Positions 1 to 64,000 of a DNA stretch of 64,000 nt are shown piece by piece (position 1 is the stretch's first letter; each line of letters starts with the position of its first letter). This DNA is from an uncultured Azospirillaceae bacterium. Its GTDB lineage: Bacteria; Pseudomonadota; Alphaproteobacteria; RF32; CAG-239. A model generated the notes under the pieces. The model saw nothing but the letters and a program-made list of their open reading frames with translations. It was not told the origin of the DNA and made no database searches. Both the position numbers and the translations under genes were made by a program. Where the stretch lies: contig CAYPFN010000004.1 in NCBI GenBank assembly GCA_964410325.1, positions 1,486 to 65,485 of the forward strand, given 5' to 3'.

Positions 1-687
1 AAACCGAACAATTCAACATCATAACGGCGGCGACCGAGTTCGGTGCCAGAAACGATATTACCCCATTGGTCAGCGCCGGCAATCTGCGCGCGGCAGCCAT
101 ATTTTTGATAGAGCACGCAAAAATCATAACCTTGCAGAAGTTGATAATTAAACTCTAAAAAAGACATTGGTTGTTCACGTTCTAAACGACTTTTAACGCT
201 ATCCATCGTCAACATACGATTAACCGAATAACATGTACCGATATCGCGTAAAAATGCCAAATAATTAATATCTTTAAACCAATCCCAGTTATCAACCATT
301 TCCGCAGCATTTACACCGTTTTCAAAATTTAAAAACTTGCGAAAAGATTTTTTTAAGCCCTCCGTATTATGCGCCAAAGTTTCTTCGCTTAAAAACGGGC
401 GCAGTTTATCTTTGCCCGATGGATCGCCTATGCGGGCCGTGGCACCGCCGACTAATGTTAATGGTTTATGGCCGCATTTTTGAAACCAGCGTAGCATCAT
501 AACCGGCACAATATGTCCAACATGAAGACTATCGCCAGTAGGATCCGAACCTAGATAGCCGACGGCGGGAATACCTTTTTTTTCGCAATCGGCAAGATAC
601 TCATCAAAACCACTGTCGTTAGTACATTGATTATAAAAGCCGCGTTCAACCATAATATTTAAAAATTCGGATTTCCAAGTGCTCATT
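1..687 (-). CDS. tyrS: Tyrosyl-tRNA synthetase, N-terminal part (gene continues beyond window start)
   Basis: Reverse-strand translation from ATG at 685-687 begins MSTWKSEFLNIMVERGF..GSDPTGDSLHVGHIVPVMMLRWFQKCGH. This carries the class I HIGH-type motif (HVGH) typical of TyrS. Absent from the ORF track because it runs off the window edge. Confidence 0.75.
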
Positions 688-761
688 TTTCTTTCCTTTA
701 TACTAAATTTTAACGCATATTAGCATATATTTGCAACATTGCAAGAAGCGAGGTAAAATTT

Positions 762-1871
762 TTGACAATGATGATAAAGCCTTTAAATGTGCTCGGCTTG
801 ATGGGCGGAACTTCTTTAGACGGTATTAAAGCTGCCTTGATTTCAACCGACGGCGTGGATATTTATGAGGTTAAAAATGCGCGAAATTTCATTTATCCAG
901 ATGGGCTTATACAAAAAATCCGTTCGGTTTTTGGTATGCATTATTCTAATCCTGAAGAACAAGAAAAAATTGATGCCGTGGAAGCAGAGGTAACAGATTT
1001 TTTATGTGAAATAGTATCTGAAATTAATGCTGAAACTTCTGAAACCATTGATGTTGTTGGTCTTGAAGGGCCGACCATCTGCCACGAGCCGGAAAATGGT
1101 TATACTTATCAACTTGGTAAGGGGCAGACGTTGGCAGAAAAAACCGGTATAAAAGTTATTACTCATTTTAGAAATGCTGATATTTTAAACGGCGGGCAGG
1201 GTTCGCCGATTACGGCAACATATTACAGCGCCTTAGCACAAGGGCTTGAAAAACCTAATGTGTTTATTAACATAGGTGGCATTACAAATCTTATTTGGAC
1301 CGGCCATTTAGGAGAAATCGTAGCATTTGACTGCGGGCCGGGAAACGCTTTAATTAATGATTGGGTTTTTAAACACGGCGGTATGCAAATGGATTTCAAC
1401 GGTAAATTAGCCGCAACTGGAACTGTTCATGAGAAAATTATCAATCAAATGATGAAACATGATTTTTTTGCTAAATATCCGCCGAAATCACTTGACCGAA
1501 ATTCGTTTAACGATAAAACCGAACATCTGGAAGGTTTATCTTTGGAAGACGGCGCGGCGACGGCCACCGCTTTTATAAGCGAAGCAATTGCTTACTCTCT
1601 TGCCCTTTATTTGCCGGAAGTTCCAGTTTGTGCCGTACTTTGTGGCGGCGGCGCGCAAAATCCGACATTGGTACGTTTTATTCGCCAGCATTTAAAAAGT
1701 ATGAAAATTGAATCGGTTTTAGAAGATGTTTTTGATTTTAAAATCGGCGATGCTCCAGCTATTGCTTTTTTAGCAATGCGCCGGCTCTATTCTTTACCGA
1801 TAACTTTTCCGACAACGACGGGAATTGCCCAACCGATGATCGGCGGAAAAATTTATGAGAAGGATACTTAA
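762..1871 (+). CDS. anmK: Anhydro-N-acetylmuramic acid kinase
   Basis: 369-aa ORF. The N-terminal GLMGGTSLDGIKAAL and overall length fit AnmK, and tyrS is adjacent as in many alphaproteobacteria. Confidence 0.8.
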   Translation: MTMMIKPLNVLGLMGGTSLDGIKAALISTDGVDIYEVKNARNFIYPDGLIQKIRSVFGMHYSNPEEQEKIDAVEAEVTDFLCEIVSEINAETSETIDVVGLEGPTICHEPENGYTYQLGKGQTLAEKTGIKVITHFRNADILNGGQGSPITATYYSALAQGLEKPNVFINIGGITNLIWTGHLGEIVAFDCGPGNALINDWVFKHGGMQMDFNGKLAATGTVHEKIINQMMKHDFFAKYPPKSLDRNSFNDKTEHLEGLSLEDGAATATAFISEAIAYSLALYLPEVPVCAVLCGGGAQNPTLVRFIRQHLKSMKIESVLEDVFDFKIGDAPAIAFLAMRRLYSLPITFPTTTGIAQPMIGGKIYEKDT

Positions 1872-1873
1872 AC

Positions 1874-2590
1874 ATGAAAGAATCTATTCAAACACAGAAT
1901 TTAAGCAAAGTTTACGGCAGTCTAAAAGCCGTGGAAAACTTTACTTTTTCTGCACAAAAAGGCGAAGTTATCGCCCTTTTAGGCCCAAACGGTGCCGGAA
2001 AATCAACTTTAATGAATATGATTACTGGATTTTTAGCACCCACTGCTGGAAAAATTTTTATTAATGGTTTGAATATTGCAGAGTATCCGTTGGAAACTAA
2101 AGCTAAAATCGGTTTTTTACCTGAAGGCTCGCCCTTGTATCCGGATATGAGCGTTAAAATGTTCTTGCATTATATGGCTGATTTACGGCAAGTTGGAAAA
2201 AAGGAAATTGAACACGCTATAGAATTGGCGAATATTGAAAATGTTCTAAAACAAAAAATTGAAACATTGTCTAAAGGATATCTCCGTCGCGTTGGTTTTG
2301 CCCAGAGTATTTTAAGCAATCCGGACATTTTATTGCTGGACGAACCGACTGATGGGCTTGATCCAAATCAAAAAGAGCATATGCGGCGGTTGATTGCGCA
2401 AATGGGAAAAGATAAAACTATCTTGATTTCTACGCATTTGCTGGAAGAGGCGGAAACAATCTGCACGCGTATTATCTTAATTAACAAAGGAAAAATTATG
2501 GCTGACGGCAACTGCAGCAAAATCTTGCAAAAAGCCAAAACTAAAAATCTGGCCGAAGCATTTAAAAAACTGACACAAGGCACAGAATAA
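1874..2590 (+). CDS. ABC transporter ATP-binding protein (partner of downstream ABC-2/GldG-like fusion)
   Basis: Walker A GPNGAGKST, signature LSKGYLRRVG, Walker B LLLDEPTDGLD. Its start is 3 nt after the anmK stop. Confidence 0.8.
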   Translation: MKESIQTQNLSKVYGSLKAVENFTFSAQKGEVIALLGPNGAGKSTLMNMITGFLAPTAGKIFINGLNIAEYPLETKAKIGFLPEGSPLYPDMSVKMFLHYMADLRQVGKKEIEHAIELANIENVLKQKIETLSKGYLRRVGFAQSILSNPDILLLDEPTDGLDPNQKEHMRRLIAQMGKDKTILISTHLLEEAETICTRIILINKGKIMADGNCSKILQKAKTKNLAEAFKKLTQGTE

Positions 2591-2620
2591 CAGAGATTTT
2601 ATCTAAAAGAGGACAAGCAT

Positions 2621-5600
2621 ATGAAAGGTTTATGGATTGTAACAAAAAATGAACTGTTGCGCTATTTCATTTCACCACTGGCGTATGTTTATTTGATGTC
2701 TTTTTTAATCTTAAACACGGCGATGGCTTTTTATTTTGGAAACTTTTTTGAACGTGGGCAAGCTTCCCTGCAAGTAATGTTTGCTTTTCAGCCTTGGCTT
2801 TACTTATTGTTTATACCAGGGATTTCCATGCGTTTATGGGCTGAGGAATTTCGAACCAAAACAATTGTACAAATTATGACTATGCCGGTTTCAATTGAGG
2901 TGTTGGTGTGGGGAAAATTTTTGGCCGCATGGTTGTTTTGTGCCCTAGCGCTTATTTTAACTTTCCCATTTTGGCTGACGGTGAATATGCTTGGTGCTCC
3001 TGATAATGCTGTTATTGCTGTCAGTTATGCCGGTAGTTTTGTTCTGGCGGGTTGCATGCTTGCCATTTCGCAAACCATGTCTGCTTTGACCAAAAACCAA
3101 GTTATCGCTTTGGTGCTTTCTGTAGCGGCAAATTTAATGTTTTTTTGGAGTGGCGTAGAATTTATTTTATCTTTTTTCCGGTTGTTTTTACCTGATTATA
3201 TGATTGATGCTATTGCTTCTTTCAGCTTTTTAACACACTTCAGCAGCATTACTGGCGGTTTGCTTGAACTGCGTGACGTTTTATTTTTTGCTTCCATCGT
3301 TATTTTGTTTAATTTCACTACAGTTTTGATTGTCAGTTTCCGCACGGCAGGCACTTCTTCTTGGTTAAAATCGACCAATCGCCCCTATTATATTTCCGCG
3401 TGGATAATGCTGGTGCTGGGATTTATGGGCTTTAATCTGCTGGCCAACAATCTTACCCGTGGCACACAAATAGATTTCAGCGAAGACGCAATTTATACAC
3501 TTAACAAAGATACGGTCATGACGTTGCAAAATTTAACCGAGCCGGTTACTGCCAAATTATATTATTCAACAATTTTGGAGCAACGCAATCCGATTATGCG
3601 CCAGATGTTTGATAAAATTCGTCAGCTTTTGGCGCAGTATAAAACTCATTCCAATGGTAGATTTGATTACCGGATTTATCATCCGCAAAATCTTGATAAT
3701 GTTGAAGATCGAGCCATTGCCGACGGTATTCAACCAATACCTTTAATTGACATTAATCAAAATGCGTTGTTTGGCTTAACCGTTACCGATACGCTACAGA
3801 ATAAAAATGTTATTCCTTATTTTACGCCGGCTCGAATGGCTTTTTTGGAGCAGGATTTAACTTCTCTTATTTATCAGCTGGGGCGTGAGAAAAAAACAGT
3901 GGCAGTCTTATCAACATTGCCGATTAACGGCGGTGGCACTGACAGCATGATATTGCAGCCCTGGGAAATCACCCGGCAGATTGGAATGTTTTACAATGTT
4001 CGTTATATTCAAAAACCGGAAGATTTGGATGATCATCCAGATGTGCTTATTCTTATTCATCCGCAAAACATTGGTTCGGGAATGGCCGAAGCTATTAAAA
4101 AATATTCGCAAAATTATGGGAATATTCTTTTGCTTTTGGACGGAGCCGCAGAGGCGCCAAGGCTTTATTCTTCGGTAAACCTTCCCTTTCAGGCATCAAA
4201 CTTAAACGGGCTTGATGAGTTTTGGGGAATTCGTTTTTATAATGAATATGTGGTGGCGGATTTGGATAATTCTATTACTGTAGATGCAACCAGCAATTAT
4301 AAAAACAATCCCGCTTTTACACAGGATATCATTCAATTTAAACTTAAAAAAGAAAACTTTAATCCGAAACATCCAGTTAGCAAAAACTTACAAAGCATGC
4401 TGATGTCATCCGTTTCCGTAATTATGCCGATAAGCCGTGATATTGAATTTATTCCGCTTATGCAGGCCAGCAACAATTCTTCTTTAATGCCTATCAAAGT
4501 TGTGTACGACGGTTTAAATCCACGGCAAGTATTAACATATTTCCAGGCAGATGACAACCCAAAGATTTTAGCGGCGGCTATTCATGGCAAAAAACCAGAT
4601 AATCAATTTAATATGATTGTGGTCGGAGATACGGATTTTATTTATGATAATTTTTGGGTAACATCACAGACAATTTTGGAGCGAACATTTTTTATTCCGT
4701 TGTTTAATAATGCCGACTTTATCTTAAACAGTCTGGATTATCTGACGAATAATAGAGATTTATTGGAGCTACGCGGTAAAAGTGCCCGCAGCCGCGAGTT
4801 TTCAGATATTGAAAAACTGCGTAAACAAAACGTCTTCCTATATAAAATTAAGGAAGAAAAAATTTTTACACGGATGAACAATGTTAAAAATCAGTTACAG
4901 GAAATTTGGAGTAAGCGGGATTTTGAAGAGCGCGAAATTTTTACTGCCGACGAACTGGCTCTTATCAGTAGCATTCGTAAACAATTGGAAGAACTCCGAC
5001 AAGAATTAAGCAATATCCGCTTGCAAGCCAACCGCGATATTAGTCAAATTGCCGCAAAAATTAAATTTATTAATATTTTTGCCCTACCGTTAGTATTAAG
5101 CTTGATATTGCTGATTTTTCTGTGGTTAAAAAAAGACAAAAGAACTTATGGAACGCCTCTTAAATTTAATCGAGCGTTATTGAAACTCTTTCTGACGGCC
5201 GTTGCCGTACTGTCAGCTGGTATTGCTTCCGTTTATTTTTCCAATCTGTCAGATATTCAGAAATATGAAGATAAACCTCTGTTTCCGAAATTACCTGAAC
5301 AAATTAATCAGATGCAGTCAATCATCATCAAAAACAATAAGCATAGTCTTCATTTTATTAACGATAAGGGAATATGGAAGATTGAAGAACATTCCGATTT
5401 TCCTGTTTTTCAAGAACGCATCCGTAGTTTTTTGAGCGCCTTGATAGAAGCCAGATTTTATGAGAAAAAATCTGATAAAGCTGAAAATTTGGCCTTGTTT
5501 GGTTTACAGCCGATTGAAGTTGAAAATTCACCTAATACAAGGATTGAGCTTTTAAATACCGATAGCAATCCGATTTTAAGTTTTGAAGTAGGCAAATACA

Positions 5601-6070
5601 ATATAGACCTTGGGCGAGGCTCTTATGCCGCGTATGTTAAATTTGACGGACAGTTTCAAGTTTGGTTGGCAGAAGCTGATTTTATAGACCTCTCAACCGA
5701 TTGGCAAAAATGGACATACAGTCGCATTTGGGATTTACGGTTCGGACGCTTAGAAAGCGTCAATGGCATTAGCGATGTTGATAAGCTTGCCGATATCATG
5801 AGGATCTTTTTAAATACACCGTTTTATTCATCCGTGCCGGAACTTGAAAATCCTAAAAAATTGCTGGATTTGCAAATTATGGCTGAATATGACAACCAGA
5901 TAAAAATCAGTTTTTATAAATATGCTGAAAAGTTTTGGGTAAAATATGAGTTTGAACGTCCGGCGCAAGGAAAACATTTGCAATTTTATGAGCCTTATGT
6001 TATGGGGCGCTTTTTAGAAATTTCCGCAACGGATTGGGAACAGATAAAAAATGTCGCATGTTTTGACTGA
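2621..6070 (+). CDS. Fused ABC-2 family permease / GldG-like ABC auxiliary domain / DUF4340-like C-terminal domain (1149 aa)
   Basis: The N-terminal ~240 aa carry multiple hydrophobic helices (ABC-2 permease like GldF). The middle has a GldG-like periplasmic region followed by a TM anchor (FINIFALPLVLSLILLIFLWL). A long C-terminal soluble domain follows. Confidence 0.65.
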   Translation: MKGLWIVTKNELLRYFISPLAYVYLMSFLILNTAMAFYFGNFFERGQASLQVMFAFQPWLYLLFIPGISMRLWAEEFRTKTIVQIMTMPVSIEVLVWGKFLAAWLFCALALILTFPFWLTVNMLGAPDNAVIAVSYAGSFVLAGCMLAISQTMSALTKNQVIALVLSVAANLMFFWSGVEFILSFFRLFLPDYMIDAIASFSFLTHFSSITGGLLELRDVLFFASIVILFNFTTVLIVSFRTAGTSSWLKSTNRPYYISAWIMLVLGFMGFNLLANNLTRGTQIDFSEDAIYTLNKDTVMTLQNLTEPVTAKLYYSTILEQRNPIMRQMFDKIRQLLAQYKTHSNGRFDYRIYHPQNLDNVEDRAIADGIQPIPLIDINQNALFGLTVTDTLQNKNVIPYFTPARMAFLEQDLTSLIYQLGREKKTVAVLSTLPINGGGTDSMILQPWEITRQIGMFYNVRYIQKPEDLDDHPDVLILIHPQNIGSGMAEAIKKYSQNYGNILLLLDGAAEAPRLYSSVNLPFQASNLNGLDEFWGIRFYNEYVVADLDNSITVDATSNYKNNPAFTQDIIQFKLKKENFNPKHPVSKNLQSMLMSSVSVIMPISRDIEFIPLMQASNNSSLMPIKVVYDGLNPRQVLTYFQADDNPKILAAAIHGKKPDNQFNMIVVGDTDFIYDNFWVTSQTILERTFFIPLFNNADFILNSLDYLTNNRDLLELRGKSARSREFSDIEKLRKQNVFLYKIKEEKIFTRMNNVKNQLQEIWSKRDFEEREIFTADELALISSIRKQLEELRQELSNIRLQANRDISQIAAKIKFINIFALPLVLSLILLIFLWLKKDKRTYGTPLKFNRALLKLFLTAVAVLSAGIASVYFSNLSDIQKYEDKPLFPKLPEQINQMQSIIIKNNKHSLHFINDKGIWKIEEHSDFPVFQERIRSFLSALIEARFYEKKSDKAENLALFGLQPIEVENSPNTRIELLNTDSNPILSFEVGKYNIDLGRGSYAAYVKFDGQFQVWLAEADFIDLSTDWQKWTYSRIWDLRFGRLESVNGISDVDKLADIMRIFLNTPFYSSVPELENPKKLLDLQIMAEYDNQIKISFYKYAEKFWVKYEFERPAQGKHLQFYEPYVMGRFLEISATDWEQIKNVACFD

Positions 6071-6105
6071 ACATTATAATCGACTTAAAAAACGGCGACA
6101 TATAA

Positions 6106-6282
6106 ATACATTTAGAACTTGATGGTAAATTAACGCTTAATAAAGCGTATGAACTGACGGATATGGTAGAAGACAAAATCAAGACAGTTTTTCCTGACGA
6201 GCAAGTGATTATTCATCATGATCCTTACAGACCACATGAAAATCGGCTGAATTACACCATTGAAGGCAAGCGCGGTTTTTAA
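6106..6282 (+). pseudogene. Remnant of a cation diffusion facilitator (CDF) transporter, C-terminal ~55 codons only, with no start codon
   Basis: The stop-to-stop frame translates to LDGKLTLNKAYELTDMVEDKIKTVFPDEQVIIHHDPYRPHE.., which resembles the CDF cytoplasmic C-terminal domain (..L.v.eaH.i.d.ie..i...fp....v.iH.eP). No upstream in-frame start or TM region is present. Confidence 0.4.
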
Positions 6283-6623
6283 ATACAGCGTTCAAATTTA
6301 TAAAGATTAAACACGTATAAATCAACTCTATTTTGGTTTTAGCGGCTGGTTTGCCGCTATAAACAAAGCCATCTTGCAAAATCGGCTATTATAGAGCTGA
6401 TAAAATTACTGGCGAATATGAATACTAGAAATTTCATTAATCCTTAGAAAAAGTCCTCAAGGATTTTTTCTTTTTTTATTATTTATCCAAATTTCTCCTA
6501 ACGGCGTATTTAACCAGCACCTGACCAAAGTTTTCCCACTATTTGAAATAATATCCCAGATCCTCGTCACTTTTCCAAACATCACTCGTATAATGTCAAT
6601 AATTTTCCCATTAATACACTAAA

Positions 6624-6649
6624 AGCTCCTTAATTAGAATTAAGGAGCT
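6624..6649 (-). terminator. Hairpin terminator downstream of the 136-aa ORF
   Basis: 10-bp perfect inverted repeat with a 6-nt loop, followed on the minus strand by TTTT. Confidence 0.45.
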
Positions 6650-6650
6650 T

Positions 6651-7061
6651 TCAGCCAAGTCTTAAAAACGGGCGGGTATAAGCATGTTGGCTTTCTTCTA
6701 TATATATTTCCCGTCCCGACGAAAAATCTAACCCTTGACGTATGTCAAAATCTACCTTCGTTCGACCCCAATATTTATTCTTGTGCAGGGGCGGAAGATT
6801 TAACATTGTCAAGGTTTGATCAACCTCTTCCCTGTAATCAAGCAATATTTGCAGTTGCTTGCTATTAGGGATAACCCAGTACAAATTGCCAATATCCAGT
6901 TCATAGCACATTTTACTGGCTTCTCTCCAACGTAATTTCGGCAAATCTTTAACATATACCGCAACCTCATCTCCTTTGAGGAAAATGGCTACTGGTTGAG
7001 AATTTTCAAGATATCGAGATTCGCCATTTTCGTACAAAACCATTAAAGGTAATTTATCCAT
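6651..7061 (-). CDS. Hypothetical protein (136 aa)
   Basis: Clean ORF with a perfect 10-bp hairpin (agctccttaa/ttaaggagct) immediately downstream at 6624-6649. No recognisable motif. Confidence 0.45.
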   Translation of the reverse strand: MDKLPLMVLYENGESRYLENSQPVAIFLKGDEVAVYVKDLPKLRWREASKMCYELDIGNLYWVIPNSKQLQILLDYREEVDQTLTMLNLPPLHKNKYWGRTKVDFDIRQGLDFSSGREIYIEESQHAYTRPFLRLG

Positions 7062-7119
7062 ATATAAATAATTTTTATTTGTCAGTTAATTTGACATACA
7101 AAACAAATTTTGTCAAGCA

Positions 7120-8187
7120 TTAGTTCTGTTCTTTTTGTGACTTTAGTTGCCCGCAGGCCGCTAAAATATCTTGTCCGCGTGCCACACGCACCGGAGCGGC
7201 AAAACCTGATTTTTCCAGAATATTGGCAAAAGCCTCGATGTTTTTATCAGAACTCGGTTTAAAACTGCATCCCGGCCAAGGATTAAAAGGTATCAGGTTA
7301 AAAGAAGCGCGAATTTTGTATTTTTTCATTAAAACCGTTAATTCTCGGGCATGTTCCAGAGAATCGTTTATTCCGTCCAGCATTAAATATTCAAAAGTAA
7401 TGTAGCGGCTGCCATCGATTTCCTGATATTTCTGGCAAGCTTTTAAAATTTCTTCTATCGGATAACGGTCATTTATCGGCATAATTTGTGAACGAATCCG
7501 ATTGTTCGGTGCATGCAGTGAAACTGCCAGGCGGACGCCCGTGGCTTTTAAAACAGGTACAATTTTCGGAACAATGCCAGAAGTTGACATTGTTACTCGC
7601 CGGCGGGATATGGCAATGCCATCACCGTCAGTTAAAATATTTAGAGCTTTGATAATATTATCCGGATTATGCAACGGCTCACCCATGCCCATAACGACAA
7701 TATTTGACAGATAGCGTATTTCATCGGTTGGACTCGGCCATTCGCCGTAAGTATCGCGCGCCACCATAAATTGACCGACTATTTCGCCAGCCGTTAGATT
7801 CCTCGTCAATTTTTGGCTACCAGTATGGCAAAATCTGCAACCGACAGCACAGCCTACTTGAGTAGATATACACACGGTACCCCGATCGTTTTCCGGAATA
7901 TAAACCATTTCTACCCTTTGGCCGTCTTGAAATTCCAGCAGCCATTTGCGGGTTTTGTCTTTAGAAAGCTGTTCGGCGATAATTTTCGGACGGGTAATTA
8001 TAAAATTATCTTTAAGCTTTTGGCGCAGCTCCTTAGCAAGATTTGTCATCTTGTCAAAATCGGTTTCACCGTGGAAATACAGCCATTGCCAGAGTTGTTT
8101 GGCGCGAAACGGTTTTTCTCCGATTTTTGCAAGCAGTCGTTCTAGTTCGACTTTGCTTAACTCTGTCAGTTCAATTTTTTCAGCCAT
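7120..8187 (-). CDS. rlmN: 23S rRNA/tRNA adenine C2-methyltransferase, radical SAM
   Basis: 355 aa. Radical-SAM CxxxCxxC (CAVGCRFC), GMGEPL motif and a C-terminal CGQL. Confidence 0.85.
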   Translation of the reverse strand: MAEKIELTELSKVELERLLAKIGEKPFRAKQLWQWLYFHGETDFDKMTNLAKELRQKLKDNFIITRPKIIAEQLSKDKTRKWLLEFQDGQRVEMVYIPENDRGTVCISTQVGCAVGCRFCHTGSQKLTRNLTAGEIVGQFMVARDTYGEWPSPTDEIRYLSNIVVMGMGEPLHNPDNIIKALNILTDGDGIAISRRRVTMSTSGIVPKIVPVLKATGVRLAVSLHAPNNRIRSQIMPINDRYPIEEILKACQKYQEIDGSRYITFEYLMLDGINDSLEHARELTVLMKKYKIRASFNLIPFNPWPGCSFKPSSDKNIEAFANILEKSGFAAPVRVARGQDILAACGQLKSQKEQN

Positions 8188-8205
8188 TATTTTACGCCGT
8201 TCATG

Positions 8206-8712
8206 CTATTTTTTGCCGCATTTGGCGCTTATAGCGTTATAAGCCCGGGTAAAACCAGAAAGGGAATAAGTGTCTTTGGTTTTGGTTCCCCGAGAGGACA
8301 CGCCGTTAACAATCATGCGCTGTCCACGTTTCATGGCCGCCACCAGCGCTTTATCGTCTTTTTCGGTTAAAGTCCAGGCTTTATCATCATCAATAAAAAA
8401 TTTATCAAATGTCTGCGTACCGATTTTAACCGTCACTTTGGCGCTTTTTTGATATGTATAACCGGCTACCAGATTAAAAACGTCAAAACTGTTTTCTCCT
8501 GGACGATGGGTTACAACGGCATAAATATCGCCGCGGCGGGTATATTTTCCTTCATCTCTTTTAGGGACAGAGGCCATATAACAAACGTTTTTTCCGTTTT
8601 CTTTATAGGTGTATGCTACCCAATCGCCATATTCGCCGATTAAACGTGGCGCCTCTATGGCGTAAGACGCTTTTGTAAACAAAAAAGTTGCTAAAATTAA
8701 ATACTTAAACAT
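8206..8712 (-). CDS. ialB: Invasion-associated locus B (IalB) family protein
   Basis: Likely start at the internal Met (MFKYLILATFLFTKASYA, a signal peptide). IalB-like EYGDWVAYTYKENGKNVCYM...VVTHRPG...VNGVSSRGT. The track ORF extends to 8853 in AT-rich sequence. Confidence 0.65.
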   Translation of the reverse strand: MFKYLILATFLFTKASYAIEAPRLIGEYGDWVAYTYKENGKNVCYMASVPKRDEGKYTRRGDIYAVVTHRPGENSFDVFNLVAGYTYQKSAKVTVKIGTQTFDKFFIDDDKAWTLTEKDDKALVAAMKRGQRMIVNGVSSRGTKTKDTYSLSGFTRAYNAISAKCGKK

Positions 8713-8815
8713 TTTAAAATACCCACATATTTCAAATTTGATGAAAATATTGATTGCATTATAAATATAAACTGTTAAAAGAAAGCAAATATTTGAATCT
8801 TTTTGGAGCTCAAGT

Positions 8816-10048
8816 ATGATTCGACCAGAATATTTGGATATCAATAAAATCATTTCCGATAAAAGTATTTTAAAGTTGTTTCGTGCCGTTGCTGATCACG
8901 GTGGCATATTGCGGTTTGTCGGCGGCGCCGTACGTGATGTCTTAGCTGGATTGAAAGGTTTTGAAATTGATTTAGCCACTGATTTAACACCCGATGAGTT
9001 GGTTGAGGCTTGTCAAGACGCCGGATTAAAAACTGTACCGATCGGTATAAAATTTGCCATAACTGGCGTTGTTATAAATAATAAAATTATTGAAGTTTCC
9101 TCTCTGCACAGAGAACGTAAAGGTTATGCTTTAAATTCTGAATTTACTTTTACGGACGACTGGATTGCCGATGCCTCAAAACGCGATTTAACAATCAACG
9201 CTGTTTACGCCGATGAAAAAGGCAATGTTTTTGACTATTACAACGGCATTGATGACTTAGAACAGGGAATTATACGTTTTATCGGCAACGCTGATGATCG
9301 GATTAAGGAAAACCATATACGAATTATGCGCTTTTTCAGATTTTATTCAATTTTTGGGAAAAAAGCCCCTGATTTAAAATCTCTCAAAGCTTGTGTTGAA
9401 AATCGGGATTTGTTAAAAGATGTGGCGATTGAGCAGGTTCGCGACGAATTGTTTAAAATTTTACTGACGCCCAATGTTGTCAAAACCCTTCGTATGATTT
9501 TTGAAAATGATATTCTAAGTTACATTTTGCCAGTTTCGCCACATTTGGATGAGCTACAACGGCTTTCTGATATTATCATGAAAAACAATTTTGAACCCGA
9601 CGCCTTACGGCGGCTTTACGTACTTTATCATCCGGATAAAATGCTGGCGGAAAATCTGGCGATACGCTTACGTTTGACTAAAGAACAGAAAAACCGGCTG
9701 ATTAATTGGACAAAGTATGATTTTGACCACCGGCAGGCAGCTGATAATAACACATTGAAACAAGCTGTTTATTTATATGGGAAACAATTTTGCAAAGATA
9801 AACTTTTGTTTGATGCCGCACAAAACGGTACGGAACTTCTTTCTTTACCGGAAATTTTTGCCGAGATTGACCGTATAAACATTCCGCGGTTTCCGATTTC
9901 TGGCAACGATTTAATTGAAATAGGTATTCAGGATAAGGGAAAAATCGGCAAACTGCTAGGTGTTTTAAAAAACGAATGGATAAAAAGCGGATTTTCCATC
10001 ACATATCAACAACTTTCAGACCTTGCTAAGCTATTTATAAAACAATAG
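8816..10048 (+). CDS. cca: CCA-adding tRNA nucleotidyltransferase / poly(A) polymerase family protein
   Basis: 410 aa, GGAVRD motif (FVGGAVRDVLAG), and DLTINA for the nucleotidyltransferase head domain. Confidence 0.75.
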   Translation: MIRPEYLDINKIISDKSILKLFRAVADHGGILRFVGGAVRDVLAGLKGFEIDLATDLTPDELVEACQDAGLKTVPIGIKFAITGVVINNKIIEVSSLHRERKGYALNSEFTFTDDWIADASKRDLTINAVYADEKGNVFDYYNGIDDLEQGIIRFIGNADDRIKENHIRIMRFFRFYSIFGKKAPDLKSLKACVENRDLLKDVAIEQVRDELFKILLTPNVVKTLRMIFENDILSYILPVSPHLDELQRLSDIIMKNNFEPDALRRLYVLYHPDKMLAENLAIRLRLTKEQKNRLINWTKYDFDHRQAADNNTLKQAVYLYGKQFCKDKLLFDAAQNGTELLSLPEIFAEIDRINIPRFPISGNDLIEIGIQDKGKIGKLLGVLKNEWIKSGFSITYQQLSDLAKLFIKQ

Positions 10049-10885
10049 GTGTTTTTGGGTAAATCTGCGTTTTATAGACGCTGCAAACTTTATGGTTTAA
10101 TAATGTACGTTAGCATGGCGTGGCTTTCAAATATTTTGGCCTTCAGCTCCGAATAATTTTAGGCTTTCTTGTAAGGTTTATCAAAAAAAGTTTTATCTTT
10201 TTTATTGTTTCAAAATAAAAAAATCCTGATACAATTATAAATAACGTAATATAAAGTGTGAAGATTTTGTTATGTGTAATTTTACTCTAACCCTGGTTTT
10301 CGGGTTGGTTATTGCAAAAACTATACGGGAAGTTGTATTCAAGTTTGTTCTGGCACCATCTATCCTTACTCAGAGAGTATTACAAACGGATAATTATCTA
10401 GAATTTTTGTACAGGATATAGGAGGTACTTCTACTGGCAGCTGTAGTGGCTCATCCGCCTCGTATTACTTTGACTTTACTTTTAACTCAGATTATACCAA
10501 ATCCATAAGCAGCTGTGTGAAAAGGGCTCATAAAATAGAACTAAAGAAAAGCGGATGTATATAAATGTTATTATAATAACAACTGTTTTACCGTTGAAAA
10601 AGTTATAGTAGTTAATGAGAATAGAGATTCTGTAGAATGTACTTCCAGCGGTTCAAGTCAAACCGTTTCTATATTATCTTCAGTAAAAATTCAGATAGTT
10701 GTTTATAATGAAGATACATTTTTTAATACTATAACTGTATTTCAATTTGGTACAATTCTATCAAATGAATTTGTGTGGTGTTCTACCGCAACAAATAAAA
10801 CGCCTTGATGCATCACGAAAGTGAAAAACAATTTTTATAGATTCTGACGGAAAGCAATTTGAATTTTACGTTCTAAAAAATAACA

Positions 10886-11770
10886 TCAGTCTTCCAGTTT
10901 TTCAATAAGCTTTTCCAGCTGCGCTAAATCTTTATATGCAAAAGTAATTTTACCGCGACCGTTTTTGCTGGCGATAATTTGCACTTTTAAACCATATTTT
11001 TTTGAAAGGCTGTTTTCAATTTCATTTAAATCTGCGTCTTTTTGCGTCTTTGCATGTAAAGCCGGTTTTTTTGACTCTAGAGAGGTTTCTTTGCCCACTG
11101 AGACTATTGCCTCAACTTGACGCACATTCAATCCCTCAGTGGCGATTTTTTGGGCAAGTTTTTCAGCATCCTCCCGACCAACCAAGGCCCGGGCATGGCC
11201 GGCCGATATTTTTCCTTGATTTAATAATACTTTAACCCCTTCCGGTAAGGTTAAAAGACGCAGACTATTAGTAATATAGCTACGGGATTTACCGATTACG
11301 CTGGCAAGTTTTTCCTGTGTGTAAGAAAATGTTTTTATCAGTTGTTCAAAACCTGAAGCTTCTTCTAAGGCCGTCAAATCCTGACGGACAATATTTTCGA
11401 CTAAGGCAACTTCCAAAACTTCATTATCGGCCATATTTTTTTCTATAACTGGAACTTCGGTCAAGCCGGCCTGCCTGGCGGCGCGATATCTTCTTTCGCC
11501 GGCAATAATCTCATATTTTTCACCAGATTTGCGCACAAGAATCGGTTGTAATATACCCTTATCTTTTATAGATTCCGACAAAGCTTTAATGGCATCGGCA
11601 TCAAAATCCTGCCGCGGTTGATATTTACCTGGTACTAAATCTTCAATTTTGACGGACTTAATTGTATGGCGGTCAGTAGCGATAATACCGTCGGCGGTTA
11701 AATCTAAGTCTTCATCGCCAAACAGCGCACCTAACCCGCGGCCTAAACCATGCTTATTGCTAGCTGCCAT
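10886..11770 (-). CDS. parB: Chromosome partitioning protein ParB
   Basis: 294 aa. The ParB box GERRYRAA and the HTH region SRSYITNSLRLL. Confidence 0.9.
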   Translation of the reverse strand: MAASNKHGLGRGLGALFGDEDLDLTADGIIATDRHTIKSVKIEDLVPGKYQPRQDFDADAIKALSESIKDKGILQPILVRKSGEKYEIIAGERRYRAARQAGLTEVPVIEKNMADNEVLEVALVENIVRQDLTALEEASGFEQLIKTFSYTQEKLASVIGKSRSYITNSLRLLTLPEGVKVLLNQGKISAGHARALVGREDAEKLAQKIATEGLNVRQVEAIVSVGKETSLESKKPALHAKTQKDADLNEIENSLSKKYGLKVQIIASKNGRGKITFAYKDLAQLEKLIEKLED

Positions 11771-11771
11771 G

Positions 11772-12539
11772 TCATATCTCCTTTTCGCGTTTTAAAACTT
11801 CTTTGGCTAAATTAATATATGCTTGCGCGCCAGTACTTTTAAAATCATATATCAAAATTGGTTTGCCGTGTGAAGGAGCTTCTGAAATACGAACGCTCCG
11901 CGGAATTACCGTTTGATAAACCAAGTTGCCGAAATATTGACGGACATCTTTTTCCACCATGGAACTTAAGTTATTGCGGCGGTCAAACATGGTTAAGACA
12001 ATCCCCTGCACTTTAAGCGCCGGATTAAAGCTTTTCTTTATCTGATTGATATTCTTGACTAAATCCGTCAGCCCTTCCAGCGCCAAAAATTCGCATTGCA
12101 GCGGAATAATCACTGAATCTGAGGCAACAAGCGCATTAATGGTAATCAAATTTAAAGAAGGCGGACAATCGATTAAAATATAATCATATTTTTCTTTTAA
12201 CGATTGCAGCGCATGCTGTAAAACAAATTCACGTCTAGGCACATCAATCAATTCAATTTCTGCTCCAGCCAAGCCCGGCGTTGAAGGTAATAAATAAAAA
12301 TTCGGTATTTCACAGGCCTTAACGGCTTTTTGCGCTTCAAGCCCATTAATCAAAACATCATAAGAAGAATATTCGCAACTTTTTTTATCAACCCCCATTG
12401 ATGTTGTGGCATTACCCTGTGGATCAAAATCAAGCACCAACACATTTTTGCCAATAGCCGCCATGGCCGTAGCAATATTGATGGCTGTTGTGGTTTTGCC
12501 GACGCCACCTTTACGGTTGGCAACAGCGATTACTTTCAT
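11772..12539 (-). CDS. parA: Chromosome partitioning ATPase ParA
   Basis: 255 aa with the deviant Walker A KGGVGKTTT. Adjacent to parB with a 1-nt gap. Confidence 0.9.
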   Translation of the reverse strand: MKVIAVANRKGGVGKTTTAINIATAMAAIGKNVLVLDFDPQGNATTSMGVDKKSCEYSSYDVLINGLEAQKAVKACEIPNFYLLPSTPGLAGAEIELIDVPRREFVLQHALQSLKEKYDYILIDCPPSLNLITINALVASDSVIIPLQCEFLALEGLTDLVKNINQIKKSFNPALKVQGIVLTMFDRRNNLSSMVEKDVRQYFGNLVYQTVIPRSVRISEAPSHGKPILIYDFKSTGAQAYINLAKEVLKREKEI

Positions 12540-13159
12540 TTCTTTTTCCTCCTTAAATTTTCTAATAATAAAATTACCCCGTCGGCGGATTGTTCGTTTG
12601 GCTGAACCGACAAATTAAAATTCCAGTTTTTAAAAGCTTTTTTTAACTCGATTTGATATGACTTTCCTTTGGGAAAAATCAGTTTAGTCCGGCACGTTGT
12701 TAATTTAAATACATAGTTCAAAAGCTTATCAAGCGCCGCCACGGCGCGGGCAGTAACAACATCAGCTGGCGGTAGATCTAAACCTTCGGTGCGCGCATTG
12801 ATAACCGTCACATTGTTTAGATCAAGCTCATCCTTAACAGTCTTTAAATACAGTGTTTTTTTAGTTACGCTTTCAATTAACGTAAAACGCATAGATGAAC
12901 GAGTTTCCTGAGCCATGATTGCCAAAATCAGCGCTGGAAAACCCGCACCACTGCCTACATCATAAACAGAATTAACTTCTGGAGTTATATATTTGAAAAG
13001 ACCGGCAGAATCGGCAATATGACGCATCCAGACATCAGACAGGGAATTACGGCTGACCAAATTGAATTTTTCCTGCCAAACTTGCAATAGTCCGACAAGC
13101 TTTTCCAATTTTTGATATGTTTCACGTGAAACATTGTATGTCGTGATGAAATTATCCAT
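12536..13159 (-). CDS. rsmG: 16S rRNA m7G527 methyltransferase RsmG (GidB)
   Basis: 207 aa. SAM motif DVGSGAGFP. Synteny: parA-rsmG-mnmG. Confidence 0.85.
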   Translation of the reverse strand: MDNFITTYNVSRETYQKLEKLVGLLQVWQEKFNLVSRNSLSDVWMRHIADSAGLFKYITPEVNSVYDVGSGAGFPALILAIMAQETRSSMRFTLIESVTKKTLYLKTVKDELDLNNVTVINARTEGLDLPPADVVTARAVAALDKLLNYVFKLTTCRTKLIFPKGKSYQIELKKAFKNWNFNLSVQPNEQSADGVILLLENLRRKKK

Positions 13160-13236
13160 ACTGATTTTTATAAACCGTCATAAAGAATAGATAAACCGAA
13201 AACAGAAGTTATAAACATATATTTTTATGAAAACAT

Positions 13237-14076
13237 CTATTTTAAATGGAAACGATTGTTACAACCAAGCTCTTTTAATGTATTTTCCGCTTTATCAAAA
13301 GCATAGCCAAGTTCGTTAATGCTGTGAGCATCATCACTGATGACCAGTGGAACTTTTTGTTTAATTAACTCCCGTAAAATATAGTTTTCAGGAAAATAAT
13401 CATTGATTTTCCGCAAACCTTTGGTGCTTATTTCACAAGCCATATTTTGTCGATGTAAAGCATCCACAACCGCCAAACGTTCCGCAAACATTGGATATTG
13501 TGCATGCGCCGGAAGTTTACGCGCGTAATCTAAATGCGCCAAGAAAACAAACAATCCAGAATCGACGGCTTTAACCAAAGTCTGATAATGTCTGAGCAAA
13601 TAATTTTCCAATGTATCATCAGTTTCTTCGGGCTGCATTTTTTTATAATTGTAAATATCTATAACCTGAGAGCCGTTCTCATTCATGAAAAAATGATTTC
13701 CAGATATTAGATAATCATGATCAACTTTAGTCATAAAATTTTTAAACTGTTCCAACCAACCATCATATGTAAAAAAGTCAACCTCATAACCAAGATAAAC
13801 TTTTAAAGGATATTTTTTCACCGTCTTGCGGAAAAACTCAGCATTTTTTTGAAAAATGGGCAGAGCTTCTTGAAAATCAGAATGATAAATTTCCGCATGC
13901 CTTCGCGCTACCAACTTATCATAATAAGCACTTTGTCGAATATTTTTATGAACAATCAAATGATCAGTAATGCCGATTTCTTTCCAACCTAGCTTTACTG
14001 CCTGCTGTAGCATCTCTTCCAATGTGTTGTTTCCGTCAGAAAAAATCGTATGTGTATGATAACTAAACTGTTGCAT
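13237..14076 (-). CDS. PHP-domain histidinol-phosphatase family protein
   Basis: 279 aa. N-terminal YHTHTIFSDG is the PHP metal-binding HxH motif. A later DHL is also present. Confidence 0.55.
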   Translation of the reverse strand: MQQFSYHTHTIFSDGNNTLEEMLQQAVKLGWKEIGITDHLIVHKNIRQSAYYDKLVARRHAEIYHSDFQEALPIFQKNAEFFRKTVKKYPLKVYLGYEVDFFTYDGWLEQFKNFMTKVDHDYLISGNHFFMNENGSQVIDIYNYKKMQPEETDDTLENYLLRHYQTLVKAVDSGLFVFLAHLDYARKLPAHAQYPMFAERLAVVDALHRQNMACEISTKGLRKINDYFPENYILRELIKQKVPLVISDDAHSINELGYAFDKAENTLKELGCNNRFHLK

Positions 14077-14085
14077 AAAACAATC

Positions 14086-15945
14086 CTACTTCTTTAAATG
14101 TCCCAAAATAGCCGTAATTGCCGCTGGCGTTACGCCCGGTATACGCGAAGCTTCACCGATTGTCGATGGGCGGACTTTACTCAATTTATAAACCATTTCG
14201 CGTGATAAACCGCCAATTGATTGATAATCTATATCCTCACGGATTTTTAAGTTTTCATCTTTTTTAAAAACTTCTATATCTGAGAGCTGCCGTTTAATAT
14301 ATCCTGAATAACGCGATTCTATTTCAATTTGTTCATAAACTTTAACGTCGAACTCTTTGAGTTCAGGATATAAATTTAAAATTGTTTCACGTGAAACATC
14401 ACTATACCCCATTAAATGAAAAGCCGTACGCTTTGCACCGTCATGATTAAAAGCTATGCCGCTTTTTTCCATATCAACATAAGTAGCTTTCAGATTATGA
14501 GAAAGTGCACGGCAATTATCAATTGCCTGCTTTTTAGCTTTAAATACACTGTTTCTGTATTCTCCGACACAACCTATTTGATAACCCAAAGGCGTTAAAC
14601 GCATATCCGCATTATCTGAACGTAAAAACAAACGATATTCAGAACGTGATGTAAACATTCGATACGGTTCATCTACGCCTTTGGTAATCAAATCATCAAC
14701 CATAACACCAAGATATCCCTGGCTACGGTCCACGACAAACTCCCTACCTTTATTTTCAGCTTTTAAAGCGGCATTTACCCCAGCTAACAATCCTTGGGCG
14801 GCAGCTTCTTCATATCCTGTTGTACCATTAATCTGGCCGGCTAAAAATAGTCCTGAAACTTTTTTTACTTCAAGACAATGATTTAATTCCTGCGGGTCAA
14901 TATAGTCATATTCTATAGCATAGGCCGGACGTAAAATTTCAACATTTTCCAAACCTTTCATCGTATGAATAAATTGGTGTTGAATATCTTCAGGCAGAGA
15001 AGTTGAAATTCCGTTCGGATATACAACATCCGTATTTAATCCTTCCGGCTCTAAAAAAACCTGATGGCTGGTTCGCTCGGCAAATTTGACAAGCTTATCT
15101 TCAATACTTGGACAATAACGCGGACCGACACCAGTAATTAGTCCTGAAAAAAGCGCACATTTTGCAAAATTATCACGAATGATTTTATGCGTTTCTTCAT
15201 TAGTATGTGTGATATAACACTTAATTTGCGAATTATATATTTTATCTGTTAAATAAGAAAATGGCTCAGGATTTTCATCACCTTTTTGTTCTTCCAATAT
15301 GTTCCAATTAATAGTTTTTCCATTCAACCGCGCTGGAGTACCTGTTTTCAAACGTCCTACCTTCAGACCCAATTGCTTTAAATACGGTGTTATACCAGAG
15401 CAAGAAACATCGTTAAACCGACCACCGATTGAGGTTTGATGACCTATAAACATTATGCCGTTTAAAAAAGTTCCTGTTGTTAAAACAACAGCTTTAGCCA
15501 TAATTTGACTACCATCTGCCAAAATAATGCCGTTAATCCAGTTTATATTGTTTTCATTAATAATGTTTAAGCCTTCAACGGAAGTTTCCATAATTTCAAG
15601 ATTTTGTTGTTCTTGTAATACCTGAAACATATATTGTTTATATAAATCCCTATCCGCTTGGGCTCGCGGACCACGAACCGCTGGACCTTTTGAAGAATTA
15701 AGCATACGAAACTGTATGCCAGCTTTATCAATTACCCGACCCATCAAACCATCAAGAGCATCTATTTCCCGTACCAAATGCCCTTTACCGAGTCCACCAA
15801 TTGCCGGATTACAAGACATTTCACCAATTGTTGAAATTTTGTGAGTTATCAAAACAGTTTCTGCGCCTAAACGTGCTGCCGCTGCGGCTGCCTCACAACC
15901 AGCATGACCACCACCGACAACTATAACATCATAAATATTCTTCAT
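14086..15945 (-). CDS. mnmG: tRNA uridine 5-carboxymethylaminomethyl modification enzyme MnmG (GidA)
   Basis: 619 aa. FAD-binding [14 protein letters not shown], and a long region with the typical MnmG identity pattern. Confidence 0.9.
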
Positions 15946-16536
15946 TATTTTACCTTGTTAATTTTATCTGTATCATACGTGAAAATATCCATAATTCAAC
16001 AGAAAAATTTAAGCAAAAAAAAGAAAAAATTTGAAAATTAAATGACTTTATTTAATATGAGCTTATCGTCGTATGACAATAGTATCTGAAAAACATCATA
16101 CAAACAAACTCCTTGACAAGGAGAGTTCCAGAAATAAGGCTTAGCTTGAATAAGGGAGACTGTTGTTAGACTGTTTTTTAGCTCCTAATATTAAAAATTA
16201 AGATGGTTTTGTTTTTAACCAAAATAAAATTAGAGGAGCTTAGTAAAATAACAAAAGCACACTGGATTAAAGTTAACACGGCGTGAAATAAGGCAACTTT
16301 TATGGGAATTACGAAAAACCACTGATATTAAATTTATTTGGCAATGCAGTTAAGTATTCAGGAATGACATTTAGATTATTTAATCTTCTGTGGAAAAATT
16401 TTTATTAATCTGAGGGATTTGCTGTAGCTGACTACCTTTTATGACAAAATCATTAAAATTTATTTGGTGGATTTTAAGTAAGAATTTTCATCTCAATTTA
16501 AAATTCTGATGTTTATACATCTGAATTTTTCTTTTA

Positions 16537-17880
16537 TTATTTACCAATGCAAAAAGAACCAAAAACCTTATCCAAAACTTCATCAATTTCAATCCGACCA
16601 GTTATTTTCCCTAAAGCACGTACTGCAAGACGAATATCTTCTGCAGATAATTCTATTTCTTTATCAAAATTAAAACAGCGCAGATTTTCCAAACATTCTA
16701 TTAAGGCTTCACGATAGCGCTTCCGTGTTATCAATAGGTTTGAATCTGAAGTAAATTTTCGACCTATGTCAGCGGCTATTTTATCAATAAGCTTTTCCAA
16801 ACCTTGGTTATATTTAGCAGAAACCAACAAACATCCTTGATTTTCCAATATTGAACATTGTTCAAATGTTAATTTATCACATTTATTAGCAAGGTATAAG
16901 ATATTGTTTTGAGATTCTTTTTTGATATCGGTAAATATTTCGGGCGTGTCGGTGGAAGCATCGAAAAGAGCTAAAATCATATCGGCCGTACGAATTTTAT
17001 TAAAAGCTATTTCAATTCCCTGTTTCTCTATCGGATTATCAGAATTCCTTATGCCTGCCGTATCTGTAAATATAACTGGATAACCTTTAATATCAAGGTT
17101 AACATCGACAGCATCTCTGGTTGTTCCAGCTATTTCCGAAACAATAACAGCATTACGCTTAACTATAGCATTTAACAAACTCGATTTTCCCGCATTTGCT
17201 GGACCAGCAATAACAACTCTAAACCCTTCCCGCAATCTTTCGCCATAATTGGAAGTGTTTAAATGTTCATCTATTTCTTTAATTAATTTAAATACAGTGT
17301 TCAAATTAGACTCTTTTATATTTTCTGGAATGTTTTCTTCTGGAAAATCAATATAAGCCTCTAAATAAGCATATACTTTTAAAAGTTCTTCCCGCCAACT
17401 ATCATAAATTTTTTTTAACATTCCTTCCATTTGCCGCAAAGCATATTTACGTTGTGCAGCCGTTTCAGAATCTATTAAATCCGCCAGTCCCTCAGCTTCG
17501 GTTAAATCCATTTTTTGATTATAAAAAGCCCGACGCGAAAATTCTCCTGGTTCTGCAAGTCGAAAATTAGGCAGTTTAGCCAAAGAATCCAAAATAGCGG
17601 ATAAAACCGCCCGCGACCCATGACATTGTATCTCCACAACATCTTCACCCGTAAAAGAATAAGGTTTTTTAAAATACAATAATAATGAATTATCCAATGA
17701 TTCACGTGAAACAGAATCATAAATTTTTGTAAAATAAGCATATCTCGGCTTTAAATACAGTGTATCAAGTGGAGTCATCTGCTTGACAACTTTTAAAGCA
17801 TCTTTTCCAGAAATTCGAATAACAGCAACTCCTGATTTTCCATACACGGTGGAAAGTGCGTATATTGTTTTATTATCCAT
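16537..17880 (-). CDS. mnmE: tRNA modification GTPase MnmE (TrmE)
   Basis: 447 aa. G1 GPANAGKSSL, G3 DTAG, and a C-terminal CIGK. Confidence 0.9.
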   Translation of the reverse strand: MDNKTIYALSTVYGKSGVAVIRISGKDALKVVKQMTPLDTLYLKPRYAYFTKIYDSVSRESLDNSLLLYFKKPYSFTGEDVVEIQCHGSRAVLSAILDSLAKLPNFRLAEPGEFSRRAFYNQKMDLTEAEGLADLIDSETAAQRKYALRQMEGMLKKIYDSWREELLKVYAYLEAYIDFPEENIPENIKESNLNTVFKLIKEIDEHLNTSNYGERLREGFRVVIAGPANAGKSSLLNAIVKRNAVIVSEIAGTTRDAVDVNLDIKGYPVIFTDTAGIRNSDNPIEKQGIEIAFNKIRTADMILALFDASTDTPEIFTDIKKESQNNILYLANKCDKLTFEQCSILENQGCLLVSAKYNQGLEKLIDKIAADIGRKFTSDSNLLITRKRYREALIECLENLRCFNFDKEIELSAEDIRLAVRALGKITGRIEIDEVLDKVFGSFCIGK

Positions 17881-18052
17881 GTTTACCTCGTAAAATTTAG
17901 TTTAAAATAATGCATATGTATTAATAAAATTATAAATTTCCAATTTTTTGGGCACATAATGACTTTTTATTATTTTTTAATAGTTACACTATAAACTAAT
18001 TAAAATTCGTTTGTACAAACATTTAATAAAGCGGTTTTTCGAAGAGGAATTT

Positions 18053-18721
18053 ATGAAAAAACTGATTATATGGGATTTTGATGGCGTTATTGCTGATACT
18101 GAAAAATTATGGTTAAAAAATAGACAGATTCTTATGAAGGAAAGTTTAGGCATTGATTGGGACTGGCAAACAGTCAACCACTATCTACGCGGCATGGGTG
18201 ATAAAACCAAAAGAGACGTTCTTGATAATCTAGGCATTGTCACCGATAATGCCTTTTGGGATAAAATCATTGCCATGGATGTTGAAACGATGCAAACAGA
18301 AGGTTTTGAATTAACTGATGGAATCGAACAAATTTTTAAAATGAACAATATTAAGCAATGTATAGCCACTGGTGGTGTTAAAAATAAAACATCTTTAAAA
18401 ATTGATATCACCGGCATTCGTAAATATTTTCCCGATAATCACGTTTTTACAGTTGATATGGTAAAATACGGCAAACCAGAACCTGATTTATTTTTACTTG
18501 CCACTGAAAAAATGGGAGAAAAACCGCAAGATGCTGTAGTTATTGAAGATTCTATCGCTGGTTTAACAGCAGCAATCAAAGCAGGTTGTCTACCTATTGC
18601 TTTTCTAGCAGGAGATTTAGTTGGAAACGATATTCATTTTAACCAGGTTAAAAAACTTGGTGTCAAATATATAACTCATGATATGCAAACTTTAAAAAAA
18701 CTTATTCTTGAGTTGTTTTAG
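18053..18721 (+). CDS. HAD-superfamily hydrolase (phosphatase/beta-phosphoglucomutase-like)
   Basis: The DxD motif IIWDFDGVIADT lies immediately after the internal Met. The track ORF starts at 18011. Confidence 0.6.
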   Translation: MKKLIIWDFDGVIADTEKLWLKNRQILMKESLGIDWDWQTVNHYLRGMGDKTKRDVLDNLGIVTDNAFWDKIIAMDVETMQTEGFELTDGIEQIFKMNNIKQCIATGGVKNKTSLKIDITGIRKYFPDNHVFTVDMVKYGKPEPDLFLLATEKMGEKPQDAVVIEDSIAGLTAAIKAGCLPIAFLAGDLVGNDIHFNQVKKLGVKYITHDMQTLKKLILELF

Positions 18722-19418
18722 CTGATTCATTAAATTTTAACCAGACGGCATTCTTTAGCTTTTCTTTTAAAAATTTTTCATGTGTTTCAATTTCTTGCGC
18801 GGTTAAGAGAAAAGATCTTGGTTCGAGATATGTTTTGTTTTCAATCTTTTGAACAGAATTAATTTTAATTTCATCATCAGGTGTCAAACTCATTGTCGGT
18901 TCAGCACCTCCCAAAAGTTCAAGATAAACCTCAGATAAAAGTTCAGCGTCAAGCAAAGCACCATGTTTAGTACGGGCTGAATTATCTATATTAAAACGAC
19001 GGCATAAAGCATCAAGATTGTTTCTAGCGCCGGGAAATTTATTACGAGCAATTTCAAGCGTATCCACAACTCTTTCCCAAGGATAAGTATTAAAGCCTAA
19101 ATGTTTGAATTCATAATTAATAAAACGTATATCAAAAGAAGCATTATGAGCGACTAAGATACCATCATCACCTACAAAATTTATAAAATCCTGTGCTACT
19201 TCCGATAACTTCGGATAATTTTTCAAAAATTCTTCCGTAAGGCCATGGACTTTGACCACCTCTTCAGGTACATTGCGCCCTGGATTTATATATTGGTGAT
19301 AAGTACGTCCAGTTGGCAAATGATTTATCAGTTCAACAGCGCCAATTTCTACTAATTTATCGCCTTCTTCAGGGTTTAATCCTGTTGTCTCCGTATCAAA
19401 AACAATTTCTCTTAACAT
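18702..19418 (-). CDS. dnaQ: DNA polymerase III epsilon subunit (3'-5' exonuclease)
   Basis: 238 aa. Exo I FDTETTG, Exo II VAHNASFD, Exo III HGALLDAELL. Confidence 0.85.
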   Translation of the reverse strand: MLREIVFDTETTGLNPEEGDKLVEIGAVELINHLPTGRTYHQYINPGRNVPEEVVKVHGLTEEFLKNYPKLSEVAQDFINFVGDDGILVAHNASFDIRFINYEFKHLGFNTYPWERVVDTLEIARNKFPGARNNLDALCRRFNIDNSARTKHGALLDAELLSEVYLELLGGAEPTMSLTPDDEIKINSVQKIENKTYLEPRSFLLTAQEIETHEKFLKEKLKNAVWLKFNESAKTTQE

Positions 19419-20014
19419 TTTTCAAATCCGTTTATAATTTCAATCAAATCTGCTTTCAGGCATCCGATAGGTTTATCTGTCGATACAACAAAATCAGCCA
19501 TATTTATGCGAATACGGTTAGGCATTTGCATCTTCAAAATATTATCAAAGTCAATTTCAGAAATATTATCACGCATCATTACTCTGTGTTTCTGAATTTC
19601 ATAAGGAACTTCAGCAACAATGACATCCGTGCAATATTGTTCCCACCCCATTTCAAACAATAAAGCAACATCAATAAAAATAATATTATCATGCCGGCTG
19701 TTTTTATGAATAACATCTAAAAACTTTCGTTTTAAAAACGGATGTATCATTTTTTCTAATTTTTGCAATTCCAAACGGCTGTTAAAAACATGATTACGCA
19801 AAATCCTTTTATTAAAAATGCCGTTTTCCCAACAAAAAGGAAATATTTCACGAATTTTTTGCAGAAAATCAGCTTCAAAATAAAGCTCGCGACACCACTT
19901 ATCAACATCATAAACAACAAATCCGAGTTTTCTGATAATGCCGGCAATGGTAGTTTTGCCACAGCCAATAGCGCCCGTTATTGCAATAATATGCATTTTT
20001 ATATTTCCTATCAA
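19412..20014 (-). CDS. coaE: Dephospho-CoA kinase
   Basis: P-loop ITGAIGCGKTT near the N-terminus. The true start may be the internal Met at about 19996. Confidence 0.8.
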   Translation of the reverse strand: MIGNIKMHIIAITGAIGCGKTTIAGIIRKLGFVVYDVDKWCRELYFEADFLQKIREIFPFCWENGIFNKRILRNHVFNSRLELQKLEKMIHPFLKRKFLDVIHKNSRHDNIIFIDVALLFEMGWEQYCTDVIVAEVPYEIQKHRVMMRDNISEIDFDNILKMQMPNRIRINMADFVVSTDKPIGCLKADLIEIINGFEKC

Positions 20015-20200
20015 ATATTTATATTGTTATACACAAAACTTCTTAATGTCTGTGTATAAATATGAATTTAAGAAAAATAATACAATTTTATACGCATAAT
20101 GTAAAAACATTTCCGATAATTTATCAACATGTTGATAATATTATAATAATGTTGTTACTAACGGTCATTATAAAAATTATTAACAATATGTTAAAATTTA

Positions 20201-20240
20201 TTAAGTTTTTGAAACGTAAAATAATTAATAATTTATTAAC
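20201..20240. promoter_or_regulatory. Two tandem CtrA-box-like motifs (TTAA-N7-TTAA and TTAA-N7-TTAAC) in the coaE/rho intergenic leader
   Basis: ttaacaatatgttaa at 20201-20215 and ttaataatttattaac at 20225-20240. They match the alphaproteobacterial CtrA consensus TTAA-N7-TTAAC. The region is very AT-rich, so chance matches are possible. Confidence 0.3.
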
Positions 20241-20466
20241 AATTTAACTAACACTGTATTCATCTTTTGATAAATCTGTGAATAAAAAGTAATCCTCAAT
20301 CAACACAGAAATAAACAAACAACTGTAAAGTATTTTAAAATTAAATTAGGATAGGCAAGCTGTGTATAAAAACTTTTGAATTTAAGATTGACATTTTTAA
20401 CATTTTTAGTATATATATGCCTATCGCGTTCGCGGTAATCTATATTAATTTATCAATAAGGTTTAC

Positions 20467-21720
20467 ATGCATATTAGAGAATTAAAAGAAAAATCTCCGA
20501 AAGAGTTATTAACTTGGGCAGAAGATTTAGGTGTTGAAGATGCATCATCTATGCGTATTCAGGATTTGATTTTTGCTATTATGAAAAAAATAGCTTCCGA
20601 AGACAATATTATTAATGGTGATGGAGTAATTGAGGTTTTGCAAGATGGTTTTGGGTTTTTACGTTCGCCGAAATCAAATTATTTAGCAAGTCCCGATGAT
20701 ATATATGTTTCACCAGCACAAGTTAAAAAATTTGGTTTACGTACAGGGGATACGGTTGAAGGAGAAATCAGAGCACCTAAGGATAACGAACGTTATTTTG
20801 CCTTAACAAAAATCAATACGATTAATTATGAAGATCCAGAAAAATCTAAACTAAGGGTTAATTTTGATAATTTAACACCATTATATCCGACAGAAAAACT
20901 TAATTTTGATATTATTTGCGGTGAAAAAGATTATACAACTAGAGTTATTGATTTGATTGCGCCGCAAGGCAAGGGACAGCGCGGTTTAATTGTTGCACCA
21001 CCACGAACAGGAAAAACGGTTATGCTACAAAATATTGCCCATGCAATTGCCGTTAATCATCCAGAAGTTTATTTAATCGTTTTATTAATTGACGAACGTC
21101 CAGAAGAAGTGACGGATATGACTCGTTCGGTTAAAGGCGAAGTTATATCTTCAACTTTTGATGAGCCGGCAACTCGACATGTGCAAGTAGCTGAGTTGGT
21201 TATTGAAAAAGCTAAACGCTTGGTCGAAACAAAAAAAGATGTGGTCATATTGCTTGATTCTATTACCCGTTTAGGCCGGGCATACAATGCTGTCGTGCCG
21301 TCTTCGGGAAAGGTTTTAACAGGTGGTGTTGATGCTAATGCCCTGCAGCGTCCGAAACGTTTGCTTGGTGCGGCACGTAATGTGGAAGAAGGTGGATCGT
21401 TGACCATTATTGCAACAGCTTTGATTGATACTGGTTCACGTATGGATGAAGTTATTTTTGAGGAATTTAAAGGAACTGGCAATTCAGAAATTATTCTTGA
21501 CCGTAAGTTAACCGATAAACGCTTATTCCCGACAATAGATATTACACGTTCGGGAACTCGTAAGGAAGAATTACTGGTTGATAAAGCAACTCTATCTAAA
21601 ATGTGGGTTTTACGCCGTGTGTTAATGCAAATGGGCATGACCGATGGCATGGAATTTTTACTTGATAAGTTAAAGATGTCTAAAGATAATCAAGATTTTT
21701 TTAATACTATGAATAGTTAA
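20467..21720 (+). CDS. rho: Transcription termination factor Rho
   Basis: 417 aa. Walker A APPRTGKT and an N-terminal RNA-binding domain, preceded by a ~400-bp AT-rich leader. Confidence 0.95.
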
Positions 21721-21756
21721 TTATAAGCCCAGCTTTTCAGATGCTGGGTTTATAAT

Positions 21757-22218
21757 TTATTTTTGTTCAATTTCTATATATTCAATACCTGCTTCTTTGA
21801 ACATCTGAGCAGAGTATTTAAGTTTATCGCGCCACGTAGAGGCTTCTATATCATTTCTTTTTTCTAAAGGATTGGTTACTACTACTTTAATTCCAGATTG
21901 AATGATAGCTCTTGCACAATCCGTGCATGGCGTATGCGTTGCATATAAAACACAGCCTTTTAATGATGTTCCTGTTAAACAAGCGTTATAAATAGCATTA
22001 CGCTCGGCATGTTCAAAAAAGTCATATTTTGTAGGGCGTTCCATACGTTCAGGAATATTATCATCGACACCTCTTACAAGTCCGTTATAACCTGTTGCCC
22101 TAATTTCACGATTGGGACCGACTACAACAGCACCGGTTTTGGTTGACGGGTCTTTTGACCATGATGCAACTAAAAAAGCAATTTCCATAAATCGACGATG
22201 CCATTTGTCTGAAAACAT
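21757..22218 (-). CDS. Deoxycytidylate (dCMP) deaminase, ComEB-like
   Basis: 153 aa. Zinc ligands HAERNAI and TPCTDCA. Confidence 0.75.
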   Translation of the reverse strand: MFSDKWHRRFMEIAFLVASWSKDPSTKTGAVVVGPNREIRATGYNGLVRGVDDNIPERMERPTKYDFFEHAERNAIYNACLTGTSLKGCVLYATHTPCTDCARAIIQSGIKVVVTNPLEKRNDIEASTWRDKLKYSAQMFKEAGIEYIEIEQK

Positions 22219-22363
22219 TTGTTATATTTCCCACCTTATTATAATCTAGGTTTTAGTATATTCAAAAAATGTAAAATGACAATAAAAATAACAAATTGAT
22301 AACAGGTTGGACTTGACAATCTAATAAAAATAGCACAATTTATGTGCAGAGTTTTTTAGATAA

Positions 22364-23659
<1,296 letters not shown>

Positions 23660-23678
23660 TTTTTTTGAGTTGGTTTTA

Positions 23679-23716
23679 ATTACTCGGGATGAAAATTTAT
23701 CCCGAGTAATTTTTTT
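23679..23716 (+). terminator. Rho-independent terminator after eno
   Basis: attactcggga ... tcccgagtaat inverted repeat followed by TTTTTTT. Confidence 0.6.
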
Positions 23717-23778
23717 AGTGAAAATTTTAATAAAGTGTATTATAATACTATCTATAAGATAATAGCGGAGTTTTTCAC

Positions 23779-24111
23779 ATGAGAATGTTAACAGTTTTAA
23801 TTTTTTTATGTGCTTTCTTCGTTATGCCGGTTTATGCCGAAGATGTTACCGAAACGGATGAAGATGTTGTTTTATCTTCTGCAGAGAGAAAAAGACAAGC
23901 AAAACTCAGTAATATGAATGATGCTCAAATATTTGAACAACAAATGTTGGAACGCCGAGCACAAAATTCAAAAAGAAAGAAAACTAAAAAAATTTCTGGT
24001 ACTTATAAATCTTCATCTTCCAAAAAAGTTTCTCAAACAAAGTCTTCTCAAAAATCTTCAAGCAGCAGTAGCGGTGTACCTTCGTTGGCATCTGGTATGT
24101 TTATAAAATAA
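23779..24111 (+). CDS. Small secreted Ser/Lys-rich protein (110 aa), hypothetical
   Basis: Signal peptide MRMLTVLIFLCAFFVMPVYA followed by a low-complexity acidic-then-basic S/K-rich tail. No motif. Confidence 0.4.
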   Translation: MRMLTVLIFLCAFFVMPVYAEDVTETDEDVVLSSAERKRQAKLSNMNDAQIFEQQMLERRAQNSKRKKTKKISGTYKSSSSKKVSQTKSSQKSSSSSSGVPSLASGMFIK

Positions 24112-24211
24112 GATAATGTTTGGTGTATAAATTCGTATATATCTGGAAAAAGTGGTTGTGAAAAGTATAAGTTGTTTTATAATTAAGCAAAAGCACAATC
24201 GGAATTAAGTA

Positions 24212-27200
24212 ATGAATAATCCTAAATTTGTACATTTGCGAGTTCATACCGCTTATTCTCTTTCAGAAGGAGCTATTAAAGTTCCGGTATTAATTCATAG
24301 ACTTTGTGAAAATAATGTTCCGGCGGTTGCGATAACCGACACGGGAAATATGTTCGGTGCTAAAGCGTTTTCAAAATATGCTTCTGATGAAGGAATCAAA
24401 CCGATTTTAGGCTGTCAGTTTTATATTCGTAATTCTGATGCCGATAATTTACTGCTTACCAAAGGAAAAGAAGTTGCAAGAGATAAATTGGTTTTGCTGG
24501 TCATGAATGCGACTGGTTATGAAAATATTGTGAAATTAATGAAGCGCTTCTATCTTGATAATACAGCCAATGGTGATGAACCGCAATTAAAATATAGCGA
24601 TTTGGAAGAACTTAATGGAGGATTGATTGCTCTGACAGCCGGCGTTGAGGGGCCTATCGGACGGCTGTTGTTGGAAAACAGAAATGAAGAAGCAGAAGAG
24701 TTATTGCAAAAGCTTTTGCAAATATTTGGCCACGATAACAGATTATATATGGAAATTTCTCGAATAGGGTTATCTTCTGAAAAGCAAACGGAGCAACTAT
24801 TTATCGATTTGGCTTATAAATATAATGTGCCGCTGGTGGCAACCAATGAAGTTTTCTTCTTTGACGCTGATATGTATGAAGCCCATGATGCTTTAATTTG
24901 TATTGCCGCTGGCGAATATTTGGCTGATGAAAATCGAAAAAGATATTCACCAAATAATAGATTTAAAACTCAAGATGAAATGGTTGAGTTATTTAAGGAT
25001 TTACCAGAAGCAGTTATGAACACCGTTCAAATTGCAGAGAGATGTAATTTTTTATCGGAAAGTGTTAAACCTTTATTGCCCATTTTTGAGTGTCCAGATG
25101 GAAAAACTCAAGATGATTATATTACGGAAGAATCCTATAGAGGCTTAGCCGAACGGATGGAAAAACATGTTTATTTTGACGGTATGACGGCAGAACAAAA
25201 AAAGGAACTTGATAAAAAATATTATGATCGTCTGGAATATGAACTGAGCGTTATCAAAAGAATGGGATTTCCAGGATATTTTCTTATTGTTTCGGATTTT
25301 ATCCGCTGGTCGAAAAACCATGGTGTACCAGTTGGTCCGGGACGTGGTTCAGGCGCTGGTTCTATAGTGGCATGGTCTTTGAAAATTACCGAACTTGACC
25401 CTATAAAGTTTGATTTATTATTTGAGCGCTTTTTGAATCCAGATCGTGTTAACATGCCTGATTTTGATGTAGACTTTTGTCAGGAAAACAGATTTAAAAC
25501 GATTGAATATGTGCAAAATAAATATGGTTTTGACCATGTGGCGCAGATTATTACTTATGGTAAATTACAGTCTAAGCAAGTTATTCGCGATGTGGCACGG
25601 GTGTTGCAGATGCCTTATTCACAGGCTGATAGAATTTCTAAAATGATACCAAATCCAGTACAGGGAAAGAATGTTTCTTTACAAGAGGCTTTGGATACGG
25701 TGCCAGAATTGGAGGAAATGAGGCAAAAGGATCCGCAGATTAATAAATTGTTTGATATTGCGATGAAATTGGAAGGGCTTTATAGGCATTCGGGAGTACA
25801 TGCTGCCGGCGTAGTTATAGGCGATAGACCGCTTGATCAGCTTGTTCCTCTTTATAAAGATCCGAAAGCTGATATGCCAGTAACGCAGTATGATATGAAA
25901 TATGTTGAAGAAACAGGGCTTATTAAATTTGATTTTTTAGGGTTGAAAACATTGACCGTTATTAAAAAAGCGGTTGATTGGATTAAAAAAGTGCATGGCA
26001 TTGATTTAGATATTAATGCTGTTCCTTTAGATGATAAACCGACATATGAAATAATGCAGCGCGGTGATACAGCTGCAGTTTTTCAGTTTGAATCTTCTGG
26101 TATGAAAGATGTTCATAAACAAATTAAACCGGATCGTTTTGAAGATTTAATAGCTATCGTTTCTCTTTATCGTCCGGGACCTATGGATAATATTCCGATG
26201 TATATAAAGCGCAAGCACGGTGAAGAAAAAATAACATATCTGCACCCAAGTCTGGCGCCTATTTTAGATGAAACCTACGGAATTATGGTTTATCAGGAAC
26301 AGGTTATGAATATTGCACGGACTTTGGGCGGATATACGATGGGGGAAGCTGATAAATTGCGCAAAGTCATGGGTAAAAAGCAAAGGGAAGAAATCCCCAA
26401 ACATCGTGAAAAATTTATTAAAGGCGCCAAAACCAACGGTATTAGCGAAGATATTGCTGAAAGCATTTTTGATCAGATGGAAAAATTTGCCTCTTATGGT
26501 TTTAATAAGTCACATGCAGCAGCTTATTCCTTGATTTCATATCAAACAGCATACTTGAAAGCACATTATCCGGTTGAATTTATGTGTGCGGTGATGGATT
26601 TGGATATGACCAATACTGATAAATTGGCATTTTTTACTTCCGAGTGCAAGACTTCGGGAATTGAAATAATTAAGCCAGATATTAATAAATCCGATGCAGA
26701 TTTTAAGGTAGAAAACGGAAAAATACGCTATGCTCTAGGGGCAATTAAAGGTGTTGGCGAGACTTATATGCGAGGAATTGTTGAGGAACGGAAAAAGAAC
26801 GGATTATTTAAAGATATGTCGGATTTTTGCCATCGGGTGGATTTCAAATATGTTAACCGCAAGCAGCTTGAAAATATTATTAAAGCCGGTGTATTTGACA
26901 GTCTTGAAAATAATCGCGCCAAGTTGTTTGAAAATATTGATACAATTATGCGTAATATTTATGCCGCTACAGAAGTTAAAACCAGCGAACAAAAATCTTT
27001 GTTTGGGGCAGAAGAACTTTCTGCCGTAATTAAGTTTAAGGAATTTCCGGAATGGCCTTATTTGGAAAGACTTCGTTATGAGGCGGAGGCTATAGGTTTT
27101 TATTTATCGGCGCATCCTTTAAATATTTATGCTGAAAGCATGAAAAAACTTGGTGTTAAAAATTGTGTGGAGATGTTGCAAAACATTAAAGCTGGAGATA

Positions 27201-27691
27201 GTATTAAAGCAAATATGGCGGCTTGTGTTGAAAGTTTTCAAAAACGTTTAAGCAAGTCAGGAAATAAATATGCTTTTGTTGGTTTGTCTGATACAACAGG
27301 GTCTTTTGAGGCATTGCTTTTTTCTGAAGGTATTGTTAAATATGAAGAAGTTTTAAATTCTGGCGTTCCGGTTTTGGTTAAATTGACGATAGATAAACAG
27401 AACGAAGAGGGAAATCCGCGTATTATGATTAATTCAGTTAAAACTTTGGACGAAGCTATTGCTGAACAGGCGAGGGGATTGATTATTAATGTTACAAATA
27501 TAGATGCGGTTATGGCTGTTAGGGATATTCTAAAACAAGATCGGCAGGGGGCAAATAAAATATATATTGTACCGGAAACAACTGATTGGGATATACGAAT
27601 TGAACTTAGTGGCGGATATGCTTTTTATGATGTTAATATGATTGGAAAACTACGGGCAATTTCAGGGGTTTCAAGCGTAAAGGAGATTTAA
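24212..27691 (+). CDS. dnaE: DNA polymerase III alpha subunit
   Basis: 1159 aa. N-terminal PHP domain (FVHLRVHTAYSL), the polymerase core, and a C-terminal OB fold. Confidence 0.95.
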   Translation: MNNPKFVHLRVHTAYSLSEGAIKVPVLIHRLCENNVPAVAITDTGNMFGAKAFSKYASDEGIKPILGCQFYIRNSDADNLLLTKGKEVARDKLVLLVMNATGYENIVKLMKRFYLDNTANGDEPQLKYSDLEELNGGLIALTAGVEGPIGRLLLENRNEEAEELLQKLLQIFGHDNRLYMEISRIGLSSEKQTEQLFIDLAYKYNVPLVATNEVFFFDADMYEAHDALICIAAGEYLADENRKRYSPNNRFKTQDEMVELFKDLPEAVMNTVQIAERCNFLSESVKPLLPIFECPDGKTQDDYITEESYRGLAERMEKHVYFDGMTAEQKKELDKKYYDRLEYELSVIKRMGFPGYFLIVSDFIRWSKNHGVPVGPGRGSGAGSIVAWSLKITELDPIKFDLLFERFLNPDRVNMPDFDVDFCQENRFKTIEYVQNKYGFDHVAQIITYGKLQSKQVIRDVARVLQMPYSQADRISKMIPNPVQGKNVSLQEALDTVPELEEMRQKDPQINKLFDIAMKLEGLYRHSGVHAAGVVIGDRPLDQLVPLYKDPKADMPVTQYDMKYVEETGLIKFDFLGLKTLTVIKKAVDWIKKVHGIDLDINAVPLDDKPTYEIMQRGDTAAVFQFESSGMKDVHKQIKPDRFEDLIAIVSLYRPGPMDNIPMYIKRKHGEEKITYLHPSLAPILDETYGIMVYQEQVMNIARTLGGYTMGEADKLRKVMGKKQREEIPKHREKFIKGAKTNGISEDIAESIFDQMEKFASYGFNKSHAAAYSLISYQTAYLKAHYPVEFMCAVMDLDMTNTDKLAFFTSECKTSGIEIIKPDINKSDADFKVENGKIRYALGAIKGVGETYMRGIVEERKKNGLFKDMSDFCHRVDFKYVNRKQLENIIKAGVFDSLENNRAKLFENIDTIMRNIYAATEVKTSEQKSLFGAEELSAVIKFKEFPEWPYLERLRYEAEAIGFYLSAHPLNIYAESMKKLGVKNCVEMLQNIKAGDSIKANMAACVESFQKRLSKSGNKYAFVGLSDTTGSFEALLFSEGIVKYEEVLNSGVPVLVKLTIDKQNEEGNPRIMINSVKTLDEAIAEQARGLIINVTNIDAVMAVRDILKQDRQGANKIYIVPETTDWDIRIELSGGYAFYDVNMIGKLRAISGVSSVKEI

Positions 27692-27692
27692 G

Positions 27693-28505
27693 ATGCCGAA
27701 GCAAAAAGAAGAGAATAAATATTCTGTTTTGAAATCGGTTTTTTCCCCGTTTTTAAATATTGCGGATAATTTGGAACGTTTTTTATTGAGCGGTATTTTA
27801 TTTGCTTTAGGATTAACGCTTTTATCTTATATATTTAATCAGACTTATTTGTGTGTTATCAATGTTGAAGCCGCCAAATTTCTGTCTTGCGGGGGGTATC
27901 AACATTTATACGGCGTGTATATTTTTCTGAAAGTATTGATTTGCTCTTTGTTTATAACTGTATGGTGTTATTTAAGTACGCATGATGAACTTGAAAAAAA
28001 TATTTATAGGTATTTTTTAAAAAATTGGAAAAAGTTTTTTCATGATTTATGTTTTTTTATTTGTTTTGTTTTTCTTAATATACTACCGGTTATTTCCGGC
28101 GTGTTGCTGCTGTTTAGGGTACCAAATCCAAATTGGCAAATTGAACTTTTATATTTTACGTTTGTGGGACTTGGTTTTATAGTTCCTTTTATTGTGATAC
28201 GTTTTTATACAAATTTTGCCGAAGCTTTATCCGGTGAAGATTGGCGCAACTTTTCTATGGTTTGGCATCAGACATCCGGGAAAGGATTTAAAATTATTCT
28301 TTCGACAGGTTTGTTTTTTCTGATAGAAATGATTTTACTTCTAAGCGTTAATTCCAGTTTTCGTGCGCCGAGCAATATGCCACCGTTGTTTTATAATTTT
28401 ATTGCGGAATTTATTTTTAATCTGATGACGTTATTGATGATTGCTTTGATTGTTAATTTTATGCAAGAGCAGAAAGCACAAATTGTTGAAAACAGCAGAG
28501 TATAA
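27693..28505 (+). CDS. Polytopic membrane protein, hypothetical (270 aa)
   Basis: Several hydrophobic helices. Its start abuts the dnaE stop (translational coupling). Confidence 0.45.
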   Translation: MPKQKEENKYSVLKSVFSPFLNIADNLERFLLSGILFALGLTLLSYIFNQTYLCVINVEAAKFLSCGGYQHLYGVYIFLKVLICSLFITVWCYLSTHDELEKNIYRYFLKNWKKFFHDLCFFICFVFLNILPVISGVLLLFRVPNPNWQIELLYFTFVGLGFIVPFIVIRFYTNFAEALSGEDWRNFSMVWHQTSGKGFKIILSTGLFFLIEMILLLSVNSSFRAPSNMPPLFYNFIAEFIFNLMTLLMIALIVNFMQEQKAQIVENSRV

Positions 28506-28553
28506 AAAATCCCGGAATTATCCAGGATTTTTAAAGGATTTAGCCTTTTAAAT

Positions 28554-29588
28554 TTAGCGGCTGAAAACAGCATCTTTTAAACGCTTGAGAGTGTTCGCCG
28601 CTACTGGCCGGGCCTTAGAGGCTCCTTCAGCCAACAGTTCTTCCACTTCATTAAAGTGTGCCATGTAATAGTTATATGTTTCGCGCTTATCTTTAATTTC
28701 TGCTAAAACGACATCAAGCAACATATTTTTTATATGGCCGTAACCTAATTTTCCATGTTTTAAACCTTCCGCCATTTCAGCTGTTTGTTCTGGTGTAGCG
28801 ATAGCTTTATAGATTTCATAAACTAAAATTTCGTTAGGATTTTTTGGTTCCTCCATCGGTCGCGAATCGGTTTTGATGGAAAAGATGGCTTTTTTAATAA
28901 CGTTATCGTCAGCAAACAAAGGAATAACATTGCCATATGATTTACTCATTTTACGCCCGTCAATTCCAGGGATGACGGCAACATTGTCATCAAAATAATA
29001 TTCCGGCAGGCAAAGCAAAGGTTTGTTATAATGAGCGTTAATGGCGCCGGCAATGTCTCGCGCGATTTCAACATGTTGAACTTGGTCTTTACCGACTGGT
29101 ACAATATTGGTGTTATAAGCCAGAATATCAGCCGCCATGAGAGTTGGATAGGTATAAAGTCCCATGTTTATTCCATCATCGTCAGGTTTCCCGATTTCAC
29201 GATTTTTATCAACTGCCGCTTTATAAGCATGAGCCTTGTTCATAAAACCTTTTGGCGTGTAGGCGCATAAAATTGTCGTAATTTCAGGTATCTCCGGAAT
29301 ATCAGATTGCCGATAAAAAACCGATTTTTTCGGATCTAAACCAACAGCCAGATAAACACAGGCAATTTCTTTTATTTTTTGGTTTAAAACTGTAGCATCT
29401 TTTTCTGCATTAATGGCATGATAATCGGCAATGAACATATAATGACTGCCGCCGGCTTTCAGAGTATTGTTTCCAAGCATAATTGCTGGTTTAACGGCTC
29501 CGAGATAATTCCCGAGGTGCGGTGTTCCGGTTGGTTTGAGGCCGGTTAGAATAACCTTGTTTTCAAACATTTTATTTCTCTTTTGCAA
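28554..29588 (-). CDS. trpS: Tryptophanyl-tRNA synthetase
   Basis: 344 aa. A HIGH-like GTPHLGNYLG and a KMSKS motif. Confidence 0.9.
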   Translation of the reverse strand: MQKRNKMFENKVILTGLKPTGTPHLGNYLGAVKPAIMLGNNTLKAGGSHYMFIADYHAINAEKDATVLNQKIKEIACVYLAVGLDPKKSVFYRQSDIPEIPEITTILCAYTPKGFMNKAHAYKAAVDKNREIGKPDDDGINMGLYTYPTLMAADILAYNTNIVPVGKDQVQHVEIARDIAGAINAHYNKPLLCLPEYYFDDNVAVIPGIDGRKMSKSYGNVIPLFADDNVIKKAIFSIKTDSRPMEEPKNPNEILVYEIYKAIATPEQTAEMAEGLKHGKLGYGHIKNMLLDVVLAEIKDKRETYNYYMAHFNEVEELLAEGASKARPVAANTLKRLKDAVFSR

Positions 29589-29667
29589 ATTTTGTATTGT
29601 ATTTATTTGTAAAATTGATAATCTACTTCCCGGTTTAAATCAATAAAATTTTAATAGGACGCCAAAA

Positions 29668-30954
29668 ATGTTGGATATTAAGTTTATCATTGAAAACATT
29701 GATATAATTAAAGAAGGACTTCAAAAAAAAGGATATTCTAAAGAAGACTTAGATATTGATGCTTTAATTGAGCTTCATAAAGATATTACCAAGCTCAAAA
29801 CATCATCACAGGTTTTGGCGGAAGAAAAAAATCGGCTGAGTGCCTCTATAAAATCAGTAAGCGCTGAAGAACGGCCGGCAATTATTGCAAAAAGCAAGGC
29901 ATTGGGGGAAGAGCTTAAAGCAGAATTGGACAAGCTTAATGCTGAACAGGAAAAATTTAATCTGTTGGAGCTTAAAATGCCGAATATGCCTTCGCCGGAA
30001 AGTCCGGTTGGCCAAGATGACAGCGGAAATATTATTCGTCGAAAAGTTGGTGAAATTCCGCATTTTGATTTTGAACCGCGTGATCATGTGGAATTGATGA
30101 CATTAAACGATTGGTCAGAAATGGAACGTATTGCTAAGGTTTCTGGTTCAAGGACATATGCTATTAAAAATGATTTAGCGAAGTTAGAACTGGCAATGCA
30201 TATGATGGTGTTGGATAAGCTGCGCGCTAATGGTTTTACGATTATTACCGTTCCATCCATTTCTAAAGAAAGACCGTTATATGGGCAGGGGTATTTACCG
30301 TTTTCCAAAGATGAAATTTATTATATGCCGGAAGACGATATTTATCTGTCAGGAACGGCTGAATTAATCTTAAATTCATTGCGCGCTGATGAAATTTTAC
30401 AAGAAAACGAGTTGCCTATTTTGTACGCTGGATTTTCGCCGTGTTTTCGTCGAGAAGCTGGTGCTGCCGGAAAAGATACGCGAGGGCTTGTACGTGTGCA
30501 TCAGTTTATGAAAACGGAACAATTTGTCATTTGTAAAAATGATATTGCCGAAAGTGAGAAATGGCACCAAAAGCTTTTGGTTATTTCTGAGGAGGTTTTA
30601 CATGATTTGGAATTACCGTATCAGGTTTTGGAAGTTTGCACTGGCGATATGGGGGCTCCGAAATACAGACAGTACGATTTAGAAGCGTGGGTTCCGAGCC
30701 AAAACTGTTATCGAGAAACACACTCTTGTTCTAATATTACGGATTGGCAGGCTCGGAGGACAAATTTGCGTTATCGGGACAATGCCGAGGGACGAGTTAG
30801 GTTTGTCCATACTTTAAATAATACGGGCATTGCAACACCGCGAGCGTTGGTGCCGTTTATCGAAAATCATCAAAACGCCGATGGTTCGGTTAATATTCCG
30901 GAAAAATTACAGCCATATATGGGTGGTAAAAAAGTTATCGGGAAAAACTTTTAG
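29668..30954 (+). CDS. serS: Seryl-tRNA synthetase
   Basis: 428 aa. An N-terminal coiled-coil arm and class II motifs (FRREAG, GLVRVHQF). Confidence 0.9.
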   Translation: MLDIKFIIENIDIIKEGLQKKGYSKEDLDIDALIELHKDITKLKTSSQVLAEEKNRLSASIKSVSAEERPAIIAKSKALGEELKAELDKLNAEQEKFNLLELKMPNMPSPESPVGQDDSGNIIRRKVGEIPHFDFEPRDHVELMTLNDWSEMERIAKVSGSRTYAIKNDLAKLELAMHMMVLDKLRANGFTIITVPSISKERPLYGQGYLPFSKDEIYYMPEDDIYLSGTAELILNSLRADEILQENELPILYAGFSPCFRREAGAAGKDTRGLVRVHQFMKTEQFVICKNDIAESEKWHQKLLVISEEVLHDLELPYQVLEVCTGDMGAPKYRQYDLEAWVPSQNCYRETHSCSNITDWQARRTNLRYRDNAEGRVRFVHTLNNTGIATPRALVPFIENHQNADGSVNIPEKLQPYMGGKKVIGKNF

Positions 30955-31029
30955 ATTATAAAACTATCATTCCGGTATTGCTGAATCGGCAAGATAATTG
31001 ATTTAAATAAAATCTTGTTGTTTTAAAAT

Positions 31030-31725
31030 ATGAGAGAAAAGATGCCGGACGCAAATTTGAATATAACTGGATTGAAAACAGCGGTTTTTGATTGGGACAA
31101 TACTTTGGCTGAAAGCCGAAGCACGCTTGTTTATGCCATTAATCAGGTTTTGTCGCAATATGGCTTGGAAGAATGGGATATAGTGAAAAAGAAAAGAGAT
31201 AATAATCTCTCGTTTAGAGATAATTTTCTCCGTATTTTTGGCGATAAAGCAGAAGAAGCTTATGATCGGTATACGAAAATTTACTTGCAAAATGTTAGCC
31301 AGATAATTACGGCGTTTCCAAAAACGCACGAGGTTTTGGCGTTTTTTAAGCAAAACGGAATTTCTGTTATGATTATGACTAATAAAGACAGAGTTTTGTT
31401 TGATTATGAACTTCCTTTATTATTTAATCCTGATATTTTTGACAATATTGTCTGTGGTCATGAAGCGGAAGAGGATAAGCCTTATGCGGGACATTTGATA
31501 TGGACGGTAAAAGGTGTTTTGAATTCGGAACAAATCAGTCCGACAAGTGTATGGGTTATTGGCGATAGTCCGCAGGACAGCGCATGCGCACGCGCTGCTG
31601 GCGCTAGGCCTATACGTATAGGGAAACCAATATGGGGAAATGAAAACGAACAAGAAACAGGAATTTGTTTTTTTGATTCATTTGTGGATTTTTATCAGAG
31701 TTTGCTTTTATCGAATCCAAAATAG
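31030..31725 (+). CDS. HAD-superfamily phosphatase
   Basis: DxD motif VFDWDNTL, motif III near the K, and a C-terminal GDSPQD. Confidence 0.6.
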   Translation: MREKMPDANLNITGLKTAVFDWDNTLAESRSTLVYAINQVLSQYGLEEWDIVKKKRDNNLSFRDNFLRIFGDKAEEAYDRYTKIYLQNVSQIITAFPKTHEVLAFFKQNGISVMIMTNKDRVLFDYELPLLFNPDIFDNIVCGHEAEEDKPYAGHLIWTVKGVLNSEQISPTSVWVIGDSPQDSACARAAGARPIRIGKPIWGNENEQETGICFFDSFVDFYQSLLLSNPK

Positions 31726-31750
31726 GTTACATTAAAACAAAGATAATTGT

Positions 31751-32944
31751 TTGAATGTAGCAAATATGGCTTTAAATAACCCTAAAGAATTGTATTTAAA
31801 AATTTTTAAAAGAGTAACAATCATTGTTTTACTTTTAGTGATTATGGTTGCTAATATTCATGAATTTAAGCGTCTGGTTTCAACGAATCCTGAAAAAATA
31901 ACGGAATATCAGTCGCCAAGAGATATTTATGCAGAAATTAGAAATCCAGTTATATTGATTACATATTATACGGTTTCAGATAAAATGCCGAAAATCGCCA
32001 TTTTGCCGGAACAACATTTTGATAATGTGATACAGAGCTTGGGTAAAAATTTTAAAAAAGGACAGATACAGAAGATTTTTATAGGGATGCTAGCTGGTGT
32101 AGCAAAAGAGAAGGTTGATTTTTTTAATAAAGAAGATTTATTTGATGGCGTGCCTTTCAAAATTTTTACAGATCAAGATATTTTACAATCAAAGCAAAAA
32201 GATTTTGTCTCTCTGCTTGAAACTGATAGAAATTTTCTAATTTTAATCGGAAATTTAAAAGATGATAAGTTTGCCGAAATGTTAAAAATGGTGGAAACAA
32301 CGGCGGTTAATTTGAATTTACGGCCGGTGGCCAAAGATTTATTAGCCATCCAGAAAGTTTTTTTAGAGAAAAAGAGCCAAGGTTTAGATACTTTGAATTT
32401 GGAACAACAGTATGCTAATTTAGAGACGTTTATTAAAGATCAGCAAGAATCATTACAGAAGTTGATAAAACAAGCCTTAGATAATGATTTAGATAATGTT
32501 GGGGAAATTAAAAAGAACAGGCATTTTGATGATAAGGCCGCTGTTTATGTTTTAGCTGTTTCCGAAGAAGAAAATTTATTTCGGGAATATGGAGAGGTGA
32601 GTTTTGAAAAATCTGTTGCTAAGGGGATTTCTTTTTATGTTGCGGAAGCAAAAAAAGACTTTCCGGAATCTGATATAAAGATTTTTCTGTTAACAGAAAG
32701 CGAACGGAAAAATTATGCCGATGAAAAAGAATTCGAAGCGGCTTTGCAAAGAGGATACGGCATTGTTTTGACAGTTGGGAATAGAAGAGGTATTTTATTG
32801 CCCTGTTTTTGGGAAACATACCCGAATAAGAAAGAATTTATTAAACAATTAAAAATAAAATCGGGAATAAGTCCAGATTATTGGTCAGAAGAAATAAATA
32901 TTTATTATTTTAAAGCCGCGGAGATACCATATCATGAAAATTGA
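31751..32944 (+). CDS. Membrane-anchored hypothetical protein with AMMECR1-like C-terminal segment (397 aa)
   Basis: N-terminal TM VTIIVLLLVIMVANI. The C-terminal ..GNRRGILLPCFWE..KEFIKQLKIKSGI loosely resembles the AMMECR1 C-terminal consensus. Overlaps the next gene by 11 nt. Confidence 0.4.
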   Translation: MNVANMALNNPKELYLKIFKRVTIIVLLLVIMVANIHEFKRLVSTNPEKITEYQSPRDIYAEIRNPVILITYYTVSDKMPKIAILPEQHFDNVIQSLGKNFKKGQIQKIFIGMLAGVAKEKVDFFNKEDLFDGVPFKIFTDQDILQSKQKDFVSLLETDRNFLILIGNLKDDKFAEMLKMVETTAVNLNLRPVAKDLLAIQKVFLEKKSQGLDTLNLEQQYANLETFIKDQQESLQKLIKQALDNDLDNVGEIKKNRHFDDKAAVYVLAVSEEENLFREYGEVSFEKSVAKGISFYVAEAKKDFPESDIKIFLLTESERKNYADEKEFEAALQRGYGIVLTVGNRRGILLPCFWETYPNKKEFIKQLKIKSGISPDYWSEEINIYYFKAAEIPYHEN

Positions 32945-34652
32945 CGGATATGAATTAAACTTTAGTGAAGAACAGCTTGATTTTATATTAAGTAAAAAAA
33001 CACGCACAGTTGAATTGATATCTAAAGATTTTGAAGGTTATCAAAATCTGCCGGCAGGGGATAAAAAAGCAATTGAGCATTTGATTAATGCCGCAAACAT
33101 GATTAATGATGTTGCTTTAGAACAAGACCATCCGTTAAATTTACGCTTAAAGAAAGGGCTGGAAAGCGCTTTCTTAAAGAGTTCTTGGGCAGGAAAAGCT
33201 TTAGAGCTTTTTAATAGTTTGAACGGTGTTATAGGGTTTAATGGCATAGACAGAGAGCCTATACGAATTTTTAAAGAAGTCAGTTTGTTGCCAGGGAGAA
33301 ATTTTTATCCAGAAGATTTATCTGTTGAAGAATTTCATCGTATTCTTATTACGATGGGAAACAGAGGAGAAATTGATAAAATTCGAAAAATTTTATCAGC
33401 TCGAACAATGGTTCGCCGCCAAGGCGATAGCTTAAAAGCGATAGATTATACCGAGTATTTTTCAGAGGCTTTTTCCGATATTGCCAATGAGTTGGAAGCG
33501 GCCGCATATTATTGTACGGAACAGGAGTTTAAAGATTATCTTGGCTGGCAGGTTCAGGCGCTGTTGCAAAATAATCCAGATATGGATATGCTGGCGGATA
33601 AACATTGGGCAAAATTGCAAAATACTAATTTAGAATTTACGATTTCCAGAGAAAATTATGAAGATGAAATAAGCGGGACGGTTTATAATAATCCAGAACT
33701 TATTAAGATTCTTGAAGAAAATAATATTCATGTGGTAGCCAAAGACACATTCGGCTGCCGGGTTGGTATTGTCAACAAACCAGCAACAGAAGATATTCTA
33801 TTATCGAAAAAAATGCTACCGATCCTTGCCAAATGGATGCCTTATAATGAACAGTATACACAAGATAACGTTGATGAAGAAAATTTGCGGCAAAGCATGG
33901 TTGATGTTGATTTAATTGCCTTAACCGGCGATTATGCCATGTGCCGTGGCGGAATTACAGCGGCGCAGAATTTGCCGAATAACGATAAAATTTCTGTGCA
34001 AACTGGTGGTGGACGGCGCAATGTTTATCATCGGCAGGTGCGCTTTAGCACAGATGAAGAAAGAGATAAAAAGCTTTTGGATAAGTTGGTGGATCCCGCT
34101 TTGCATACATATGTTGATAAGTCAAAAGTGATTGTTTTTGTGGTAGGACATGAAAATGGCCATTCTCTTGGTCCGGGAAGTGTTTATCAGAATTCTTTAG
34201 GCATGTATAAGCATATAATTGAAGAGCATAAGGCAAACGTTGTTTCCATTGCTTCAATTACAGAAGCGGCAAAGCAAGGAGCAAATTTTGATAGGGAAAC
34301 ATTGCGCAAGATTTATACGTCTTGGATTGTCGGAAATTTATTTTTGCGGGCCAAACCTCTTTTATCACAAGCGCACAGGGTGGCTGATTTGATAGAATTT
34401 AATTATTTATTGGAAAGTAAAGCCATTTGGTTTGATGATATGAAAAAAATTCATATTGATTTTGATATTATCAATATGACAATGTATAAATTGTTAGAGG
34501 AAACTATACGAGTACAGCTTTCAAAATCTGTAGAAACAGCCAGTGAATTTATCAATCGTTGGGCAATATGGGGAGAATGGTCACGGTATATCGCTGAAAT
34601 ACAACAATCGTTAGGCGTTAAACCTTATATAAAAATTATAACTAAATTTTAA
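32934..34652 (+). CDS. Hypothetical 572-aa protein with HExxH motif (possible zinc metallopeptidase, M49/DPP-III-like?)
   Basis: VFVVGHENGHSLGPGS contains HENGH. A downstream IIEEHKA is weakly reminiscent of the M49 second motif, but the spacing differs. Confidence 0.45.
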   Translation: MKIDGYELNFSEEQLDFILSKKTRTVELISKDFEGYQNLPAGDKKAIEHLINAANMINDVALEQDHPLNLRLKKGLESAFLKSSWAGKALELFNSLNGVIGFNGIDREPIRIFKEVSLLPGRNFYPEDLSVEEFHRILITMGNRGEIDKIRKILSARTMVRRQGDSLKAIDYTEYFSEAFSDIANELEAAAYYCTEQEFKDYLGWQVQALLQNNPDMDMLADKHWAKLQNTNLEFTISRENYEDEISGTVYNNPELIKILEENNIHVVAKDTFGCRVGIVNKPATEDILLSKKMLPILAKWMPYNEQYTQDNVDEENLRQSMVDVDLIALTGDYAMCRGGITAAQNLPNNDKISVQTGGGRRNVYHRQVRFSTDEERDKKLLDKLVDPALHTYVDKSKVIVFVVGHENGHSLGPGSVYQNSLGMYKHIIEEHKANVVSIASITEAAKQGANFDRETLRKIYTSWIVGNLFLRAKPLLSQAHRVADLIEFNYLLESKAIWFDDMKKIHIDFDIINMTMYKLLEETIRVQLSKSVETASEFINRWAIWGEWSRYIAEIQQSLGVKPYIKIITKF

Positions 34653-34682
34653 AATTAATAGTGTATTTATAAGAAAAGGGGA

Positions 34683-35057
34683 ATGAAAATGTTTGGTAAT
34701 TTAGTTTATGGTAAATTTTCCTTAAAAGAAACGTTTTGGAAATTTGGCGTTCTCGGTGTTTTTTTCTGTGCTTTGGTTACAAGAATTTTTAAGGCTTTTT
34801 TGATGCAGGCACTAAATGGTGCTACTATTACTTATTACTATACACATTATTTCTCACCGCTTGCAATGGATGGCAAGATTTTGTTTTTAACAATCGGGTA
34901 TTTTGTGTGTTTTGCGGCTTTATGCCTTTATTCAATAATGGTTTTGTTTGGTATTTGGCGGAGTTCTGCGGAATACGATAAAAGCATTTGGTTGCGTCAT
35001 ATTGCTAGAATAATGATGTTTCTGATGGTTTATCTTGGTGTAAAATTTGTATTATAG
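34683..35057 (+). CDS. Small membrane protein, hypothetical (124 aa)
   Basis: 3-4 predicted TM helices. No motif. Confidence 0.35.
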   Translation: MKMFGNLVYGKFSLKETFWKFGVLGVFFCALVTRIFKAFLMQALNGATITYYYTHYFSPLAMDGKILFLTIGYFVCFAALCLYSIMVLFGIWRSSAEYDKSIWLRHIARIMMFLMVYLGVKFVL

Positions 35058-35066
35058 GGTGGACAT

Positions 35067-35222
35067 ATGAAAAAATTTATTTTGTTGTTTTTGCTATTTT
35101 TAATAGGGTGTGTTGTTGCTGGAGATTTTTCCGAAGACAGGAATCGGTTGCATGAACTTGGCCGGGATGAGGCTTATTGCCAGAAAAATCCTGATCGTTG
35201 TGTTAACGGCATTCCTTGGTAA
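35067..35222 (+). CDS. Small lipoprotein candidate (51 aa), not in ORF track
   Basis: MKKFILLFLLFLIGCVV.. carries an LIGC lipobox. An AGGGTGG Shine-Dalgarno lies 6 nt upstream, and a hairpin terminator follows at 35236-35264. Confidence 0.35.
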   Translation: MKKFILLFLLFLIGCVVAGDFSEDRNRLHELGRDEAYCQKNPDRCVNGIPW

Positions 35223-35235
35223 TTGTTTGAAGAGA

Positions 35236-35264
35236 AAAAATCCGCAGTTAAAGCGGATTTTTTA
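35236..35264 (+). terminator. Rho-independent terminator
   Basis: aaaaatccgc agttaaa gcggattttt. Confidence 0.55.
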
Positions 35265-35308
35265 ATATTATTAACGGGTGAGCGATGTAATAAGAATTAT
35301 AAAATCTA

Positions 35309-35336
35309 AAAAACCCCGTATTAAACGGGGTTTTTT
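35309..35336. terminator. Bidirectional hairpin terminator (3' of pssA on minus strand)
   Basis: aaaaccccg tattaaa cggggtttttt. Confidence 0.55.
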
Positions 35337-35342
35337 CAAAAG

Positions 35343-36140
35343 TTATTTTACAGCTTTTTTCTTATCATATAAAAATTTGATAATCCCCAGTGGAATTGAT
35401 AAAGCATAAAGTCCGGTCATAATACCTAATGTAAGCCAGGGTTGTGTAATCATAAAATGAATAAACAATACGACAAACAGCATTAAAGGTAGCATCATAT
35501 ATGTTTGTACTTTAAGCTTTTTTAATGAAATGGTGGGTATACGACTAACCATTAAAAAAGTAATGATAAACATCATAATGCCACAAAAGGCATTAGACTG
35601 TAAAACGATAGCAGCTTGCGGAAAATGGAAACAAATCAGCAAAGGCATGATAGCTAAGGCCGCGGCGGCTGGTGCTGGTACGCCGACAAAATAATGCGAC
35701 CAGTATTCAGGCTGATCATCATCAAGCATAGTGTTAAAACGTGCTAAGCGCATGGCCATACCCATAGCAAATAACAAACAGAAAAACCAGCCGAATTTAG
35801 GCAAATCAAACAAAGTCCATTGATATATTAAGATTGCGGGCGCAACGCCGAAACTGACAAAATCGGAAAGCGAATCTAGTTCGGCGCCGAATTTGGAGGA
35901 GGCTTTCAAAAATCTGGCAACACGACCGTCCAGACCATCAAATAAAGCGGCCAGAAAGATACAAAGTACGGCTTTAATCCAATCATCTATAATTGCATAG
36001 CGAATCGATGTTACACCAGAACAAAGCGCCATCATCGTTAAAATATTCGGCACTAGTTTACGAAAAGGAACCTCTTTAAATTTTTGTTTAGATATGAGTA
36101 TCCGGTTGTTGATGTTTTTAACTTTATGAATGTTTCTCAT
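35343..36140 (-). CDS. pssA: CDP-diacylglycerol--serine O-phosphatidyltransferase
   Basis: 265 aa. CDP-alcohol phosphatidyltransferase motif DGLDGRVAR..G..D..D. Confidence 0.8.
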   Translation of the reverse strand: MRNIHKVKNINNRILISKQKFKEVPFRKLVPNILTMMALCSGVTSIRYAIIDDWIKAVLCIFLAALFDGLDGRVARFLKASSKFGAELDSLSDFVSFGVAPAILIYQWTLFDLPKFGWFFCLLFAMGMAMRLARFNTMLDDDQPEYWSHYFVGVPAPAAAALAIMPLLICFHFPQAAIVLQSNAFCGIMMFIITFLMVSRIPTISLKKLKVQTYMMLPLMLFVVLFIHFMITQPWLTLGIMTGLYALSIPLGIIKFLYDKKKAVK

Positions 36141-36844
36141 TTAACAACTCCTTCTACTCTTGGTGCATCAGATTTCAGATTTGCTAAAATTGTTTCGCCG
36201 GCGACCATGGTTTGACCAATGCATACCTGAGGTTCAATATCGGTTGGCAGATAAACGTCCAGACGGGAACCAAAACGAATAAGCCCGAATCTTTCACCAG
36301 CCTGATATTGTTGTCCATCGCGGGCAAAGCAGATAATTCGACGAGCGACCAAACCGGCAATCTGCACAAAGGCGATTTCTTTGCCGCAGTCTGTGCGCAT
36401 GGCAAGCAGCTGTCGTTCATTATCTTTGCTGGCTTTGTCAAGCGTTGCATTAAAAAATTTGCCTTTGATATAAGCCTTTCTGATAATTTTGCCAGATGCT
36501 GGCGCACGATTAACGTGGACATTAAACACGCTCATAAAAATGCTTATGCGATTGAATGTTTTATTGTTCATACCCAGTTCTTCAGGGCCGGTTACGCGGG
36601 TAATCATTTGAACAATGCCATCAGCTGGGGAAACGACTACATCTTTTATCTGTGGCGTAACGCGTTCAGGGTCACGGAAGAAATAATAGCACCAGATAGT
36701 TAAAATTAATCCGACAATACCCAAAGGAAGCCAGATAATTGCCAGCAACGCTGTTGCCGCTGCAAAAATGCTGATAAAGCGCCACCCTTCGTTATTAATG
36801 TTTGGAAAAATATATCTTTGGAAAGAAAGATTAACGTTTTTCAT
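36137..36844 (-). CDS. psd: Phosphatidylserine decarboxylase proenzyme
   Basis: 235 aa. A C-terminal GST-type cleavage region (RFGSR) and a conserved core. Overlaps pssA by 4 nt. Confidence 0.85.
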   Translation of the reverse strand: MKNVNLSFQRYIFPNINNEGWRFISIFAAATALLAIIWLPLGIVGLILTIWCYYFFRDPERVTPQIKDVVVSPADGIVQMITRVTGPEELGMNNKTFNRISIFMSVFNVHVNRAPASGKIIRKAYIKGKFFNATLDKASKDNERQLLAMRTDCGKEIAFVQIAGLVARRIICFARDGQQYQAGERFGLIRFGSRLDVYLPTDIEPQVCIGQTMVAGETILANLKSDAPRVEGVVK

Positions 36845-37008
36845 AACAAATACCTTTCAATAAAAATGCCGAAACGCTGTTTCCGACGCATTTGATTAAT
36901 GTTTATGGACATAATCCGTAAATCAAGAAAACATAATTTTGCAAAAAAAACAAGTTTTATGTTGCATTTATGAAATTATGTGGTTATAAACAACCTTGTA
37001 AAGGTTAT

Positions 37009-37095
37009 GCGCTTGTGGCGGAACAGGTAGACGCTGCAGACTTAAAATCTGTTGGGAGCAATCCCGTGCCGGTTCGATTCCGGCCTAGCGCACCA
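37009..37095 (+). tRNA. tRNA-Leu (anticodon TAA)
   Basis: GCGCTTGTGGCGGAACAGGTAGACGC...GCAGACTTAAAATCTGT...long variable arm...GCCGGTTCGATTCCGGC..ACCA. The anticodon loop is CTTAAAA. Confidence 0.8.
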
Positions 37096-37404
37096 TTTGT
37101 TTTCCTTGAAAATCAAGCATTTAGATTAAGAGCTATGCTGAAAAGTTAGGCTCTTTAATTTTTTATGCTTACATTTTGTGTTTTACAAAAGACGACTTTG
37201 AAAAAGCAAAATGTCTGAAAACTGTGAGATCCTTATTTGTCGGATATTCTAAAATAATATTAAAATTTGATAGTTTTTGTTTAAAAATATTGAAAATCAA
37301 GTCCTGTGATTTGAATTCCTTCACCAATCATTCTGCCATTTCTGCCAAATAAAAAACTCTCCCTTTTTAGAGGAGAGTTTAGTTTGTTTGAAAAAATGAG
37401 ATGA

Positions 37405-37884
37405 TTAGCAGAAATTTCCATCATCGGTACATTCCTTGTAGGTATCATAGAATTCCTGTTCGGCAATTCCATAAATATCATCCAAAGAAGTGATGGAAAT
37501 GAAGCTTCCGGCACGCATGTTCTGAGCTTCACCCCAAGAACAGATAAACGAAATATTTTCACTTATCTGTATAAACTTGGCAATTCCGCCTGTAGGTTTA
37601 AACCAACCTTCGCCAAGTTCCGGAGCTGGCTCATATTTTTTCCCGAATTTGTTTGCGGGAACAATATAGCTTTCGCCTCCGGGATTGGTAACAATCCAAT
37701 CACCGGCGTTTGCTTTATTGCTCGTTTCTCGGTGGCCATCAGTAAGAATGGTTTCAATTACTTCGCCTTCTTTAGCCTCTCGCGCCAAAACACGGGCAAA
37801 TTTGGTATATGTTTTACAGGAGGCGCCGTTAGCAATCAAACCTTCTACATAGCTTTTCATTTTTTCTTTGTTCATTGTTTTCAT
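37405..37884 (-). CDS. Hypothetical protein (159 aa)
   Basis: Clean ORF with a 9-bp hairpin terminator (aaactctcc/ggagagttt) downstream at ~37349-37380. Confidence 0.45.
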   Translation of the reverse strand: MKTMNKEKMKSYVEGLIANGASCKTYTKFARVLAREAKEGEVIETILTDGHRETSNKANAGDWIVTNPGGESYIVPANKFGKKYEPAPELGEGWFKPTGGIAKFIQISENISFICSWGEAQNMRAGSFISITSLDDIYGIAEQEFYDTYKECTDDGNFC

Positions 37885-38116
37885 AATTTATTTTTTTTAA
37901 TTGTTAAACATCGTTGCATTTTAAGATTATGAGCATTAAAAATAAAACCATAACGCATAAAATTCAACAATGTTAAAAATTATGGAAACGGAATTAAAAA
38001 TAATAAACATATACTTAATATAGCAATTATAACGTATCACATTTTTTAGTGTTTTAAAAGACAAATTTTAATATTTTAAGCAAAAACCCCCGCTTTTGCG
38101 GGGGTGTTGCTTAAAA

Positions 38117-38207
38117 TGGCGGATAGAGTGAGATTCGAACTCACGGTACCCTTTGGGGGTACACACGATTTCCAATCGTGCGCCTTCGACCACTCGGCCA
38201 TCTATCC
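38117..38207 (-). tRNA. tRNA-Ser (anticodon GGA)
   Basis: Reverse complement reads GGATAGATGGCCGAGTGGTCGAAGGCGCACGATTGGAAATCGTG..long variable arm..GAGTTCGAATCTCACTCTATCCGCCA. Confidence 0.8.
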
Positions 38208-38253
38208 ATGCCCCTCTTTCTATATTCTTTTTTTTGATTTCGCAAGTGTTTTT

Positions 38254-38811
38254 TTAATCTTTTTTATCAGGATAACCGATTAACTGATGAATAATGACAA
38301 ATTCATCTTCCCTTAAGCCTAAGGCTTGGTGGAGTTTTTCTTTATCAATGAAACCGCGGACAACCGTTCCCAAACCCTTTTCCGTAACATATAAATAAAC
38401 ATTCTGATATGCAGCACCAGCATGTAAAAGCGAATATTCCGGATTGCTACCAGTATATACCAGATTAAGCGAACCGTTTCTCACATAATCTTGAAGGGCA
38501 AGGCTTGACAAAGCATTTTCATTTGAAATTTTGTTCAAAGTATGATTTTCGCCGTCGTAAAGCCAAATTCCTTTTTCATTGAGTATAAAAATTTTAAGAT
38601 TTTTTTCATTTAAAGCCGTGGGAATAGTTCGGGTGCCTTTTTTGTTTTTGCCGAAGGCAACCCATAAAATGTTGCTGATGTCTTGCTCATCTAGACGACT
38701 GGAGCAATATTCTTTTGTGGAAACGCGATTGTTCATGATTTGCAGCAAAGAATCGGAAATTTGTGGACTGGACAGGCGAACTGGTGCTCCGAGATCTTTT
38801 TTAGATGACAT
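38254..38811 (-). CDS. Nitroreductase-family protein
   Basis: 185 aa. RVSTKEY...ISNILWVAFG is the nitroreductase-fold signature. Confidence 0.55.
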   Translation of the reverse strand: MSSKKDLGAPVRLSSPQISDSLLQIMNNRVSTKEYCSSRLDEQDISNILWVAFGKNKKGTRTIPTALNEKNLKIFILNEKGIWLYDGENHTLNKISNENALSSLALQDYVRNGSLNLVYTGSNPEYSLLHAGAAYQNVYLYVTEKGLGTVVRGFIDKEKLHQALGLREDEFVIIHQLIGYPDKKD

Positions 38812-39096
38812 TTTCTCCTCCTTATAAAAAAGAATCTTAATTTGTTTTTATTCTAAAGCCGAGGGATGAAATTAGCAAATTTTGATTTAAAAGTATTCAC
38901 GATGTTTTTCAGGATGTTATGGTTATAGACCATAAAATAACTGTCCAGAGGGTAATGACTGTTATTAAGTCTCAAAAATTGTAACCACAGGAGCTCCATA
39001 TAATTAAAAAATATTCTGTCGATCAAAAATAAGGATGAAGAACAATAAAACAAAACCCCGCTTAACAGGCGGGGTTGGGGTTAAGAAAACGCTTTA

Positions 39097-39825
39097 TTAT
39101 CTTCTGTTACCCATAATCCTTAATAAATTCAGGAACAGGTTGATAAAATCCATATACAAAGCCAGAGCACCGGCAACAGCTTTTCGCGTCAGCGAATCTT
39201 CCGAATCGGCGGAAGCGTAGATGTTGAGAATGTTCTGCGTATCGTAGGCGGTTAAACCAACAAATATGGCTATGGAAATATAAGACAATGCATAATACAT
39301 TGCCGGGCTTTGCATAAAGATGTTAACAATGCTGGCAATGATAACGCCCCATAACCCCATAATCAGAAAAGAACCAATACTGGTCAAATCACGCTTGGTG
39401 GTATAACCGTACAGGCTCATGGCACCAAAAGTGCCAGCTGTAATTAGAAAAACGCGAGTCATACTGGAAGCGGTATAAACTAATAAAATCGGTGTTAAAG
39501 AAGCGCCCATTAAAGCCGCAAAACCCCAGAATACGCCTTGAACCTGTTTTGTCGAGCCACGCATAACTGCCCAGTTAAAAACAAACACCATAATCAACGG
39601 TGAAATTAGAAACAACCAGCCAAGCCCCGACATGCTGACCGAGTTTGTGGCTTGATTAAAATTGAAAAACAGTCTGATTAAACTGGTGTTTGCGATTAAA
39701 TAAGCCACCAAGGCGGTTAAACACAAACCACCGGCCATATAATTATACACTTTGAGCATAAAACTGCGCAAACCTTCATCAATGTAGCTTTTTGCCGCGG
39801 ATGAAGTATAGCTTTTTGTTTCCAT
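39097..39825 (-). CDS. Bax inhibitor-1/YccA family membrane protein
   Basis: 242 aa with 7 TM helices and a charged C-terminus LRIMGNRR. Confidence 0.8.
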   Translation of the reverse strand: METKSYTSSAAKSYIDEGLRSFMLKVYNYMAGGLCLTALVAYLIANTSLIRLFFNFNQATNSVSMSGLGWLFLISPLIMVFVFNWAVMRGSTKQVQGVFWGFAALMGASLTPILLVYTASSMTRVFLITAGTFGAMSLYGYTTKRDLTSIGSFLIMGLWGVIIASIVNIFMQSPAMYYALSYISIAIFVGLTAYDTQNILNIYASADSEDSLTRKAVAGALALYMDFINLFLNLLRIMGNRR

Positions 39826-39943
39826 GATTCTCTCCTTAAAAATTTTTCCTGTTTGATAATATAGAAATTTTTTTATCTAAAATCAATAAGCATGTAAAAA
39901 AACATCCGCCTGTTAAAAGGCGGATGTTGTACATTTGTGAAAA

Positions 39944-41104
39944 TTAAGCTGCTTTGGCCGAATATTTATAAGCAAACTTATTCATTGTTTCAATGATATA
40001 AGACTGTTCGTCTTCTTCCAAATACGGATGCATAGGAATGCTTAAAACGGTTTTGGATAATTTTTCGCAGACAGGAACCGAACGGGTATTCCATTTTTTA
40101 TAAGCTGTTTGGGTGTTAACCGGGCGCGGATAGTAAGCGCCACAGGGAATTCCTGCTTTTTTTAAATGTGACATGAGCTCATCGCGATGTTCGCAATTGA
40201 TGGTATACAAAGCGTAAGCCGAACGACAATTATCCAAAATCCGTTGTTTGCCAAAATAGGGGCTTAATTCCAAATCATAGCGTTTGGCAATACGGTAGCG
40301 GTCTTCCAGTTCTTTATCAAAAATTGTCAGTTTTTGTAAAATAACGGCTGCTTGGAAAGAGTTCATGCGTCCGGTCATACCCAAACGGATATTATCATAA
40401 TGATCATTGGGGCTCATGCCATGGACGCGACAGGATTTAACCAGTTCATTTTCTTCATTATTATTGGTGAATACGGCACCGCCGTCGCCATATCCAGCCA
40501 AAGGTTTTGTCGGATAAAAAGACGTAGCACTCATGTCGGAAATGGAGCATGCTTTTTTGCCATGATAAATCGAACCATAGGACTGACAGGCGTCAGACAA
40601 AACTTTCATGCCGTTTTCATGAGCGATGTTGGTGATTTCGTCCAATTCGCACGGAGAACCGAAAATATCAACAGGAATAACCGCTTTCAAATTTAGTTTT
40701 CCTTCTTTTTTGACTTCAGCAATGGCGCGTTTCAGATCTTCAGGATCCATGTTGTAGGTGTCTGGCTTGGAATCAACAAAAACAGGCGTTGCGCCAAGCA
40801 AGACAGGGGCTTCCGCAGAAGATACAAAAGTAAACGATGAAACAAAAACGGCATCGCCAGGCTTAACATCCCAAGCCATTAAAGCCAGTGTTAAAGCATC
40901 GGTGCCAGAACCGCAGGTCGAGCAATATTTTGTACCGGAATATTCAGCCAGTTTTTGATCGAGTTCTTTAGTTTCTGGACCTTGGCAATAAGCGCCATGG
41001 TCTAAAATTTTTTCTAAAGCCGTCATGATTTTCTCTCGACCGATAACGCTTTGCGATGAGGCACAGTCAAACAAATTGATTTTTTTAGAAGGTTTTTCTA
41101 TCAT
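39944..41104 (-). CDS. DegT/DnrJ/EryC1/StrS-family PLP-dependent sugar aminotransferase
   Basis: 386 aa with a conserved lysine region SFYPTKPL. Confidence 0.8.
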   Translation of the reverse strand: MIEKPSKKINLFDCASSQSVIGREKIMTALEKILDHGAYCQGPETKELDQKLAEYSGTKYCSTCGSGTDALTLALMAWDVKPGDAVFVSSFTFVSSAEAPVLLGATPVFVDSKPDTYNMDPEDLKRAIAEVKKEGKLNLKAVIPVDIFGSPCELDEITNIAHENGMKVLSDACQSYGSIYHGKKACSISDMSATSFYPTKPLAGYGDGGAVFTNNNEENELVKSCRVHGMSPNDHYDNIRLGMTGRMNSFQAAVILQKLTIFDKELEDRYRIAKRYDLELSPYFGKQRILDNCRSAYALYTINCEHRDELMSHLKKAGIPCGAYYPRPVNTQTAYKKWNTRSVPVCEKLSKTVLSIPMHPYLEEDEQSYIIETMNKFAYKYSAKAA

Positions 41105-41305
41105 TTTTTTATCCTTTAAGCAAAATTCAAACTGAGGCTGATATTACGGCACTTAATCTGTTGATGCAACACACAAGATATTTCTTGATTGTAACAAAAA
41201 ACAATCCATACGAAAATATCACCATGAATAATTATATTTTTGTTGATTTAATTGCCATAATTGCTATATTTGAGGCAACTTAAATAATAATTATAAGGAT
41301 GTGTT

Positions 41306-42100
41306 ATGAAAAAAATTGCCTTGTCGGTGCTTTTGGCTTTGAGCCTGACCGCCTGTGCGACCAATCCGGATGGCAGCAAACTTAATCCTGAAGATGAAGA
41401 ATCGGGGTTGGAGTACTATAATCGTGCCATGTTTAATTTTAATTATCAGTTTAATAAAAAGGTTATGAAGCCGGTGGGCGAAGGCTATAAAGAAGTTACC
41501 AACCAATTTTTCCGTGACCGGGTCAGCGCTTTTTTTGATAATCTGGAAGAGCCAGCTTATTTTGCCAATAACCTTTTTCAGGGGGAATTTAAAAACAGCG
41601 GTATTTCAGTCGGGCGCTTTTTTATTAACTCAACTCTAGGGCTTGCCGGAATGTTTGATGTGGCTGTTGGTTGGGGGCTTGAAAAGAAAGCCAATAGTTT
41701 TGATAAAACAATGGCAAAATATTGCGTGCCGGACGGTCCGTTCTTTATTGTGCCGATAGTTGGTCCGGCAACGCCGCGATATGTTGTTGGCTGGACGGCT
41801 GATGCTTATGCCAGCCCGCTGTTTTGGGCTTTGATAGATGTTGATGATAGCGGAGTTGATGCGGCTGTGATTGGCGCAACGACGCTGAAATATATTAATA
41901 TTTATGCGGAAAATTTAAGTTTGCTTGAAAGCTTGGAAGAAGGGTCTGTTGATTTTTATGCAACGGTCAAGTCGGCCTTTTTGCAAAATCGGCAAAAATT
42001 TGTCAGCATATGTGCCGAAACAGGAACTGATAATGAAGTTTTGAGCTATGATTTTGATTTTGGTTATGATGATGCTTTTGATGATGAAATAGAATTTTAA
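41306..42100 (+). CDS. mlaA: MlaA/VacJ-family outer-membrane lipoprotein
   Basis: Lipobox LSLTAC, and a VacJ-like core (FNFNY..DRV..P.). Confidence 0.7.
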   Translation: MKKIALSVLLALSLTACATNPDGSKLNPEDEESGLEYYNRAMFNFNYQFNKKVMKPVGEGYKEVTNQFFRDRVSAFFDNLEEPAYFANNLFQGEFKNSGISVGRFFINSTLGLAGMFDVAVGWGLEKKANSFDKTMAKYCVPDGPFFIVPIVGPATPRYVVGWTADAYASPLFWALIDVDDSGVDAAVIGATTLKYINIYAENLSLLESLEEGSVDFYATVKSAFLQNRQKFVSICAETGTDNEVLSYDFDFGYDDAFDDEIEF

Positions 42101-42118
42101 TTACAAGGAGATGGAAAT

Positions 42119-42715
42119 ATGCGCAAAGTTTTAGGTTTAATATTGACGATGGCGCTGTTCGTTGCTGGAACGGCAAAAGCTGATGTTGATGCGCAAAAAG
42201 CGGAAGATTTTATTAAGGAAGTAACAAAACAGGGAATAGAAGAAATTATTAATTCTGATGTGCCACTGGAAGAAAAAGATGCCAGATTTGCTAAGCTTTT
42301 TAATGAATATTTGGATTTAGATTTTATCGGGCGATTTGTTTTAGGTAGATATTGGAAAACCTCAAGTTCCAAACAACGAACGGACTTTATAGACGTTTAT
42401 CGAGAGATGAATATTAAAACTTGGTCCAAACGCTTTGATGAATTTAAAGGAAAAACCTTTGTTTTCAAAGGGACATCGCCTTCCAGTTCAGCTAATCAAG
42501 TTTTTGTAAACACTGAAGTGTCGATGGATCAGGGCGCTCCAGCAAAAGTGGCCTGGCGGGTTAAGGAAACGGATGGAAAGTTTAAAGTTGTTGATATTGT
42601 TATTGAAAATGTCAGTCTGGCGATTACTGCCCGCAATGAATATACGGCATATATTAAGAAATCTCCGGATGGAATTGACGGTTTGATCGCCAATCTGCGA
42701 CAAAAAATCCAATAA
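42119..42715 (+). CDS. MlaC/Ttg2D-like periplasmic phospholipid-binding protein
   Basis: 198 aa with a signal peptide. Size and position next to mlaA fit. Confidence 0.5.
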   Translation: MRKVLGLILTMALFVAGTAKADVDAQKAEDFIKEVTKQGIEEIINSDVPLEEKDARFAKLFNEYLDLDFIGRFVLGRYWKTSSSKQRTDFIDVYREMNIKTWSKRFDEFKGKTFVFKGTSPSSSANQVFVNTEVSMDQGAPAKVAWRVKETDGKFKVVDIVIENVSLAITARNEYTAYIKKSPDGIDGLIANLRQKIQ

Positions 42716-42867
42716 AAGCGTAACGGCATAAATTATTGCCGATGGTCTGTTGTTGCCGGAAAATTTCCGATGAGGTTTATAAAATATTTTTGGGCTATTT
42801 TTCTGGAGATTTTAACTATAAATGAATAATTGACATTTTGTGCTTTTTTAGGTAAACTAATAATAGT

Positions 42868-43860
42868 ATGTATAATTATTTTTTGTCGGGGGCTGTCATG
42901 CTTAGTTTGAAAAATTTTTCCTTAATTTTGGTCGGAATACTGTTTTGGAGCGTTTCTGCCGAGGCTCGAGTTTGTTTTTTAGCCGGAAGTGATGATGATG
43001 AAAACTGTTTGACCTCTATAGGAGATTTTGTCGAGGATGGATGTTCGGGGTATTTATCTTGTGACATTCCAATTATTGGCGCATCAACTTGCGCTAACAG
43101 TGAGCAGTCTCTTTACCAGCCGGAAGATTGTTGTTCGAACGGCTCTTATTTTGAACGTTGTGACGGTGAGGGGCAGGTTTGTAACGGCGTCAGTTGTAAG
43201 GGCTATGATGCAAACGGCGACATTTACGAATCTTGTGAAATTGGATACTGTAGCTGTGATAGCTCTTATTCGGAAACTTGTTCGGGAAATGGTTTAACCG
43301 GTGATGGCGAAGCTTGTAATGGTTTGTATCAGAGCTGTAAATGTTCTGATGAATATTATGCTTGTGATGCTGAAGCTGAAGGTAGTGGCTCTTCTTGTTA
43401 CGACGACACACAAAAATATACTTCTTGTACATGTCCGGATGCTGATGGAAGCACATGGGTGTCCGATGCAAGCGATTGTTGTTTTGGTTACTCTAAATAT
43501 TGTGTTAATCGTCCTAGTGGCCGTATTGTTTATGAGTGTAACCTAGTAACGTTTGAGAATTGTTCCTGTGGATATACTTATGCATCAGGTACTTCATCAT
43601 GCATAAACGGCTGTACTGATGAAGATTATGAATATGTCGGGGTTCCAGAGAATGTGACTTGTAAAGATCTTCTCAACGGGCTTAGCACAACCTGCGGCAA
43701 CAATTGTACTTGTAAAAGCGGATATTGGGATTTTACGGAAAGTTGTGAACAACAGGTGTCTACAGTTTGTACCAATATAGGATATACAGATACTTCGTGC
43801 AGCGGTGAATGGATTGCTTGCCCATATGATGCTTCAGCGAAGAAATGTCTGAATATATAA
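42868..43860 (+). CDS. Cysteine-rich secreted protein (330 aa; ~45 Cys), hypothetical
   Basis: Signal peptide (MLSLKNFSLILVGILFWSVSAEA; likely start at ~42898). The mature part is dominated by C, G, S, D, E, Y, T with recurring CSG/CxC/SC spacings. Confidence 0.55.
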   Translation: MYNYFLSGAVMLSLKNFSLILVGILFWSVSAEARVCFLAGSDDDENCLTSIGDFVEDGCSGYLSCDIPIIGASTCANSEQSLYQPEDCCSNGSYFERCDGEGQVCNGVSCKGYDANGDIYESCEIGYCSCDSSYSETCSGNGLTGDGEACNGLYQSCKCSDEYYACDAEAEGSGSSCYDDTQKYTSCTCPDADGSTWVSDASDCCFGYSKYCVNRPSGRIVYECNLVTFENCSCGYTYASGTSSCINGCTDEDYEYVGVPENVTCKDLLNGLSTTCGNNCTCKSGYWDFTESCEQQVSTVCTNIGYTDTSCSGEWIACPYDASAKKCLNI

Positions 43861-44124
43861 AAATAGTGTAAATGTTTCTGTTTTTAGATGCATGGTAAAA
43901 ACAATGTTTTAAAGGCATGAGGCAAGCCTTGTCCTTTCTCTTGAGTATGGGGAAGGGGAATGGTAACAGTGTTGTATTCGTTCGCAGCAATAAAATTATT
44001 TGTTGGAATGGTTTTATCCGAGGTGTTTCATAGCTTATAAGGAAATGGCGCATAATATTCTTGCATTTTTATAGAAAATGTGATATATATCTATTAGTTT
44101 TTTTGGAAAAGGTATGGATTTGCT

Positions 44125-44484
44125 ATGATTATCAATAGTAATGATTCTTTGCAAAGAAGTATTTTGACTAATAAATGTTTTTATCAAACAACAGCACAGA
44201 TTATGCATGATTTTGAGCAAAAAGGTTATGCAAACTCTGCTGATGAGACAGCTAAAGTAATTGCTGCTTATCATGGTATCATACAGAAAAAAACAAAAAA
44301 TAACTATAGTAAGGATTATAACGAGGCGTTTGATAAGATTGATAGTGCAATTAAAAGCATGGCAAATAAGGTTTTTTATATTTATGATAAAAAAAGTTTT
44401 GATCGTGCTTATCAATCTTTTCAAGATTTTGATTATATCAGTGCCATTATCCGACGTCAGAGAATGAAAAAAAATCAATTATAA
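44125..44484 (+). CDS. Hypothetical protein (119 aa)
   Basis: ORF followed by a hairpin terminator (atccgg ttaaatg ccggat tttt) at ~44486-44512. Confidence 0.4.
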   Translation: MIINSNDSLQRSILTNKCFYQTTAQIMHDFEQKGYANSADETAKVIAAYHGIIQKKTKNNYSKDYNEAFDKIDSAIKSMANKVFYIYDKKSFDRAYQSFQDFDYISAIIRRQRMKKNQL

Positions 44485-44602
44485 CATATCCGGTTAAATG
44501 CCGGATTTTTGATTTGTGAACTATTTGATATTCAACATTGCAATAATAGATTATTGTCGTTACACTCCATGTATAATTTTAATTTAGTGTACGCGAGGGA
44601 AT

Positions 44603-45580
44603 ATGAAACAAATATCAGTTATCGGTTGCGGTCGCTGGGGAACTTTTTTGGGCTGGTATGCCGCTAATTACTGTGTTGATAGTGTTGTTCTATATGATAT
44701 TCCGACATCGCCTAACTTTATAGAGCTACAGGATACACGGCGTAATTCGTATTTGGCGTTAAGCGATAATATGGTTTTAACGTCGGATTTAAATAAGATT
44801 TTGCATAATGAGTATATAATTATTTCTATTGGGTGCCAGCATTTACGAGAATTAGCACGCCAACTTAATGGATATAATTTAGAAAATAAAAACTTTTTGT
44901 TGGCGATGAAAGGGTTGGAAGAACCAAGCGCTAAAATTTTGATTGATGTTTTTCGAGAGGAAATCAAACAGAATATACATGTATCCTGTTTGGGCGGGCC
45001 GGGACATGTGCAGGATTATATTAAAAAAGTTCCTTCCTGTGTGGTTGTTGACAGTTATGAAGAAGAAAACAAGGATCGTTGGATTAGGTTGTTGCAGAGT
45101 GATTTGATTCGTTTTTATTATGGTAATGACGTTATCGGTAATCAGATTGGTGCAGCTTTAAAAAATGTTATCGGCATTGCTGCCGGTATTTTGGACGGAT
45201 TGGAATGGTATGGTTTGAAAGGCGCTTTAATGGCGCGGGCGCCAGTTGAAGTTGGCCGTTTGATTAAGCATTTTGGCGGAAATCCTTTTACAGCTTATGG
45301 GTTGGCGCATTTAGGCGATTATGAGGCAACATTGTTTTCAAAACACAGCCATAATCGTATGTACGGTGAGATGTTTGCTAAAGGCGAACGTTTCGGTAAA
45401 CTGGCGGAAGGTGTGGCAACTCTTAAAGCAGTTAAAATTATTGCCGATAGAGAAAAAATTGATATGCCTATTTGCCAAGCTTTGTATAAGGTTGTTTATG
45501 AGGATGCCGATATTAAAGCTACAATCAAAGAGATGTTTGAGCGGGGGTTGAAAAAGGAATTTGATTATATCAGCGCTTAA
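44603..45580 (+). CDS. NAD(P)H-dependent glycerol-3-phosphate dehydrogenase-like protein (divergent GpsA homologue)
   Basis: 325 aa. N-terminal IGCGRWGT (compare GpsA GAGAWGT), KNVIGIAAGILDG (GpsA KNVIAIAAGI.DG), and the MPI region. Confidence 0.65.
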   Translation: MKQISVIGCGRWGTFLGWYAANYCVDSVVLYDIPTSPNFIELQDTRRNSYLALSDNMVLTSDLNKILHNEYIIISIGCQHLRELARQLNGYNLENKNFLLAMKGLEEPSAKILIDVFREEIKQNIHVSCLGGPGHVQDYIKKVPSCVVVDSYEEENKDRWIRLLQSDLIRFYYGNDVIGNQIGAALKNVIGIAAGILDGLEWYGLKGALMARAPVEVGRLIKHFGGNPFTAYGLAHLGDYEATLFSKHSHNRMYGEMFAKGERFGKLAEGVATLKAVKIIADREKIDMPICQALYKVVYEDADIKATIKEMFERGLKKEFDYISA

Positions 45581-45585
45581 GGAAA

Positions 45586-45622
45586 GTTGTTAAAAAACCG
45601 GCTTTGCGCCGGTTTTTTATGG
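45586..45622. terminator. Hairpin terminator between gpsA-like and ctrA (bidirectional)
   Basis: aaaaaaccggctttgcgccggttttttat. A near-identical copy is at 51303-51336. Confidence 0.55.
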
Positions 45623-45650
45623 TTGCAACTCCTTATTTAAAAGATTGATA

Positions 45651-46337
45651 TCATTTAACCTCATCCGGATCGCGTAGAACGTAACCGCGGCCCCAGACGG
45701 TTTCAATATAATTTTTACCACCAGAGGCTTTTTCTAATTTTTTACGCAGCTTACAGATGAAGACATCAATAATTTTTAATTCAGGTTCATCAATACCGCC
45801 ATAAAGATGGTTTAAAAACTGATCTTTGTTTAAGGTAGAACCTTTACGCAAAGACAATAGCTCCATAATACCGTATTCTTTACCAGTTAGATGTAATGCT
45901 TTGCCACAGACGGTTACCGTTTGTGTATCAAGATTGACTTCAACATCGCCAGTTTTAATAATGGAGTTGGAATGTCCTTTTGAGCGACGGACAATAGCCT
46001 GAATACGCGCTAAAAGTTCGGATTTGTCAAAAGGTTTGGTCAGATAGTCGTCCGCGCCATAACCTAAACCCTTAACCTTTTTATCTGGTTCGCTTAAACC
46101 GGAGAGAATTAAAACAGGAGTGTTGACTTTGGCATTGCGCAGACTTTTTAGAACTTCATAACCATTCATATCCGGAAGCATCAGGTCTAGAATAATGATA
46201 TCATAATCGTATAATTTGCCGATTTCGAGTCCATCTTCGCCCAAATCGGTCGCATCAACAATCATGCCTTCTTTTTTTAACATTATTTCAATGTTTTGCG
46301 AGACGGCATAATCATCTTCTACTAACAATACTCTCAT
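45651..46337 (-). CDS. ctrA: Cell-cycle response regulator CtrA (OmpR family)
   Basis: 228 aa. Receiver domain with D51-type [11 protein letters not shown], and a winged-helix C-terminus ending in the GRGYVLRD-type motif. Confidence 0.85.
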
Positions 46338-46519
46338 CTCTTTGCCTTTCCGTAATCTTTTAATAGTAATCTTACTATAACGCCATATTTTTTATTTGTG
46401 AATCATTTTAAAGCCCTGTTAATAATTATTAATAGGATAAAGAATAATTAAGCGGAAAGTTGGTTGAAATGGAGGATTTTTATGTATATTATTAACTTAA
46501 GTTTTTTAAGGAGGAAAAA

Positions 46520-47095
46520 ATGTTTCAATTACCGCTGCTGAGTTATAAACTTGATGAACTTGCCCCCTATATTTCCCAAAACACAATGGCGTTTCATTAT
46601 TTGAAACATCATCAAACATATATTGATAATCTGAATAAACTGATTGTTGGAACAGCGTTCGAAAATATGGCTCTGCCGGCAATTGTTAAAAATACTGCCA
46701 GGAAAACGGAATACAAGGCAATTTTTAACAATGCCGCGCAAACTTGGAATCACTCTTTTTTCTGGAATTCCATGCGGCCGAACGGTGGTGGCAAACCGCA
46801 TGGGCAGTTGTTTGAGGAAATAATAAAATCTTTCGGCAGTTATGAAAACTTTCGCAAAGAGTTTAAAGACGCCGCGCTGGCACAGTTTGGTAGTGGCTGG
46901 GCTTGGCTTATTCGTGAAGATAAAGACCGTTTGGCCATTATGAAAACAGCAAATGCGGATAATCCTCTCGCACATGATTTAGAGGCGGTTTTGACAATCG
47001 ATGTCTGGGAACATGCGTATTATCTGGATTATCAAAACCGTCGCGCCGATTTTATTGATGCCTTTTTGGATCATCTGGTGGATTGGAAAGAATAA
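46520..47095 (+). CDS. sodB: Fe/Mn superoxide dismutase
   Basis: 191 aa. H..H, and the DVWEHAYYLDYQNRR metal-binding motif. Confidence 0.9.
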   Translation: MFQLPLLSYKLDELAPYISQNTMAFHYLKHHQTYIDNLNKLIVGTAFENMALPAIVKNTARKTEYKAIFNNAAQTWNHSFFWNSMRPNGGGKPHGQLFEEIIKSFGSYENFRKEFKDAALAQFGSGWAWLIREDKDRLAIMKTANADNPLAHDLEAVLTIDVWEHAYYLDYQNRRADFIDAFLDHLVDWKE

Positions 47096-47210
47096 AGACA
47101 GACTTGAGATAAATTTACAGTAGATTAAAAGCTCCGGTTATTATCGGAGCTTTTTAAAATAATTCTTGCATTACGTTAAGAAGTATATTAAAAGGAAAGC
47201 ACTTCGTAAT

Positions 47211-47286
47211 GGTCCCATCGTCTAGAGGCTTAGGACGCGGCCCTCTCAAGGCTGCAACACGGGTTCGAATCCCGTTGGGATCACCA
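47211..47286 (+). tRNA. tRNA-Glu (anticodon read as CTC)
   Basis: GGTCCCATCGTCTAGAGGCTTAGGACGCGGCCCTCTCAAGGCTGCAACACGGGTTCGAATCCCGTTGGGATCACCA, which aligns with the canonical tRNA-Glu. The anticodon loop is CTCTCAA. Confidence 0.75.
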
Positions 47287-47292
47287 ATGCAA

Positions 47293-47317
47293 GCCTCTCT
47301 TTTTAAGAGAGGCTTTG
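47293..47317 (+). terminator. Hairpin terminator immediately after tRNA-Glu
   Basis: gcctctctt ttt aagagaggc ttt. Confidence 0.55.
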
Positions 47318-47321
47318 TTGT

Positions 47322-47400
47322 TGACCCTAGAGATTCGAACCCGAGGTTCGTTCAATTGCGACTAAATTTCGCTTTGCGACGCTGTCGCTTGCTTGCTCAA
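47322..47400 (-). repeat. Degenerate inverted partial copy of the tRNA-Glu 3' half
   Basis: The reverse complement contains CCTCGGGTTCGAATCTCTAGGGTCAACA. Compare the tRNA's ACACGGGTTCGAATCCCGTTGGGATCACCA. Confidence 0.35.
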
Positions 47401-47458
47401 TAAGTCTCATTGTGTCTCCTCAGAAAAAGAGCGTTAGGGCTCTTTTTCTTTCGGCCAT

Positions 47459-47480
47459 CCGTTGGGATCACCAATGCAAA
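47459..47480 (+). repeat. Direct repeat of the tRNA-Glu 3' end (ccgttgggatcaccaatgcaa), att-site-like scar
   Basis: An exact ~21-bp copy of 47272-47292, located 187 bp downstream. Confidence 0.5.
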
Positions 47481-47665
47481 TGGCAGGTATGAAAACTGCC
47501 GTTTTTCTTTATTTTCCAGGGACTTCAGCGAGTTTGAGAGTTGTAAATTTGAAATTACGGTTTTGGGAAGCTTATACGAACTCGTTTAGAAAAAATATTT
47601 ATTTTTTTCAAATGCTTAGATCTGTTGAAATCTTGTTCAATTTTTGGGGATGTTTTGTTTTTCAG

Positions 47666-48448
47666 TTAACGTAGATTTATGCCGTATTTCTTTACTAAGC
47701 TTTTCAGAGCCTCTTTAGTGATCTTATCTTGATACCATTGTTGTCTTTCTTCTTTAAAAAATTCATTTCCGGCCGTCATACAGTCAGGGCAAAAGGGAGA
47801 TATATTGTGTTTTTTTGCGAGTAATCGGGCTCTTGTTATATCGCTAAAATCGCCATCAGATCTTTGTTGCATAATGCACATCTCGTCTGGATCTGTACAA
47901 TGTGGGCCTAAATTCTCTTCAGAATTTTTTCTTCTTTCGTAAGTAAGATTAATAACATGTCCAAACTCGTGCATTAATACTGTTTTGAAGTTTTCGCGAT
48001 CAATCAGCTTGCCGTTTTGATTTGAAAAGCGGTAGGCAGAAACAACACAGCCAATCCTCTCTTCTCCTATACCTAGACAATATGCATCCTTATCATAAGG
48101 ATATAAATCATCTTTTGTCAACAAGATTGTAAATTGTGGAATTTGTTGATTTGTCGGGTCTTTCTGCATTGTTTCAAGTAAGGTGCTTGCATTTAGCCGA
48201 TGATAATTAGGGTCTGGTCGGGCATTTTCAATATGCCAACGAGTGCTTTTATATGGAGCCAGATAAAGCTTCCCATTTTGAGAATAGATATACCCATGAT
48301 CTTTCCATGCACCTAAATTAGTAATTGGATAATCATTTTTATATTCAGGGAAAAACCCCATGATTTCGCTAATTGCTTCGACAGCGACATAGTTTACTTC
48401 AGGATCAAGCCCATCTTGGCTAACTATATAAATATCTCTCTGTTTCAT
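47666..48448 (-). CDS. Archaemetzincin-like (peptidase M54-like) zinc metallopeptidase
   Basis: 260 aa. HEFGHVINL followed by C..DPDEMCIM and CPDC, reminiscent of the archaemetzincin HExxHxxGx3Cx4CxMx17CxxC signature. The spacings are not identical. Confidence 0.5.
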   Translation of the reverse strand: MKQRDIYIVSQDGLDPEVNYVAVEAISEIMGFFPEYKNDYPITNLGAWKDHGYIYSQNGKLYLAPYKSTRWHIENARPDPNYHRLNASTLLETMQKDPTNQQIPQFTILLTKDDLYPYDKDAYCLGIGEERIGCVVSAYRFSNQNGKLIDRENFKTVLMHEFGHVINLTYERRKNSEENLGPHCTDPDEMCIMQQRSDGDFSDITRARLLAKKHNISPFCPDCMTAGNEFFKEERQQWYQDKITKEALKSLVKKYGINLR

Positions 48449-48624
48449 GATATATCCCTCTGTTCTATATTATACCCTTATTTTTATTAAAAATCAAGGA
48501 ATGCAAATAGCCAGCCGTTTTACAACTTGTCCGAACAATTTATTTATTGATATATTTTAAAGATAGGATTATGAGATATTTCTTTTGCAATAGACACCGC
48601 TTCTTTAAAAACTGGCAATAAATT

Positions 48625-49317
48625 ATGCTCCATAATTTCATAAGGATCTTTTTGTTGTTTATTTTGCAGCATTCAACTTCTCCATATTTATTTATATCAA
48701 GATACTTAAATAATTTTAAAGATGATTACCATGCATCCAGACGATTATATGCGATGTCTATAGCATCTTTGGTTATAAATTTATTGAATGCTAAGAATAA
48801 TTCGGATGAACTGAAAAAGAAAAATATAAAGATGCTCGATGTAATTCAAGAGAGAACTTATTATAACGCAGATGGTAGTTTAAGAAAAGAAAGTATTTTT
48901 TATCACCCGGAAATTATAAAATTCAAGATTCAAATGAATAAATTAGGAGGAGGATATTTTGATGATGCTGTTATATGTCGTTGCGTAGAGAGTTTTAAGC
49001 TTGATAGTGGTATGAGTACATTTAGCGAAGGACAGCCCATTATTTCTCCTGATGGAAAAATTTTAGATTGGGAAAAGGCATCAAATTCTGCTATATTTAA
49101 ATTTGCCGTTAGGGATATGGTAATTGATATGTATTCCCGTGAGATGGAACGTTATAAAAAACTCAATGAGGATGAGAAAATGAGAGAAGTTAGATATTTT
49201 ATCAATAAAGAGTGCGAAGAAACAATAAATACGAAAATAGCTGAAAGTTGCTCAGAAAGACAGGGCTCTTCGGTTGTTGGCTTATTTATGGATAAAGGAG
49301 GAAAAGGCATCGCGTAA
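48625..49317 (+). CDS. Hypothetical protein; true start probably an internal Met (MSIASLV.. or MLDVIQ..)
   Basis: The first ~40 codons look like a translated AT-rich promoter. The remainder is non-repetitive with a Cys pair (CRCVESF). No motif. Confidence 0.35.
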   Translation: MLHNFIRIFLLFILQHSTSPYLFISRYLNNFKDDYHASRRLYAMSIASLVINLLNAKNNSDELKKKNIKMLDVIQERTYYNADGSLRKESIFYHPEIIKFKIQMNKLGGGYFDDAVICRCVESFKLDSGMSTFSEGQPIISPDGKILDWEKASNSAIFKFAVRDMVIDMYSREMERYKKLNEDEKMREVRYFINKECEETINTKIAESCSERQGSSVVGLFMDKGGKGIA

Positions 49318-49883
49318 ACTGTGCGTTTAAGCCTCATCAAGTCAAAAAGTCTTTATTGTTTTGGAATATAAGAAAGATTAAATTAGTTTTATTACATTTT
49401 CATAGATTTTTTTAGTCGTTGTTTGAAAATTTTTATAGGTATTTACTATTGCTTTATTTGCAATTTTAGCACAAATTTCCTTAAGTTCTGGATTTATTTT
49501 GCCGCTTAAAATATCTCCTTTTAATTTGTTAGGATTTTTTCCAAGGATATTGTTGATGGCTTTTTCTAGAGCATCAGGTTCTTTATCCTGCTCTTTTAAA
49601 CGTTCTTTAGTTTCTTTTATTTTTTGTTCAATTTCCTTGGCTTGTTGAGCATTTTCAACAGTTTCTTTAGCTTGTTTTGGATTATCGGCTGCAGGTCGTG
49701 CGGAATGATTTGGAGCGGCAACTGCAGAAAATGACGCTTGCTAACATGCAGGCTGAATTGCATAAAATTTCTTGAAAATTATTTATAAAAACTGCTTTAA
49801 TAAAAGCAGTAACACTGTTTATATAGTAAAATGATTCTGAAACAATAGGGATATTAAAGGTTATCAACGGCTAAGATTGAAAT

Positions 49884-50549
49884 ATGTTTGAAGAGATTTT
49901 TAAGTATAAAAAGGCGGAGTTTGCCGCAATAGAAGATTTTGGCTTTGTTAAGACGGAAAGTGGCTATATTTGGTCGAAAGATATTTTGGGCGGTACGTTT
50001 GAGTTGAGGGTTTTAATAGATAAGTCCGGCGCGATTAAAAGCAATGTGATAGACAAAGATACCAGAGAGATGTATGTTTTATATCAGGCGGTAAATGCAG
50101 AAGGGGCGTTTATCGGGAAAATGCGCGAAGAGTGTCGGCGGATTTTGCAAGAGATTGCCGATAGGTGCTATGTTTCTCAGATTTTTAAGAGTACGGTTAC
50201 ACAACAGGTTATTGCCTATGTGCAGCAAAAATATCACGACAAATTGGAATTTTTATGGGAAAAATTTCCAGATAACGCGGTTTTTCGCCGTTCAGACAAT
50301 AAAAAATGGTATGCGGCGATTTTGACGGTGATGGCATCTAAACTCAATCTAGAAAATGATAGGAAATTTGAGGTCATAGATTTGCGCGGCACACCAGAAA
50401 ACATTGTTGTTTGGGTTGATGGCATTAGATATTTTCCGGGGTATCATATGAATAAAAAAAACTGGTATACTATTTGTCTTGATGGTTCGGTTGATGTTGC
50501 AGAAATATTTTGGCGAATTGATGAAAGTTATCGGTTGGCAAAAAAATGA
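49884..50549 (+). CDS. MmcQ/YjbR-family protein (predicted DNA-binding)
   Basis: 221 aa. The ..KKWYAAIL.. and GYHMNKKNWYTICLDGSV segments match the YjbR signature as I recall it. Confidence 0.55.
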   Translation: MFEEIFKYKKAEFAAIEDFGFVKTESGYIWSKDILGGTFELRVLIDKSGAIKSNVIDKDTREMYVLYQAVNAEGAFIGKMREECRRILQEIADRCYVSQIFKSTVTQQVIAYVQQKYHDKLEFLWEKFPDNAVFRRSDNKKWYAAILTVMASKLNLENDRKFEVIDLRGTPENIVVWVDGIRYFPGYHMNKKNWYTICLDGSVDVAEIFWRIDESYRLAKK

Positions 50550-50743
50550 TTTAACTTTCTTTAAAGTTAGTATGAAACCAGAAAGTGAGTATTGAATCAG
50601 CGTAAGTTTCTTTTTAAATTGCATTGTGGTAATGTGAGGATAAATCACGGCAGTGCGAAAATTTTTTGTCATTTGTATTGACTGTGGTGGCTTTAAGCAT
50701 ATTGCCGAAAGCAGACCTGGCAATATAATCAGGAGGAAGAAAT

Positions 50744-51298
50744 ATGAATAAAAAAATTGTTATATTAAACGGAAGTCCGCGCCTGAACGGCAATACTCAA
50801 GGTCTGATTGAAGCCTTCAGTAAAGGCGCGAAAAGCAAGGGATATGAGGTTAAATGTTTTAATCTGCAAAAGATGAATATTCATGGATGTTTAGGGTGTT
50901 TTGGTGGTGGTAGAGATAAAAACAGTCCCTGTGTTCAAAAGGATGATATGCTACAGATATATCCGGATTATGTTGCGGCAGATATTATTGTACTGGCTTC
51001 ACCGATGTATTATTGGGGTTTTTCAGGACAATTAAAATGTGCATTTGACCGTTTGTTTGCGGTTGCCGAATGTAATCCGAATTATGAAAATCCAAAAAAA
51101 GACTGTGTTTTGCTTATGGCTTCGGAAGGCAATGATAAAGATAATGCCAAACCTGTAAAGTACTATTATGAAAAACTTTTGGCGCATCTAGGCTGGCGTG
51201 ATTTGGGACAAATTTATGCTGGCGGTGTTTTAAAACTTGGCGATATTAAAGGGCATAAAGCTTTGCTTGAAGCGGAGCAGCTGGGTATTTCTTTATAA
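50744..51298 (+). CDS. Flavodoxin-like NAD(P)H-dependent FMN reductase family protein
   Basis: 184 aa. MNKKIVILNGSPRLNGNT is typical of the NADPH-dependent FMN reductase fold. Confidence 0.6.
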   Translation: MNKKIVILNGSPRLNGNTQGLIEAFSKGAKSKGYEVKCFNLQKMNIHGCLGCFGGGRDKNSPCVQKDDMLQIYPDYVAADIIVLASPMYYWGFSGQLKCAFDRLFAVAECNPNYENPKKDCVLLMASEGNDKDNAKPVKYYYEKLLAHLGWRDLGQIYAGGVLKLGDIKGHKALLEAEQLGISL

Positions 51299-51302
51299 TT
51301 AA

Positions 51303-51336
51303 AATAAAAAACCGGCTTTGTGCCGGTTTTTTATTT
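51303..51336. terminator. Bidirectional hairpin terminator between the flavodoxin-like gene and hxlR-family gene
   Basis: aaaaaaccggctttgtgccggttttttatttt. Confidence 0.55.
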
Positions 51337-51668
51337 TAAGAACGATGTTTATCACCCCAATCGCATAAATCAAATAAAATCGGAATTAAAGATTTTCCTT
51401 TTTCTGACAAACTATATTCAACTTTAGGAGGCATTTCCAGATAAACTTTTCGTAAAACCAGGCCGTCTTTTTCTAACTCTTTTAACGAGGTGCTTAACAT
51501 TTTAAATGATATCTTGCCGATTAAACGGTGCAGGGCATTGTGTCGCAAAATGCCGAATTCACCTAGCCAGTAAAGTATAATCATTTTATATTTGCCACCG
51601 ATGAGTGATAATGTGTAGCCAAATCCAGTGTCTTCAATTTTGATGTTTGGTTCGATACAGCGTTGCAT
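51336..51668 (-). CDS. HxlR-family winged-helix transcriptional regulator
   Basis: 110 aa. Recognition helix region SFKMLSTSLKELEKDGLVLRKVY..PPKVEYSLSEKG. Confidence 0.7.
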   Translation of the reverse strand: MQRCIEPNIKIEDTGFGYTLSLIGGKYKMIILYWLGEFGILRHNALHRLIGKISFKMLSTSLKELEKDGLVLRKVYLEMPPKVEYSLSEKGKSLIPILFDLCDWGDKHRS

Positions 51669-51745
51669 TTTAAGCTATCCTTAAGGTTAGTATTAAACGA
51701 AAAGGTAAGTATTGAATAAAAATATATTATAGGGATATATTTTTA

Positions 51746-52234
51746 TTGGCAATAGAATTTTTAAAAGGAAGAACCATGAATAGAAAACTTTTAACAATTA
51801 TCGCAGCGGTAATTTTTTGTTTGGGAAGCCAAGCAAAAGCTGCTGAAAATACAGTGAAAGGAGAAACAATGCAGGAAGTAAAAGTGAGTGATTACGAGGC
51901 GGTTAAAGAGGCCTTAGGTAAATATCTCGAGGCGGGCAGGCAAGGAAAAAGTGCTGTTTTGCGTCCGGCGGTTTATAAAGATGCCATAATGTACAGCGCT
52001 GCCGGCGGTAAAGTTGAAGGAGGCTCGATAAACGCTTTATTTGATTATTTAGATAACAATCCAGCAGCACCGGAAATTGAAGCAGAAATTACGGCTGTTG
52101 ATGTAGCCGGGAATATTGCTTATGTTAAGGTAGAATCAGATAAATGGCATGGCGCGCGTTATACAGACATGTTTTTGCTGGTTAAAGACGGTAGTGAATG
52201 GAAAATTTTAACCAAAGTATTCCATACGCATTAA
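51746..52234 (+). CDS. Secreted NTF2-like/SnoaL-like protein (lipoprotein-type signal)
   Basis: Signal peptide with C at FCLGS. The size and C-terminal pattern (W..L.KDGSEWKI) suggest an NTF2-like fold. Confidence 0.4.
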   Translation: MAIEFLKGRTMNRKLLTIIAAVIFCLGSQAKAAENTVKGETMQEVKVSDYEAVKEALGKYLEAGRQGKSAVLRPAVYKDAIMYSAAGGKVEGGSINALFDYLDNNPAAPEIEAEITAVDVAGNIAYVKVESDKWHGARYTDMFLLVKDGSEWKILTKVFHTH

Positions 52235-52444
52235 ATTATTTGAAAATTTTTAAACCCCGTTGCGCAAAACCAGCGGGGTTTCTTTTGTTTTTTACTTTAG
52301 GAAATGTCAAGCTTGGCTGGATATGCCACAGGCTACGTGCGGGGTGTCTATGAAGAGCATTGTTTGCAAAACAAGCCTTGAATAAATTTGGAACCTGTTT
52401 TATTATCTTAAAGACATATTTTATAAGATAAGGATTTTTAAACA

Positions 52445-52960
52445 ATGAATCTTGCTGAAAAAATCAGGGTTGTGCCAGATTTTCCGAAAAAAGGCATTAT
52501 GTATCAGGATATTACCACGCTGTTAAAAGATAAAGAGGCTTTTCGAGAAGCCGTTGATTTGTTTTATCAAAAGTTTAAAACTGAAAAAATTGATTATGTG
52601 GTAGCGGTGGAATCGCGCGGTTATTTGTTTGGCGCACCGCTGGCATATGCGCTTGGATGCGGGTTGGTGATTGTGCGTAAGGCAGGAAAACTCCCGGCAG
52701 AAGTAGAGCGAATCGAATACGACTTGGAATACGGCAAGGATGTTTTGGAAATTCACAAAGACGCAGTGGAACCAGGTAAAAGGATTTTAGTGATTGATGA
52801 TTTGCTGGCCACTGGAGGAACGGCAGCGGCTACTTGTCAGTTGATGGAAAGAATTGGTGGCCATGTTGTGGCAGCAGCTTTTTTAATTGAATTATCAGAA
52901 TTAAACGGACGAGGGAGATTTTCCCCAAAAACGGAAATTTTTTCCTTACTTGCTGTGTAA
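52445..52960 (+). CDS. apt: Adenine phosphoribosyltransferase
   Basis: 171 aa. PRPP-binding VIDDLLATGGTAAA. Confidence 0.85.
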   Translation: MNLAEKIRVVPDFPKKGIMYQDITTLLKDKEAFREAVDLFYQKFKTEKIDYVVAVESRGYLFGAPLAYALGCGLVIVRKAGKLPAEVERIEYDLEYGKDVLEIHKDAVEPGKRILVIDDLLATGGTAAATCQLMERIGGHVVAAAFLIELSELNGRGRFSPKTEIFSLLAV

Positions 52961-52965
52961 TTTAA

Positions 52966-53994
52966 TCAGCGATTCAGGCGTCGTGCCGCGCCACCGATTT
53001 GCATAAGTGTGTAACTTAAGATTTCTTCAGCCGGCAGGTTGGTGGTTTTACATTGGCGCTCGCAATCATACAATAATTGCAAGACATCCAGGACAGGGTG
53101 CCGTTTCCATATTTTTAATTGTTGGATTAAATCGGCTTTGCGGAAGAACATAACCGGCGGTCTCAAAGCGCTAATGGCGCTTTCTGCCGGTTGTCCCTTT
53201 TCCATGGAAGCAATGCAGAGTAATAATTTTTCGAAGTGATAAGTCAAACTGCGTACGAGAGAAACAGATTCCTCGCCAGCATGGATGAGCTCTTGGTACG
53301 CATCTAGGGCTTTAGCAATTTCCCCTTTAGCAATGAAATAACATAAATCTTCTTGTGAGGAACTTGATATGTCGCCGATGACGGTTTTAATATCATTGAT
53401 TTCTACATTGCGGCGGGTGCCGAGATAGGTTATAAGTTTATCCATTTCAGTTAAAGATGCTTTGCGATCATTGGATAAACGGCTGCATAACAACTGCATG
53501 GCGTCATTGGCAATGGTAATACCGTTTTTAACAAAATATTCCCGCGCGGCTGTATAAATATTTTCTTCCCGATCATCATAACAGCTTATCAAGGCAAAAT
53601 CTTCACGTTCTTTGGCTAAGGTAACCAAGGATGATTTGGTGTTTAAAGTTAATGAGCTGATAATCAGCAAAGTATCAGAAGTATTGTCTTTGAATAAGTT
53701 TTTTAAATGCGCCGTTAAGGTATTATTACCGTCTTTAATAATAACAACCCGCCTTCCTCCCATTAGTGAGCGGGCGTTATATTCGCCGAACAGCAAACCT
53801 ATGTCTTTTTCTAAAGTATCCATAGAAAGCCGAGCAACCTGAAAGGCATCGTTTAAATCGGGGCATATGGTTTGGGCAAATTGTTTGGTATAATCTGCAA
53901 TCATGCCTTCGTTGCTGCCGAAAATAACGATACATTTGATGTTAGCATCAGGGTGCTTAAAATATCTAGCAATATCTGCCGCCTTAAAATTCAT
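52966..53994 (-). CDS. holA: DNA polymerase III delta subunit
   Basis: 342 aa. The N-terminus and size fit HolA, and the neighbours lptE-leuS form the conserved leuS-lptE-holA cluster. Confidence 0.7.
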   Translation of the reverse strand: MNFKAADIARYFKHPDANIKCIVIFGSNEGMIADYTKQFAQTICPDLNDAFQVARLSMDTLEKDIGLLFGEYNARSLMGGRRVVIIKDGNNTLTAHLKNLFKDNTSDTLLIISSLTLNTKSSLVTLAKEREDFALISCYDDREENIYTAAREYFVKNGITIANDAMQLLCSRLSNDRKASLTEMDKLITYLGTRRNVEINDIKTVIGDISSSSQEDLCYFIAKGEIAKALDAYQELIHAGEESVSLVRSLTYHFEKLLLCIASMEKGQPAESAISALRPPVMFFRKADLIQQLKIWKRHPVLDVLQLLYDCERQCKTTNLPAEEILSYTLMQIGGAARRLNR

Positions 53995-54006
53995 TGATAA
54001 GCGCCT

Positions 54007-54573
54007 TTATAAATTGTTTGGATCGCCGCGTTTGGTAATGACTGAATGAAAGTAAGCGCCCATGCGCAAGGATATGTCGTTAGAGATAATATCCGCTGCA
54101 TTTTTTTCAATTTTTTTCTGGGCATATGTTGTAGAATAAGGATTGGCTAAAATATCATAACTGACATACGATATACTGTTTCCCCGCACCAACTGTTTGT
54201 TTGTTTCGGTATCGTACAGATAATAATTGACTTTATAACGGACGCGTTCACGGGTGGCGGTAATGTCATCACGCAAGGCCTGCTGAACAACTTGTCGGTT
54301 AATATCGCCGATAACCAATCGATAACGTGGTTTTGCTGGCACTCCCTTAGGAGTAAAGCTATCTAAAAGATTGTTGCGGAGCAACTGGCCAAAGCGGTCA
54401 GAAACGGGTTCAATTCTGATTTTTTCCATTTCATCCATAATGCTGGTGTCAAACTCACCTTTATAATACCAACCCTCATCTGGCTTGCGTTCGACATACA
54501 GTGGCTCAAAACCGCAACCGGATATCATGAATAAAGCGCAAAGCGCTGAATATATTTTTTTACGCTGTAACAA
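54007..54573 (-). CDS. lptE: LPS-assembly lipoprotein LptE
   Basis: 188 aa. Lipobox ISGCG. Located directly downstream of leuS. Confidence 0.65.
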   Translation of the reverse strand: MLQRKKIYSALCALFMISGCGFEPLYVERKPDEGWYYKGEFDTSIMDEMEKIRIEPVSDRFGQLLRNNLLDSFTPKGVPAKPRYRLVIGDINRQVVQQALRDDITATRERVRYKVNYYLYDTETNKQLVRGNSISYVSYDILANPYSTTYAQKKIEKNAADIISNDISLRMGAYFHSVITKRGDPNNL

Positions 54574-57034
54574 TGTTTACAATCCTATTTGGTACGATAA
54601 TGATTTTCTTAATTTCTTTTCCGGCAGTTTGGCGGGCAACATTATCCAGCTTTAAAGCCGCCGCTTTAACGGTTTCTTCCGGACTGTCTTTAGGCAGTTC
54701 AATGGTACCGCGCATTTTGCCGCAAATTTGTACGGCCAGCGTTACAACATTGTCTTGCGCCATTTTCGGATCGCCCTCAGGCCATTGTTCAGTTACAACT
54801 GAGGTTGTGTGTCCTAAACGCGTCCACATTTCTTCGGCCAAGTGCGGGGTGAACGGGCTTAATAATTTGATTAGTGTTTCATATAAAACTGACGGAATTT
54901 TTTCTAGGTCTGAAAGATGATTAACATAAGTCATTAAAGAAGAAACAGCGGTATTAAACTTCATCTGGTCAATGCGTTCGGTAACTTCTAAAATGCATTT
55001 ATGCATAATGCGCAAATCTTTTTCATTTGGTTCGATTTTGTAGACTTTTTTAAATAGGTTATAAATTTTACCGACAAAACGATACACACCCATTAAACTT
55101 TCTTCCGACCACATAGCTGTTTGGTCAAATGGACCGATGAACATTTCATATAAACGAAATGTGTCAGCGCCGTAATTATTGACAATATCATCAGGATTGA
55201 TGACATTGCCGCGTGATTTTGACATTTTTTCTCCGTTTTCAGCCAAAATCATGCCGTGTGAGGTACGTTTATTATAGGGTTCTTTGGTTGGGACATAACC
55301 ACAATCATATAAAAATTTGTGCCAGAAACGGGAATAAAGCAAGTGTAAAGTGGTATGTTCCATGCCGCCGTTATACCAGTCAACATTCATCCAGTAGTTT
55401 AGAGCCTCTTGCGAAGCAAATTCTTTATTATTATGCGGGTCGCAGTAACGTAAGAAATACCAAGACGAACCAGCCCAGTTTGGCATTACATCGGTTTCAC
55501 GGCGCGCCGGTTTGCCGCACTTCGGGCATGTGGTATTCACCCAATCGACAGCTTTAGCCAAAGGCGAATCGCCGTTATCATTAGGCAGATAATCTGAAAT
55601 TTCCGGCAAAGTTAAGGGCAGGTCTTCTTCATTTAACGGCTGCCAGCCGCAATGTTCACAATAAACCATCGGAATCGGTTCGCCCCAATAACGTTGGCGG
55701 GAAAATACCCAGTCGCGTAATTTAAAATTGATTTTTGGACGGCCAAAACCGTTTTTAACAGCATAATCTATGGCTTGACACATGCCGTCTTGTTTGTTTA
55801 AACCGTTTAAGAAACCGGAATTGATGTGCGGTCCATCTTCTTCAAAAGCTTTTTCTTCAATGTTGCCACCATCTAAAACTTGTACAATCGGCAGGTTAAA
55901 GGTTTTGGCAAAGTCGTAATCGCGTTGGTCGTGCGCTGGTACAGCCATGATTGCTCCTGTACCGTAGCTCATTAAAACATAATCGGAAATAAATACGGGA
56001 ATCATGTTGCCGTTATAGGGATTGCGAGCCTTGATACCTTTTAACTCAACGCCTGTTTTGGAATCATCAGCCGTGCGCTGTAGATCGGACTTTTTGGCAG
56101 TAGCTTCAACATATGTTTTGATTTCATCTTGGTTTTCAAACTGATTCATATATTTAGCAACAAATTCATGTTCAGGAGCTAAAACCATATATGTTATGCC
56201 AAACGCCGTATCGGGACGGGTGGTGAAAACAGTTAATTTGTCGTTGCCGAACTCAAAATCCAGCTCGGCGCCTTCCGAGCGGCCAATCCAATTAATTTGT
56301 TGAGCTTTGACGCGATCAATAAAATCAACATCTTTTAAGTCGTCAATCAAACGGTCGGCATATTTGGTAATAGCAATCATCCATTGTTCTTTGTTGTGGC
56401 GGACAACCTCAGCGCCGCAACGTTCGCAATGCCCGTTAACAACTTCTTCATTAGCCAGGCCTACTTTGCATGCCGGACACCAATTAATAGCCATTTTATC
56501 TTTATAAGCCATACCGTGTTTAAACAGCTGGATAAACATCCATTGCGTCCATTTATAATATTCCGGAGAAGAAGTATTGATACAGCGATCCCAATCGAAA
56601 CTGAAGCCGATAGATTTTAACTGGCGGGTAAAGTTTTTGATATTTTCTTGTGTGGAAACAGCCGGATGAATACCAGTTTTGATAGCATAGTTTTCTGCCG
56701 GAAGGCCGAAAGCGTCAAAACCCATCGGATATAGAACATTATAACCCTGCATGCGTTTTTTGCGGGCAATGACGTCAAGTGCCGTATAAGAACGTGGGTG
56801 ACCAACATGCAGGCCAGCGCCGGAAGGATAAGGAAATTCAACCAAAGCATAGAATTTTTCTTTTTTATGGTCGATGTCAACATGATAGATTTTTTCATCT
56901 TCCCAGATTTTTTGCCATTTTTGTTCAATAGTACGGAAATTGTATCTATCTTCCAATTCCCACTGTTTTTGCCATTCTTCAAATGTTTCAGCTCCGTTAT
57001 AGCGCGGGTTTGCTGTCATTTTCTTTTTCTCCAA
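54560..57034 (-). CDS. leuS: Leucyl-tRNA synthetase
   Basis: 824 aa. HVGH motif (LHVGHPRSY) and KMSKS. Confidence 0.95.
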   Translation of the reverse strand: MEKKKMTANPRYNGAETFEEWQKQWELEDRYNFRTIEQKWQKIWEDEKIYHVDIDHKKEKFYALVEFPYPSGAGLHVGHPRSYTALDVIARKKRMQGYNVLYPMGFDAFGLPAENYAIKTGIHPAVSTQENIKNFTRQLKSIGFSFDWDRCINTSSPEYYKWTQWMFIQLFKHGMAYKDKMAINWCPACKVGLANEEVVNGHCERCGAEVVRHNKEQWMIAITKYADRLIDDLKDVDFIDRVKAQQINWIGRSEGAELDFEFGNDKLTVFTTRPDTAFGITYMVLAPEHEFVAKYMNQFENQDEIKTYVEATAKKSDLQRTADDSKTGVELKGIKARNPYNGNMIPVFISDYVLMSYGTGAIMAVPAHDQRDYDFAKTFNLPIVQVLDGGNIEEKAFEEDGPHINSGFLNGLNKQDGMCQAIDYAVKNGFGRPKINFKLRDWVFSRQRYWGEPIPMVYCEHCGWQPLNEEDLPLTLPEISDYLPNDNGDSPLAKAVDWVNTTCPKCGKPARRETDVMPNWAGSSWYFLRYCDPHNNKEFASQEALNYWMNVDWYNGGMEHTTLHLLYSRFWHKFLYDCGYVPTKEPYNKRTSHGMILAENGEKMSKSRGNVINPDDIVNNYGADTFRLYEMFIGPFDQTAMWSEESLMGVYRFVGKIYNLFKKVYKIEPNEKDLRIMHKCILEVTERIDQMKFNTAVSSLMTYVNHLSDLEKIPSVLYETLIKLLSPFTPHLAEEMWTRLGHTTSVVTEQWPEGDPKMAQDNVVTLAVQICGKMRGTIELPKDSPEETVKAAALKLDNVARQTAGKEIKKIIIVPNRIVNIVTA

Positions 57035-57138
57035 AATTTTTACATTGCTTACAAAATACCTTAAAGGAATCTAAAAAACAAGCAGAAACTGTAATATAAT
57101 CCGTTTTTATAACAGGAAACAGGAAGAAAGAATTTTGC

Positions 57139-58482
57139 TTGCAAATTTTTATGAGATGCTTACAGTTAAATATAAGGAGAAAACAAAAGATGAAAGTTCG
57201 GCGGCAGTGTGTGGAAATTTTGACTCATGTTTTGGAAACAGGAGCTTTTATTAACACGTTGAAAGAACAAATCAGTGAAACTGAGCGGCCGTTTGGCAAT
57301 ATGCTTCTTTTGACAACTTTGCGACGTTTGGAAAATTTAAAACAGATTTTGCAAAAGTTTTTGCATAAAAAAATTCCGGCAAAGGATAAAGCGGTTTATT
57401 ATGTTTTGTTGTTGGGAGCGGCTGAAATTCTTTATCTTGCAACGCCTGATTATGCCGCTATTAATGAATATGTAAACATTGCCAAAAAAAAGGCTGGCAG
57501 ATTTCCTGCTGGTATGGTTAATGCGGTTTTGCGACAAATCGCCGCTCAAAAAGAGAATTTAAATACAGTGTTCAACAAAGGGGCTTTTCCGCTGGAATTT
57601 AAACGAATTTTGATAAAAGATTATAAGGTGGAAGAAATAAAAAAAATGGAAGAAATTTTACATTACGAACCACCTTTAGACATTATACCCAAACAAGATG
57701 CGGTCGGCTGGGCACAAAAATTGAACGCTGTTTTATTTTCTAACGGCACGTTGCGATTAGCTAAAGCGGATAAGGTTTCTGAATTGGAAGGTTATGCGCA
57801 AGGGCAATGGTGGGTGCAGGATTTGGCGGCATCTTTGCCGGTGCTACTTTTAGGTGACATCAAAAATAAAAAGGTGTTGGATTTGTGTGCTGCGCCTGGC
57901 GGAAAAACAGCGCAGCTTTTAGCGGCTGGCGCTGAGGTTACGGCTTTAGATATTGACGCAGAAAGAGTGGAAAAATTAAAGGAGAATATATGGCGTTTGC
58001 AATTGACTGCAAATTTGACAACGATCGTTTCTGACGCTGTTTTATTTTTGGAAAATTGCAGAGATTTTTTTGATGTTATTGTTATCGATGCGCCGTGTTC
58101 AGCAACTGGCACTTTCCGCCGGCATCCGGAAGTTCTGCATCATAAAACCATAGCTGATGTTGAAAAACAAAAAGCTTTGCAAAAAACTTTTCTGCAAAAG
58201 GCGGCTAATAAACTTAAAACCGGCGGTAAAATTTTGTATTGCACTTGTTCTATTGCCAAGAGTGAAGGCGAGCGCCAAGTAGAATCTTTTTTAAATAAAA
58301 ATCATGATTTTAGGTTATGTCCCGTAGATATGGAAAATTTGCAACGCTATGAGGGGATAAATCTTGATAAAAATATAATTGATAAGGGAGTTTTAAGAAC
58401 TTTGCCGTATTATATGAAAGATATCGGCGGGATGGATGCTTTCTTTGCGGCTTGTCTGCAGAAAAATGAGGGGGAAGTGTAA
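57139..58482 (+). CDS. rsmB: 16S rRNA m5C967 methyltransferase RsmB/Sun family
   Basis: N-terminal NusB-like domain, SAM motif DLCAAPGGKT, and catalytic DAPCSATG and TCS. The real start is probably the internal ATG near 57190. Confidence 0.8.
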   Translation: MQIFMRCLQLNIRRKQKMKVRRQCVEILTHVLETGAFINTLKEQISETERPFGNMLLLTTLRRLENLKQILQKFLHKKIPAKDKAVYYVLLLGAAEILYLATPDYAAINEYVNIAKKKAGRFPAGMVNAVLRQIAAQKENLNTVFNKGAFPLEFKRILIKDYKVEEIKKMEEILHYEPPLDIIPKQDAVGWAQKLNAVLFSNGTLRLAKADKVSELEGYAQGQWWVQDLAASLPVLLLGDIKNKKVLDLCAAPGGKTAQLLAAGAEVTALDIDAERVEKLKENIWRLQLTANLTTIVSDAVLFLENCRDFFDVIVIDAPCSATGTFRRHPEVLHHKTIADVEKQKALQKTFLQKAANKLKTGGKILYCTCSIAKSEGERQVESFLNKNHDFRLCPVDMENLQRYEGINLDKNIIDKGVLRTLPYYMKDIGGMDAFFAACLQKNEGEV

Positions 58483-59562
58483 ATGTCTTTAAATTTCATA
58501 TTTGGCGTTTTGTTAATATGTGTCGGGTTTGTTTGTTCTCGGGTGATTTTAAATTTTTTACGTATGGACGGTGGTGAAATCAGAGAATATACTTTTCTAA
58601 AAGATCCGTGGCTATATATCTTTTTTTTGACAGGCGTCGGCTTATTGGCGATTTTTTTTCTGATGCCGAATTTTAATGATGTTGTTGTTCCTTTAACAAT
58701 TACTCCGTTGGGGGTGTTGTTGGGGTTATCGCTACTTATTTATGTAGTTTTTTTATTAGAAGAGGATTGGCTGTTTTATTTAGTTTTGGCCGGCGCAAGT
58801 CTGGTTTTGGCTTTTATGATTCCCGATGAAGTATTACTTTTTGAGGGTTTAGTGCCTTTGTGGGTTGATAGGTTGATTGTTGCGGCTGCGGTATTTATAT
58901 TTACGAGTTTAGCTCAATGGTTGAATGGTTTGCCCAACATTTTTACCATTCAGTGCCTGACAATTACAATTGGTTTGTTTGTTATGGCTTTGGTTGGCGG
59001 TGTTTCGCAAATTTTAGGATTTGCCGGCGCTTGTTTGGCTGGAGTATGGTTGGGATTATTCAATTTAAATCAAATTTCTGGAACGGGTATACTGAATAAC
59101 GGCGCATGCGCAGCGGCGGCGTTTGTTTTTTCAGGCTTGTTGATTGATGGTGCTCTGGAGATGGCCGGACCGTCAATGGTGATTTTGATAATGTATGCGT
59201 TATCTGAGGGAATGTGGAGCATTGTCTGCCGGTATATTTTAGGAATAAAACGACTGGATTGGTCAGATAATACGACCTATATGTCTGTGGCCGATAAAGG
59301 AGCGTCAATAGACGCCATAAACACGGCTGTTATTAAAATAGGGCTGGTTAATGTCATGTTAGCCGGTTTCCAGCTTTTTGCCGTTAACGCCTTTTCAATT
59401 CCCTTGTTTGCTTTGGCTGTTAATTTGTGGCTCCTTAGCATGTTATATAATGCGGATAACAAAAAACAATCTTTGAGGGAAGTTAACCGAGATTTTGTCA
59501 GCAATATCAAAGAAGAGCTGAAAGAGATCCAACAATCATTCAGGAAAGGCAAAGGTCGGTAA
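58483..59562 (+). CDS. Polytopic membrane protein, hypothetical (359 aa)
   Basis: 8+ hydrophobic helices. Its start abuts the rsmB stop. Confidence 0.45.
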   Translation: MSLNFIFGVLLICVGFVCSRVILNFLRMDGGEIREYTFLKDPWLYIFFLTGVGLLAIFFLMPNFNDVVVPLTITPLGVLLGLSLLIYVVFLLEEDWLFYLVLAGASLVLAFMIPDEVLLFEGLVPLWVDRLIVAAAVFIFTSLAQWLNGLPNIFTIQCLTITIGLFVMALVGGVSQILGFAGACLAGVWLGLFNLNQISGTGILNNGACAAAAFVFSGLLIDGALEMAGPSMVILIMYALSEGMWSIVCRYILGIKRLDWSDNTTYMSVADKGASIDAINTAVIKIGLVNVMLAGFQLFAVNAFSIPLFALAVNLWLLSMLYNADNKKQSLREVNRDFVSNIKEELKEIQQSFRKGKGR

Positions 59563-60902
59563 TGTTTTTTACAGGACTTAAAAATTTATTTAATAGTTCT
59601 GCGTTGGAAGTTGCTGTTCCGGAAAAAAGGCGGATAAAGGTTGTTGTGGCTGCTTTTGCAGATGATTGTCCGGAAAATTCGGGAAAAATTTTAGCGCAGT
59701 ATCTGTCCGGATTAGATTTTTTGGCCGTAAAATATTATGAAAATCCGTTAGGAAGAGATTTTGTTAATCTTAACAGTCGGAATTTTTTTGATTTTATTGA
59801 TTTAGGAAGACAAATTATCAACGTAACGGAAGCGGATGTCCTTATATGGGGGAATCGGGAACAAGATAGAATTCGTTTGAATTTTCAAATCTTGCGTCAA
59901 TACGAGAAGCAAGATTTGCCGTTTTTTTCTTTGTTGAATAATTTGTATCTTCCGCTGTCGTATCTTCAGGAGAGAAATTTTCCAACATCTATGCAGTTTT
60001 TAATTGGAGGCGTTATTGTGGCGGTGGCTGATTTGAAAAACCACCGGGAACAAAAAGAGAAACTAGCAGAAATTTTGGATAAAATCGGCCGAGAGCACTC
60101 TCCCAGAGGATTAGAAGTTTTTTACATGCCGTATATTTTAAATATTTTGGCGCTGATTTATTTGTGCTCAAAAGCTGAAGAATTAAAATTGTCAGACGTG
60201 AAAATTGTTTCGGATTTATGGGCAAAAGCCTACAAAAGCCTGTCGGCAGGTAAAGATTTGCTTTTAAGCGGCAATATATATGCTGGTTTGGGGCAGCTGT
60301 ATCAATTGGCAGCGGAGAATCTGCAGCGGAATAAATATATTTTTTATAAAAACGCCGCCGAATGTTATCGATATGCGCAAAAATGTTTCAGTCGCCATTC
60401 CTATCCGTATGATTTTGGTATTTTATCTTATCTGCTTTCAAAAGTTTATTACGGATACTGGAAACAATCTTCAGATGTTCAGGCACTGCGTGATTCTGTA
60501 TTTCACCTTCGGGAAGCAGAAAAGTTTTTTTCAAAAGCTTCATTCCCTTATTTTTGGGCGGATATTCAGGGAGATTTAGGCTTATATCTATCGTTATTGG
60601 GCTTGTTTGGGCGCAATGATGAAATTTCTATGTTGGCTGTTGAAAATTATAAAAATCGCCAGAGAATTTATACGCGGGAACAATGGCCTTTGGAATGGGC
60701 AAAGGCTGAAGAAAGCATCGGTAATATTTTTTATAATTCAGGCAAAAGGTTTGATGACGAGGAGTATTTGGAAGAGGCTATAAAATATTATGCTGAAGCA
60801 GCGGATATATATGAAAATAACCGTTTGAGCACGGAATTAAAACAAACGCAGATTTGCATTGCCAAAGCAGATGAACATATTATGCAGCTTAACCGGAAAT
60901 AA
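59562..60902 (+). CDS. Hypothetical soluble protein with TPR-like repeats (446 aa)
   Basis: Its start overlaps the preceding stop by 1 nt (TAATG). The C-terminal half has repeated A/Y-rich helical pairs. Confidence 0.45.
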   Translation: MFFTGLKNLFNSSALEVAVPEKRRIKVVVAAFADDCPENSGKILAQYLSGLDFLAVKYYENPLGRDFVNLNSRNFFDFIDLGRQIINVTEADVLIWGNREQDRIRLNFQILRQYEKQDLPFFSLLNNLYLPLSYLQERNFPTSMQFLIGGVIVAVADLKNHREQKEKLAEILDKIGREHSPRGLEVFYMPYILNILALIYLCSKAEELKLSDVKIVSDLWAKAYKSLSAGKDLLLSGNIYAGLGQLYQLAAENLQRNKYIFYKNAAECYRYAQKCFSRHSYPYDFGILSYLLSKVYYGYWKQSSDVQALRDSVFHLREAEKFFSKASFPYFWADIQGDLGLYLSLLGLFGRNDEISMLAVENYKNRQRIYTREQWPLEWAKAEESIGNIFYNSGKRFDDEEYLEEAIKYYAEAADIYENNRLSTELKQTQICIAKADEHIMQLNRK

Positions 60903-60948
60903 TGCTTGCATAAAGTTTAATTTTATTTTATGAAATAAACCGATATTG

Positions 60949-61041
60949 GGAGAGATGGCAGAGCGGTTGAATGCGGTTGACTCGAAATCAATTGTACTCT
61001 TTAACGGGGTACCTAGGGTTCGAATCCCTATCTCTCCGCCA
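60949..61041 (+). tRNA. tRNA-Ser (anticodon CGA)
   Basis: GGAGAGATGGCAGAGCGGTTGAATGCGGTTGACTCGAAATCAATTG..long arm..TAGGGTTCGAATCCCTATCTCTCCGCCA. Closely parallels the E. coli tRNA-Ser(CGA) layout. Confidence 0.8.
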
Positions 61042-61047
61042 TTAAGC

Positions 61048-61076
61048 AAAACCCCGCACAAGGCGGGGTTTTGCTT
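61048..61076. terminator. Bidirectional hairpin terminator
   Basis: aaaaccccgcacaaggcggggttttg. Confidence 0.55.
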
Positions 61077-61087
61077 TGCGATTTAAG

Positions 61088-62314
61088 TTATTTTTTTGTT
61101 TCAGCGTGGTAATCAATATGGCAGTCTTTGCATAACATTATGCAGTTTTCTATGGTTGTTTCGCCACCGTCAGCAAAAGCTTTTTTATGATGGCCTTCCA
61201 GGTCTTTCAAGGCAAAATTTTTGCCACAGCGGGCGCATTTGCCACCTTGCCTTTCATAGGCTTGTTTTTGTTGATGTTCGCTAAAAGCTCGATGCCAAAT
61301 CAGCGTTCTGTCATCAGATAGGCAATATTCATAAAAGCCTTTCTTTTTCAAGCCGTCGGGGTCGATATCATAAAGCTCATATAAATGGTTAAGTTTTTCG
61401 GCAATCTGCGCCGAATTAAAACTTTTATGATGATATTTATTGTACAAAATTCCCCAATCAAGGCCTTTCATATCCGTGCGATAAGTGATAAACGTGTGTT
61501 TAACCCATGAAATAACATTTTTGAAATAATCAATAAGTTCACCAGCGTCATTGTCAAAACGGTGCTTGCCCATATAATCTTTAATTTGCGGATATTCCGC
61601 CGGTTGCGCATCAATTCGCCAGCCAAGAGCAAGTTCCAACAGCAGTTGTCGGTTTGCTTTATCGCCGAGTCCGCCCATATCGCCCAGGGTTTTATCCGCC
61701 GACAGGCTAAGCAAGGTTTTTTTGTCGTCATTGTCGTAATAAGAAATGGCAATCGCTTCATTGTTATTTTTCTTAGAGAAAAACTGTTTCGCTGCCGTCA
61801 GCCACTGACCGGTATAATTAGCATTAAGAAGTTCCTGATTGGTCATTTGTTTACCGGCAATGTTAATGGTGTGAAACCAATCCAACTTCTCATCATCTGT
61901 CCCTTCGCAGACGTAAACTTGTAGCCGATAATCCAAAATTTCTTTCTGTTTATCAGGGGTGAGACCTTCAAAAGTTTGCGTATTTCTGCCGTTAAAGTCA
62001 ATGGCAATAGGGTTGCCGTATCCGTCATCATTGGTGATAAACTGGCAGATAGAAATCAGACGTTGCTGTCCGTCAATAACCTCGAAAGTTCCGTCCGGAT
62101 TGACAGCCCAATACATACTGTTCAATGGCATGTTGTTATATACCGAGAGCATCACCCGATCCCTGTCATCGGGATTATAGACGAACGCCCGCTGATACGC
62201 CGGACGAACATTAAGTTTCCCGCCAAAAGCCACCACGCCTTGCTCGCCTTTATCCAAATAGCCGCCCACTAAATCTCTGATAGTAATAACTGGCTGAGTC
62301 GTTTTCATTGTCAT
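61088..62314 (-). CDS. DUF262 (ParB/Srx-like, DGQQR motif) - HNH endonuclease fusion protein; predicted restriction/defence nuclease
   Basis: 408 aa. N-terminal ..FEVIDGQQRLISICQF.. is the DUF262 hallmark. C-terminal GGKCARCG...EGHHKKAFADGG...NCIMLCKDCHIDYH is the classical HNH pattern (CxxC...HH...N...CxxCH). Confidence 0.7.
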   Translation of the reverse strand: MTMKTTQPVITIRDLVGGYLDKGEQGVVAFGGKLNVRPAYQRAFVYNPDDRDRVMLSVYNNMPLNSMYWAVNPDGTFEVIDGQQRLISICQFITNDDGYGNPIAIDFNGRNTQTFEGLTPDKQKEILDYRLQVYVCEGTDDEKLDWFHTINIAGKQMTNQELLNANYTGQWLTAAKQFFSKKNNNEAIAISYYDNDDKKTLLSLSADKTLGDMGGLGDKANRQLLLELALGWRIDAQPAEYPQIKDYMGKHRFDNDAGELIDYFKNVISWVKHTFITYRTDMKGLDWGILYNKYHHKSFNSAQIAEKLNHLYELYDIDPDGLKKKGFYEYCLSDDRTLIWHRAFSEHQQKQAYERQGGKCARCGKNFALKDLEGHHKKAFADGGETTIENCIMLCKDCHIDYHAETKK

Positions 62315-62315
62315 A

Positions 62316-63437
62316 TCAGTTCTCCTTTTTCTTAATCAAAATACGAGCATATGCAGAATAAACACATTCGTGGGTCAAAGGGTGGATATAATAATTTCCT
62401 TTTGATGATTTTCCTAATAAAACAGGATTTCCTCGTGTCTTTCGTCCGCTCGCATTAGTATAAGTGCCGTCTTGTCTAATTTCTTTAAAATCATCATACT
62501 CCCGTATTGCAGGAATTCCGGCCAATATTTCATCACTTGAATTTAAAAGACCGATAATGTTAAATTGTTTGGGATTATATTTATCCAAAAAGGTTATCGG
62601 CACCCCCATCGCCCCGATATAATCCATCGGGATGTCGCTGACCTTATCAACATTAATGGCGTCGTAATTGTCATATTTGGGATACATTTCTTCATAGCCG
62701 TAATATTTTTTGCCGGTATTAATTACCTCAATTCTTCGGCTATTTTCCAAATTTGTATACCAGCTGACATTACCAAAGTTCTTAACTAAACCGTCTGGCT
62801 TGTAAAACTGCTTAACATGATGTAACCCACACCAAAACTTATTTTCTTTTATCAACGGAAAAATTTCTTTATAGGTGCGACAGTTATCATTGCCGATAAT
62901 TAAAAATTTTTTATTGTACTGTATAAGCTGCGCCACATATTCGCGAAATAGAGAAAACGGTGGGTTGGTTATTACGATATCCGCTTGTTTTAACAGCGCA
63001 ATACATTCTTCACTTCTAAAATCGCCGTTTCCTTTGAGCGGGATTTCTGTAATATCTTCAAAGCAAGCGATTTTGTCGCCGGTATTGTCCTTATCCAAAA
63101 TATACATAGAAGAGTTTTTTTTATCTTTCTCGTAGTGGGTGGCTATAACTTTTTTGATTTTAAATGCCTCAAAATTATCCGCCAGATATTTCAAAAAATT
63201 TGACTTTGGCGTTCCCAGGCCGATGCCGTTATGGTCATCGCAGTTGCAATAAATCACCTTGCCTTTGAAATATTTGGCATAATTGGACAGTTCTTTTTTG
63301 ATATCTTCGTATGTGGTATAAAATTCGTCATTCTTAGCATTTTTTGCTCTCTTTAAGTTCTTGTGTCCCATTGTCAAAACTCCCAACAAAAAATCGCCTT
63401 TGGTGCAAAAGGCGACTGGAAGTTCGAAGCTACTCAT
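62316..63437 (-). CDS. DNA methyltransferase, NPPF motif (N6-adenine or N4-cytosine; EcoRI-methylase-like family by recollection)
   Basis: 373 aa. IVITNPPFSLFREY is catalytic motif IV. N-terminal DEFYTTYEDI and VIYCNCDD segments are present. The stop is 1 nt from the nuclease start, implying an operon. Confidence 0.65.
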   Translation of the reverse strand: MSSFELPVAFCTKGDFLLGVLTMGHKNLKRAKNAKNDEFYTTYEDIKKELSNYAKYFKGKVIYCNCDDHNGIGLGTPKSNFLKYLADNFEAFKIKKVIATHYEKDKKNSSMYILDKDNTGDKIACFEDITEIPLKGNGDFRSEECIALLKQADIVITNPPFSLFREYVAQLIQYNKKFLIIGNDNCRTYKEIFPLIKENKFWCGLHHVKQFYKPDGLVKNFGNVSWYTNLENSRRIEVINTGKKYYGYEEMYPKYDNYDAINVDKVSDIPMDYIGAMGVPITFLDKYNPKQFNIIGLLNSSDEILAGIPAIREYDDFKEIRQDGTYTNASGRKTRGNPVLLGKSSKGNYYIHPLTHECVYSAYARILIKKKEN

Positions 63438-63559
63438 TGGAAAGTAGTGGGCATATTAATTTAAACAAGATAAAAGCAAACGCTTATCCCTTGATATAAA
63501 CATATTAGCCTCCTTCCAGTCGGACGACCAGAAGGAGTTTTTTACGCCAATGATAATTG

Positions 63560-63625
63560 GCAACCAATGATGAGGCTTCGAACCCTCGGGGCAGACACCA
63601 ACCTGCCTTAAAAGCAAGGTTAAAC
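63560..63625 (-). repeat. tRNA-like fragment (T-arm/acceptor-like GGGTTCGAAGCC...TTGCCA) flanking the MTase-nuclease module
   Basis: The reverse complement reads GGCAGGTTGGTGTCTGCC CCGAGGGTTCGAAGCCTCATCATTGGTTGCCA. A T-loop consensus is present, but no full cloverleaf could be folded. Confidence 0.3.
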
Positions 63626-63791
63626 GATAAGAAATAAAATGCAAGAAATTTTTTGAACGGCATTTCGAAAAACAAATTTAGATTTTATAATTTTATTAAA
63701 AAATTAATAAAATTCGTATTAATAATGAACTCGGGATATTGTTTATTCGTTATTTTATTTGTGACAGAAAATTAATTATCGAGATTAAAAA

Positions 63792-64000
63792 ATGATACAA
63801 GTTGTTAATTATATAAAAAGCAGGAAAAAATTTGTCGTTTACGGTGTTTTGCTGTTGGGCGCTTTAGGGGCTTGGAAATATTTTCACAAAGTTGATGAAA
63901 TTTCTTATATCACAGACACTGTGCGACGTCAGGATATTGAAAAGGTGGTTAATGCTGCCGGTGAGGTGCGGGCAAGCGAATTGGTTACCGTTGGTGCTCA
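63792..64000 (+). CDS. HlyD/MacA-family periplasmic adaptor (membrane fusion protein), N-terminal part; continues beyond window
   Basis: MIQVVNYIKSRKKFVVYGVLLLGALGAWKYF...YITDTVRRQDIEKVVNAAGEVRASELVTVGA. A TM anchor followed by the typical 'V.r.di...v.a.G.v.a...v.V' adaptor start. Confidence 0.55.
   Translation, partial: MIQVVNYIKSRKKFVVYGVLLLGALGAWKYFHKVDEISYITDTVRRQDIEKVVNAAGEVRASELVTVGA

What the first reader, a model, noticed from the sequence alone, without database searches (positions are those of the whole stretch)
1874..6070. Giant fused ABC-2 permease / GldG-like / DUF4340-like protein with dedicated ATPase
In Bacteroidetes, GldA (ATPase), GldF (ABC-2 permease) and GldG (auxiliary) are separate gliding-motility proteins. 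Here a single 1149-aa polypeptide appears to combine a GldF-like permease, a GldG-like periplasmic domain, a TM anchor and a long extra C-terminal domain. It is translationally coupled to a GldA-like ATPase and sits directly downstream of anmK. The substrate is unknown. Such fused GldFG-like systems in alphaproteobacteria are uncharacterised and may export a surface polymer or lipid.
Basis: partly seen in the sequence, partly recalled or inferred. Interest (0 to 1): 0.5.

Follow-up and report, generated by a model that had tools for sequence, protein, structure and literature searches.

The report
Three-in-one ABC transporter membrane subunit
A gut alphaproteobacterium encodes, next to its ATPase, one 1149-residue membrane protein that joins three subunits of a widespread but unstudied ABC transporter which other bacteria make as separate proteins; this shows the three parts work together, but the cargo is still unknown.

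Summary
Window 1874-2590 encodes a 238-aa ABC ATPase with intact motifs. Window 2621-6070 encodes a 1149-aa protein with nine predicted TM helices. Its parts, in order, are a GldF/NosY-like ABC-2 (type V) permease, a GldG-like periplasmic block (DUF7088 + ABC_transp_aux/GIFT fold) held between two TM helices, and a TM-anchored DUF4340 domain.

The domain order matches a four-gene operon found elsewhere (ATPase / ABC-2 permease / GldG-like / DUF4340), so the protein is a colinear fusion of three genes. The fusion is real: proteins of about 1150 aa occur in more than 100 independent assemblies, and all domains are conserved.

The host is an uncultured gut/rumen alphaproteobacterium, not Bartonella. 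GldF-GldG and GldG-DUF4340 double fusions also exist. None of the parts reaches the NCBIfam GldA/F/G equivalog cut-offs, so this is not the Bacteroidetes gliding transporter.

No family member has a solved structure or a known substrate. The most likely function is an ATP-driven exporter or mechanotransducer that acts on an envelope component. Relatives are already in databases as 'Gldg family protein'. The main value is evidence that DUF4340 is a true, stoichiometric subunit. Interest is modest.

The parts
762..1871 (+). anmK (anhydro-N-acetylmuramic acid kinase). It is the upstream neighbour, probably in the same operon, and is not shown to be part of the transporter.
   Evidence: Pfam AnmK 223.6 bits. 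NCBIfam NF007141 360.6 bits, above the cut-off of 352. A 2-nt gap separates it from the ATPase start. It lies directly upstream of the ATPase in 52 of 80 related loci.
1874..2590 (+). ABC ATPase (nucleotide-binding subunit), 238 aa, GldA-like but short
   Evidence: Pfam ABC_tran 107.8 bits. The best NCBIfam model is GldA at 260 bits, below the equivalog cut-off of 402.6, covering model positions 2-233 of 301. Motifs present: Walker A GPNGAGKS at aa 37, LPE at 82, signature LSKG at 132, Walker B plus catalytic Glu ILLLDE at 152, H-loop TH at 187. It lies directly upstream of the fusion gene in 78 of 78 loci that have upstream DNA.
2621..3343 (+). Fusion protein aa 1-241: ABC-2 / type V exporter transmembrane domain (GldF/NosY-like), 6 TM helices
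3389..3454 (+). TM7 (aa 257-278), which corresponds to the N-terminal anchor of stand-alone GldG-like proteins. The first fusion seam is at aa 242-256.
   Evidence: Hydropathy. The stand-alone GldG-like protein in L084 has an N-terminal TM at aa 13-41, and its residues 22-592 align to fusion residues 262-819.
3482..3766 (+). DUF7088 domain (aa 288-382), periplasmic
   Evidence: Pfam 58.9 bits, cut-off 27.8. Weak Foldseek matches to thioredoxin-like folds. There is no Cys in the periplasmic part.
3890..4732 (+). ABC_transp_aux / GIFT domain (aa 424-704), GldG-like, periplasmic
4802..5065 (+). Long helical hairpin ('stalk', aa 728-815) leading into TM8
   Evidence: AF2 helices 728-768 and 776-833. 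Faint DUF7615 match.
5066..5233 (+). TM8 (aa 816-834), short positively charged cytoplasmic loop (835-852) and TM9 (853-871). This is the second fusion seam, joining the C-terminal anchor of GldG to the N-terminal anchor of DUF4340.
   Evidence: Hydropathy, with 6 K/R in the loop. It is the least conserved segment, at 39% identity. The TM helices of the stand-alone proteins map onto it.
5234..6070 (+). DUF4340 region (aa 872-1149) plus the stop codon: periplasmic, three alpha/beta modules
6106..6270 (+). Remnant (last 55 or so codons) of the cation-diffusion-facilitator gene that follows and overlaps the fusion gene in relatives. It is not functional here.
   Evidence: tblastn with relatives' CDF proteins matches only their residues 252-306. 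The intact gene has Cation_efflux plus ZT_dimer domains. It is present downstream in 67 of 80 loci.

Best explanation
The locus encodes a two-gene ABC machine: a 238-aa ATPase and a 1149-aa membrane subunit.

Shown: the large protein is a colinear fusion of three subunits that other bacteria encode as adjacent genes. They are (i) an ABC-2/type V exporter permease of the GldF/NosY family, (ii) a GldG-like protein whose periplasmic DUF7088 and GIFT domains are held between two TM helices, and (iii) a TM-anchored periplasmic DUF4340 protein.

Inferred from ABC architecture: two fusion chains, each with one 6-TM domain, pair with two ATPases. The periplasmic GIFT and DUF4340 modules are therefore fixed at 1:1:1 with the permease.

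Inferred from the type V fold, from the absence of a solute-binding-protein fold, and from the absence of catalytic residues (no Cys) in the GIFT domain: ATP hydrolysis drives either outward extraction of a membrane-embedded (lipidic or lipid-linked) envelope component onto the periplasmic scaffold, or a NosDFY-like conformational change passed to that scaffold. It is not a gliding-motility protein. The substrate is unknown.
For: Colinearity with split operons. In L084 the genes are ABC_tran 324 aa / ABC2 244 aa / DUF7088+ABC_transp_aux 624 aa / DUF4340 336 aa. L091 has the same four genes, and L085 has a truncated DUF4340 ORF after the GldG-like gene. BLASTP maps the L084 permease residues 1-241 to fusion 1-241 (50% identity), its GldG-like residues 22-592 to fusion 262-819, and its DUF4340 residues 69-186 to fusion 915-1031. 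The TM anchors of the split proteins map to TM7, TM8 and TM9.

Other fusion combinations exist. Many GldF+GldG proteins of 820-900 aa occur (Hyphomicrobiales, Devosia, Methylohalobius), GldG+DUF4340 fusions occur (P0180, 938 aa), and distant triple fusions of about 1014-1032 aa (P0149, P0182) carry a weak, sub-threshold DUF4340 match; two others of similar length, P0161 and P0177, show none.

All domains are conserved, and the seam is the least conserved part. The ATPase is adjacent in 78 of 78 loci and has intact motifs.

An independent preprint predicts a DUF4340 protein as a subunit of a four-gene ABC complex in SAR11-related HIMB59 (doi 10.64898/2025.12.11.693642).
Against: No substrate, transport direction or phenotype is known for any non-Bacteroidetes member. 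No family member has a solved structure.

The AF2 full-length model is only moderate. Its pLDDT is 71 and pTM 0.52, with the TMD at 50-60, so the arrangement between domains is not reliable.

The Pfam ABC-2 match in the window protein itself is below the gathering score.

Some GldF-GldG fusion systems have no adjacent DUF4340 gene, so DUF4340 may not be universally required.

The homodimer stoichiometry and the lipid-like substrate are inferences, not observations.
Confidence: 0.6

Rival explanations
1. It is a NosDFY-like mechanotransducer rather than a transporter of a membrane substrate. ATP-driven movements of the permease are passed to the periplasmic GIFT/DUF4340 scaffold, which loads or matures a periplasmic or outer-membrane client, possibly one related to metals.
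Against: There is no NosD, NosL or NosZ-like gene in the locus. In this window the CDF gene is deleted while the ABC genes stay intact. ABCG and ABCA lipid exporters match the TMD equally well.
Confidence: 0.2
2. It is functionally tied to peptidoglycan recycling, for example by moving anhydro-muropeptides or a cell-wall precursor, because it is co-transcribed with anmK.
For: anmK lies 2 nt upstream of the ATPase and is in this position in 52 of 80 loci, down to 43% identity. In the other synteny form, murQ-rlmB precedes the ATPase.
Against: L019 carries murQ, tyrS and anmK together. The two forms therefore look like derivatives of one ancestral neighbourhood, not independent associations. More distant systems have unrelated neighbours such as proS, glycosyltransferases and AcnX. 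ABC-2 permeases are not known muropeptide importers (established knowledge).
Confidence: 0.08
3. It is an ABC importer in which the GldG-like domain is the substrate-binding protein, as the NCBIfam name for GldG suggests.
For: NCBIfam TIGR03521 is titled '...substrate-binding protein GldG'.
Against: The periplasmic core has a GATase1-like/GIFT fold, not a periplasmic-binding-protein fold. The TMD has the type V exporter fold (ABCG/ABCA/NosY/CcmB), not a type I-III importer fold.
Confidence: 0.07
4. It is an orthologue of the Bacteroidetes GldA/GldF/GldG transporter and serves gliding motility or type IX secretion.
For: GldA, GldF and GldG are the best-scoring NCBIfam models.
Against: All three scores fall far below the equivalog cut-offs: 260 against 402.6, 124 against 288.5, and 60 against 389.85. 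All relatives are Alphaproteobacteria. Flavobacterial gldF-gldG operons are described without DUF4340.
Confidence: 0.02
5. The long ORF is an artefact, for example a lost stop codon or frameshift in this assembly.
For: None was found.
Against: The same length (1140-1164 aa) is seen in more than 100 clusters and 80 genomes. An independent contig is 99.7% identical with no indels. All domains are conserved.
Confidence: 0.01

Closest known systems
Split four-gene operon ABC ATPase / ABC-2 permease / GldG-like (DUF7088+ABC_transp_aux) / DUF4340. Examples are loci L084 and L091 here, the SAR11-related HIMB59 complex in bioRxiv 10.64898/2025.12.11.693642, and P. aeruginosa PA4040, annotated as DUF4340 in PMC8088628.
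   Same: It has the same four modules in the same order, with the same TM anchors. Identity to the window protein is 50% for the permease, 29% for the GldG-like protein, 29% for DUF4340 and 44% for the ATPase.
   Different: In the window, the three membrane and periplasmic genes are one polypeptide. The ATPase is short: 238 aa against 317-324 aa in the two split operons L091 and L084. That PA4037-PA4039 form the rest of the Pseudomonas operon is my recollection and was not tested here.
GldF-GldG double-fusion proteins ('Gldg family protein', 820-900 aa) of Hyphomicrobiales, Devosia and Methylohalobius
   Same: They join an ABC-2 permease to DUF7088 and ABC_transp_aux in one chain, with a short ATPase directly upstream. 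Identity is 27-33% over aa 1 to about 840.
   Different: They have no DUF4340 domain, and in L081 no adjacent DUF4340 gene either.
Flavobacterium johnsoniae GldA/GldF/GldG gliding-motility ABC transporter
   Same: These are the best-matching curated models for all three modules. GldG has the same plan of two TM helices around a large periplasmic loop. The substrate is also unknown.
   Different: The scores are far below the equivalog cut-offs. The Flavobacterium proteins are separate polypeptides with no DUF4340. That system belongs to Bacteroidota and is linked to T9SS and gliding, whereas this one is in gut Alphaproteobacteria.
NosDFY (PDB 7o12, 7o0y), ABCG/ABCA lipid exporters, PmtCD and CcmAB: type V ABC systems
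   Different: There is no detectable sequence similarity apart from a faint CcmB match (E 0.035). The periplasmic partners are different.
GIFT domains of IFT52 (PDB 5fms) and OST48/WBP1 (6s7o, 6c26)
   Different: Those are eukaryotic scaffold subunits with no link to ABC transporters. The similarity gives no enzymatic or ligand information.

Membership tests
Bacteroidetes GldA/GldF/GldG gliding transporter (NCBIfam equivalogs TIGR03522, TIGR03518, TIGR03521) | Whole-protein score at or above the curated equivalog cut-off for each subunit | tested here: not met
   GldA 260.1 against 402.6, GldF 124.4 against 288.5, GldG 60 against 389.85.
Bacteroidetes GldA/GldF/GldG gliding transporter (NCBIfam equivalogs TIGR03522, TIGR03518, TIGR03521) | Occurs in Bacteroidota | tested here: not met
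   Nearly all of the 80 closest genome loci are titled as uncultured (Alpha)proteobacteria or Rhodospirillales-like bins; a handful of bins carry other names (Lachnospiraceae, Eubacteriales, Bacteroidaceae x2, [Ruminococcus] gnavus, Lactobacillaceae), which I take to be mis-binned contigs because their genes are 51-72% identical to the query and share its synteny.
Bacteroidetes GldA/GldF/GldG gliding transporter (NCBIfam equivalogs TIGR03522, TIGR03518, TIGR03521) | Genome carries the other gld/spr/T9SS genes | not testable with these tools
   Whether T9SS/gld genes are absent from the whole genome cannot be tested from a 64-kb window.
Bacteroidetes GldA/GldF/GldG gliding transporter (NCBIfam equivalogs TIGR03522, TIGR03518, TIGR03521) | Required for gliding motility | not testable with these tools
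   This needs genetics in a cultured organism.
ABC-2 / type V ABC exporter permease | Six TM helices with an N-terminal amphipathic helix and short external helices between TM5 and TM6 | tested here: met
   Hydropathy. AF2 helices at 2-17, 19-44, 50-79, 92-112, 129-153, 160-176, 180-211 (three short helices) and 217-241.
ABC-2 / type V ABC exporter permease | Sequence-profile membership | tested here: inconclusive
   Pfam ABC2_membrane_4 scores 19.9, below the gathering score of 27, in the window protein. However, the GldF model matches end to end at E 7e-36, and many close homologues carry a recorded PF12730 (ABC2_membrane_4) hit.
ABC-2 / type V ABC exporter permease | Fold similarity to solved type V TMDs | tested here: met
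ABC-2 / type V ABC exporter permease | Adjacent ATPase with intact Walker A, Walker B, signature and H-loop motifs | tested here: met
   Adjacent in 78 of 78 loci.
GldG-like / ABC_transp_aux (PF09822, GIFT domain) proteins | Pfam score above the gathering score, preceded by DUF7088 | tested here: met
   121.2 against 34.7, and 58.9 against 27.8.
GldG-like / ABC_transp_aux (PF09822, GIFT domain) proteins | GIFT (GATase1-like, non-catalytic) fold | tested here: met
GldG-like / ABC_transp_aux (PF09822, GIFT domain) proteins | Large periplasmic loop held between an N-terminal and a C-terminal TM helix | tested here: met
   TM7 at 257-278 and TM8 at 816-834 match the TM helices of the stand-alone L084 protein. 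The sidedness is predicted from charge bias, not measured.
DUF4340 (PF14238) | Pfam score above the gathering score | tested here: met
   45.9 against 25, although only profile positions 1-118 of 183 match.
DUF4340 (PF14238) | N-terminal TM anchor, and encoded immediately after a GldG-like gene | tested here: met
   TM9 precedes the domain. In three of three split loci with downstream DNA, a DUF4340 ORF follows the GldG-like gene.
NosDFY copper-enzyme maturation system | NosD beta-helix partner and a nosZ/nosL gene context | tested here: not met
   No such genes occur in window 1-10 kb or in related loci.
Binding-protein-dependent ABC importer | Periplasmic-binding-protein fold and a type I/II importer TMD | tested here: not met
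   The folds found are GIFT/GATase1-like and type V exporter.

The most novel reading that the evidence does not exclude
The fusions observed (F+G, G+DUF4340 and F+G+DUF4340) would mark the ABC-2/GIFT/DUF4340 module as an obligate, fixed-stoichiometry envelope machine that is widespread in diderm bacteria. It would move a lipid or glycolipid from the inner membrane toward the outer membrane, as a so far unrecognised counterpart of Lpt, Mla and Lol.

Three observations fit this reading. The module is retained in small gut alphaproteobacterial genomes. A DUF4340 gene is reported as essential in Verrucomicrobium spinosum (PMC12283558). One split operon lies among GT4 and GT9 glycosyltransferase genes (L091).
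Probability: 0.2. Interest if true: 0.7.

Novelty: new variant of a known kind. Interest (0 to 1): 0.3.

Why it matters
The GldAFG-type ABC transporter has lacked a known substrate since it was linked to gliding motility by work published between 1997 and 2002 (cited). Its relatives outside Bacteroidota have not been studied at all.

A natural single-chain version helps in three ways. (1) It gives Rosetta-stone evidence that DUF4340 is a true subunit, present at 1:1:1 with the permease and the GIFT-domain protein. This supports a recent prediction made only by structure modelling. (2) It fixes the membrane topology of all three parts. (3) It offers a convenient two-gene construct for cryo-EM and biochemistry.

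It does not reveal the cargo. The proteins are already in public databases as 'Gldg family protein'. The finding is useful annotation, not a discovery of a new kind of system.

Tried and rejected
- Sequence searches of the PDB, with both the single protein and a 27-sequence profile, found nothing beyond a faint CcmB match.
- The afdb50 fold library was unavailable.
- Literature searches for DUF4340, GldG-like, COG3225 and PA4037-PA4040 found no functional study outside Bacteroidota. One badly designed multi-term search returned only noise. The original gldF/gldG paper is not held.
- A spacer value of -3462 nt in my script suggested a four-way ATPase fusion in L066. Inspection showed a normal stop codon, so it was a script artefact.
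- P0164, an apparent stand-alone DUF4340 protein 45% identical to the tail, is a gene call at the start of a truncated contig. It is not a split version.
- The promoter and terminator scan found no more sites than shuffled sequence gives. Rfam found only distant tRNAs.
- The link to peptidoglycan recycling was considered and downgraded, because the anmK and murQ contexts trace to one ancestral neighbourhood.

Full report
**1. The observation**

The window has three tightly packed genes on the + strand:
- anmK at 762-1871
- a 238-aa ABC ATPase at 1874-2590
- a 1149-aa ORF at 2621-6070

The anmK stop and the ATPase start are 2 nt apart. The ATPase stop and the start of the large ORF are 30 nt apart, and that spacer contains AAGAGGA. 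'Translationally coupled' is therefore loose for this window. In 77 related loci the ATPase-to-permease spacer ranges from -8 to +27 nt.

The ATPase has intact motifs: Walker A (GPNGAGKS), LSKG signature, Walker B plus catalytic Glu (ILLLDE) and the H-loop.

**2. Domain content**

Pfam places three domains above their gathering scores in the large protein: DUF7088 (aa 288-382), ABC_transp_aux (424-704) and DUF4340 (919-1047). A weak ABC-2 match covers 18-168.

NCBIfam matches the GldF model end to end over aa 6-238 (E 7e-36). It also matches GldG, and GldA for the ATPase. All three scores are far below the equivalog cut-offs (124 against 288.5, 60 against 389.85, 260 against 402.6). The proteins are homologous to the Bacteroidetes gliding transporter but are not members of that equivalog group.

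**3. Topology**

Hydropathy and AF2 secondary structure give nine TM helices:

| Segment | Residues | Feature |
|---|---|---|
| TM1-6 | within 12-241 | ABC-2 core |
| TM7 | 257-278 | anchor |
| periplasmic block | 279-815 | 537 aa |
| TM8 | 816-834 | anchor |
| loop | 835-852 | 18 aa, 6 K/R |
| TM9 | 853-871 | anchor |
| tail | 872-1149 | 278 aa, periplasmic |

With the N-terminus in the cytoplasm, as in ABC-2 permeases, both large blocks face the periplasm. This sidedness is predicted, not measured.

**4. The fusion is real**

Homologues of 1140-1164 aa at 53-100% identity fill the top 120 hits. All 80 genome loci returned carry the gene; 77 cover it essentially end to end (query residues 1-4 through at least 1142) and three (L008, L030, L070) are cut by a contig end. 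An independent Logan contig differs from the window at 21 of 7092 positions, with no indels.

Every domain is conserved across a 27-sequence alignment: TMD 78% mean identity, DUF7088 68%, GIFT 59%, helical stalk 58%, DUF4340 50%. The TM8-loop-TM9 segment is the least conserved, at 39%, as expected for a fusion seam.

**5. Host**

Nearly all of the closest genomes are uncultured gut or rumen (Alpha)proteobacteria. Examples are RUG and UBA bins, 'Proteobacteria bacterium CAG:495', 'Azospirillum sp. 51_20' and Candidatus Scatocola, which NCBI taxonomy places in Rhodospirillales. A handful of loci come from bins with other names (Lachnospiraceae, Eubacteriales, Bacteroidaceae, [Ruminococcus] gnavus, Lactobacillaceae); I take these to be mis-binned contigs, because their genes are 51-72% identical to the query and keep the same neighbours.

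**6. Origin of the architecture**

An exhaustive HMMER scan of 1.84 billion cluster representatives found 9820 relatives. The best 150 fall into clear classes:
- About seven 50%-identity clusters of full triple fusions (about 1150 aa), plus two shorter clusters (P0129, 1099 aa, with DUF4340; P0131, 1033 aa, with no detectable DUF4340 domain)
- Many GldF+GldG double fusions (820-900 aa, 27-33% identity), named 'Gldg family protein' in Hyphomicrobiales, Devosia and Methylohalobius
- Many stand-alone GldG-like proteins (about 620-660 aa)
- GldG+DUF4340 fusions (P0180, 938 aa)
- Distant proteins of about 1014-1055 aa, two of which (P0149, P0182) carry a weak, sub-threshold DUF4340 match at the C-terminus while two others (P0161, P0177) show none

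Gene contexts show the unfused state. In L084 and L091, four adjacent same-strand genes encode ABC_tran, an ABC-2 permease (244-250 aa), DUF7088+ABC_transp_aux (624-627 aa) and DUF4340 (336-357 aa). In L085 a truncated DUF4340 ORF follows the GldG-like gene.

BLASTP maps the L084 proteins colinearly onto the window protein:
- Permease residues 1-241 align to fusion residues 1-241 (50% identity).
- GldG-like residues 22-592 align to 262-819 (29%).
- DUF4340 residues 69-186 align to 915-1031 (29%).

Their TM anchors correspond to TM7, TM8 and TM9. The window protein is therefore a colinear fusion of three neighbouring genes. One double-fusion system (L081) has no adjacent DUF4340 gene, so that subunit may not be universal.

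**7. Folds**

The protein has Cys only at positions 107, 145 and 1147. The GATase-like and thioredoxin-like periplasmic modules therefore have no catalytic cysteine.

**8. Neighbourhood**

tyrS lies divergently upstream, at 3-707 on the - strand. Two synteny forms exist in the clade:
- Form A: tyrS(-) | anmK-ATPase-fusion, in 52 loci.
- Form B: [murQ-]rlmB-ATPase-fusion, in 25 loci.

L019 carries murQ, tyrS and anmK together. The two forms are therefore best read as derivatives of one ancestral neighbourhood, and the link to peptidoglycan recycling is weak.

A CDF metal exporter gene overlaps the 3' end of the fusion gene in 67 of 80 relatives. In the window only its last 55 or so codons remain, at 6106-6270. 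The independent contig carries the same deletion.

**9. Mechanism**

Shown: the module composition, its order, the predicted topology, the adjacent ATPase with intact motifs, the fold classes, and the co-inheritance or fusion of the three membrane parts.

Inferred: a dimer of fusion chains with two ATPases. ATP-driven action is directed outward, because the TMD has the type V exporter fold and there is no binding-protein fold. The action is either extraction of a lipidic or lipid-linked envelope component onto the periplasmic scaffold, or NosDFY-like mechanotransmission to that scaffold. The substrate is unknown.

One split operon lies among GT4 and GT9 glycosyltransferase genes, and a DUF4340 gene is reported as essential in Verrucomicrobium spinosum. 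These are hints toward an envelope role, not evidence.

**10. Literature**

[quoted passage not shown] DUF4340 appears in only four held papers. One is a 2025 preprint that predicts a DUF4340 protein as a new subunit of a four-gene ABC complex in HIMB59. Another annotates P. aeruginosa PA4040 as DUF4340. No functional work on PA4037-PA4040 was found.

**11. Verdict**

The protein is a new architectural variant, a triple fusion, of a known but uncharacterised transporter family. Its relatives are already deposited as 'Gldg family protein'. Its main value is Rosetta-stone support for DUF4340 as a stoichiometric subunit, together with a convenient two-gene construct for structural work. Interest is 0.3.

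Noticed in passing
window 6071-6650 (remnant at 6106-6270, + strand): Only the last 55 or so codons of a cation-diffusion-facilitator gene (Cation_efflux + ZT_dimer) remain. In relatives the intact gene of about 309 aa overlaps the stop of the fusion gene, and it is present in 67 of 80 loci. A deletion of about 750 nt starts just after the fusion's stop codon. An independent Logan contig (L088) has the same deletion.
   Followed up: yes
related loci L046, L050, L052, L058, L059, L062, L065, L066, L071, L073 (upstream of the ATPase); L019: In the branch that lacks anmK next to the ATPase, the upstream genes are murQ (MurNAc-6-P etherase, above the equivalog cut-off) and rlmB. L019 has murQ, tyrS and anmK together. 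Two enzymes of MurNAc recycling therefore flank this transporter in the clade, probably as the legacy of one ancestral neighbourhood.
   Followed up: partly
window 6651-7061 (- strand): A 136-aa ORF has a sub-threshold Lcl_C match (25.7 bits, cut-off 34.9). It is found only in the four closest relatives (L001, L002, L004, L035), and its function is unknown.
   Followed up: partly
window 1874-2590: The ATPase (238 aa) lacks the C-terminal 65-90 residues that are present in the GldA model (301 positions) and in the ATPases of the split operons (317-324 aa). The Methylohalobius double-fusion system also has a short ATPase (235 aa), whereas the Devosia double-fusion system has a long one (331 aa).
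   Followed up: no
L091 1-8158: A split ATPase/permease/GldG-like/DUF4340 operon is flanked by two GT4 glycosyltransferase genes upstream and a GT9 (heptosyltransferase-family) gene downstream. This may hint at a glycolipid or LPS connection, but it is a single example.
   Followed up: no
window 762-771: The anmK ORF is listed from a TTG at 762 (MTMMIKP...). ATG codons at 768 and 771 are possible true starts, because the AnmK profile match begins at residue 10.
   Followed up: no
window 6446-6471 (+ strand): A hairpin of 11 base pairs followed by a T-run lies after the CDF remnant. It could be the operon terminator, but the number of terminator-like sites in the region is no higher than in shuffled sequence.
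   Followed up: no
window 8206-8853 (- strand) and 3-707 (- strand): An IalB-family protein (62 bits) lies at 8206-8853. The 5' part of tyrS (86% identical to the L014 gene) lies divergent from anmK at 3-707.
   Followed up: partly

Follow-up and report, generated by a model that had tools for sequence, protein, structure and literature searches.

Organization of the locus

The window, by which we mean the whole stretch of 64,000 nucleotides that was analysed, carries two overlapping genes, ORF1 and ORF2 (Table 1). We consider that ORF1 most likely starts at its ATG, because MALNN opens all of its homologues. A sequence-only reading of the same DNA had described an 11-nt overlap between the two genes and had placed them between a HAD phosphatase gene and a gene for a small membrane protein, and the overlap and both flanks were found as described. 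In 53 of 80 loci the HAD gene is a conserved neighbour of the pair; the rumen clade lacks it. The gene on the other side, encoding a membrane protein with three transmembrane (TM) helices, lies downstream of the pair in 70 of the 80 loci; a family match was sought for its product and none was found. In some loci sdaA has been inserted between the pair and this 3-TM gene. The gene found in some loci between ORF2 and the 3-TM gene was considered as a radical SAM enzyme and was rejected, as it encodes L-serine dehydratase. After the 3-TM gene comes a conserved lipoprotein ORF, and a terminator follows it. A promoter scan at the locus gave results no better than shuffles. The housekeeping neighbours SerRS and TrpRS are also syntenic across the clade.

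Table 1. Coordinates of the features at the ORF1-ORF2 locus within the window.
Feature	Position	Strand	Remarks
HAD-superfamily phosphatase gene	31030..31725	+	directly upstream of ORF1; PF13419, E=2.6e-25
ORF1	31766..32944	+	392 aa from ATG; alternative TTG at 31751 upstream would give 397 aa
TM helix of ORF1, about residues 13-33	31802..31864	+	hydropathy, flanking charge; AF2 helix 6-38
Memo (PF01875) remnant of ORF1, about residues 58-205	31937..32380	+	two large deletions
AMMECR1-fold domain of ORF1, about residues 251-392	32516..32941	+	N-terminal half degenerate, C-terminal half well conserved
Shine-Dalgarno GGAGA of ORF2	32920..32924	+	in ORF1 codons A-E-I, 9 nt before ATG
11-nt overlap ATGAAAATTGA	32934..32944	+	ORF2 start and ORF1 stop
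ORF2	32934..34652	+	572 aa, M49 peptidase gene
Predicted zinc motif 1 HENGH, residues 406-410	34149..34163	+	aligns with H379EISH of CaDPP III
Predicted zinc motif 2 EEHKAN, residues 430-435	34221..34238	+	aligns with EECKAD of CaDPP III
Small 3-TM membrane protein gene	34683..35057	+	124 aa, downstream of ORF2
Lipoprotein ORF	35067..35222	+	51 aa; lipobox LIGC, two conserved Cys
Terminator	35235..35263		after lipoprotein ORF

Assignment of ORF2 to the M49 peptidases

In ORF2, the sequence-only reading had noticed an HExxH motif one residue shorter than the classical HExxGH of M49/DPP III, followed about 20 residues later by IIEEHKA. ORF2 does contain VVGHENGHSLGPGS as stated. Its HENGH aligns with HEISH of the Caldithrix abyssi DPP III (CaDPP III, 6eom), and IIEEHKAN follows with 20 residues from H410 to E430, the EE being the second zinc motif. 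A phmmer search matched residues 41-553 of ORF2 to 6eom_A (E=5e-23), and this same alignment pairs HENGH with HEISH and EEHKAN with EECKAD; 5zum_A was matched with E=1.7e-4. The AF2 model of ORF2 (pLDDT 94.3, pTM 0.92) shows the DPP III fold. Its top 17 Foldseek matches are all DPP III, with 6eom (E=4.5e-28) followed by 5zum, 5na8 and 3t6b as the best PDB matches. On the other hand, ORF2 gave nothing at E<=1 against the Pfam models, including PF03571, and the NCBIfam models. PF03571 is matched by 18 of 50 aligned ORF2 relatives (best E=4e-17), and P0227 carries it. Accordingly, the family link is made transitively through these relatives and directly through the phmmer matches to DPPs III in the PDB.

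The two histidines, the glutamate between them and the downstream glutamate, whose conservation was the proposed check, are invariant in all 81 orthologues. The HENGH-type motif as a whole is likewise invariant in these 81 and is kept in 48 of 50 wider homologues. The complete set of residues invariant in the orthologues (81/81) comprises E240, Y242, D244, N349, H406, E407, H410, E430, E431, H481 and N490; each is present in at least 44 of the 50 wider homologues (N349 in 50, E240 and N490 in 48, D244 in 46, H481 in 44), and K433/A434 are kept in 49. Based on these alignments, H406 and H410 are the predicted zinc ligands and E407 the predicted catalytic base, and E431 is predicted to be the third zinc ligand. 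At position 435, 70 of the orthologues have D, 10 have N and one has E; ORF2 itself has N. This unusual D-to-N change at the end of the second motif (N in 10/81) and the missing PF03571/NCBIfam match count against the explanation of the pair that we favour below. No signal peptide was found in ORF2, and its dN/dS is 0.02-0.09. Genes of M3 and M14 peptidases adjoin the genes of ORF2 relatives.

The description of ORF2 as an atypical metallopeptidase held in part. It is a zinc metallopeptidase of the M49/DPP-III type, but not a new kind, since bacterial M49 enzymes of this short kind (~550 aa), carrying HEXXH and EEXKAD, have already been described as a subgroup and solved in CaDPP III (PMC5805324), and CoDPP III is a second solved short HEXXH member (PMC9820243). 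DPP III activity has been proven biochemically for both, with the same motifs and zinc ligands (PMC5805324, PMC9820243). As a peptidase, ORF2 is ordinary and adds a member to the known short HEXXH branch of M49.

Considering that some DPP III-fold proteins catalyse other reactions, ORF2 could instead be an M49 scaffold turned to a non-peptidase reaction. Its model is also matched in Foldseek by the PolE Fe2+/pterin-dependent enzymes (9j2e, TMt about 0.6) and by 5yfb, an Armillariella 'new DPP III family member'; the failure of the Pfam M49 model and the N, not D/E, at position 435 point the same way. We consider this very improbable, as every zinc, catalytic and substrate-strand residue of the proven DPPs III is kept without variation, and among structures the two HEXXH DPPs III with biochemical confirmation are by far the nearest.

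Anatomy and descent of ORF1

The N-terminal TM anchor suggested for ORF1 is borne out by a hydrophobic stretch lying within a longer model helix, and after it comes a conserved juxtamembrane motif in which N30 is invariant and N41 near-invariant. The weak C-terminal match to AMMECR1 was also real and lies above the Pfam threshold. PF01871 scores 39.8 bits (cut-off 25, E=4.2e-10), covering model positions 80-166 of 168 only, and TIGR04335 scores 64.7, under its cut-off of 99; the predicted structure of ORF1 keeps the AMMECR1 fold. The predicted active-site motifs of AMMECR1 are RGChG, with a conserved Cys, and DxRa (PMC2034487). In ORF1, LRGCIG (RGChG) has become FREYGE, and the segment bearing DxRF is deleted. 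The best-kept part of the domain is its C-terminal (second RAGNYA) half: 22 of 31 strongly conserved columns are kept in the last 90 residues, and the AF2 model reaches pLDDT >90 at residues about 300-390.

ORF1 is, however, more than a protein with an AMMECR1-like tail, and appears to descend from a fusion. About half of 79 related gut/rumen alphaproteobacterial genomes have an intact fusion of TM anchor, Memo and AMMECR1 in the orthologous place. The orthologues in loci L011 and L013 contain a full Memo domain (E=3e-50 and 7e-58) and AMMECR1 (E about 1e-42), and these fusion proteins match the MEMO1 and AMMECR1 structures. An HMM built from the intact fusions matches ORF1 with E=1.1e-36; the match spans the TM/juxtamembrane part and all of the AMMECR1 region. 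ORF1 aligns with the fusions end to end, 133 of 521 columns being missing. ORF1 of the window gave no match to the Memo domain models (PF01875/TIGR04336), and a direct profile comparison of its central region with Memo gives a weak match (13.6% at the first cut, 52% in a re-cut), so that its Memo homology rests on the intermediates and the flanks. A homologue search with the ORF1 alignment gave at least 28 matches, with no intact forms among the matches listed. The Memo metal-site motifs PHAGY, GPSH, DLSH and CG are present in about 40 loci, and all four are gone from the clade of the window. Judged by positional and profile homology, the central region of ORF1 is a remnant descended from a Memo domain.

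Junction of the two genes

The overlap is exactly 11 nt in 68 of 78 evaluable related pairs, and in the remaining pairs the genes overlap or abut (-1 to 26 nt). All 78 pairs carry a GGAG-type Shine-Dalgarno sequence inside ORF1, at most 15 nt upstream of the ORF2 ATG. Given the recurrence of this length together with the internal Shine-Dalgarno sequence, the overlap is not a chance feature, and by this conservation in sequence it is a translational-coupling junction. An ORF1-like gene lies directly upstream of the ORF2 orthologue in all 79 loci with upstream sequence, and frameshifts or internal stops in ORF1 were found in none of them (0/79). The coupling of the genes is strongly conserved, within a single clade, the gut/rumen Alphaproteobacteria.

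Decay of ORF1 and selection on the pair

The Memo and AMMECR1 motifs have been lost jointly in at least four lineages, and in the motif-less lineages the reading frame is still kept, together with the overlap and the Shine-Dalgarno sequence within ORF1. The dN/dS of ORF1 is about 0.34-0.42 (low end 0.08), which is below 1 and not near it, and is 4- to 9-fold above that of ORF2, at about 0.35-0.4 for ORF1 versus 0.04-0.09 for ORF2. Between the window and L001, ORF1 is 50% identical and ORF2 88%.

These results could mean that ORF1 is decaying and has no function at the protein level, being kept open since the ribosome-binding site and start of ORF2 lie within it and ORF2 needs its translation. 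The simultaneous loss of the catalytic motifs of both domains in those lineages, the large deletions, the raised dN/dS and the low identity of ORF1 relative to ORF2 would all agree with this. We nevertheless regard it as distinctly unlikely. A dN/dS of 0.08-0.42 is far from 1, the columns kept in the C-terminal 90 residues are more than the Shine-Dalgarno and overlap codons could explain, the same region is folded with confidence in the AF2 model, and the reading frame is unbroken in every locus. On these substitution rates, ORF1 is still under purifying selection. Since the catalytic residues are lost while selection is kept, ORF1 is most likely a non-catalytic membrane protein; in terms of its sequence, it is probably a membrane-anchored degenerate Memo-AMMECR1 fusion and a pseudoenzyme. 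In 183 conserved columns of ORF2, no convergent changes tied to the decay of ORF1 were found, indicating that the function of ORF2 does not visibly depend on the state of ORF1.

Topology and the question of partnership

The flanks of the TM helix in ORF1-type proteins contain 3.2 K+R on the N side versus 1.7 on the C side, and of 75 proteins 55 are richer on the N side and 9 on the C side. By the positive-inside rule, this bias suggests an N-in/C-out orientation with the domains in the periplasm. The globular part of ORF1 may accordingly lie away from ORF2, which is predicted to be leaderless. On the other hand, the conserved gene coupling suggests that ORF1 could be a membrane-tethered partner of ORF2.

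Co-occurrence across genomes, which the sequence-only reading had proposed to examine, was seen in this clade only. The pair is present in 79/79 loci of the clade, but no Memo or AMMECR1 neighbour of the M49 gene was found in 89 outgroup loci (80 metagenome loci of the sister group, about 40% identical, with 4 outgroup and 5 further loci). A 423-aa protein upstream in L082 was considered as an ORF1 homologue and was rejected as unrelated. Because the pairing occurs in one clade that also has syntenic housekeeping genes, its co-occurrence cannot count as phylogenetically independent support for a common function. The predicted topology of ORF1, the one-clade pairing, the 89 outgroup loci without the pair and the unchanged ORF2 also count against our favoured explanation.

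No radical SAM partner was found in the 64-kb window (ORFs of at least 150 aa, CxxxCxxC scan) or within 6 kb on either side in 80 loci. Within the window, CxxxCxxC occurs in just two of these ORFs, one at 7123-8205 that is RlmN-like and another that carries the motif C-terminally, and over window and locus ORFs together the scan gave only RlmN-, MiaB- or HydG-like or irrelevant matches.

We considered whether the two genes form a two-enzyme pathway, in which Memo-AMMECR1 and the M49 peptidase share a substrate, perhaps peptide-like, at the membrane, and ORF1 of the window serves with ORF2 as a substrate-binding or anchoring subunit. The strict conservation of the pair in 79/79 loci with an identical junction is consistent with this, as are the invariant juxtamembrane Asn residues. 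What stays conserved in ORF1 is the second RAGNYA half of AMMECR1, for which Balaji and Aravind proposed a role as the floor of the cleft, in contact with the substrate (PMC2034487), and the absence of a nearby radical SAM partner means that the fusions may use another one. However, the predicted topology puts the ORF1 domains outside the cytoplasm and ORF2 inside, the outgroup M49 loci lack the pairing, and the constraint and sequence of ORF2 are the same whether ORF1 is intact or dead. We therefore hold a shared pathway to be possible but unlikely. Somewhat more doubtful still is a stronger form of the idea: that the membrane-anchored Memo-AMMECR1 has the M49 peptidase as its dedicated partner in place of a radical SAM enzyme, with chemistry directed at peptides or the N-termini of proteins at the membrane, and that the motif-less forms, ORF1 of the window included, would be pseudoenzyme subunits still binding the substrate or the peptidase.

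Discussion

The explanation that we favour, and consider likely, is that ORF2 is an active cytoplasmic short-type M49 zinc exopeptidase and that ORF1, coupled to it, is a decayed, non-catalytic Memo-AMMECR1 fusion. The family and fold of ORF2, the conservation of its motifs, the gene coupling and the decay of ORF1 are direct results of these analyses; the peptidase activity and specificity of ORF2, the non-enzymatic role of ORF1 and any contact between the two proteins are what we infer from them. By analogy with the solved relatives, Zn2+ in ORF2 would be bound by H406 and H410 of HENGH and by E431 of EEHKAN, and a water molecule would be activated by E407. The peptide would dock as a beta-strand alongside NLPN, a conserved strand that includes N349, and the acidic residues E240/D244 would hold the free N-terminus of the peptide. 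H481 would stabilise the transition state, and when the two domains shut over the substrate, a dipeptide would be freed from the N-terminus of short oligopeptides. As for the history of the pair, a membrane-anchored Memo-AMMECR1 fusion would have been set before the M49 gene, translationally coupled to it, in the ancestor of the gut/rumen alphaproteobacterial clade. In the lineage of the window, ORF1 would then have shed roughly a quarter of its length, along with all the catalytic residues predicted for its two domains, and translation of its frame would still bring ribosomes to the ORF2 start.

On the one hand, with our study the short HEXXH branch of M49 now reaches into a large group of uncultured gut/rumen Alphaproteobacteria. 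The Pfam M49 model misses this branch, which leaves thousands of metagenomic proteins without a Pfam domain. On the other hand, the evolutionary interest lies in a fusion that is joined to a peptidase gene by an 11-nt overlap and has repeatedly been stripped of the catalytic residues of both domains, the ORF still being selected. The joint motif loss suggests that Memo and AMMECR1 function together as a single unit and that the ORF1-type protein has a second, non-catalytic role, and the repeated joint decay offers a clean natural experiment. If the link between ORF1 and ORF2 is functional, peptide substrates would be implied for the Memo/AMMECR1 system. If the M49-Memo-AMMECR1 partnership is true, it would make the function of two disease-linked protein families accessible to study in bacteria.

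Comparison with known systems

ORF2 is closest to CaDPP III (6eom, annotated as 'MutT/NUDIX family protein', HEISH) and CoDPP III (5zum, Corallococcus sp. EGB, HELMH). All are about 550-570 aa long with a two-domain fold (TM 0.80/0.86 for ORF2 with 6eom, 0.79/0.85 with 5zum), and they have in common HEXXH, EEXKA(D), the NLPN substrate strand and a downstream AH...NY region. ORF2 differs from them in its low identity of only 16-22%, in being missed by PF03571, in the HENGH motif with a shorter, 20-residue spacer to EE, in the N as the last residue of motif 2, and in the translational coupling of its gene to a Memo-AMMECR1 gene. CoDPP III has a signal peptide and occurs in the culture supernatant (PMC9820243), whereas ORF2 is without one. 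With the classical DPPs III of human (DPP3), yeast and Bacteroides thetaiotaomicron, which carry HEXXGH and EEXR(K)AE(D), ORF2 shares the family, the fold (Foldseek E about 1e-17) and the zinc-ligand logic, but it is about 100-150 residues shorter, has a pentapeptide and not a hexapeptide motif, and is 12-14% identical.

The AmmeMemoRadiSam system combines AMMECR1 (TIGR04335, protein A) and Memo (TIGR04336, protein B) with a radical SAM enzyme, and Memo-AMMECR1 fusions are known (PMC2034487). In contrast to that system, ORF1 has an N-terminal TM anchor and an M49 peptidase as its neighbour, scanning of the window and the locus flanks revealed no radical SAM gene, and ORF1 of the window is without the Memo metal-site motifs, RGChG and DxRa. 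The likeness lies in the sister-lineage orthologues of ORF1, which are full Memo and AMMECR1 fusions, and in ORF1 itself, which keeps the AMMECR1 fold and positional homology over its whole length.

Organization of the locus

The sequence-only reading had placed two genes, overlapping by 11 nt, between a HAD hydrolase gene and a gene for a small membrane protein; both are present as claimed, at the coordinates proposed there. Here, ORF1 denotes the gene of a membrane-anchored, Memo-AMMECR1-derived protein and ORF2 the downstream short M49 (DPP III) gene. Neither protein carries a name in any source checked. Because every ORF1 homologue begins with MALNN, the true start of ORF1 is most likely the ATG at 31766, giving 392 aa.

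Features of the ORF1/ORF2 cluster and its surroundings (window positions)
Feature	Position	Strand	Remarks
HAD hydrolase gene	31030..31725		upstream of ORF1/ORF2
ORF1	31751..32944		TTG start, 397 aa
Shine-Dalgarno GGAGA for ORF2	32920-32924		within ORF1, 9 nt 5' of ORF2 ATG
ORF2	32934..34652		572 aa
Membrane protein gene, 3-TM	34683..35057	+	124 aa; downstream of ORF1/ORF2; no family match
Lipoprotein ORF	35067..35222	+	51 aa; lipobox
Terminator, strong	35235..35263		3' of lipoprotein gene
pssA-psd pair	35343..36844	-	phosphatidylserine synthase and decarboxylase; after the cluster

The junction reads GCG GAG ATA CCA TAT CAT GAA AAT TGA. Of 78 evaluable pairs, 68 have the exact 11-nt overlap and the rest overlap or abut; in all 78, a GGAG-type Shine-Dalgarno sequence lies inside ORF1. 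The wider block, SerRS - HAD - ORF1 - ORF2 - (sdaA in some) - 3-TM protein - 51-aa lipoprotein, is conserved to a varying degree among related loci, and its first good terminator lies past the lipoprotein gene. The region belongs to an uncultured gut alphaproteobacterium; its nearest genome records, from the guts of humans, chickens, rabbits and ruminants, are MAGs labelled "uncultured Alphaproteobacteria bacterium", "Azospirillum sp. 51_20" and "Candidatus Scatocola".

The 3-TM gene is found 3' of the M49 gene in 70 of 80 loci and encodes the conserved pattern TFWKFGV...WRSS..YD.SIWLRH; the lipoprotein ORF stands directly after it in about 70 of 80. The lipoprotein starts with MKKFILLFLLFLIGC... 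and has the motif GDFxExRxxLH...C..xPxRCxxGxPW. An L-serine dehydratase gene separates the M49 and 3-TM genes in about 25 loci (e.g. L013, 7715..9097). The pssA-psd adjacency is kept only in the closest relatives of the window (5 loci) and is therefore outside the conserved block. Elsewhere in the window, cumulative GC skew has its minimum at about 18000..20000 and rises steadily after it, with low GC (0.31-0.34) at 16-22 kb, which may reflect a replication-origin-like switch or simply gene-strand bias.

ORF2 and the short M49 group

Pfam and NCBIfam searches with ORF2 gave no match. Against PDB sequences, phmmer aligned residues 41-553 with Caldithrix abyssi DPP III (CaDPP III; 6eom_A, deposited as "MutT/NUDIX family protein"; E=5e-23) and also found Corallococcus DPP III (CoDPP III; 5zum_A, E=1.7e-4). 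In these alignments, VVGHENGHSLGPG stands opposite LMHEISHGLGPG, and IEEHKANV opposite IEECKADV. An AlphaFold2 model from a 50-sequence alignment (pLDDT 94.3, pTM 0.92) matched 6eom best (E=4.5e-28, TM 0.80/0.86), followed by 5zum and then by Bacteroides, human, fungal and yeast DPPs III, so that a non-peptidase fold was not what emerged. Sequence and predicted fold thus identify ORF2 as a short-form M49 peptidase. ORF2 has no signal peptide, and many wider relatives carry lipoprotein or Sec signals.

Among 81 orthologues (80 from genome records plus the window copy), HENGH is invariant and EExKA[D/N/E] is always present. E240, Y242, D244, N349, H406, E407, H410, E430, E431, H481 and N490 are each conserved in 81/81. 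Motif 2 ends in Asn rather than Asp in the window clade (10/81). The exchange is conservative; by analogy with the ExxxD of gluzincins, the residue at this position would hydrogen-bond a zinc-binding His. In the wider alignment (identity down to 22%), E430 and N349 are kept in 50/50 sequences and HExxH in 48/50. The two exceptions, P0165 and P0171 (alignment A2), have GYYIGQ and GMNIAQ in place of the motif and an N-terminal TM helix, and are apparently membrane-anchored pseudo-peptidases. ORF2 itself is a DPP III by sequence, by fold and by its invariant residues for catalysis and substrate binding, and we would hardly expect a non-peptidase activity from it.

Peptidase_M49 (PF03571) matches 18 of the 50 wider-alignment sequences, the distant ones, indicating that the Pfam model is too narrow for the ORF2 branch. 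The blindness of PF03571 and NCBIfam to this branch is an annotation gap. ORF2 has roughly 3400 close homologues; all of those listed lack a precomputed Pfam domain and are unnamed or "hypothetical protein". A gut and rumen sister group (P0142-P0150, L086-L165; about 40% identity) shows HEN[ATGV]H and, at the N-terminus, about 60 additional aa rich in Asn and Lys.

Ancestry and decay of ORF1

The AMMECR1-like C-terminus proposed for ORF1 is real but incomplete as a description, since relatives show a TM-Memo-AMMECR1 fusion. ORF1 matches PF01871 with 39.8 bits at model positions 80-166 of 168, the C-terminal half of AMMECR1 only, and TIGR04335 with 64.7 bits, under the cut-off of 99. Of 80 genome loci, 76 have an ORF1-like gene directly 5' of the M49 gene by a first HMM and three more by a broader one; in the remaining locus, the sequence does not extend upstream. 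About half or more of the loci with such a gene encode an intact fusion of 515-525 aa, with the N-terminal TM helix of window ORF1 followed by complete Memo (PF01875, E=3e-50 to 7e-58) and AMMECR1 (E about 1e-42 to 1e-45) domains, in this order. Its matches of known structure are human MEMO1 and archaeal AMMECR1 (E about 1e-21).

Window ORF1 aligns end to end with these fusions, and their HMM (E=1.1e-36) covers its TM/juxtamembrane part and entire AMMECR1 region, with 133 of 521 match columns deleted. Strongly conserved columns survive at 9/55 in Memo, 5/18 in the N-terminal half of AMMECR1 and 22/31 in the C-terminal half. The Memo motifs AVAGxFYP and PHAGYxYS have become VILITYYT and PEQHFDNV, and GPSH, SADLSH and SCG are absent; in AMMECR1, LRGCIG has become FREYGE and an 11-residue stretch with DxRF is deleted. 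The proposed AMMECR1 active site consists of the RGChG and DxRa motifs, and the second RAGNYA domain is the proposed substrate-contact floor (PMC2034487). That second domain is the part still conserved in window ORF1. Direct profile comparison of its central region with Memo is weak (52%), and the intermediates connect at 96% (window clade to rumen clade) and 97% (rumen clade to intact fusions). ORF1 is a decayed TM-Memo-AMMECR1 fusion lacking every predicted catalytic residue of both ancestral domains.

On a neighbour-joining tree of ORF2 proteins, motif-less ORF1 lineages (the window clade, L001-L009; the rumen clade, L045-L078; L040-L052; L062; L027/34/35/55/68) are interspersed with intact ones, indicating at least four independent losses. 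Memo and AMMECR1 motifs vanish together in each, and no locus has a disrupted ORF1 frame. Nei-Gojobori dN/dS, approximate with dS near saturation, is 0.34-0.42 for ORF1 in the window clade, 0.08-0.17 in other motif-less clades and 0.11-0.21 in intact clades; for ORF2 it is 0.02-0.09 in all lineages. ORF1 is thus relaxed, yet still under selection. That ORF1 is a mere translational leader we consider improbable.

Discussion

We have found that ORF1 is retained under selection and translationally coupled to ORF2. An ORF1-like gene stands beside the M49 gene throughout the clade; outside it, the pairing vanishes. No Memo/AMMECR1-like neighbour occurs in four outgroup M49 loci, in 80 metagenome loci of the about-40%-identical sister group or in five more distant M49 loci. 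An AmmeMemoRadiSam-type radical SAM gene is absent from the 64-kb window and from every locus flank. Since housekeeping neighbours are also syntenic within the clade, co-occurrence there is weak evidence for shared function; the fixed overlap argues for it more strongly. Some outgroup M49 genes adjoin M3 or M14 peptidase genes, consistent with a peptide-catabolism role of the short-M49 family; distant homologues at L167/L168 (2219..3970) and L084 (3954..4961) immediately follow an M3 oligopeptidase gene or neighbour an M14 carboxypeptidase gene.

A true Memo-AMMECR1/peptidase pathway or complex would agree with the fixed overlap, but we regard it as unlikely. Convergent change in lineages with decayed ORF1 was seen at no position among the 183 highly conserved columns of ORF2, so ORF2 function appears independent of ORF1 catalytic competence.

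In 75 ORF1-like proteins, K+R flanking the TM helix is 3.2 on the N-terminal side vs 1.7 on the C-terminal side, the N-terminal count being the higher in 55 proteins and the lower in 9. Under the positive-inside rule, such a bias predicts an N-in/C-out topology with the Memo/AMMECR1 part in the periplasm. This location would be atypical of both families and would keep that part away from the leaderless ORF2. Mainly for this reason, that ORF1 is a membrane-tethered partner of ORF2 is something we only infer. ORF1 probably acts as a non-catalytic anchor, binder or regulator whose translation would promote initiation at ORF2, and its interest lies more in its evolution than in its mechanism. In the literature examined, a scope without the Memo-context survey of Burroughs et al. 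2019, neither the pairing nor the repeated joint decay is described; the pairing is provisionally new.

By analogy with CaDPP III, CoDPP III and human DPP III, H406, H410 and E431 of ORF2 would hold zinc and E407 would act as general base. The domains may close when substrate binds, and the peptide N-terminus would be held fixed, so that cleavage would release a dipeptide. The likely role is short-peptide breakdown in the cytoplasm in a peptide-rich gut niche.

The atypical metallopeptidase that had been suggested is, on the one hand, rightly a metallopeptidase, of family M49; on the other hand, its kind was already known. Numerous bacterial homologues of about 550 aa have the hallmark HEXXGH reduced to HEXXH, CaDPP III being the first characterised member, in which both HEISH histidines and the second glutamate of EECKAD bind the zinc (PMC5805324). 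In CoDPP III, the motifs HELMH and EEAKAD are mutagenesis-confirmed (PMC9820243). HENGH, correctly read as an M49-type motif one residue shorter than HExxGH, aligns with HEISH. ORF2 is therefore a new member of a known peptidase kind, differing from CaDPP III in having HENGH for HEISH and EEHKAN for EECKAD.

Follow-up and report, generated by a model that had tools for sequence, protein, structure and literature searches.

The window analysed in our study is a stretch of 64,000 nucleotides from an uncultured Azospirillaceae bacterium, and it carries on its plus strand the open reading frame (ORF) 42868-43860, which an initial annotation had reported as encoding a highly cysteine-rich secreted protein. 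The composition of this ORF sets it apart from its neighbours: cysteine accounts for 11.5% of the residues encoded from position 42868, against a median of 1.4% and a next highest value of 3.8% among the 53 window ORFs of at least 150 aa. The window itself is core chromosome, with mnmE-mnmG-rsmG-parA-parB, rho, dnaE, eno, serS, holA, lptE, sodB, pssA and psd.

Gene model and regulatory signals

The start codon had to be revised. The ATG at 42868, from which the initial annotation read a protein of 330 aa, is missing in 8 of 10 orthologous loci, whereas the ATG at 42898 is present throughout and mostly coincides with the N-terminal methionine of the database homologues. A putative ribosome-binding site, GGGGG (42888-42892, plus strand), lies 5 nt upstream of ATG 42898, and GGGGG, GGAGG or GGGGA occupies this position in every orthologous locus. 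Further upstream, on the same strand, we predicted a sigma-70-type promoter at 42830-42858, composed of TTGACA (42830-42835), a 17-nt spacer and TAAACT (42853-42858), which in our promoter scan fits the consensus at 10 of 12 positions. In 10 of 10 orthologous loci, the TTGACA box precedes the start by an equivalent distance, the surrounding intergenic DNA having diverged, and a -10-like hexamer is kept 17 nt downstream of the box across these loci. Taken together, the conserved ATG, ribosome-binding site and promoter and the starts of the homologues define the gene as 42898-43860, with its own predicted promoter at 42830-42858; judging from this comparison of loci, the true start is almost certainly ATG 42898 and not ATG 42868, and the corrected coding sequence (plus strand) comprises 320 codons and a stop codon. 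The alternative-frame ORFs at 43028-43546, which had been put down to skewed composition, do exist and lie within the frame that is under purifying selection.

Genomic context and distribution

A scan of one genome per species returned 10 loci, all of them in metagenome-assembled genomes (MAGs) of uncultured Alphaproteobacteria and several explicitly from gut samples. The Cys-rich gene is present in one copy per genome, in an invariant order that consists of a degT-like aminotransferase gene (opposite strand), mlaA, mlaC, the Cys-rich gene, a conserved 119-aa ORF and gpsA; the order mlaA-mlaC-Cys-rich gene is kept in all 10 MAG loci and also in the close strain L014. One locus, L007 (CAVBCV010000002.1), is labelled as a Lachnospiraceae bacterium and has the same alphaproteobacterial degT-mlaA-mlaC-Cys-rich-orf119-gpsA order; its label is probably the result of mis-binning or mislabelling. 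A tblastn search of plasmids and phages matched no relative, and a mobile-element origin is therefore not indicated.

The 119-aa ORF (44125-44484, plus strand), directly downstream of the Cys-rich gene, has no signal peptide and belongs to no Pfam or NCBIfam family; its identity across the MAG loci is 82-89%, with a dN/dS of 0.02-0.09 (0.21 against the near-identical strain L014). A terminator-like hairpin at 44488-44506, after this ORF, is the only terminator-like site of the region and, since none lies between the Cys-rich gene and the 119-aa ORF, the two may be co-transcribed. The Rfam search of positions 41000-46000 yielded two sub-threshold matches only, AgrB at 45589-45658 (minus strand; 32.1 bits against a gathering score of 40) and the S15 leader at 44115-44226 (plus strand; 22.3 bits against a gathering score of 39.5), both probably due to chance.

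Other parts of the window are recorded here for completeness. The cluster mnmE, mnmG (gidA), rsmG (gidB), parA and parB occupies 10886-17880 on the minus strand; in Alphaproteobacteria this cluster usually adjoins the replication origin, and the window may therefore be near oriC. At 1874-6070 (plus strand), genes for an ABC ATPase and, after it, for a 1149-aa protein that combines ABC_transp_aux, DUF7088 and DUF4340 domains form an uncharacterised ABC-associated envelope system. Four further ORFs fall in no Pfam family at the thresholds used: 27693-28505 (plus strand, 270 aa), 32934-34652 (plus strand, 572 aa), 47666-48448 (minus strand, 260 aa) and 48625-49317 (plus strand, 230 aa).

Conservation, selection and divergence of the gene

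Relatives of the encoded protein were collected at three depths. A word-indexed search of 5.8 billion proteins returned 17, the same search with an alignment as query returned 29, and the exhaustive one, an HMM scan of 1.84 billion cluster representatives, returned 162 at E <= 1e-3, about 30 of which represent clusters of full-length orthologues. Against the orthologues, dN/dS is 0.07-0.17, which indicates purifying selection. An independent assembly, SRR7039261 (L014), contains the gene intact, with 11 nucleotide and 5 amino-acid differences; a frameshift, which the initial annotation had raised as a concern, is absent from this second reading of the gene. On these comparative grounds, the Cys-rich ORF is a real gene, conserved in uncultured gut Alphaproteobacteria.

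Conservation is accompanied by rapid change. The identity of orthologues to the window is 38-61% for the Cys-rich gene, against 59-93% for five flanking genes, and its dN is 2-3 times that of its neighbours. Compared with the close strain L014, its dN/dS of 0.31 falls within the range of the neighbours, a value that derives from 11 nucleotide differences only. Over its full length the gene shows no trace of diversifying selection, dN/dS being well below 1. The orthologues range in length from 309 to 1543 aa because a variable number of Cys modules is appended to a conserved 300-aa core; the window protein is a short form.

Signal peptide and mature N-terminus

As the initial annotation had proposed, the protein begins with a predicted Sec signal peptide of the signal peptidase I type (42898-42966, plus strand; MLSLKNFSLILVGILFWSVSAEA). 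Read from the sequence, its layout is MLSLK, NFSLILVGILFW and SVSAEA, with cleavage before R; that is, a Lys-containing n-region, a hydrophobic core of 11-12 residues and A-E-A at positions -3 to -1. By inspection, these are the features of a Sec and signal peptidase I substrate. The signal peptide is the sole strongly hydrophobic segment of the protein, and across the orthologues its sequence varies, the n/h/c layout and the A-x-A site being kept.

The mature chain opens with RVCFLAG (42967-42987, plus strand), the start of an acidic 12-residue stretch that extends from Cys3 to Cys14. Residues R1, V2, C3, F4 and L5 are invariant in 26 orthologues, and we refer to the motif [RK]-[VI]-C-F-L as the head. 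Of 150 superfamily representatives, 35 carry a relaxed form, [RKGN]-[VI]-C-[FWL]-L, nearly always at residue 23-24 and directly after A-x-A. The invariant cysteine is not preceded by a lipobox of the form L-[AS]-[GA]-C, the residues before it being E-A-R-V. Our search of the window protein for features of outer-membrane translocation or anchoring found no beta-barrel, no lipobox and no known C-terminal sorting signal; since no such domain is recognisable, the default location of the protein is the periplasm.

Cysteine content and predicted fold

The mature protein has 297 aa, of which 38 (12.8%) are cysteines, somewhat fewer than the roughly 45 (about 14%) first estimated. Its most abundant residues are S (38), C (38), G (31), D (26), Y (22), E (21) and T (21), its pI is about 4.05 and its GRAVY is -0.38, in agreement with the G/S/D/E/Y/T-rich composition of low hydrophobicity described before. 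It contains 31 aromatic residues and lacks His, Met and CxxC altogether. The local patterns that had been said to recur were also found (CSG three times, SC.C twice, C.NG twice and Y..C six times), together with five CxC and two CC.

Several observations bear on the state of these cysteines. In the alignment of 26 orthologues, the Cys columns are 99% conserved, compared with 57% for the other columns. The number of cysteines in the mature chain is even in 31 of 34 orthologues, which span 36 to 158 cysteines (binomial p = 3.8e-7, a value to be read with the caveat that the sequences are related). Additional cysteines are gained as pairs: one pair at about mature positions 139 and 151 in P0006-P0010 and P0026, and a second at positions 173 and 194, both in P0012. 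Parity, near-invariance and paired gains support intramolecular disulfides and argue against metal binding. We infer with good support, as the most economical reading of these sequence patterns, that all 38 cysteines would form 19 intramolecular disulfides, which favours the many-disulfide claim of the initial annotation over its metal-sequestering alternative. A pattern search for CxxC thioredoxin-fold proteins found no Dsb candidate within the 64-kb window.

The AlphaFold2 models consist of beta-hairpins only, with a pLDDT of about 90 over roughly mature residues 30-200 and low confidence at residues 219-263.

Modular architecture

Behind the RVCFLAG head follow the first 100 or so mature residues, two copies of a unit that we call module A, a family-specific middle part (residues 180-282, counted from Met 42898 like the module positions below) and a C-terminal module B, directly after which the window protein ends. 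Module A is a 27-aa GxG..C.GxY..CxC unit with the consensus xYxxTC-x5-GxG-xxC-xGKYxSCxC. Copy 1 lies at 43264-43344 (plus strand; residues 123-149, SYSETCSGNGLTGDGEACNGLYQSCKC) and copy 2, which is more diverged, at 43354-43434 (plus strand; residues 153-179, YYACDAEAEGSGSSCYDDTQKYTSCTC). Scored with a module A HMM built only from remote proteins, copy 1 reaches 33.7 bits, the highest score among 1000 composition-matched shuffles being 6.0; copy 2 scores 7.9 bits (i-E 0.2) and keeps the Cys/GxG/Y/CxC register of copy 1. In six orthologues, copy 2 holds one additional Cys pair. In remote proteins, module A is repeated in tandem up to about 10 times, and the module A region of the window protein aligns with the repeats of P0041, a protein with an Lcl_C domain, at 44% identity (pairwise E = 5e-10).

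Module B, a C-terminal LGYT..C..CP[FY]D..KKC unit with the consensus C-x5-7-C-xxLGYT-x3-6-C-x4-8-CP[FY]D-x3-K-x-C, is found at 43744-43848 (plus strand; residues 283-317, CEQQVSTVCTNIGYTDTSCSGEWIACPYDASAKKC). An HMM made from 53 remote proteins gives it 36.7 bits, the best shuffle scoring 8.3, and in many remote relatives the module stands directly after the signal peptide. A third unit, module C (C.DGYA..DCG..G..GW...C.KC..K.CP.G), makes up the C-terminal extensions of the long orthologues and is absent from the window protein.

We define the family by a signal peptide, the [RK]-[VI]-C-F-L head, one or more module A units, a C-terminal module B and the conservation of nearly all cysteines. 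The alignments, the motif census and the independent module HMMs all place the window protein in this multi-module Cys-rich family, and modules A and B recur in other secreted proteins, including proteins from other bacteria. As far as alignments and profiles can tell, the window protein is a mosaic of small Cys modules that fits no described family.

The genes of three module-sharing relatives lie in unrelated housekeeping neighbourhoods (hflKC-degP-holC, mreBCD-rodA, and beside tamB), which suggest no shared system. Two peculiarities were noticed among the relatives. In several small module-B proteins (P0053, P0083, P0121, P0137, P0138, P0143, P0144 and others), odd N-terminal extensions recur ('...SLRGAYLYATWQSQQNKIIGRDPRV', '...SYSDLFRVSIDPRVKPEGD') that look like translated repeat elements or mis-called starts. 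Downstream of the gene for the module-A protein P0016, five consecutive genes for proteins of about 245-257 aa (L011, 8063-11867) have no Pfam match except one faint NTP_transf_2, and the next gene encodes a 504-aa protein whose nucleotidyltransferase matches are faint; this run may be a tandem paralogue array.

Searches for known families and folds

The protein had been described as having no recognisable family, and our searches bear this out. The window protein matched no Pfam-A (hmmscan) or NCBIfam family at E <= 1 and nothing in PHROGs or PADLOC at E <= 0.1. Profiles of the whole family, of module A and of module B returned matches at chance level only among PDB sequences (for the whole-family profile, one with E 0.06), and the Foldseek search of PDB folds gave no significant match; its non-significant top matches include CD40, 4-1BB, HVEM, Notch EGF and Pfs25. 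The Cys spacings of the protein, whose comparison with known patterns had been proposed, likewise correspond to no Pfam profile at E <= 1. The EGF-like, TNFR Cys-rich, granulin, metallothionein, chlamydial OMP3/OMP6 and planctomycete YTV families are, we assume, all represented in Pfam, and the protein belongs to none of them by the Pfam-A and NCBIfam searches. In the protein databases, no source names any member of the RVCFL-head family, and our literature search found no description of it.

Comparison with known systems

The Lcl_C/DUF1566 domain (PF07603) is the sole recurrent Pfam domain among the module-sharing proteins, present in 11 of about 128 that were scanned. Lcl, an adhesin secreted by the type II route, binds glycosaminoglycans and is held on the cell surface via its N-terminus (PMC11162425). 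Adhesins of the Lcl type are, like the window protein, Sec-exported and modular, and because tandem module A copies co-occur with Lcl_C domains in remote relatives, module A occupies the place of Lcl's repeat stalk; the N-terminal retention of Lcl may likewise offer an analogy for the invariant RVCFL head. Unlike Lcl, the window protein has neither an Lcl_C domain nor collagen repeats, and the 27-aa module is the only link between them; to our knowledge, Lcl is not disulfide-rich. A second link to the cell surface is the 2120-aa relative P0058, in which dozens of Cys modules of types B and C precede an autotransporter beta-domain (PF03797). This passenger indicates that related Cys modules can be extracellular; the window protein differs from it in having no beta-domain and no module C.

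In eukaryotes, EGF-like repeats and TNF-receptor Cys-rich domains are likewise tandem modules of about 30-40 aa with 4-6 cysteines, and they share with the window protein a secreted, elongated character built of beta-hairpins only, which in our case are predicted. One remote member matches RANK_CRD_2 and another matches cEGF below threshold. Among Gram-negative bacteria, the chlamydial envelope proteins OmcA and OmcB are also Cys-rich and exported, and are thought to be stabilised by disulfides. The chlamydial proteins are cross-linked between molecules; one of them, OmcA, is a lipoprotein, and the Cys content of OmcB is only about 4%. By the Pfam search, neither is similar in sequence to the window protein, whose even cysteine count argues for intramolecular pairing instead. 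Metallothioneins and Csp resemble the window protein in being rich in Cys and in containing CxC and CC motifs, and differ from a protein that is Sec-exported, 297 aa long, rich in aromatic residues and predicted to be all-beta, with no His, Met or CxxC and an even number of cysteines. As a single-copy gene, it is also unlike the typical families of variable surface antigens.

Discussion

Our study describes a conserved gene whose product would be exported and densely cross-linked, and we tentatively favour, at a little less than an even chance, the reading that it is a hyper-disulfide-bonded secreted or surface scaffold, possibly adhesin-like. The protein would be exported by Sec and cleaved after AEA, with the mature chain starting at RVCFLAG, and oxidation of its 38 cysteines in the periplasm would produce 19 disulfides and a rigid, elongated, protease-resistant ladder. 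The folded protein might then leave the periplasm, for example by a type II-like route, and stay on or near the cell surface, where in the gut it could form a scaffold or stalk, mediate contact in the manner of an adhesin or have a protective function. Its conserved Cys framework may carry rapidly diverging surface loops, sister species may add a variable number of C-terminal modules, and the invariant RVCFL N-terminus could be a retention or sorting element. A surface protein or host-interaction factor, as the initial annotation had suggested, is thus a plausible interpretation, because the gene diverges fast, its modules are common to Lcl_C proteins and one autotransporter, and it is restricted to gut bacteria; against this counts the fact that those proteins share nothing but modules with the window protein.

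A resident of the periplasm or envelope, that is, a structural or protective protein or a multi-headed protease inhibitor made disulfide-rich for survival in the gut and not exposed at the surface, is an unlikely but serious alternative. Apart from the Sec signal, nothing that would target the protein to the outer membrane was detected, its single-copy core gene is under purifying selection and lies amid the envelope and lipid genes pssA, psd, mlaA, mlaC and gpsA, and small disulfide modules in tandem are a typical trait of protease inhibitors. These points are set against the occurrence of the modules in extracellular Lcl_C proteins and in an autotransporter, a divergence much faster than that of the neighbouring periplasmic MlaC, and the lack of similarity to inhibitor families in Pfam or the PDB. 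The position of the gene has a further possible implication, namely that its product cooperates with the Mla lipid-transport system, whose genes lie immediately upstream. We regard this as improbable: the conserved mlaA-mlaC-Cys-rich order is its argument, and because synteny in genomes so closely related extends over everything from degT to gpsA, adjacency to mla says little. Moreover, the gene follows a gap of 182 nt and is preceded by a conserved promoter of its own, the module-sharing relatives lie in the three unrelated neighbourhoods named above, and we know of no Mla system that includes such a Cys-rich component.

Three other explanations concern the cysteines themselves or the reality of the gene. 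The invariant cysteine of RVCFL, three residues after A-x-A and at a fixed spacing from the hydrophobic core, might be the lipidation site of an outer-membrane-anchored lipoprotein processed at a non-canonical lipobox (A-R-V-C). This is very improbable, since positions -3 to -1 would be A-R-V, with Arg at -2 and Glu at -4, unlike L-[AS]-[GA]-C; MlaA of the same genome carries the canonical lipobox LTAC, the A-x-A sequence is an ideal signal peptidase I site, and the even parity counts the RVCFL cysteine as disulfide-paired. A periplasmic protein that binds or stores metal, or that acts as a thiol redox buffer, in the manner of metallothioneins or Csp, would account for 12.8% Cys, the CxC and CC motifs and the very acidic chain, and we give it slightly less credence still. 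The absence of His, Met and CxxC and the 31 aromatic residues are unlike a metal-storage protein, the cysteines are even in number and gained pairwise, the confidently predicted core consists of all-beta hairpins and not of a helical bundle or a metal-thiolate cluster, and no metallothionein or Csp family was matched at E <= 1. We therefore disfavour the metal binder, the non-canonical lipoprotein and the Mla accessory alike. That the ORF is spurious or decaying, a product of skewed composition, deserves practically no credence: its odd composition and the overlapping alternative-frame ORFs are all that speak for it, and the comparative data refute it, with about 30 orthologue clusters that keep the cysteines invariant, dN/dS of 0.07-0.17, a conserved promoter and ribosome-binding site, and an intact copy in an independent assembly.

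Seen in general terms, the exported scaffold that we favour is of a known kind (secreted Cys-rich repeat or scaffold proteins), with new modules and a new conserved N-terminal motif. A bolder proposal, which we consider rather doubtful, is that it represents an undescribed class of bacterial extracellular scaffold built from new disulfide mini-modules, with [RK]-V-C-F-L as a new sorting or surface-retention signal. If this were true, such scaffolds would contain 19 disulfides in the window protein and up to about 79 in the 1543-aa orthologue, and the signal would be common to a wider set of secreted proteins.

Exported bacterial proteins normally have few disulfides. With about one disulfide per 16 residues, as deduced from the cysteine pattern, the window protein would be an extreme substrate of oxidative folding, and its relatives reach 158 cysteines. 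Very stable disulfide mini-domains of this sort would be of interest as scaffolds for protein engineering, and at least three small Cys modules and the N-terminal motif are absent from database descriptions. The gene thus founds an undescribed family of modular Cys-rich proteins in uncultured gut Alphaproteobacteria, and its product is a candidate for a stable surface or secreted structure with which these bacteria may face the host, phages or proteases.

Follow-up and report, generated by a model that had tools for sequence, protein, structure and literature searches.

Organization of the tRNA-Glu(CTC) locus

We analyzed the surroundings of a tRNA-Glu(CTC) gene in a 64-kb stretch of DNA (the whole sequence studied, hereafter the window) and compared them with related loci, which are labeled by L numbers (L001, L222, etc.). 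The tRNA gene, the anchor of the array described below, occupied positions 47211–47286 of the plus strand (47286 or 47283 as the end, depending on the caller) and was intact, with CCA encoded, according to both ARAGORN and Rfam (RF00005, 57.4 bits). Genes encoding a CtrA-type response regulator (45651–46337) and Fe/Mn superoxide dismutase (SOD, 46520–47095) were located upstream, and the tRNA gene followed 116 nt beyond the latter.

The 21-bp sequence CCGTTGGGATCACCAATGCAA was found twice on the plus strand: as an attL-like proximal copy (47272–47292), made up of 15 nt of the tRNA 3′ end and ATGCAA, and as an exactly matching attR-like distal copy (47459–47479). It spans the tRNA from the 3′ T-stem through CCA together with six bases of the trailer. 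Further copies were absent from the window at up to three mismatches, and no matches occurred in 100 dinucleotide shuffles (chance expectation of 0); the exact direct repeat at 47459 reported by the first-pass annotation is thus real. The window shows the arrangement of attL/attR pairs: the 3′ part of a tRNA gene is directly repeated, and the tRNA at one side is intact.

The gene-less unit X

The DNA from 47293 to 47479 (187 bp, plus strand), delimited by alignments with relatives, consisted of a gene-less unit of 166 bp between the two repeats, designated X, and the distal repeat copy. A terminator-like hairpin A with an 11-bp stem and a 3-nt loop was confirmed directly after the tRNA (47291–47315), where the first-pass annotation had placed it. 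It was followed on the minus strand (47316–47343) by a degenerate inverted copy of the tRNA-Glu trailer, CCA, acceptor, and T-arm; the minus strand of 47318–47345 reads CCTCGGGTTCGAATCTCTAGGGTCAACA, as quoted in that annotation. The claimed inverted tRNA half proved genuine: its alignment with the final 34 nt of the tRNA, reverse-complemented, had a local score of 25, above those of all 300 shuffles, and it included a perfect 12-nt inverted repeat between the T-arm (47260–47271) and the copy (47332–47343). Among the four tRNAs of the window, tRNA-Glu gave the best alignment; an origin from another tRNA was rejected, tRNA-Ser matching the T-loop only.

The segment 47260–47343 as a whole formed a single 84-nt imperfect palindrome centered on the terminator loop of hairpin A. 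The forward T-arm 5′ half appeared again after the inverted copy, making a second turn-back hairpin (CGAACC-cga-GGTTCG, 47336–47350, plus strand). Next came a core (47364–47404, plus strand) that is also kept in the trailer of the tRNA-Glu(CTC) gene of locus L186 (AATTTCGC...GCTGTCGCTT.CTTGCTCAATAA). The global alignment score of X with this trailer was 58 (shuffles: 12.5 ± 5, maximum 35); the hairpin stems differed and the core was kept. The right end of X was occupied by a bidirectional terminator-like hairpin, AGAAAAAGAGC-gttagg-GCTCTTTTTCT (47422–47449). X folded better than its shuffles, with z values of −4.6 for the minus strand and −3.9 for the plus strand.

Only the 3′ half of a tRNA was present in the inverted copy, with neither a cloverleaf nor a 5′ half, and no minus-strand tRNA was called there by ARAGORN or by Rfam, even at E = 10. 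In the window region and in L088, Rfam searches at the gathering threshold and at E = 10 returned tRNA only; weak matches to miRNA and sRNA families merely reflected the hairpins. A 27-aa ORF with a Shine–Dalgarno sequence on the minus strand of X (47327–47410) was rejected as a gene, being not conserved in L186. MITEs have terminal inverted repeats, a short target-site duplication, and many copies per genome; the ends of X were imperfectly inverted (the inverted tRNA half versus the direct tRNA end), the duplication was 21 bp long, and X was single-copy within the 64-kb window.

We failed to find X, the 21-mer, or the adjoining B module (see below) in viral contigs or in phage and plasmid collections, and a BLAST search of 47287–47665 against phages and plasmids gave no match. 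In viral contigs, the 21-mer had no matches; a 17-mer matched four complete tRNA-Glu genes and three coding sequences by chance, and no attP was found. The L186 trailer was thus the only homologue of X, with no match of ICE or IME type in these collections.

Close strains and empty sites

Proteins of the window have records in an NCBI contig of 82,234 bp and in the Logan assemblies of SRR7039256, SRR7039257, SRR7039260, and SRR7039263. Locus L001 (SRR7039263) was 100% identical across the region and spanned the whole unit; L004 (SRR7039256) was 98.8% identical over 8.6 kb and carried an identical 187-bp unit. Since the two span an identical unit independently, it is not an assembly artefact. 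Contig ends in this region (L002 and L005 at 47301, L003 from 47472, L004 to 47505) were considered as a sign of excision polymorphism and rejected as such: they do not match branch points for k = 31, and simple excision junctions would not produce the breaks at 47301 and 47472.

Relatives with the same gene frame were reached through SOD homologues of 79–86% identity. In L222 and L223, with the gene order CtrA–SOD–tRNA-Glu(CTC) and SOD identity of 82%, ATACAA came immediately after the tRNA, and then a terminator hairpin and a conserved block; this sequence is homologous to that after the second repeat of the window, and the alignment contained a clean gap of 187 nt. The tRNA of L195 was likewise joined directly to the sequence beyond the second repeat. 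The uninterrupted form was also found in L121, L136, and L141 (all CTC) and in many tRNA-Glu(TTC) loci. A scan of genome contigs with SOD revealed no such site: among the matches listed, the best was 60% identical, and tRNA-Glu was nearby in none of the 14 loci checked.

Unoccupied sites, as expected of attB, were thus found in L222/L223 within the same CtrA–SOD context and in L195, which bears out the earlier claim that the repeats bracket an insertion. Because the tRNA of these relatives is joined directly to the distal sequence, the inserted DNA amounts to the 166 bp of X and the 21 bp of a repeat copy. The distal 21-bp copy is the displaced original tRNA 3′ end with the start of its trailer, and the proximal copy completes the working tRNA-Glu. 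The predicted empty-site junction is the tRNA ending in CCAATGCAA joined to ATGGCAGG (in a longer form, GGGATCACCAATGCAA joined to ATGGCAGGTATG). The predicted circle junction is GGCCAT-CCGTTGGGATCACCAATGCAA-GCCTCTC (in a longer form, CTTTCGGCCAT followed by CCGTTGGGATCACCAATGCAA and GCCTCTCTTTTT).

The B module and junction arrays in related loci

The sequence from 47467 to 47649 (plus strand) was recognized by an nhmmer profile with an E value of 9.5e-37, as one copy in the window. This B module comprised ATCACCA, ATGCAA, terminator hairpin B (47482–47500), and about 150 conserved nt, with a long-range pairing between CGAGTTTG (47529–47536) and CGAACTCG (47577–47584). The underlying profile of the trailer (ATCACCA, AT.CAA, terminator, and about 150 nt) was built in the course of a scan of metagenomes with the tRNA 3′ end, which yielded 120 loci. 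Whatever the neighboring gene, about 190 nt of the module were conserved, in more than 40 loci. Its pseudo-translations look conserved; a small protein was nevertheless rejected because frameshifts occur and a start codon is not preserved.

Behind tRNA-Glu, 2–5 junction modules of the same orientation were detected by the profile in 15 loci, i.e., in 14 distinct arrays, the near-identical L093 and L094 being counted as one. Five copies were found in L148; four in L095, L137, and L179; three in L197, L202, and L169; and two in L189, L104, L102, L132, L150, L174, and L093. The copies were spaced 0.36–2 kb apart, and those not belonging to the tRNA started at ATCACCA. A conserved left flank, AGCTCGTAAACTGTGAGTTAAGC, with a 5-bp stem and a 7-nt loop reminiscent of the T-arm, stood directly before the ATCACCA of the junctions. 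The cargo of the arrays consisted of unrelated accessory genes (SDR, alpha/beta hydrolase, MarR with nitroreductase, and an ORF of about 66 aa). The B module is both the native-type tRNA-Glu trailer of relatives and the junction unit of their cassette arrays. The motif TGTGAGTTAAGCATCACCA, found at the right end of cassettes, was absent from the window. Several array-bearing contigs were labeled as human-gut metagenome.

Two comparisons placed the differences between arrays next to the tRNA. L148 and L202 differed from L137, L095, L179, and L197 (about 99.4% identical) by one cassette of 1.36 kb, which sat precisely between the ATCACCA of the tRNA and the resident trailer. L189 and L145 were a second pair differing by a tRNA-proximal cassette. 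Such differences between near-identical loci suggest that new DNA enters beside the tRNA and older units shift outward.

Fold-back structures like that of X recurred. Of 105 distinct trailers, 9 (that of the window and eight others) contained a significant inverted half of the tRNA within 140 nt. X would be a miniature or decayed member of a family of units in which the inverted 3′ half of the tRNA comes after a terminator hairpin. The tRNA end was partially repeated in direct orientation in L143 (at 212 nt), L096 (at 192 nt), and L157 (at 161 nt), and the forward–reverse–forward layout of the window was shared by L143, L096, L133, L144/L213, and L194. Fold-back modules also served as junctions: L144 contained two copies 1014 nt apart with 98.6% identity over 141 nt, and L096 contained two copies with 97% identity. 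In the SOD-adjacent loci L150 and L132, a 358-bp unit was flanked by ATCACCAATGCAA. A different mini-unit, Y, was located at the same position in L088, L089, L225, L226, L096, L144, and L194; it begins with the motif AAGTGCCCGAAGC, continues with a variable hairpin and AGCAAGAC, and has a partial tRNA end after it. Identity extended over different lengths from locus to locus (7, 13, 15, 18, 21, 22, and up to 141 nt), which would be uncommon if one recombinase were responsible.

The probable peptidase cassette and genes further downstream

The gene next to the B module encoded an archaemetzincin-like peptidase (47666–48448, minus strand, NCBIfam). Just beyond its start codon, a degenerate third junction was found, ATCAAGGAATGCAAATAGCCAGCCGTTTT (48493–48521, plus strand, with the trailer copy at 48500–48521), in which the hairpin is collapsed and ATCACCA is mutated. 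The pattern describing it, chosen post hoc, had two matches and none in shuffles; a generic alignment test gave p = 0.017, and the B-module profile did not recover the junction at 48500. A homologue of the peptidase (68%) in L093/L094 was located between two good junction copies behind tRNA-Glu(TTC). The gene looks mobile because its homologue is a cassette at a TTC gene in L093, it stands at the CTC gene here, and a degenerate third junction lies at 48500. By these signs, it looks like the cargo of a second, older cassette of the array, spanning 47480–48499 (about 1.03 kb).

The first-pass annotation had suggested that the genes between 47.6 and 52.3 kb may be cargo that has lost its integrase. 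A cargo character is supported for the peptidase gene, bounded by junction copies (48500–48521 and those of L093), and is not supported for the region as one island: the repeats enclose only the gene-less 166 bp, and junction-like sequence beyond 48.6 kb was not found in the window. Scans of 48.6–52.5 kb with the profile and by alignment gave only generic terminator matches, and no third exact or near-exact att copy was present further downstream in the window. YjbR, which had been included in the cargo, was encoded downstream of the same tRNA in the window, L088, L222, L225, and L226; it therefore looks resident, being present in every relative examined. The segment 50598–51668 with the FMN-reductase and HxlR genes was missing from L006 and L007 and was flanked in the window by imperfect direct repeats of 48 nt, so that this pair is a separate indel with repeats of its own. 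L007 also differed at 49678–50222.

The genes between SOD and apt/holA varied by species: six genes in 5 kb were found in the window, about 12 genes in 8–9 kb in L088, L225, and L226, and GNAT–TatA–TatC in L222. The G+C content fell to 0.30–0.33 around 48–49.5 kb. The proposal that the tRNA is a recurrent insertion hotspot is supported by these strain and species differences and by the junction arrays of many related loci; the situation opposed to it, identical junctions in all relatives and no variation, was not encountered in the related loci compared. The region downstream of tRNA-Glu(CTC) is a variable hotspot with recognizable junctions only in its first 1.2 kb.

A trio of FMN-reductase, HxlR, and lumazine-binding-like genes was also observed 5.4 kb behind tRNA-Glu(CTC) in the distant locus L121, with amino-acid identities of 55–80%; the SOD of L121 was only 60% identical.

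Search for a recombinase

No recombinase was found in the 64-kb window, either with a regular-expression motif or with phmmer searches using four integrases and one rve transposase, and no integrase was identified in the six downstream ORFs with Pfam and NCBIfam. The retrieved flanks of related arrays also contained no recombinase. An integrase gene inside the element, as in elements bounded by attL and attR, was absent, since the 166 bp hold no gene; a partner element or integrase for X was not seen, nor was any circle or other excised form. Classical islands with a tRNA, an integrase, and a repeat occurred only in the unrelated loci L130, L206, and L099.

Proposed origin of the insertion

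The observations to be accounted for are a clean indel with empty sites in relatives, junction arrays, one within-species gain or loss of a cassette, and a window with no recombinase gene. With a probability of roughly 0.6, we consider X, which has no gene, to be a remnant or a miniature element within an accretion array that is anchored at the tRNA and whose recombinase acts in trans. The tRNA-Glu genes of low-GC gut-type alphaproteobacteria would act as accretion sites: entering DNA of 0.16–2 kb, often with one or two accessory genes, would land beside the tRNA and push older units out, leaving between the units same-orientation copies of the last 7–21 nt of the tRNA and the trailer. In the window, the 187-bp insertion would have targeted precisely the 3′ end of tRNA-Glu(CTC), and the distal repeat copy would have stayed joined to the original trailer, terminator, and B module. 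The array of the window would then consist of two units, X and the peptidase cassette ending at the collapsed junction at 48500.

Neither the window nor the flanks of the arrays contained a recombinase, and the site was not found in phage, plasmid, or viral contigs; we therefore infer one that acts in trans. It would be site-specific, probably a tyrosine recombinase, with the crossover within ATCACCA(ATGCAA). Where long copies of the flanking module (140–190 nt) are present, homologous Campbell-type recombination would be an equally simple route; the 21 bp of the window are short for it. The forward–reverse–forward layout is not explained by ordinary att recombination. The inverted half may belong to the site architecture of the element, conceivably as a single-stranded DNA hairpin site, or may have arisen incidentally when the template was switched at the terminator.

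Comparison with known systems

For elements of the ICESt1/ICESt3 type and IMEs, accretion in tandem at tRNA genes is described, with partial tRNAs and with CIMEs that lack an integrase, a CIME being an element that retains attL and attR and has lost its genes for integration and transfer (PMC5704250). The array under study resembles them in that the units are bounded by direct repeats including the 3′ end of the target gene, carry no integration or transfer genes, and stand newer beside older at one att site with the intact target gene regenerated. X itself keeps its att-like repeats with no genes between them, as a CIME would. It differs from known CIMEs in being only 166 bp long and gene-less, with no detectable homology to ICEs, IMEs, phages, or plasmids, and the junctions here are conserved modules of about 190 nt or fold-back modules, not a short att core.

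The tRNA-anchored islands of Prochlorococcus formed by tycheposons are also seeded at tRNAs and contain partial tRNAs (bioRxiv 10.1101/2020.12.28.424599). Shared with them are successive integrations that push older elements outward, partial tRNA copies between units, degraded remnants, and small sets of accessory genes; tandem tRNA-anchored units with such copies were found both in the window (three junctions) and in relatives (up to five). The differences concern the machinery, the size, and the host: neither a tycheposon-type tyrosine recombinase nor a replication or packaging module was found in the window or in the array flanks, the units are much smaller, and the host clade is that of CtrA-bearing alphaproteobacteria from gut metagenomes. 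Our search for arrays covered tRNA-Glu genes only. In a limited literature search, no published description of integrase-less cassette arrays at tRNA-Glu was found.

Integron arrays share with the loci described here cassettes of one or two genes, a repeated and partly palindromic site separating them, accessory cargo, and the entry of new cassettes next to the anchor. It is conceivable, although we consider it doubtful, that tRNA-Glu genes anchor an integron-like capture, in which cassettes of 0.2–2 kb are serially inserted at the last 7 nt of the tRNA by an unlinked recombinase recognizing structured sites, the window being a minimal two-unit array. The sites would be the T-arm-like hairpin with ATCACCA, accompanied by terminator-centered fold-back modules or modules of about 190 nt, which could fold in single-stranded DNA. 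Several differences from integrons were evident. The anchor is a tRNA gene, and no IntI-type integrase with attI adjoins the array: SOD and CtrA genes lie upstream of the tRNA, and no recombinase was found in the window. Cassette genes occur on either strand (window, L189 versus L137, L144) with promoters of their own and are thus not co-oriented. The junctions, of about 190 nt, contain a terminator and one long-range stem.

Alternative explanations

A replication error would require neither a recombinase nor a mobile element. The terminator hairpin behind the tRNA would have caused copying to fold back or to change templates (quasipalindrome extension, microhomology-mediated template switching): the end of the tRNA would have been copied in inverted form, then a forward piece, and copying would have resumed at the tRNA end, yielding the 21-bp duplication. 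The palindrome of 47260–47343, in register around the hairpin loop and followed by the second turn-back, is what such copying would leave, and the zig-zags with lineage-specific hairpins in L143, L096, L133, L144/L213, and L194 fit local events that took place independently. Every inverted copy is degenerate, as unselected DNA would be; the partial tRNA copy of L144 has a small internal inversion (TTGGG to CCCAA); and in two samples the contigs break off right at the base of hairpin A (47301). Mutagenesis at hairpins through quasipalindromes or template switches usually involves few bases. It resembles the present case in writing an inverted copy of the flank symmetrically across a pre-existing hairpin and in producing imperfect palindromes, but it accounts for neither the foreign stretch of 100 nt, nor the direct repeat of 21 bp, nor the gene cassettes. 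About 100 nt of X (47351–47458) have no nearby template, yet have a homologue in the tRNA-Glu(CTC) trailer of L186. The same junction logic, moreover, bounds cassettes of 0.36–2 kb with unrelated genes and a within-species gain, and the fold-back modules recur as junctions 1 kb apart with 97–98.6% identity. As the origin of the whole insertion, a replication error is thus unlikely.

X, the B module, or both might instead be a conserved non-coding RNA or a processing or stability signal, the repeated tRNA end (a T-arm-like hairpin with ATCACCA) being a selected tRNA mimic, e.g., a 3′ end signal related to RNase P/Z or CCA. The conservation of the B module irrespective of its neighbors is of this kind; its long-range stem tolerates G–U pairs only when read on the plus strand, and the left flanks of junctions keep their 5-bp stem and 7-nt loop through G–C/G–U changes. 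The z values of X point in the same direction, but its low folding energy is dominated by three terminator-like hairpins. X is also identical in L004, a strain diverged by 1.2%; zero substitutions in about 220 nt, with about 2.6 expected at this divergence, are, however, not significant. No Rfam family matched, and covariation outside the terminator was one-sided only. Close relatives have or lack whole units, which is how an insertion behaves and is not explained by a resident RNA gene; we regard a functional RNA as quite improbable.

Chance similarity or mis-assembly of the MAG, suggested by a metagenome-assembled source contig and by short-read contigs that break inside the region, can hardly be entertained: zero matches are expected by chance, the independent assemblies L001 (100%) and L004 (98.8%) span the whole unit identically, and the same architecture recurs in unrelated assemblies.

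Significance

Integration scars at a tRNA gene are ordinary. It is less ordinary that both tRNA-Glu genes of many uncultured alphaproteobacteria carry arrays of small cassettes without an integrase, and distinctive features of these arrays are the long conserved junction modules, the recurring gene-less fold-back units, and at least one within-species gain or loss. The insertion in the window is one case of this pattern, which is widespread among uncultured alphaproteobacteria. Integrons are not known from Alphaproteobacteria; if they are absent there and capture here is indeed integron-like, cassette accretion would have been invented independently in this group. Even if the units are decay products of ordinary islands, the locus would still illustrate cleanly how units accrete and then erode, here to a remnant of 166 bp. 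If a dedicated trans-acting recombinase exists, the arrays would represent a compact and hitherto undescribed way of capturing genes in a gut lineage that has been little studied, and ATCACCA with the trailer module would be a practical marker for recently acquired genes in MAGs.

Units trailing the tRNA-Glu genes

A module of about 190 nt (window 47467–47660) was found to trail both tRNA-Glu(TTC) and tRNA-Glu(CTC) genes at more than 40 loci, independently of the gene that came next; it was present, among others, in the related metagenome loci L222 (3302–3470), L189, and L148. The order of its elements was a terminator followed by TTTCAGCGAGTTCGAATG...TTTGAAAAT...TTTTGGGAAG...CCGAACTCGTTTG...TTTATTTTTCAA. 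The module included a T-loop-like box, GAGTTCGAA, with its pairing partner, CGAACTC, about 45 nt away. No Rfam match to the module was found, and no ORF was conserved across the loci.

Mini-units of a second kind (Y units) occupied the same tRNA-trailing position in related loci L088 (4411–4570), L089, L096, L144, and L194. They shared a common motif, (A/C)AAGTGCCCGAAGC, followed by a hairpin, whose stem varied from locus to locus, and by AGCAAGAC fused to a partial tRNA end; the fusion point in L144 fell within the T-loop (GCAAGA|CGAGTCC). The Y units had no match in Rfam. The Y-unit terminator hairpin and the inverted TGGTGAT were precisely absent from locus L225 (at about 9075, reverse complement) in comparison with L226 (9045–9080, reverse complement) and L089; a hairpin deletion separates these close relatives. 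The 166-bp gene-less unit X, located between two 21-bp repeats behind tRNA-Glu(CTC) in the window, contained on its minus strand a 27-codon ORF (47327–47410, MRLIEQASDSVAKRNLVAIERTSGSNL) preceded by a Shine–Dalgarno sequence, GAGGAG, and extending into the inverted tRNA half; this ORF was not conserved in the X homologue of locus L186.

Several short-read contigs (L002, L005, L003, and L004) ended in or near X. Window position 47301, the final base of the left stem of the terminator-like hairpin A, was an end point in two samples and two strain types, while one further contig started at 47472 and one stopped at 47505. These positions did not match the branch points predicted by a simple polymorphism with and without X; a loop flip or a hairpin-related drop in coverage is a possible explanation.

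In three related species, tRNA-Glu(CTC) was encoded on the strand opposite to SOD (L089, 12835–12910; L225, 4173–4248; L226, 5073–5148), at a distance of 0.9–2.3 kb and with one gene in between. In some lineages, inversion or re-insertion has affected the entire tRNA together with its trailing units. A cysteine-rich protein of 330 aa without a Pfam match was encoded at window 42868–43860 (plus strand); its N-terminus resembled a signal peptide, and L089 carried a 60% homologue in the corresponding neighbourhood.

A perfect 33-nt palindrome (61044–61076), presumably the terminator, was located directly 3' of tRNA-Ser(CGA) (60949–61041). Between the genes for FMN-reductase and HxlR lay a 30-nt sequence (51305–51334) with a second copy, matching at 29 of 30 positions, located between the genes for glycerol-3-phosphate dehydrogenase and CtrA (6702–6731 in strain contig L004, about 45590–45620 in the window); it is probably a shared bidirectional terminator.

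Strain-level variation and possible gene exchange

In strain contig L007, about 545 nt of the window (49678–50222), with the 5' portion of the YjbR-domain gene (49884–50549) among them, were replaced by about 180 nt of dissimilar sequence (L007 9728–9908), where a gene of 197 aa was called on the other strand. The genes encoding FMN-reductase (50744–51298) and an HxlR/RrpA-like regulator (51336–51668) were missing from L006 and L007, strains with 99.4–99.6% identity. In the window, this pair was bounded by 48-nt imperfect direct repeats (50550–50597 and 51669–51716), about 75–80% alike, and represents a separate strain-level indel.

The distant relative L121 encoded FMN-reductase, HxlR, and a lumazine-binding-like protein in the same order (7026–8476), 5.4 kb behind tRNA-Glu(CTC). 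Amino acid identities were 77%, 80%, and 55%, respectively, versus just 60% for the neighbouring SOD; these values hint that the trio was exchanged between islands.
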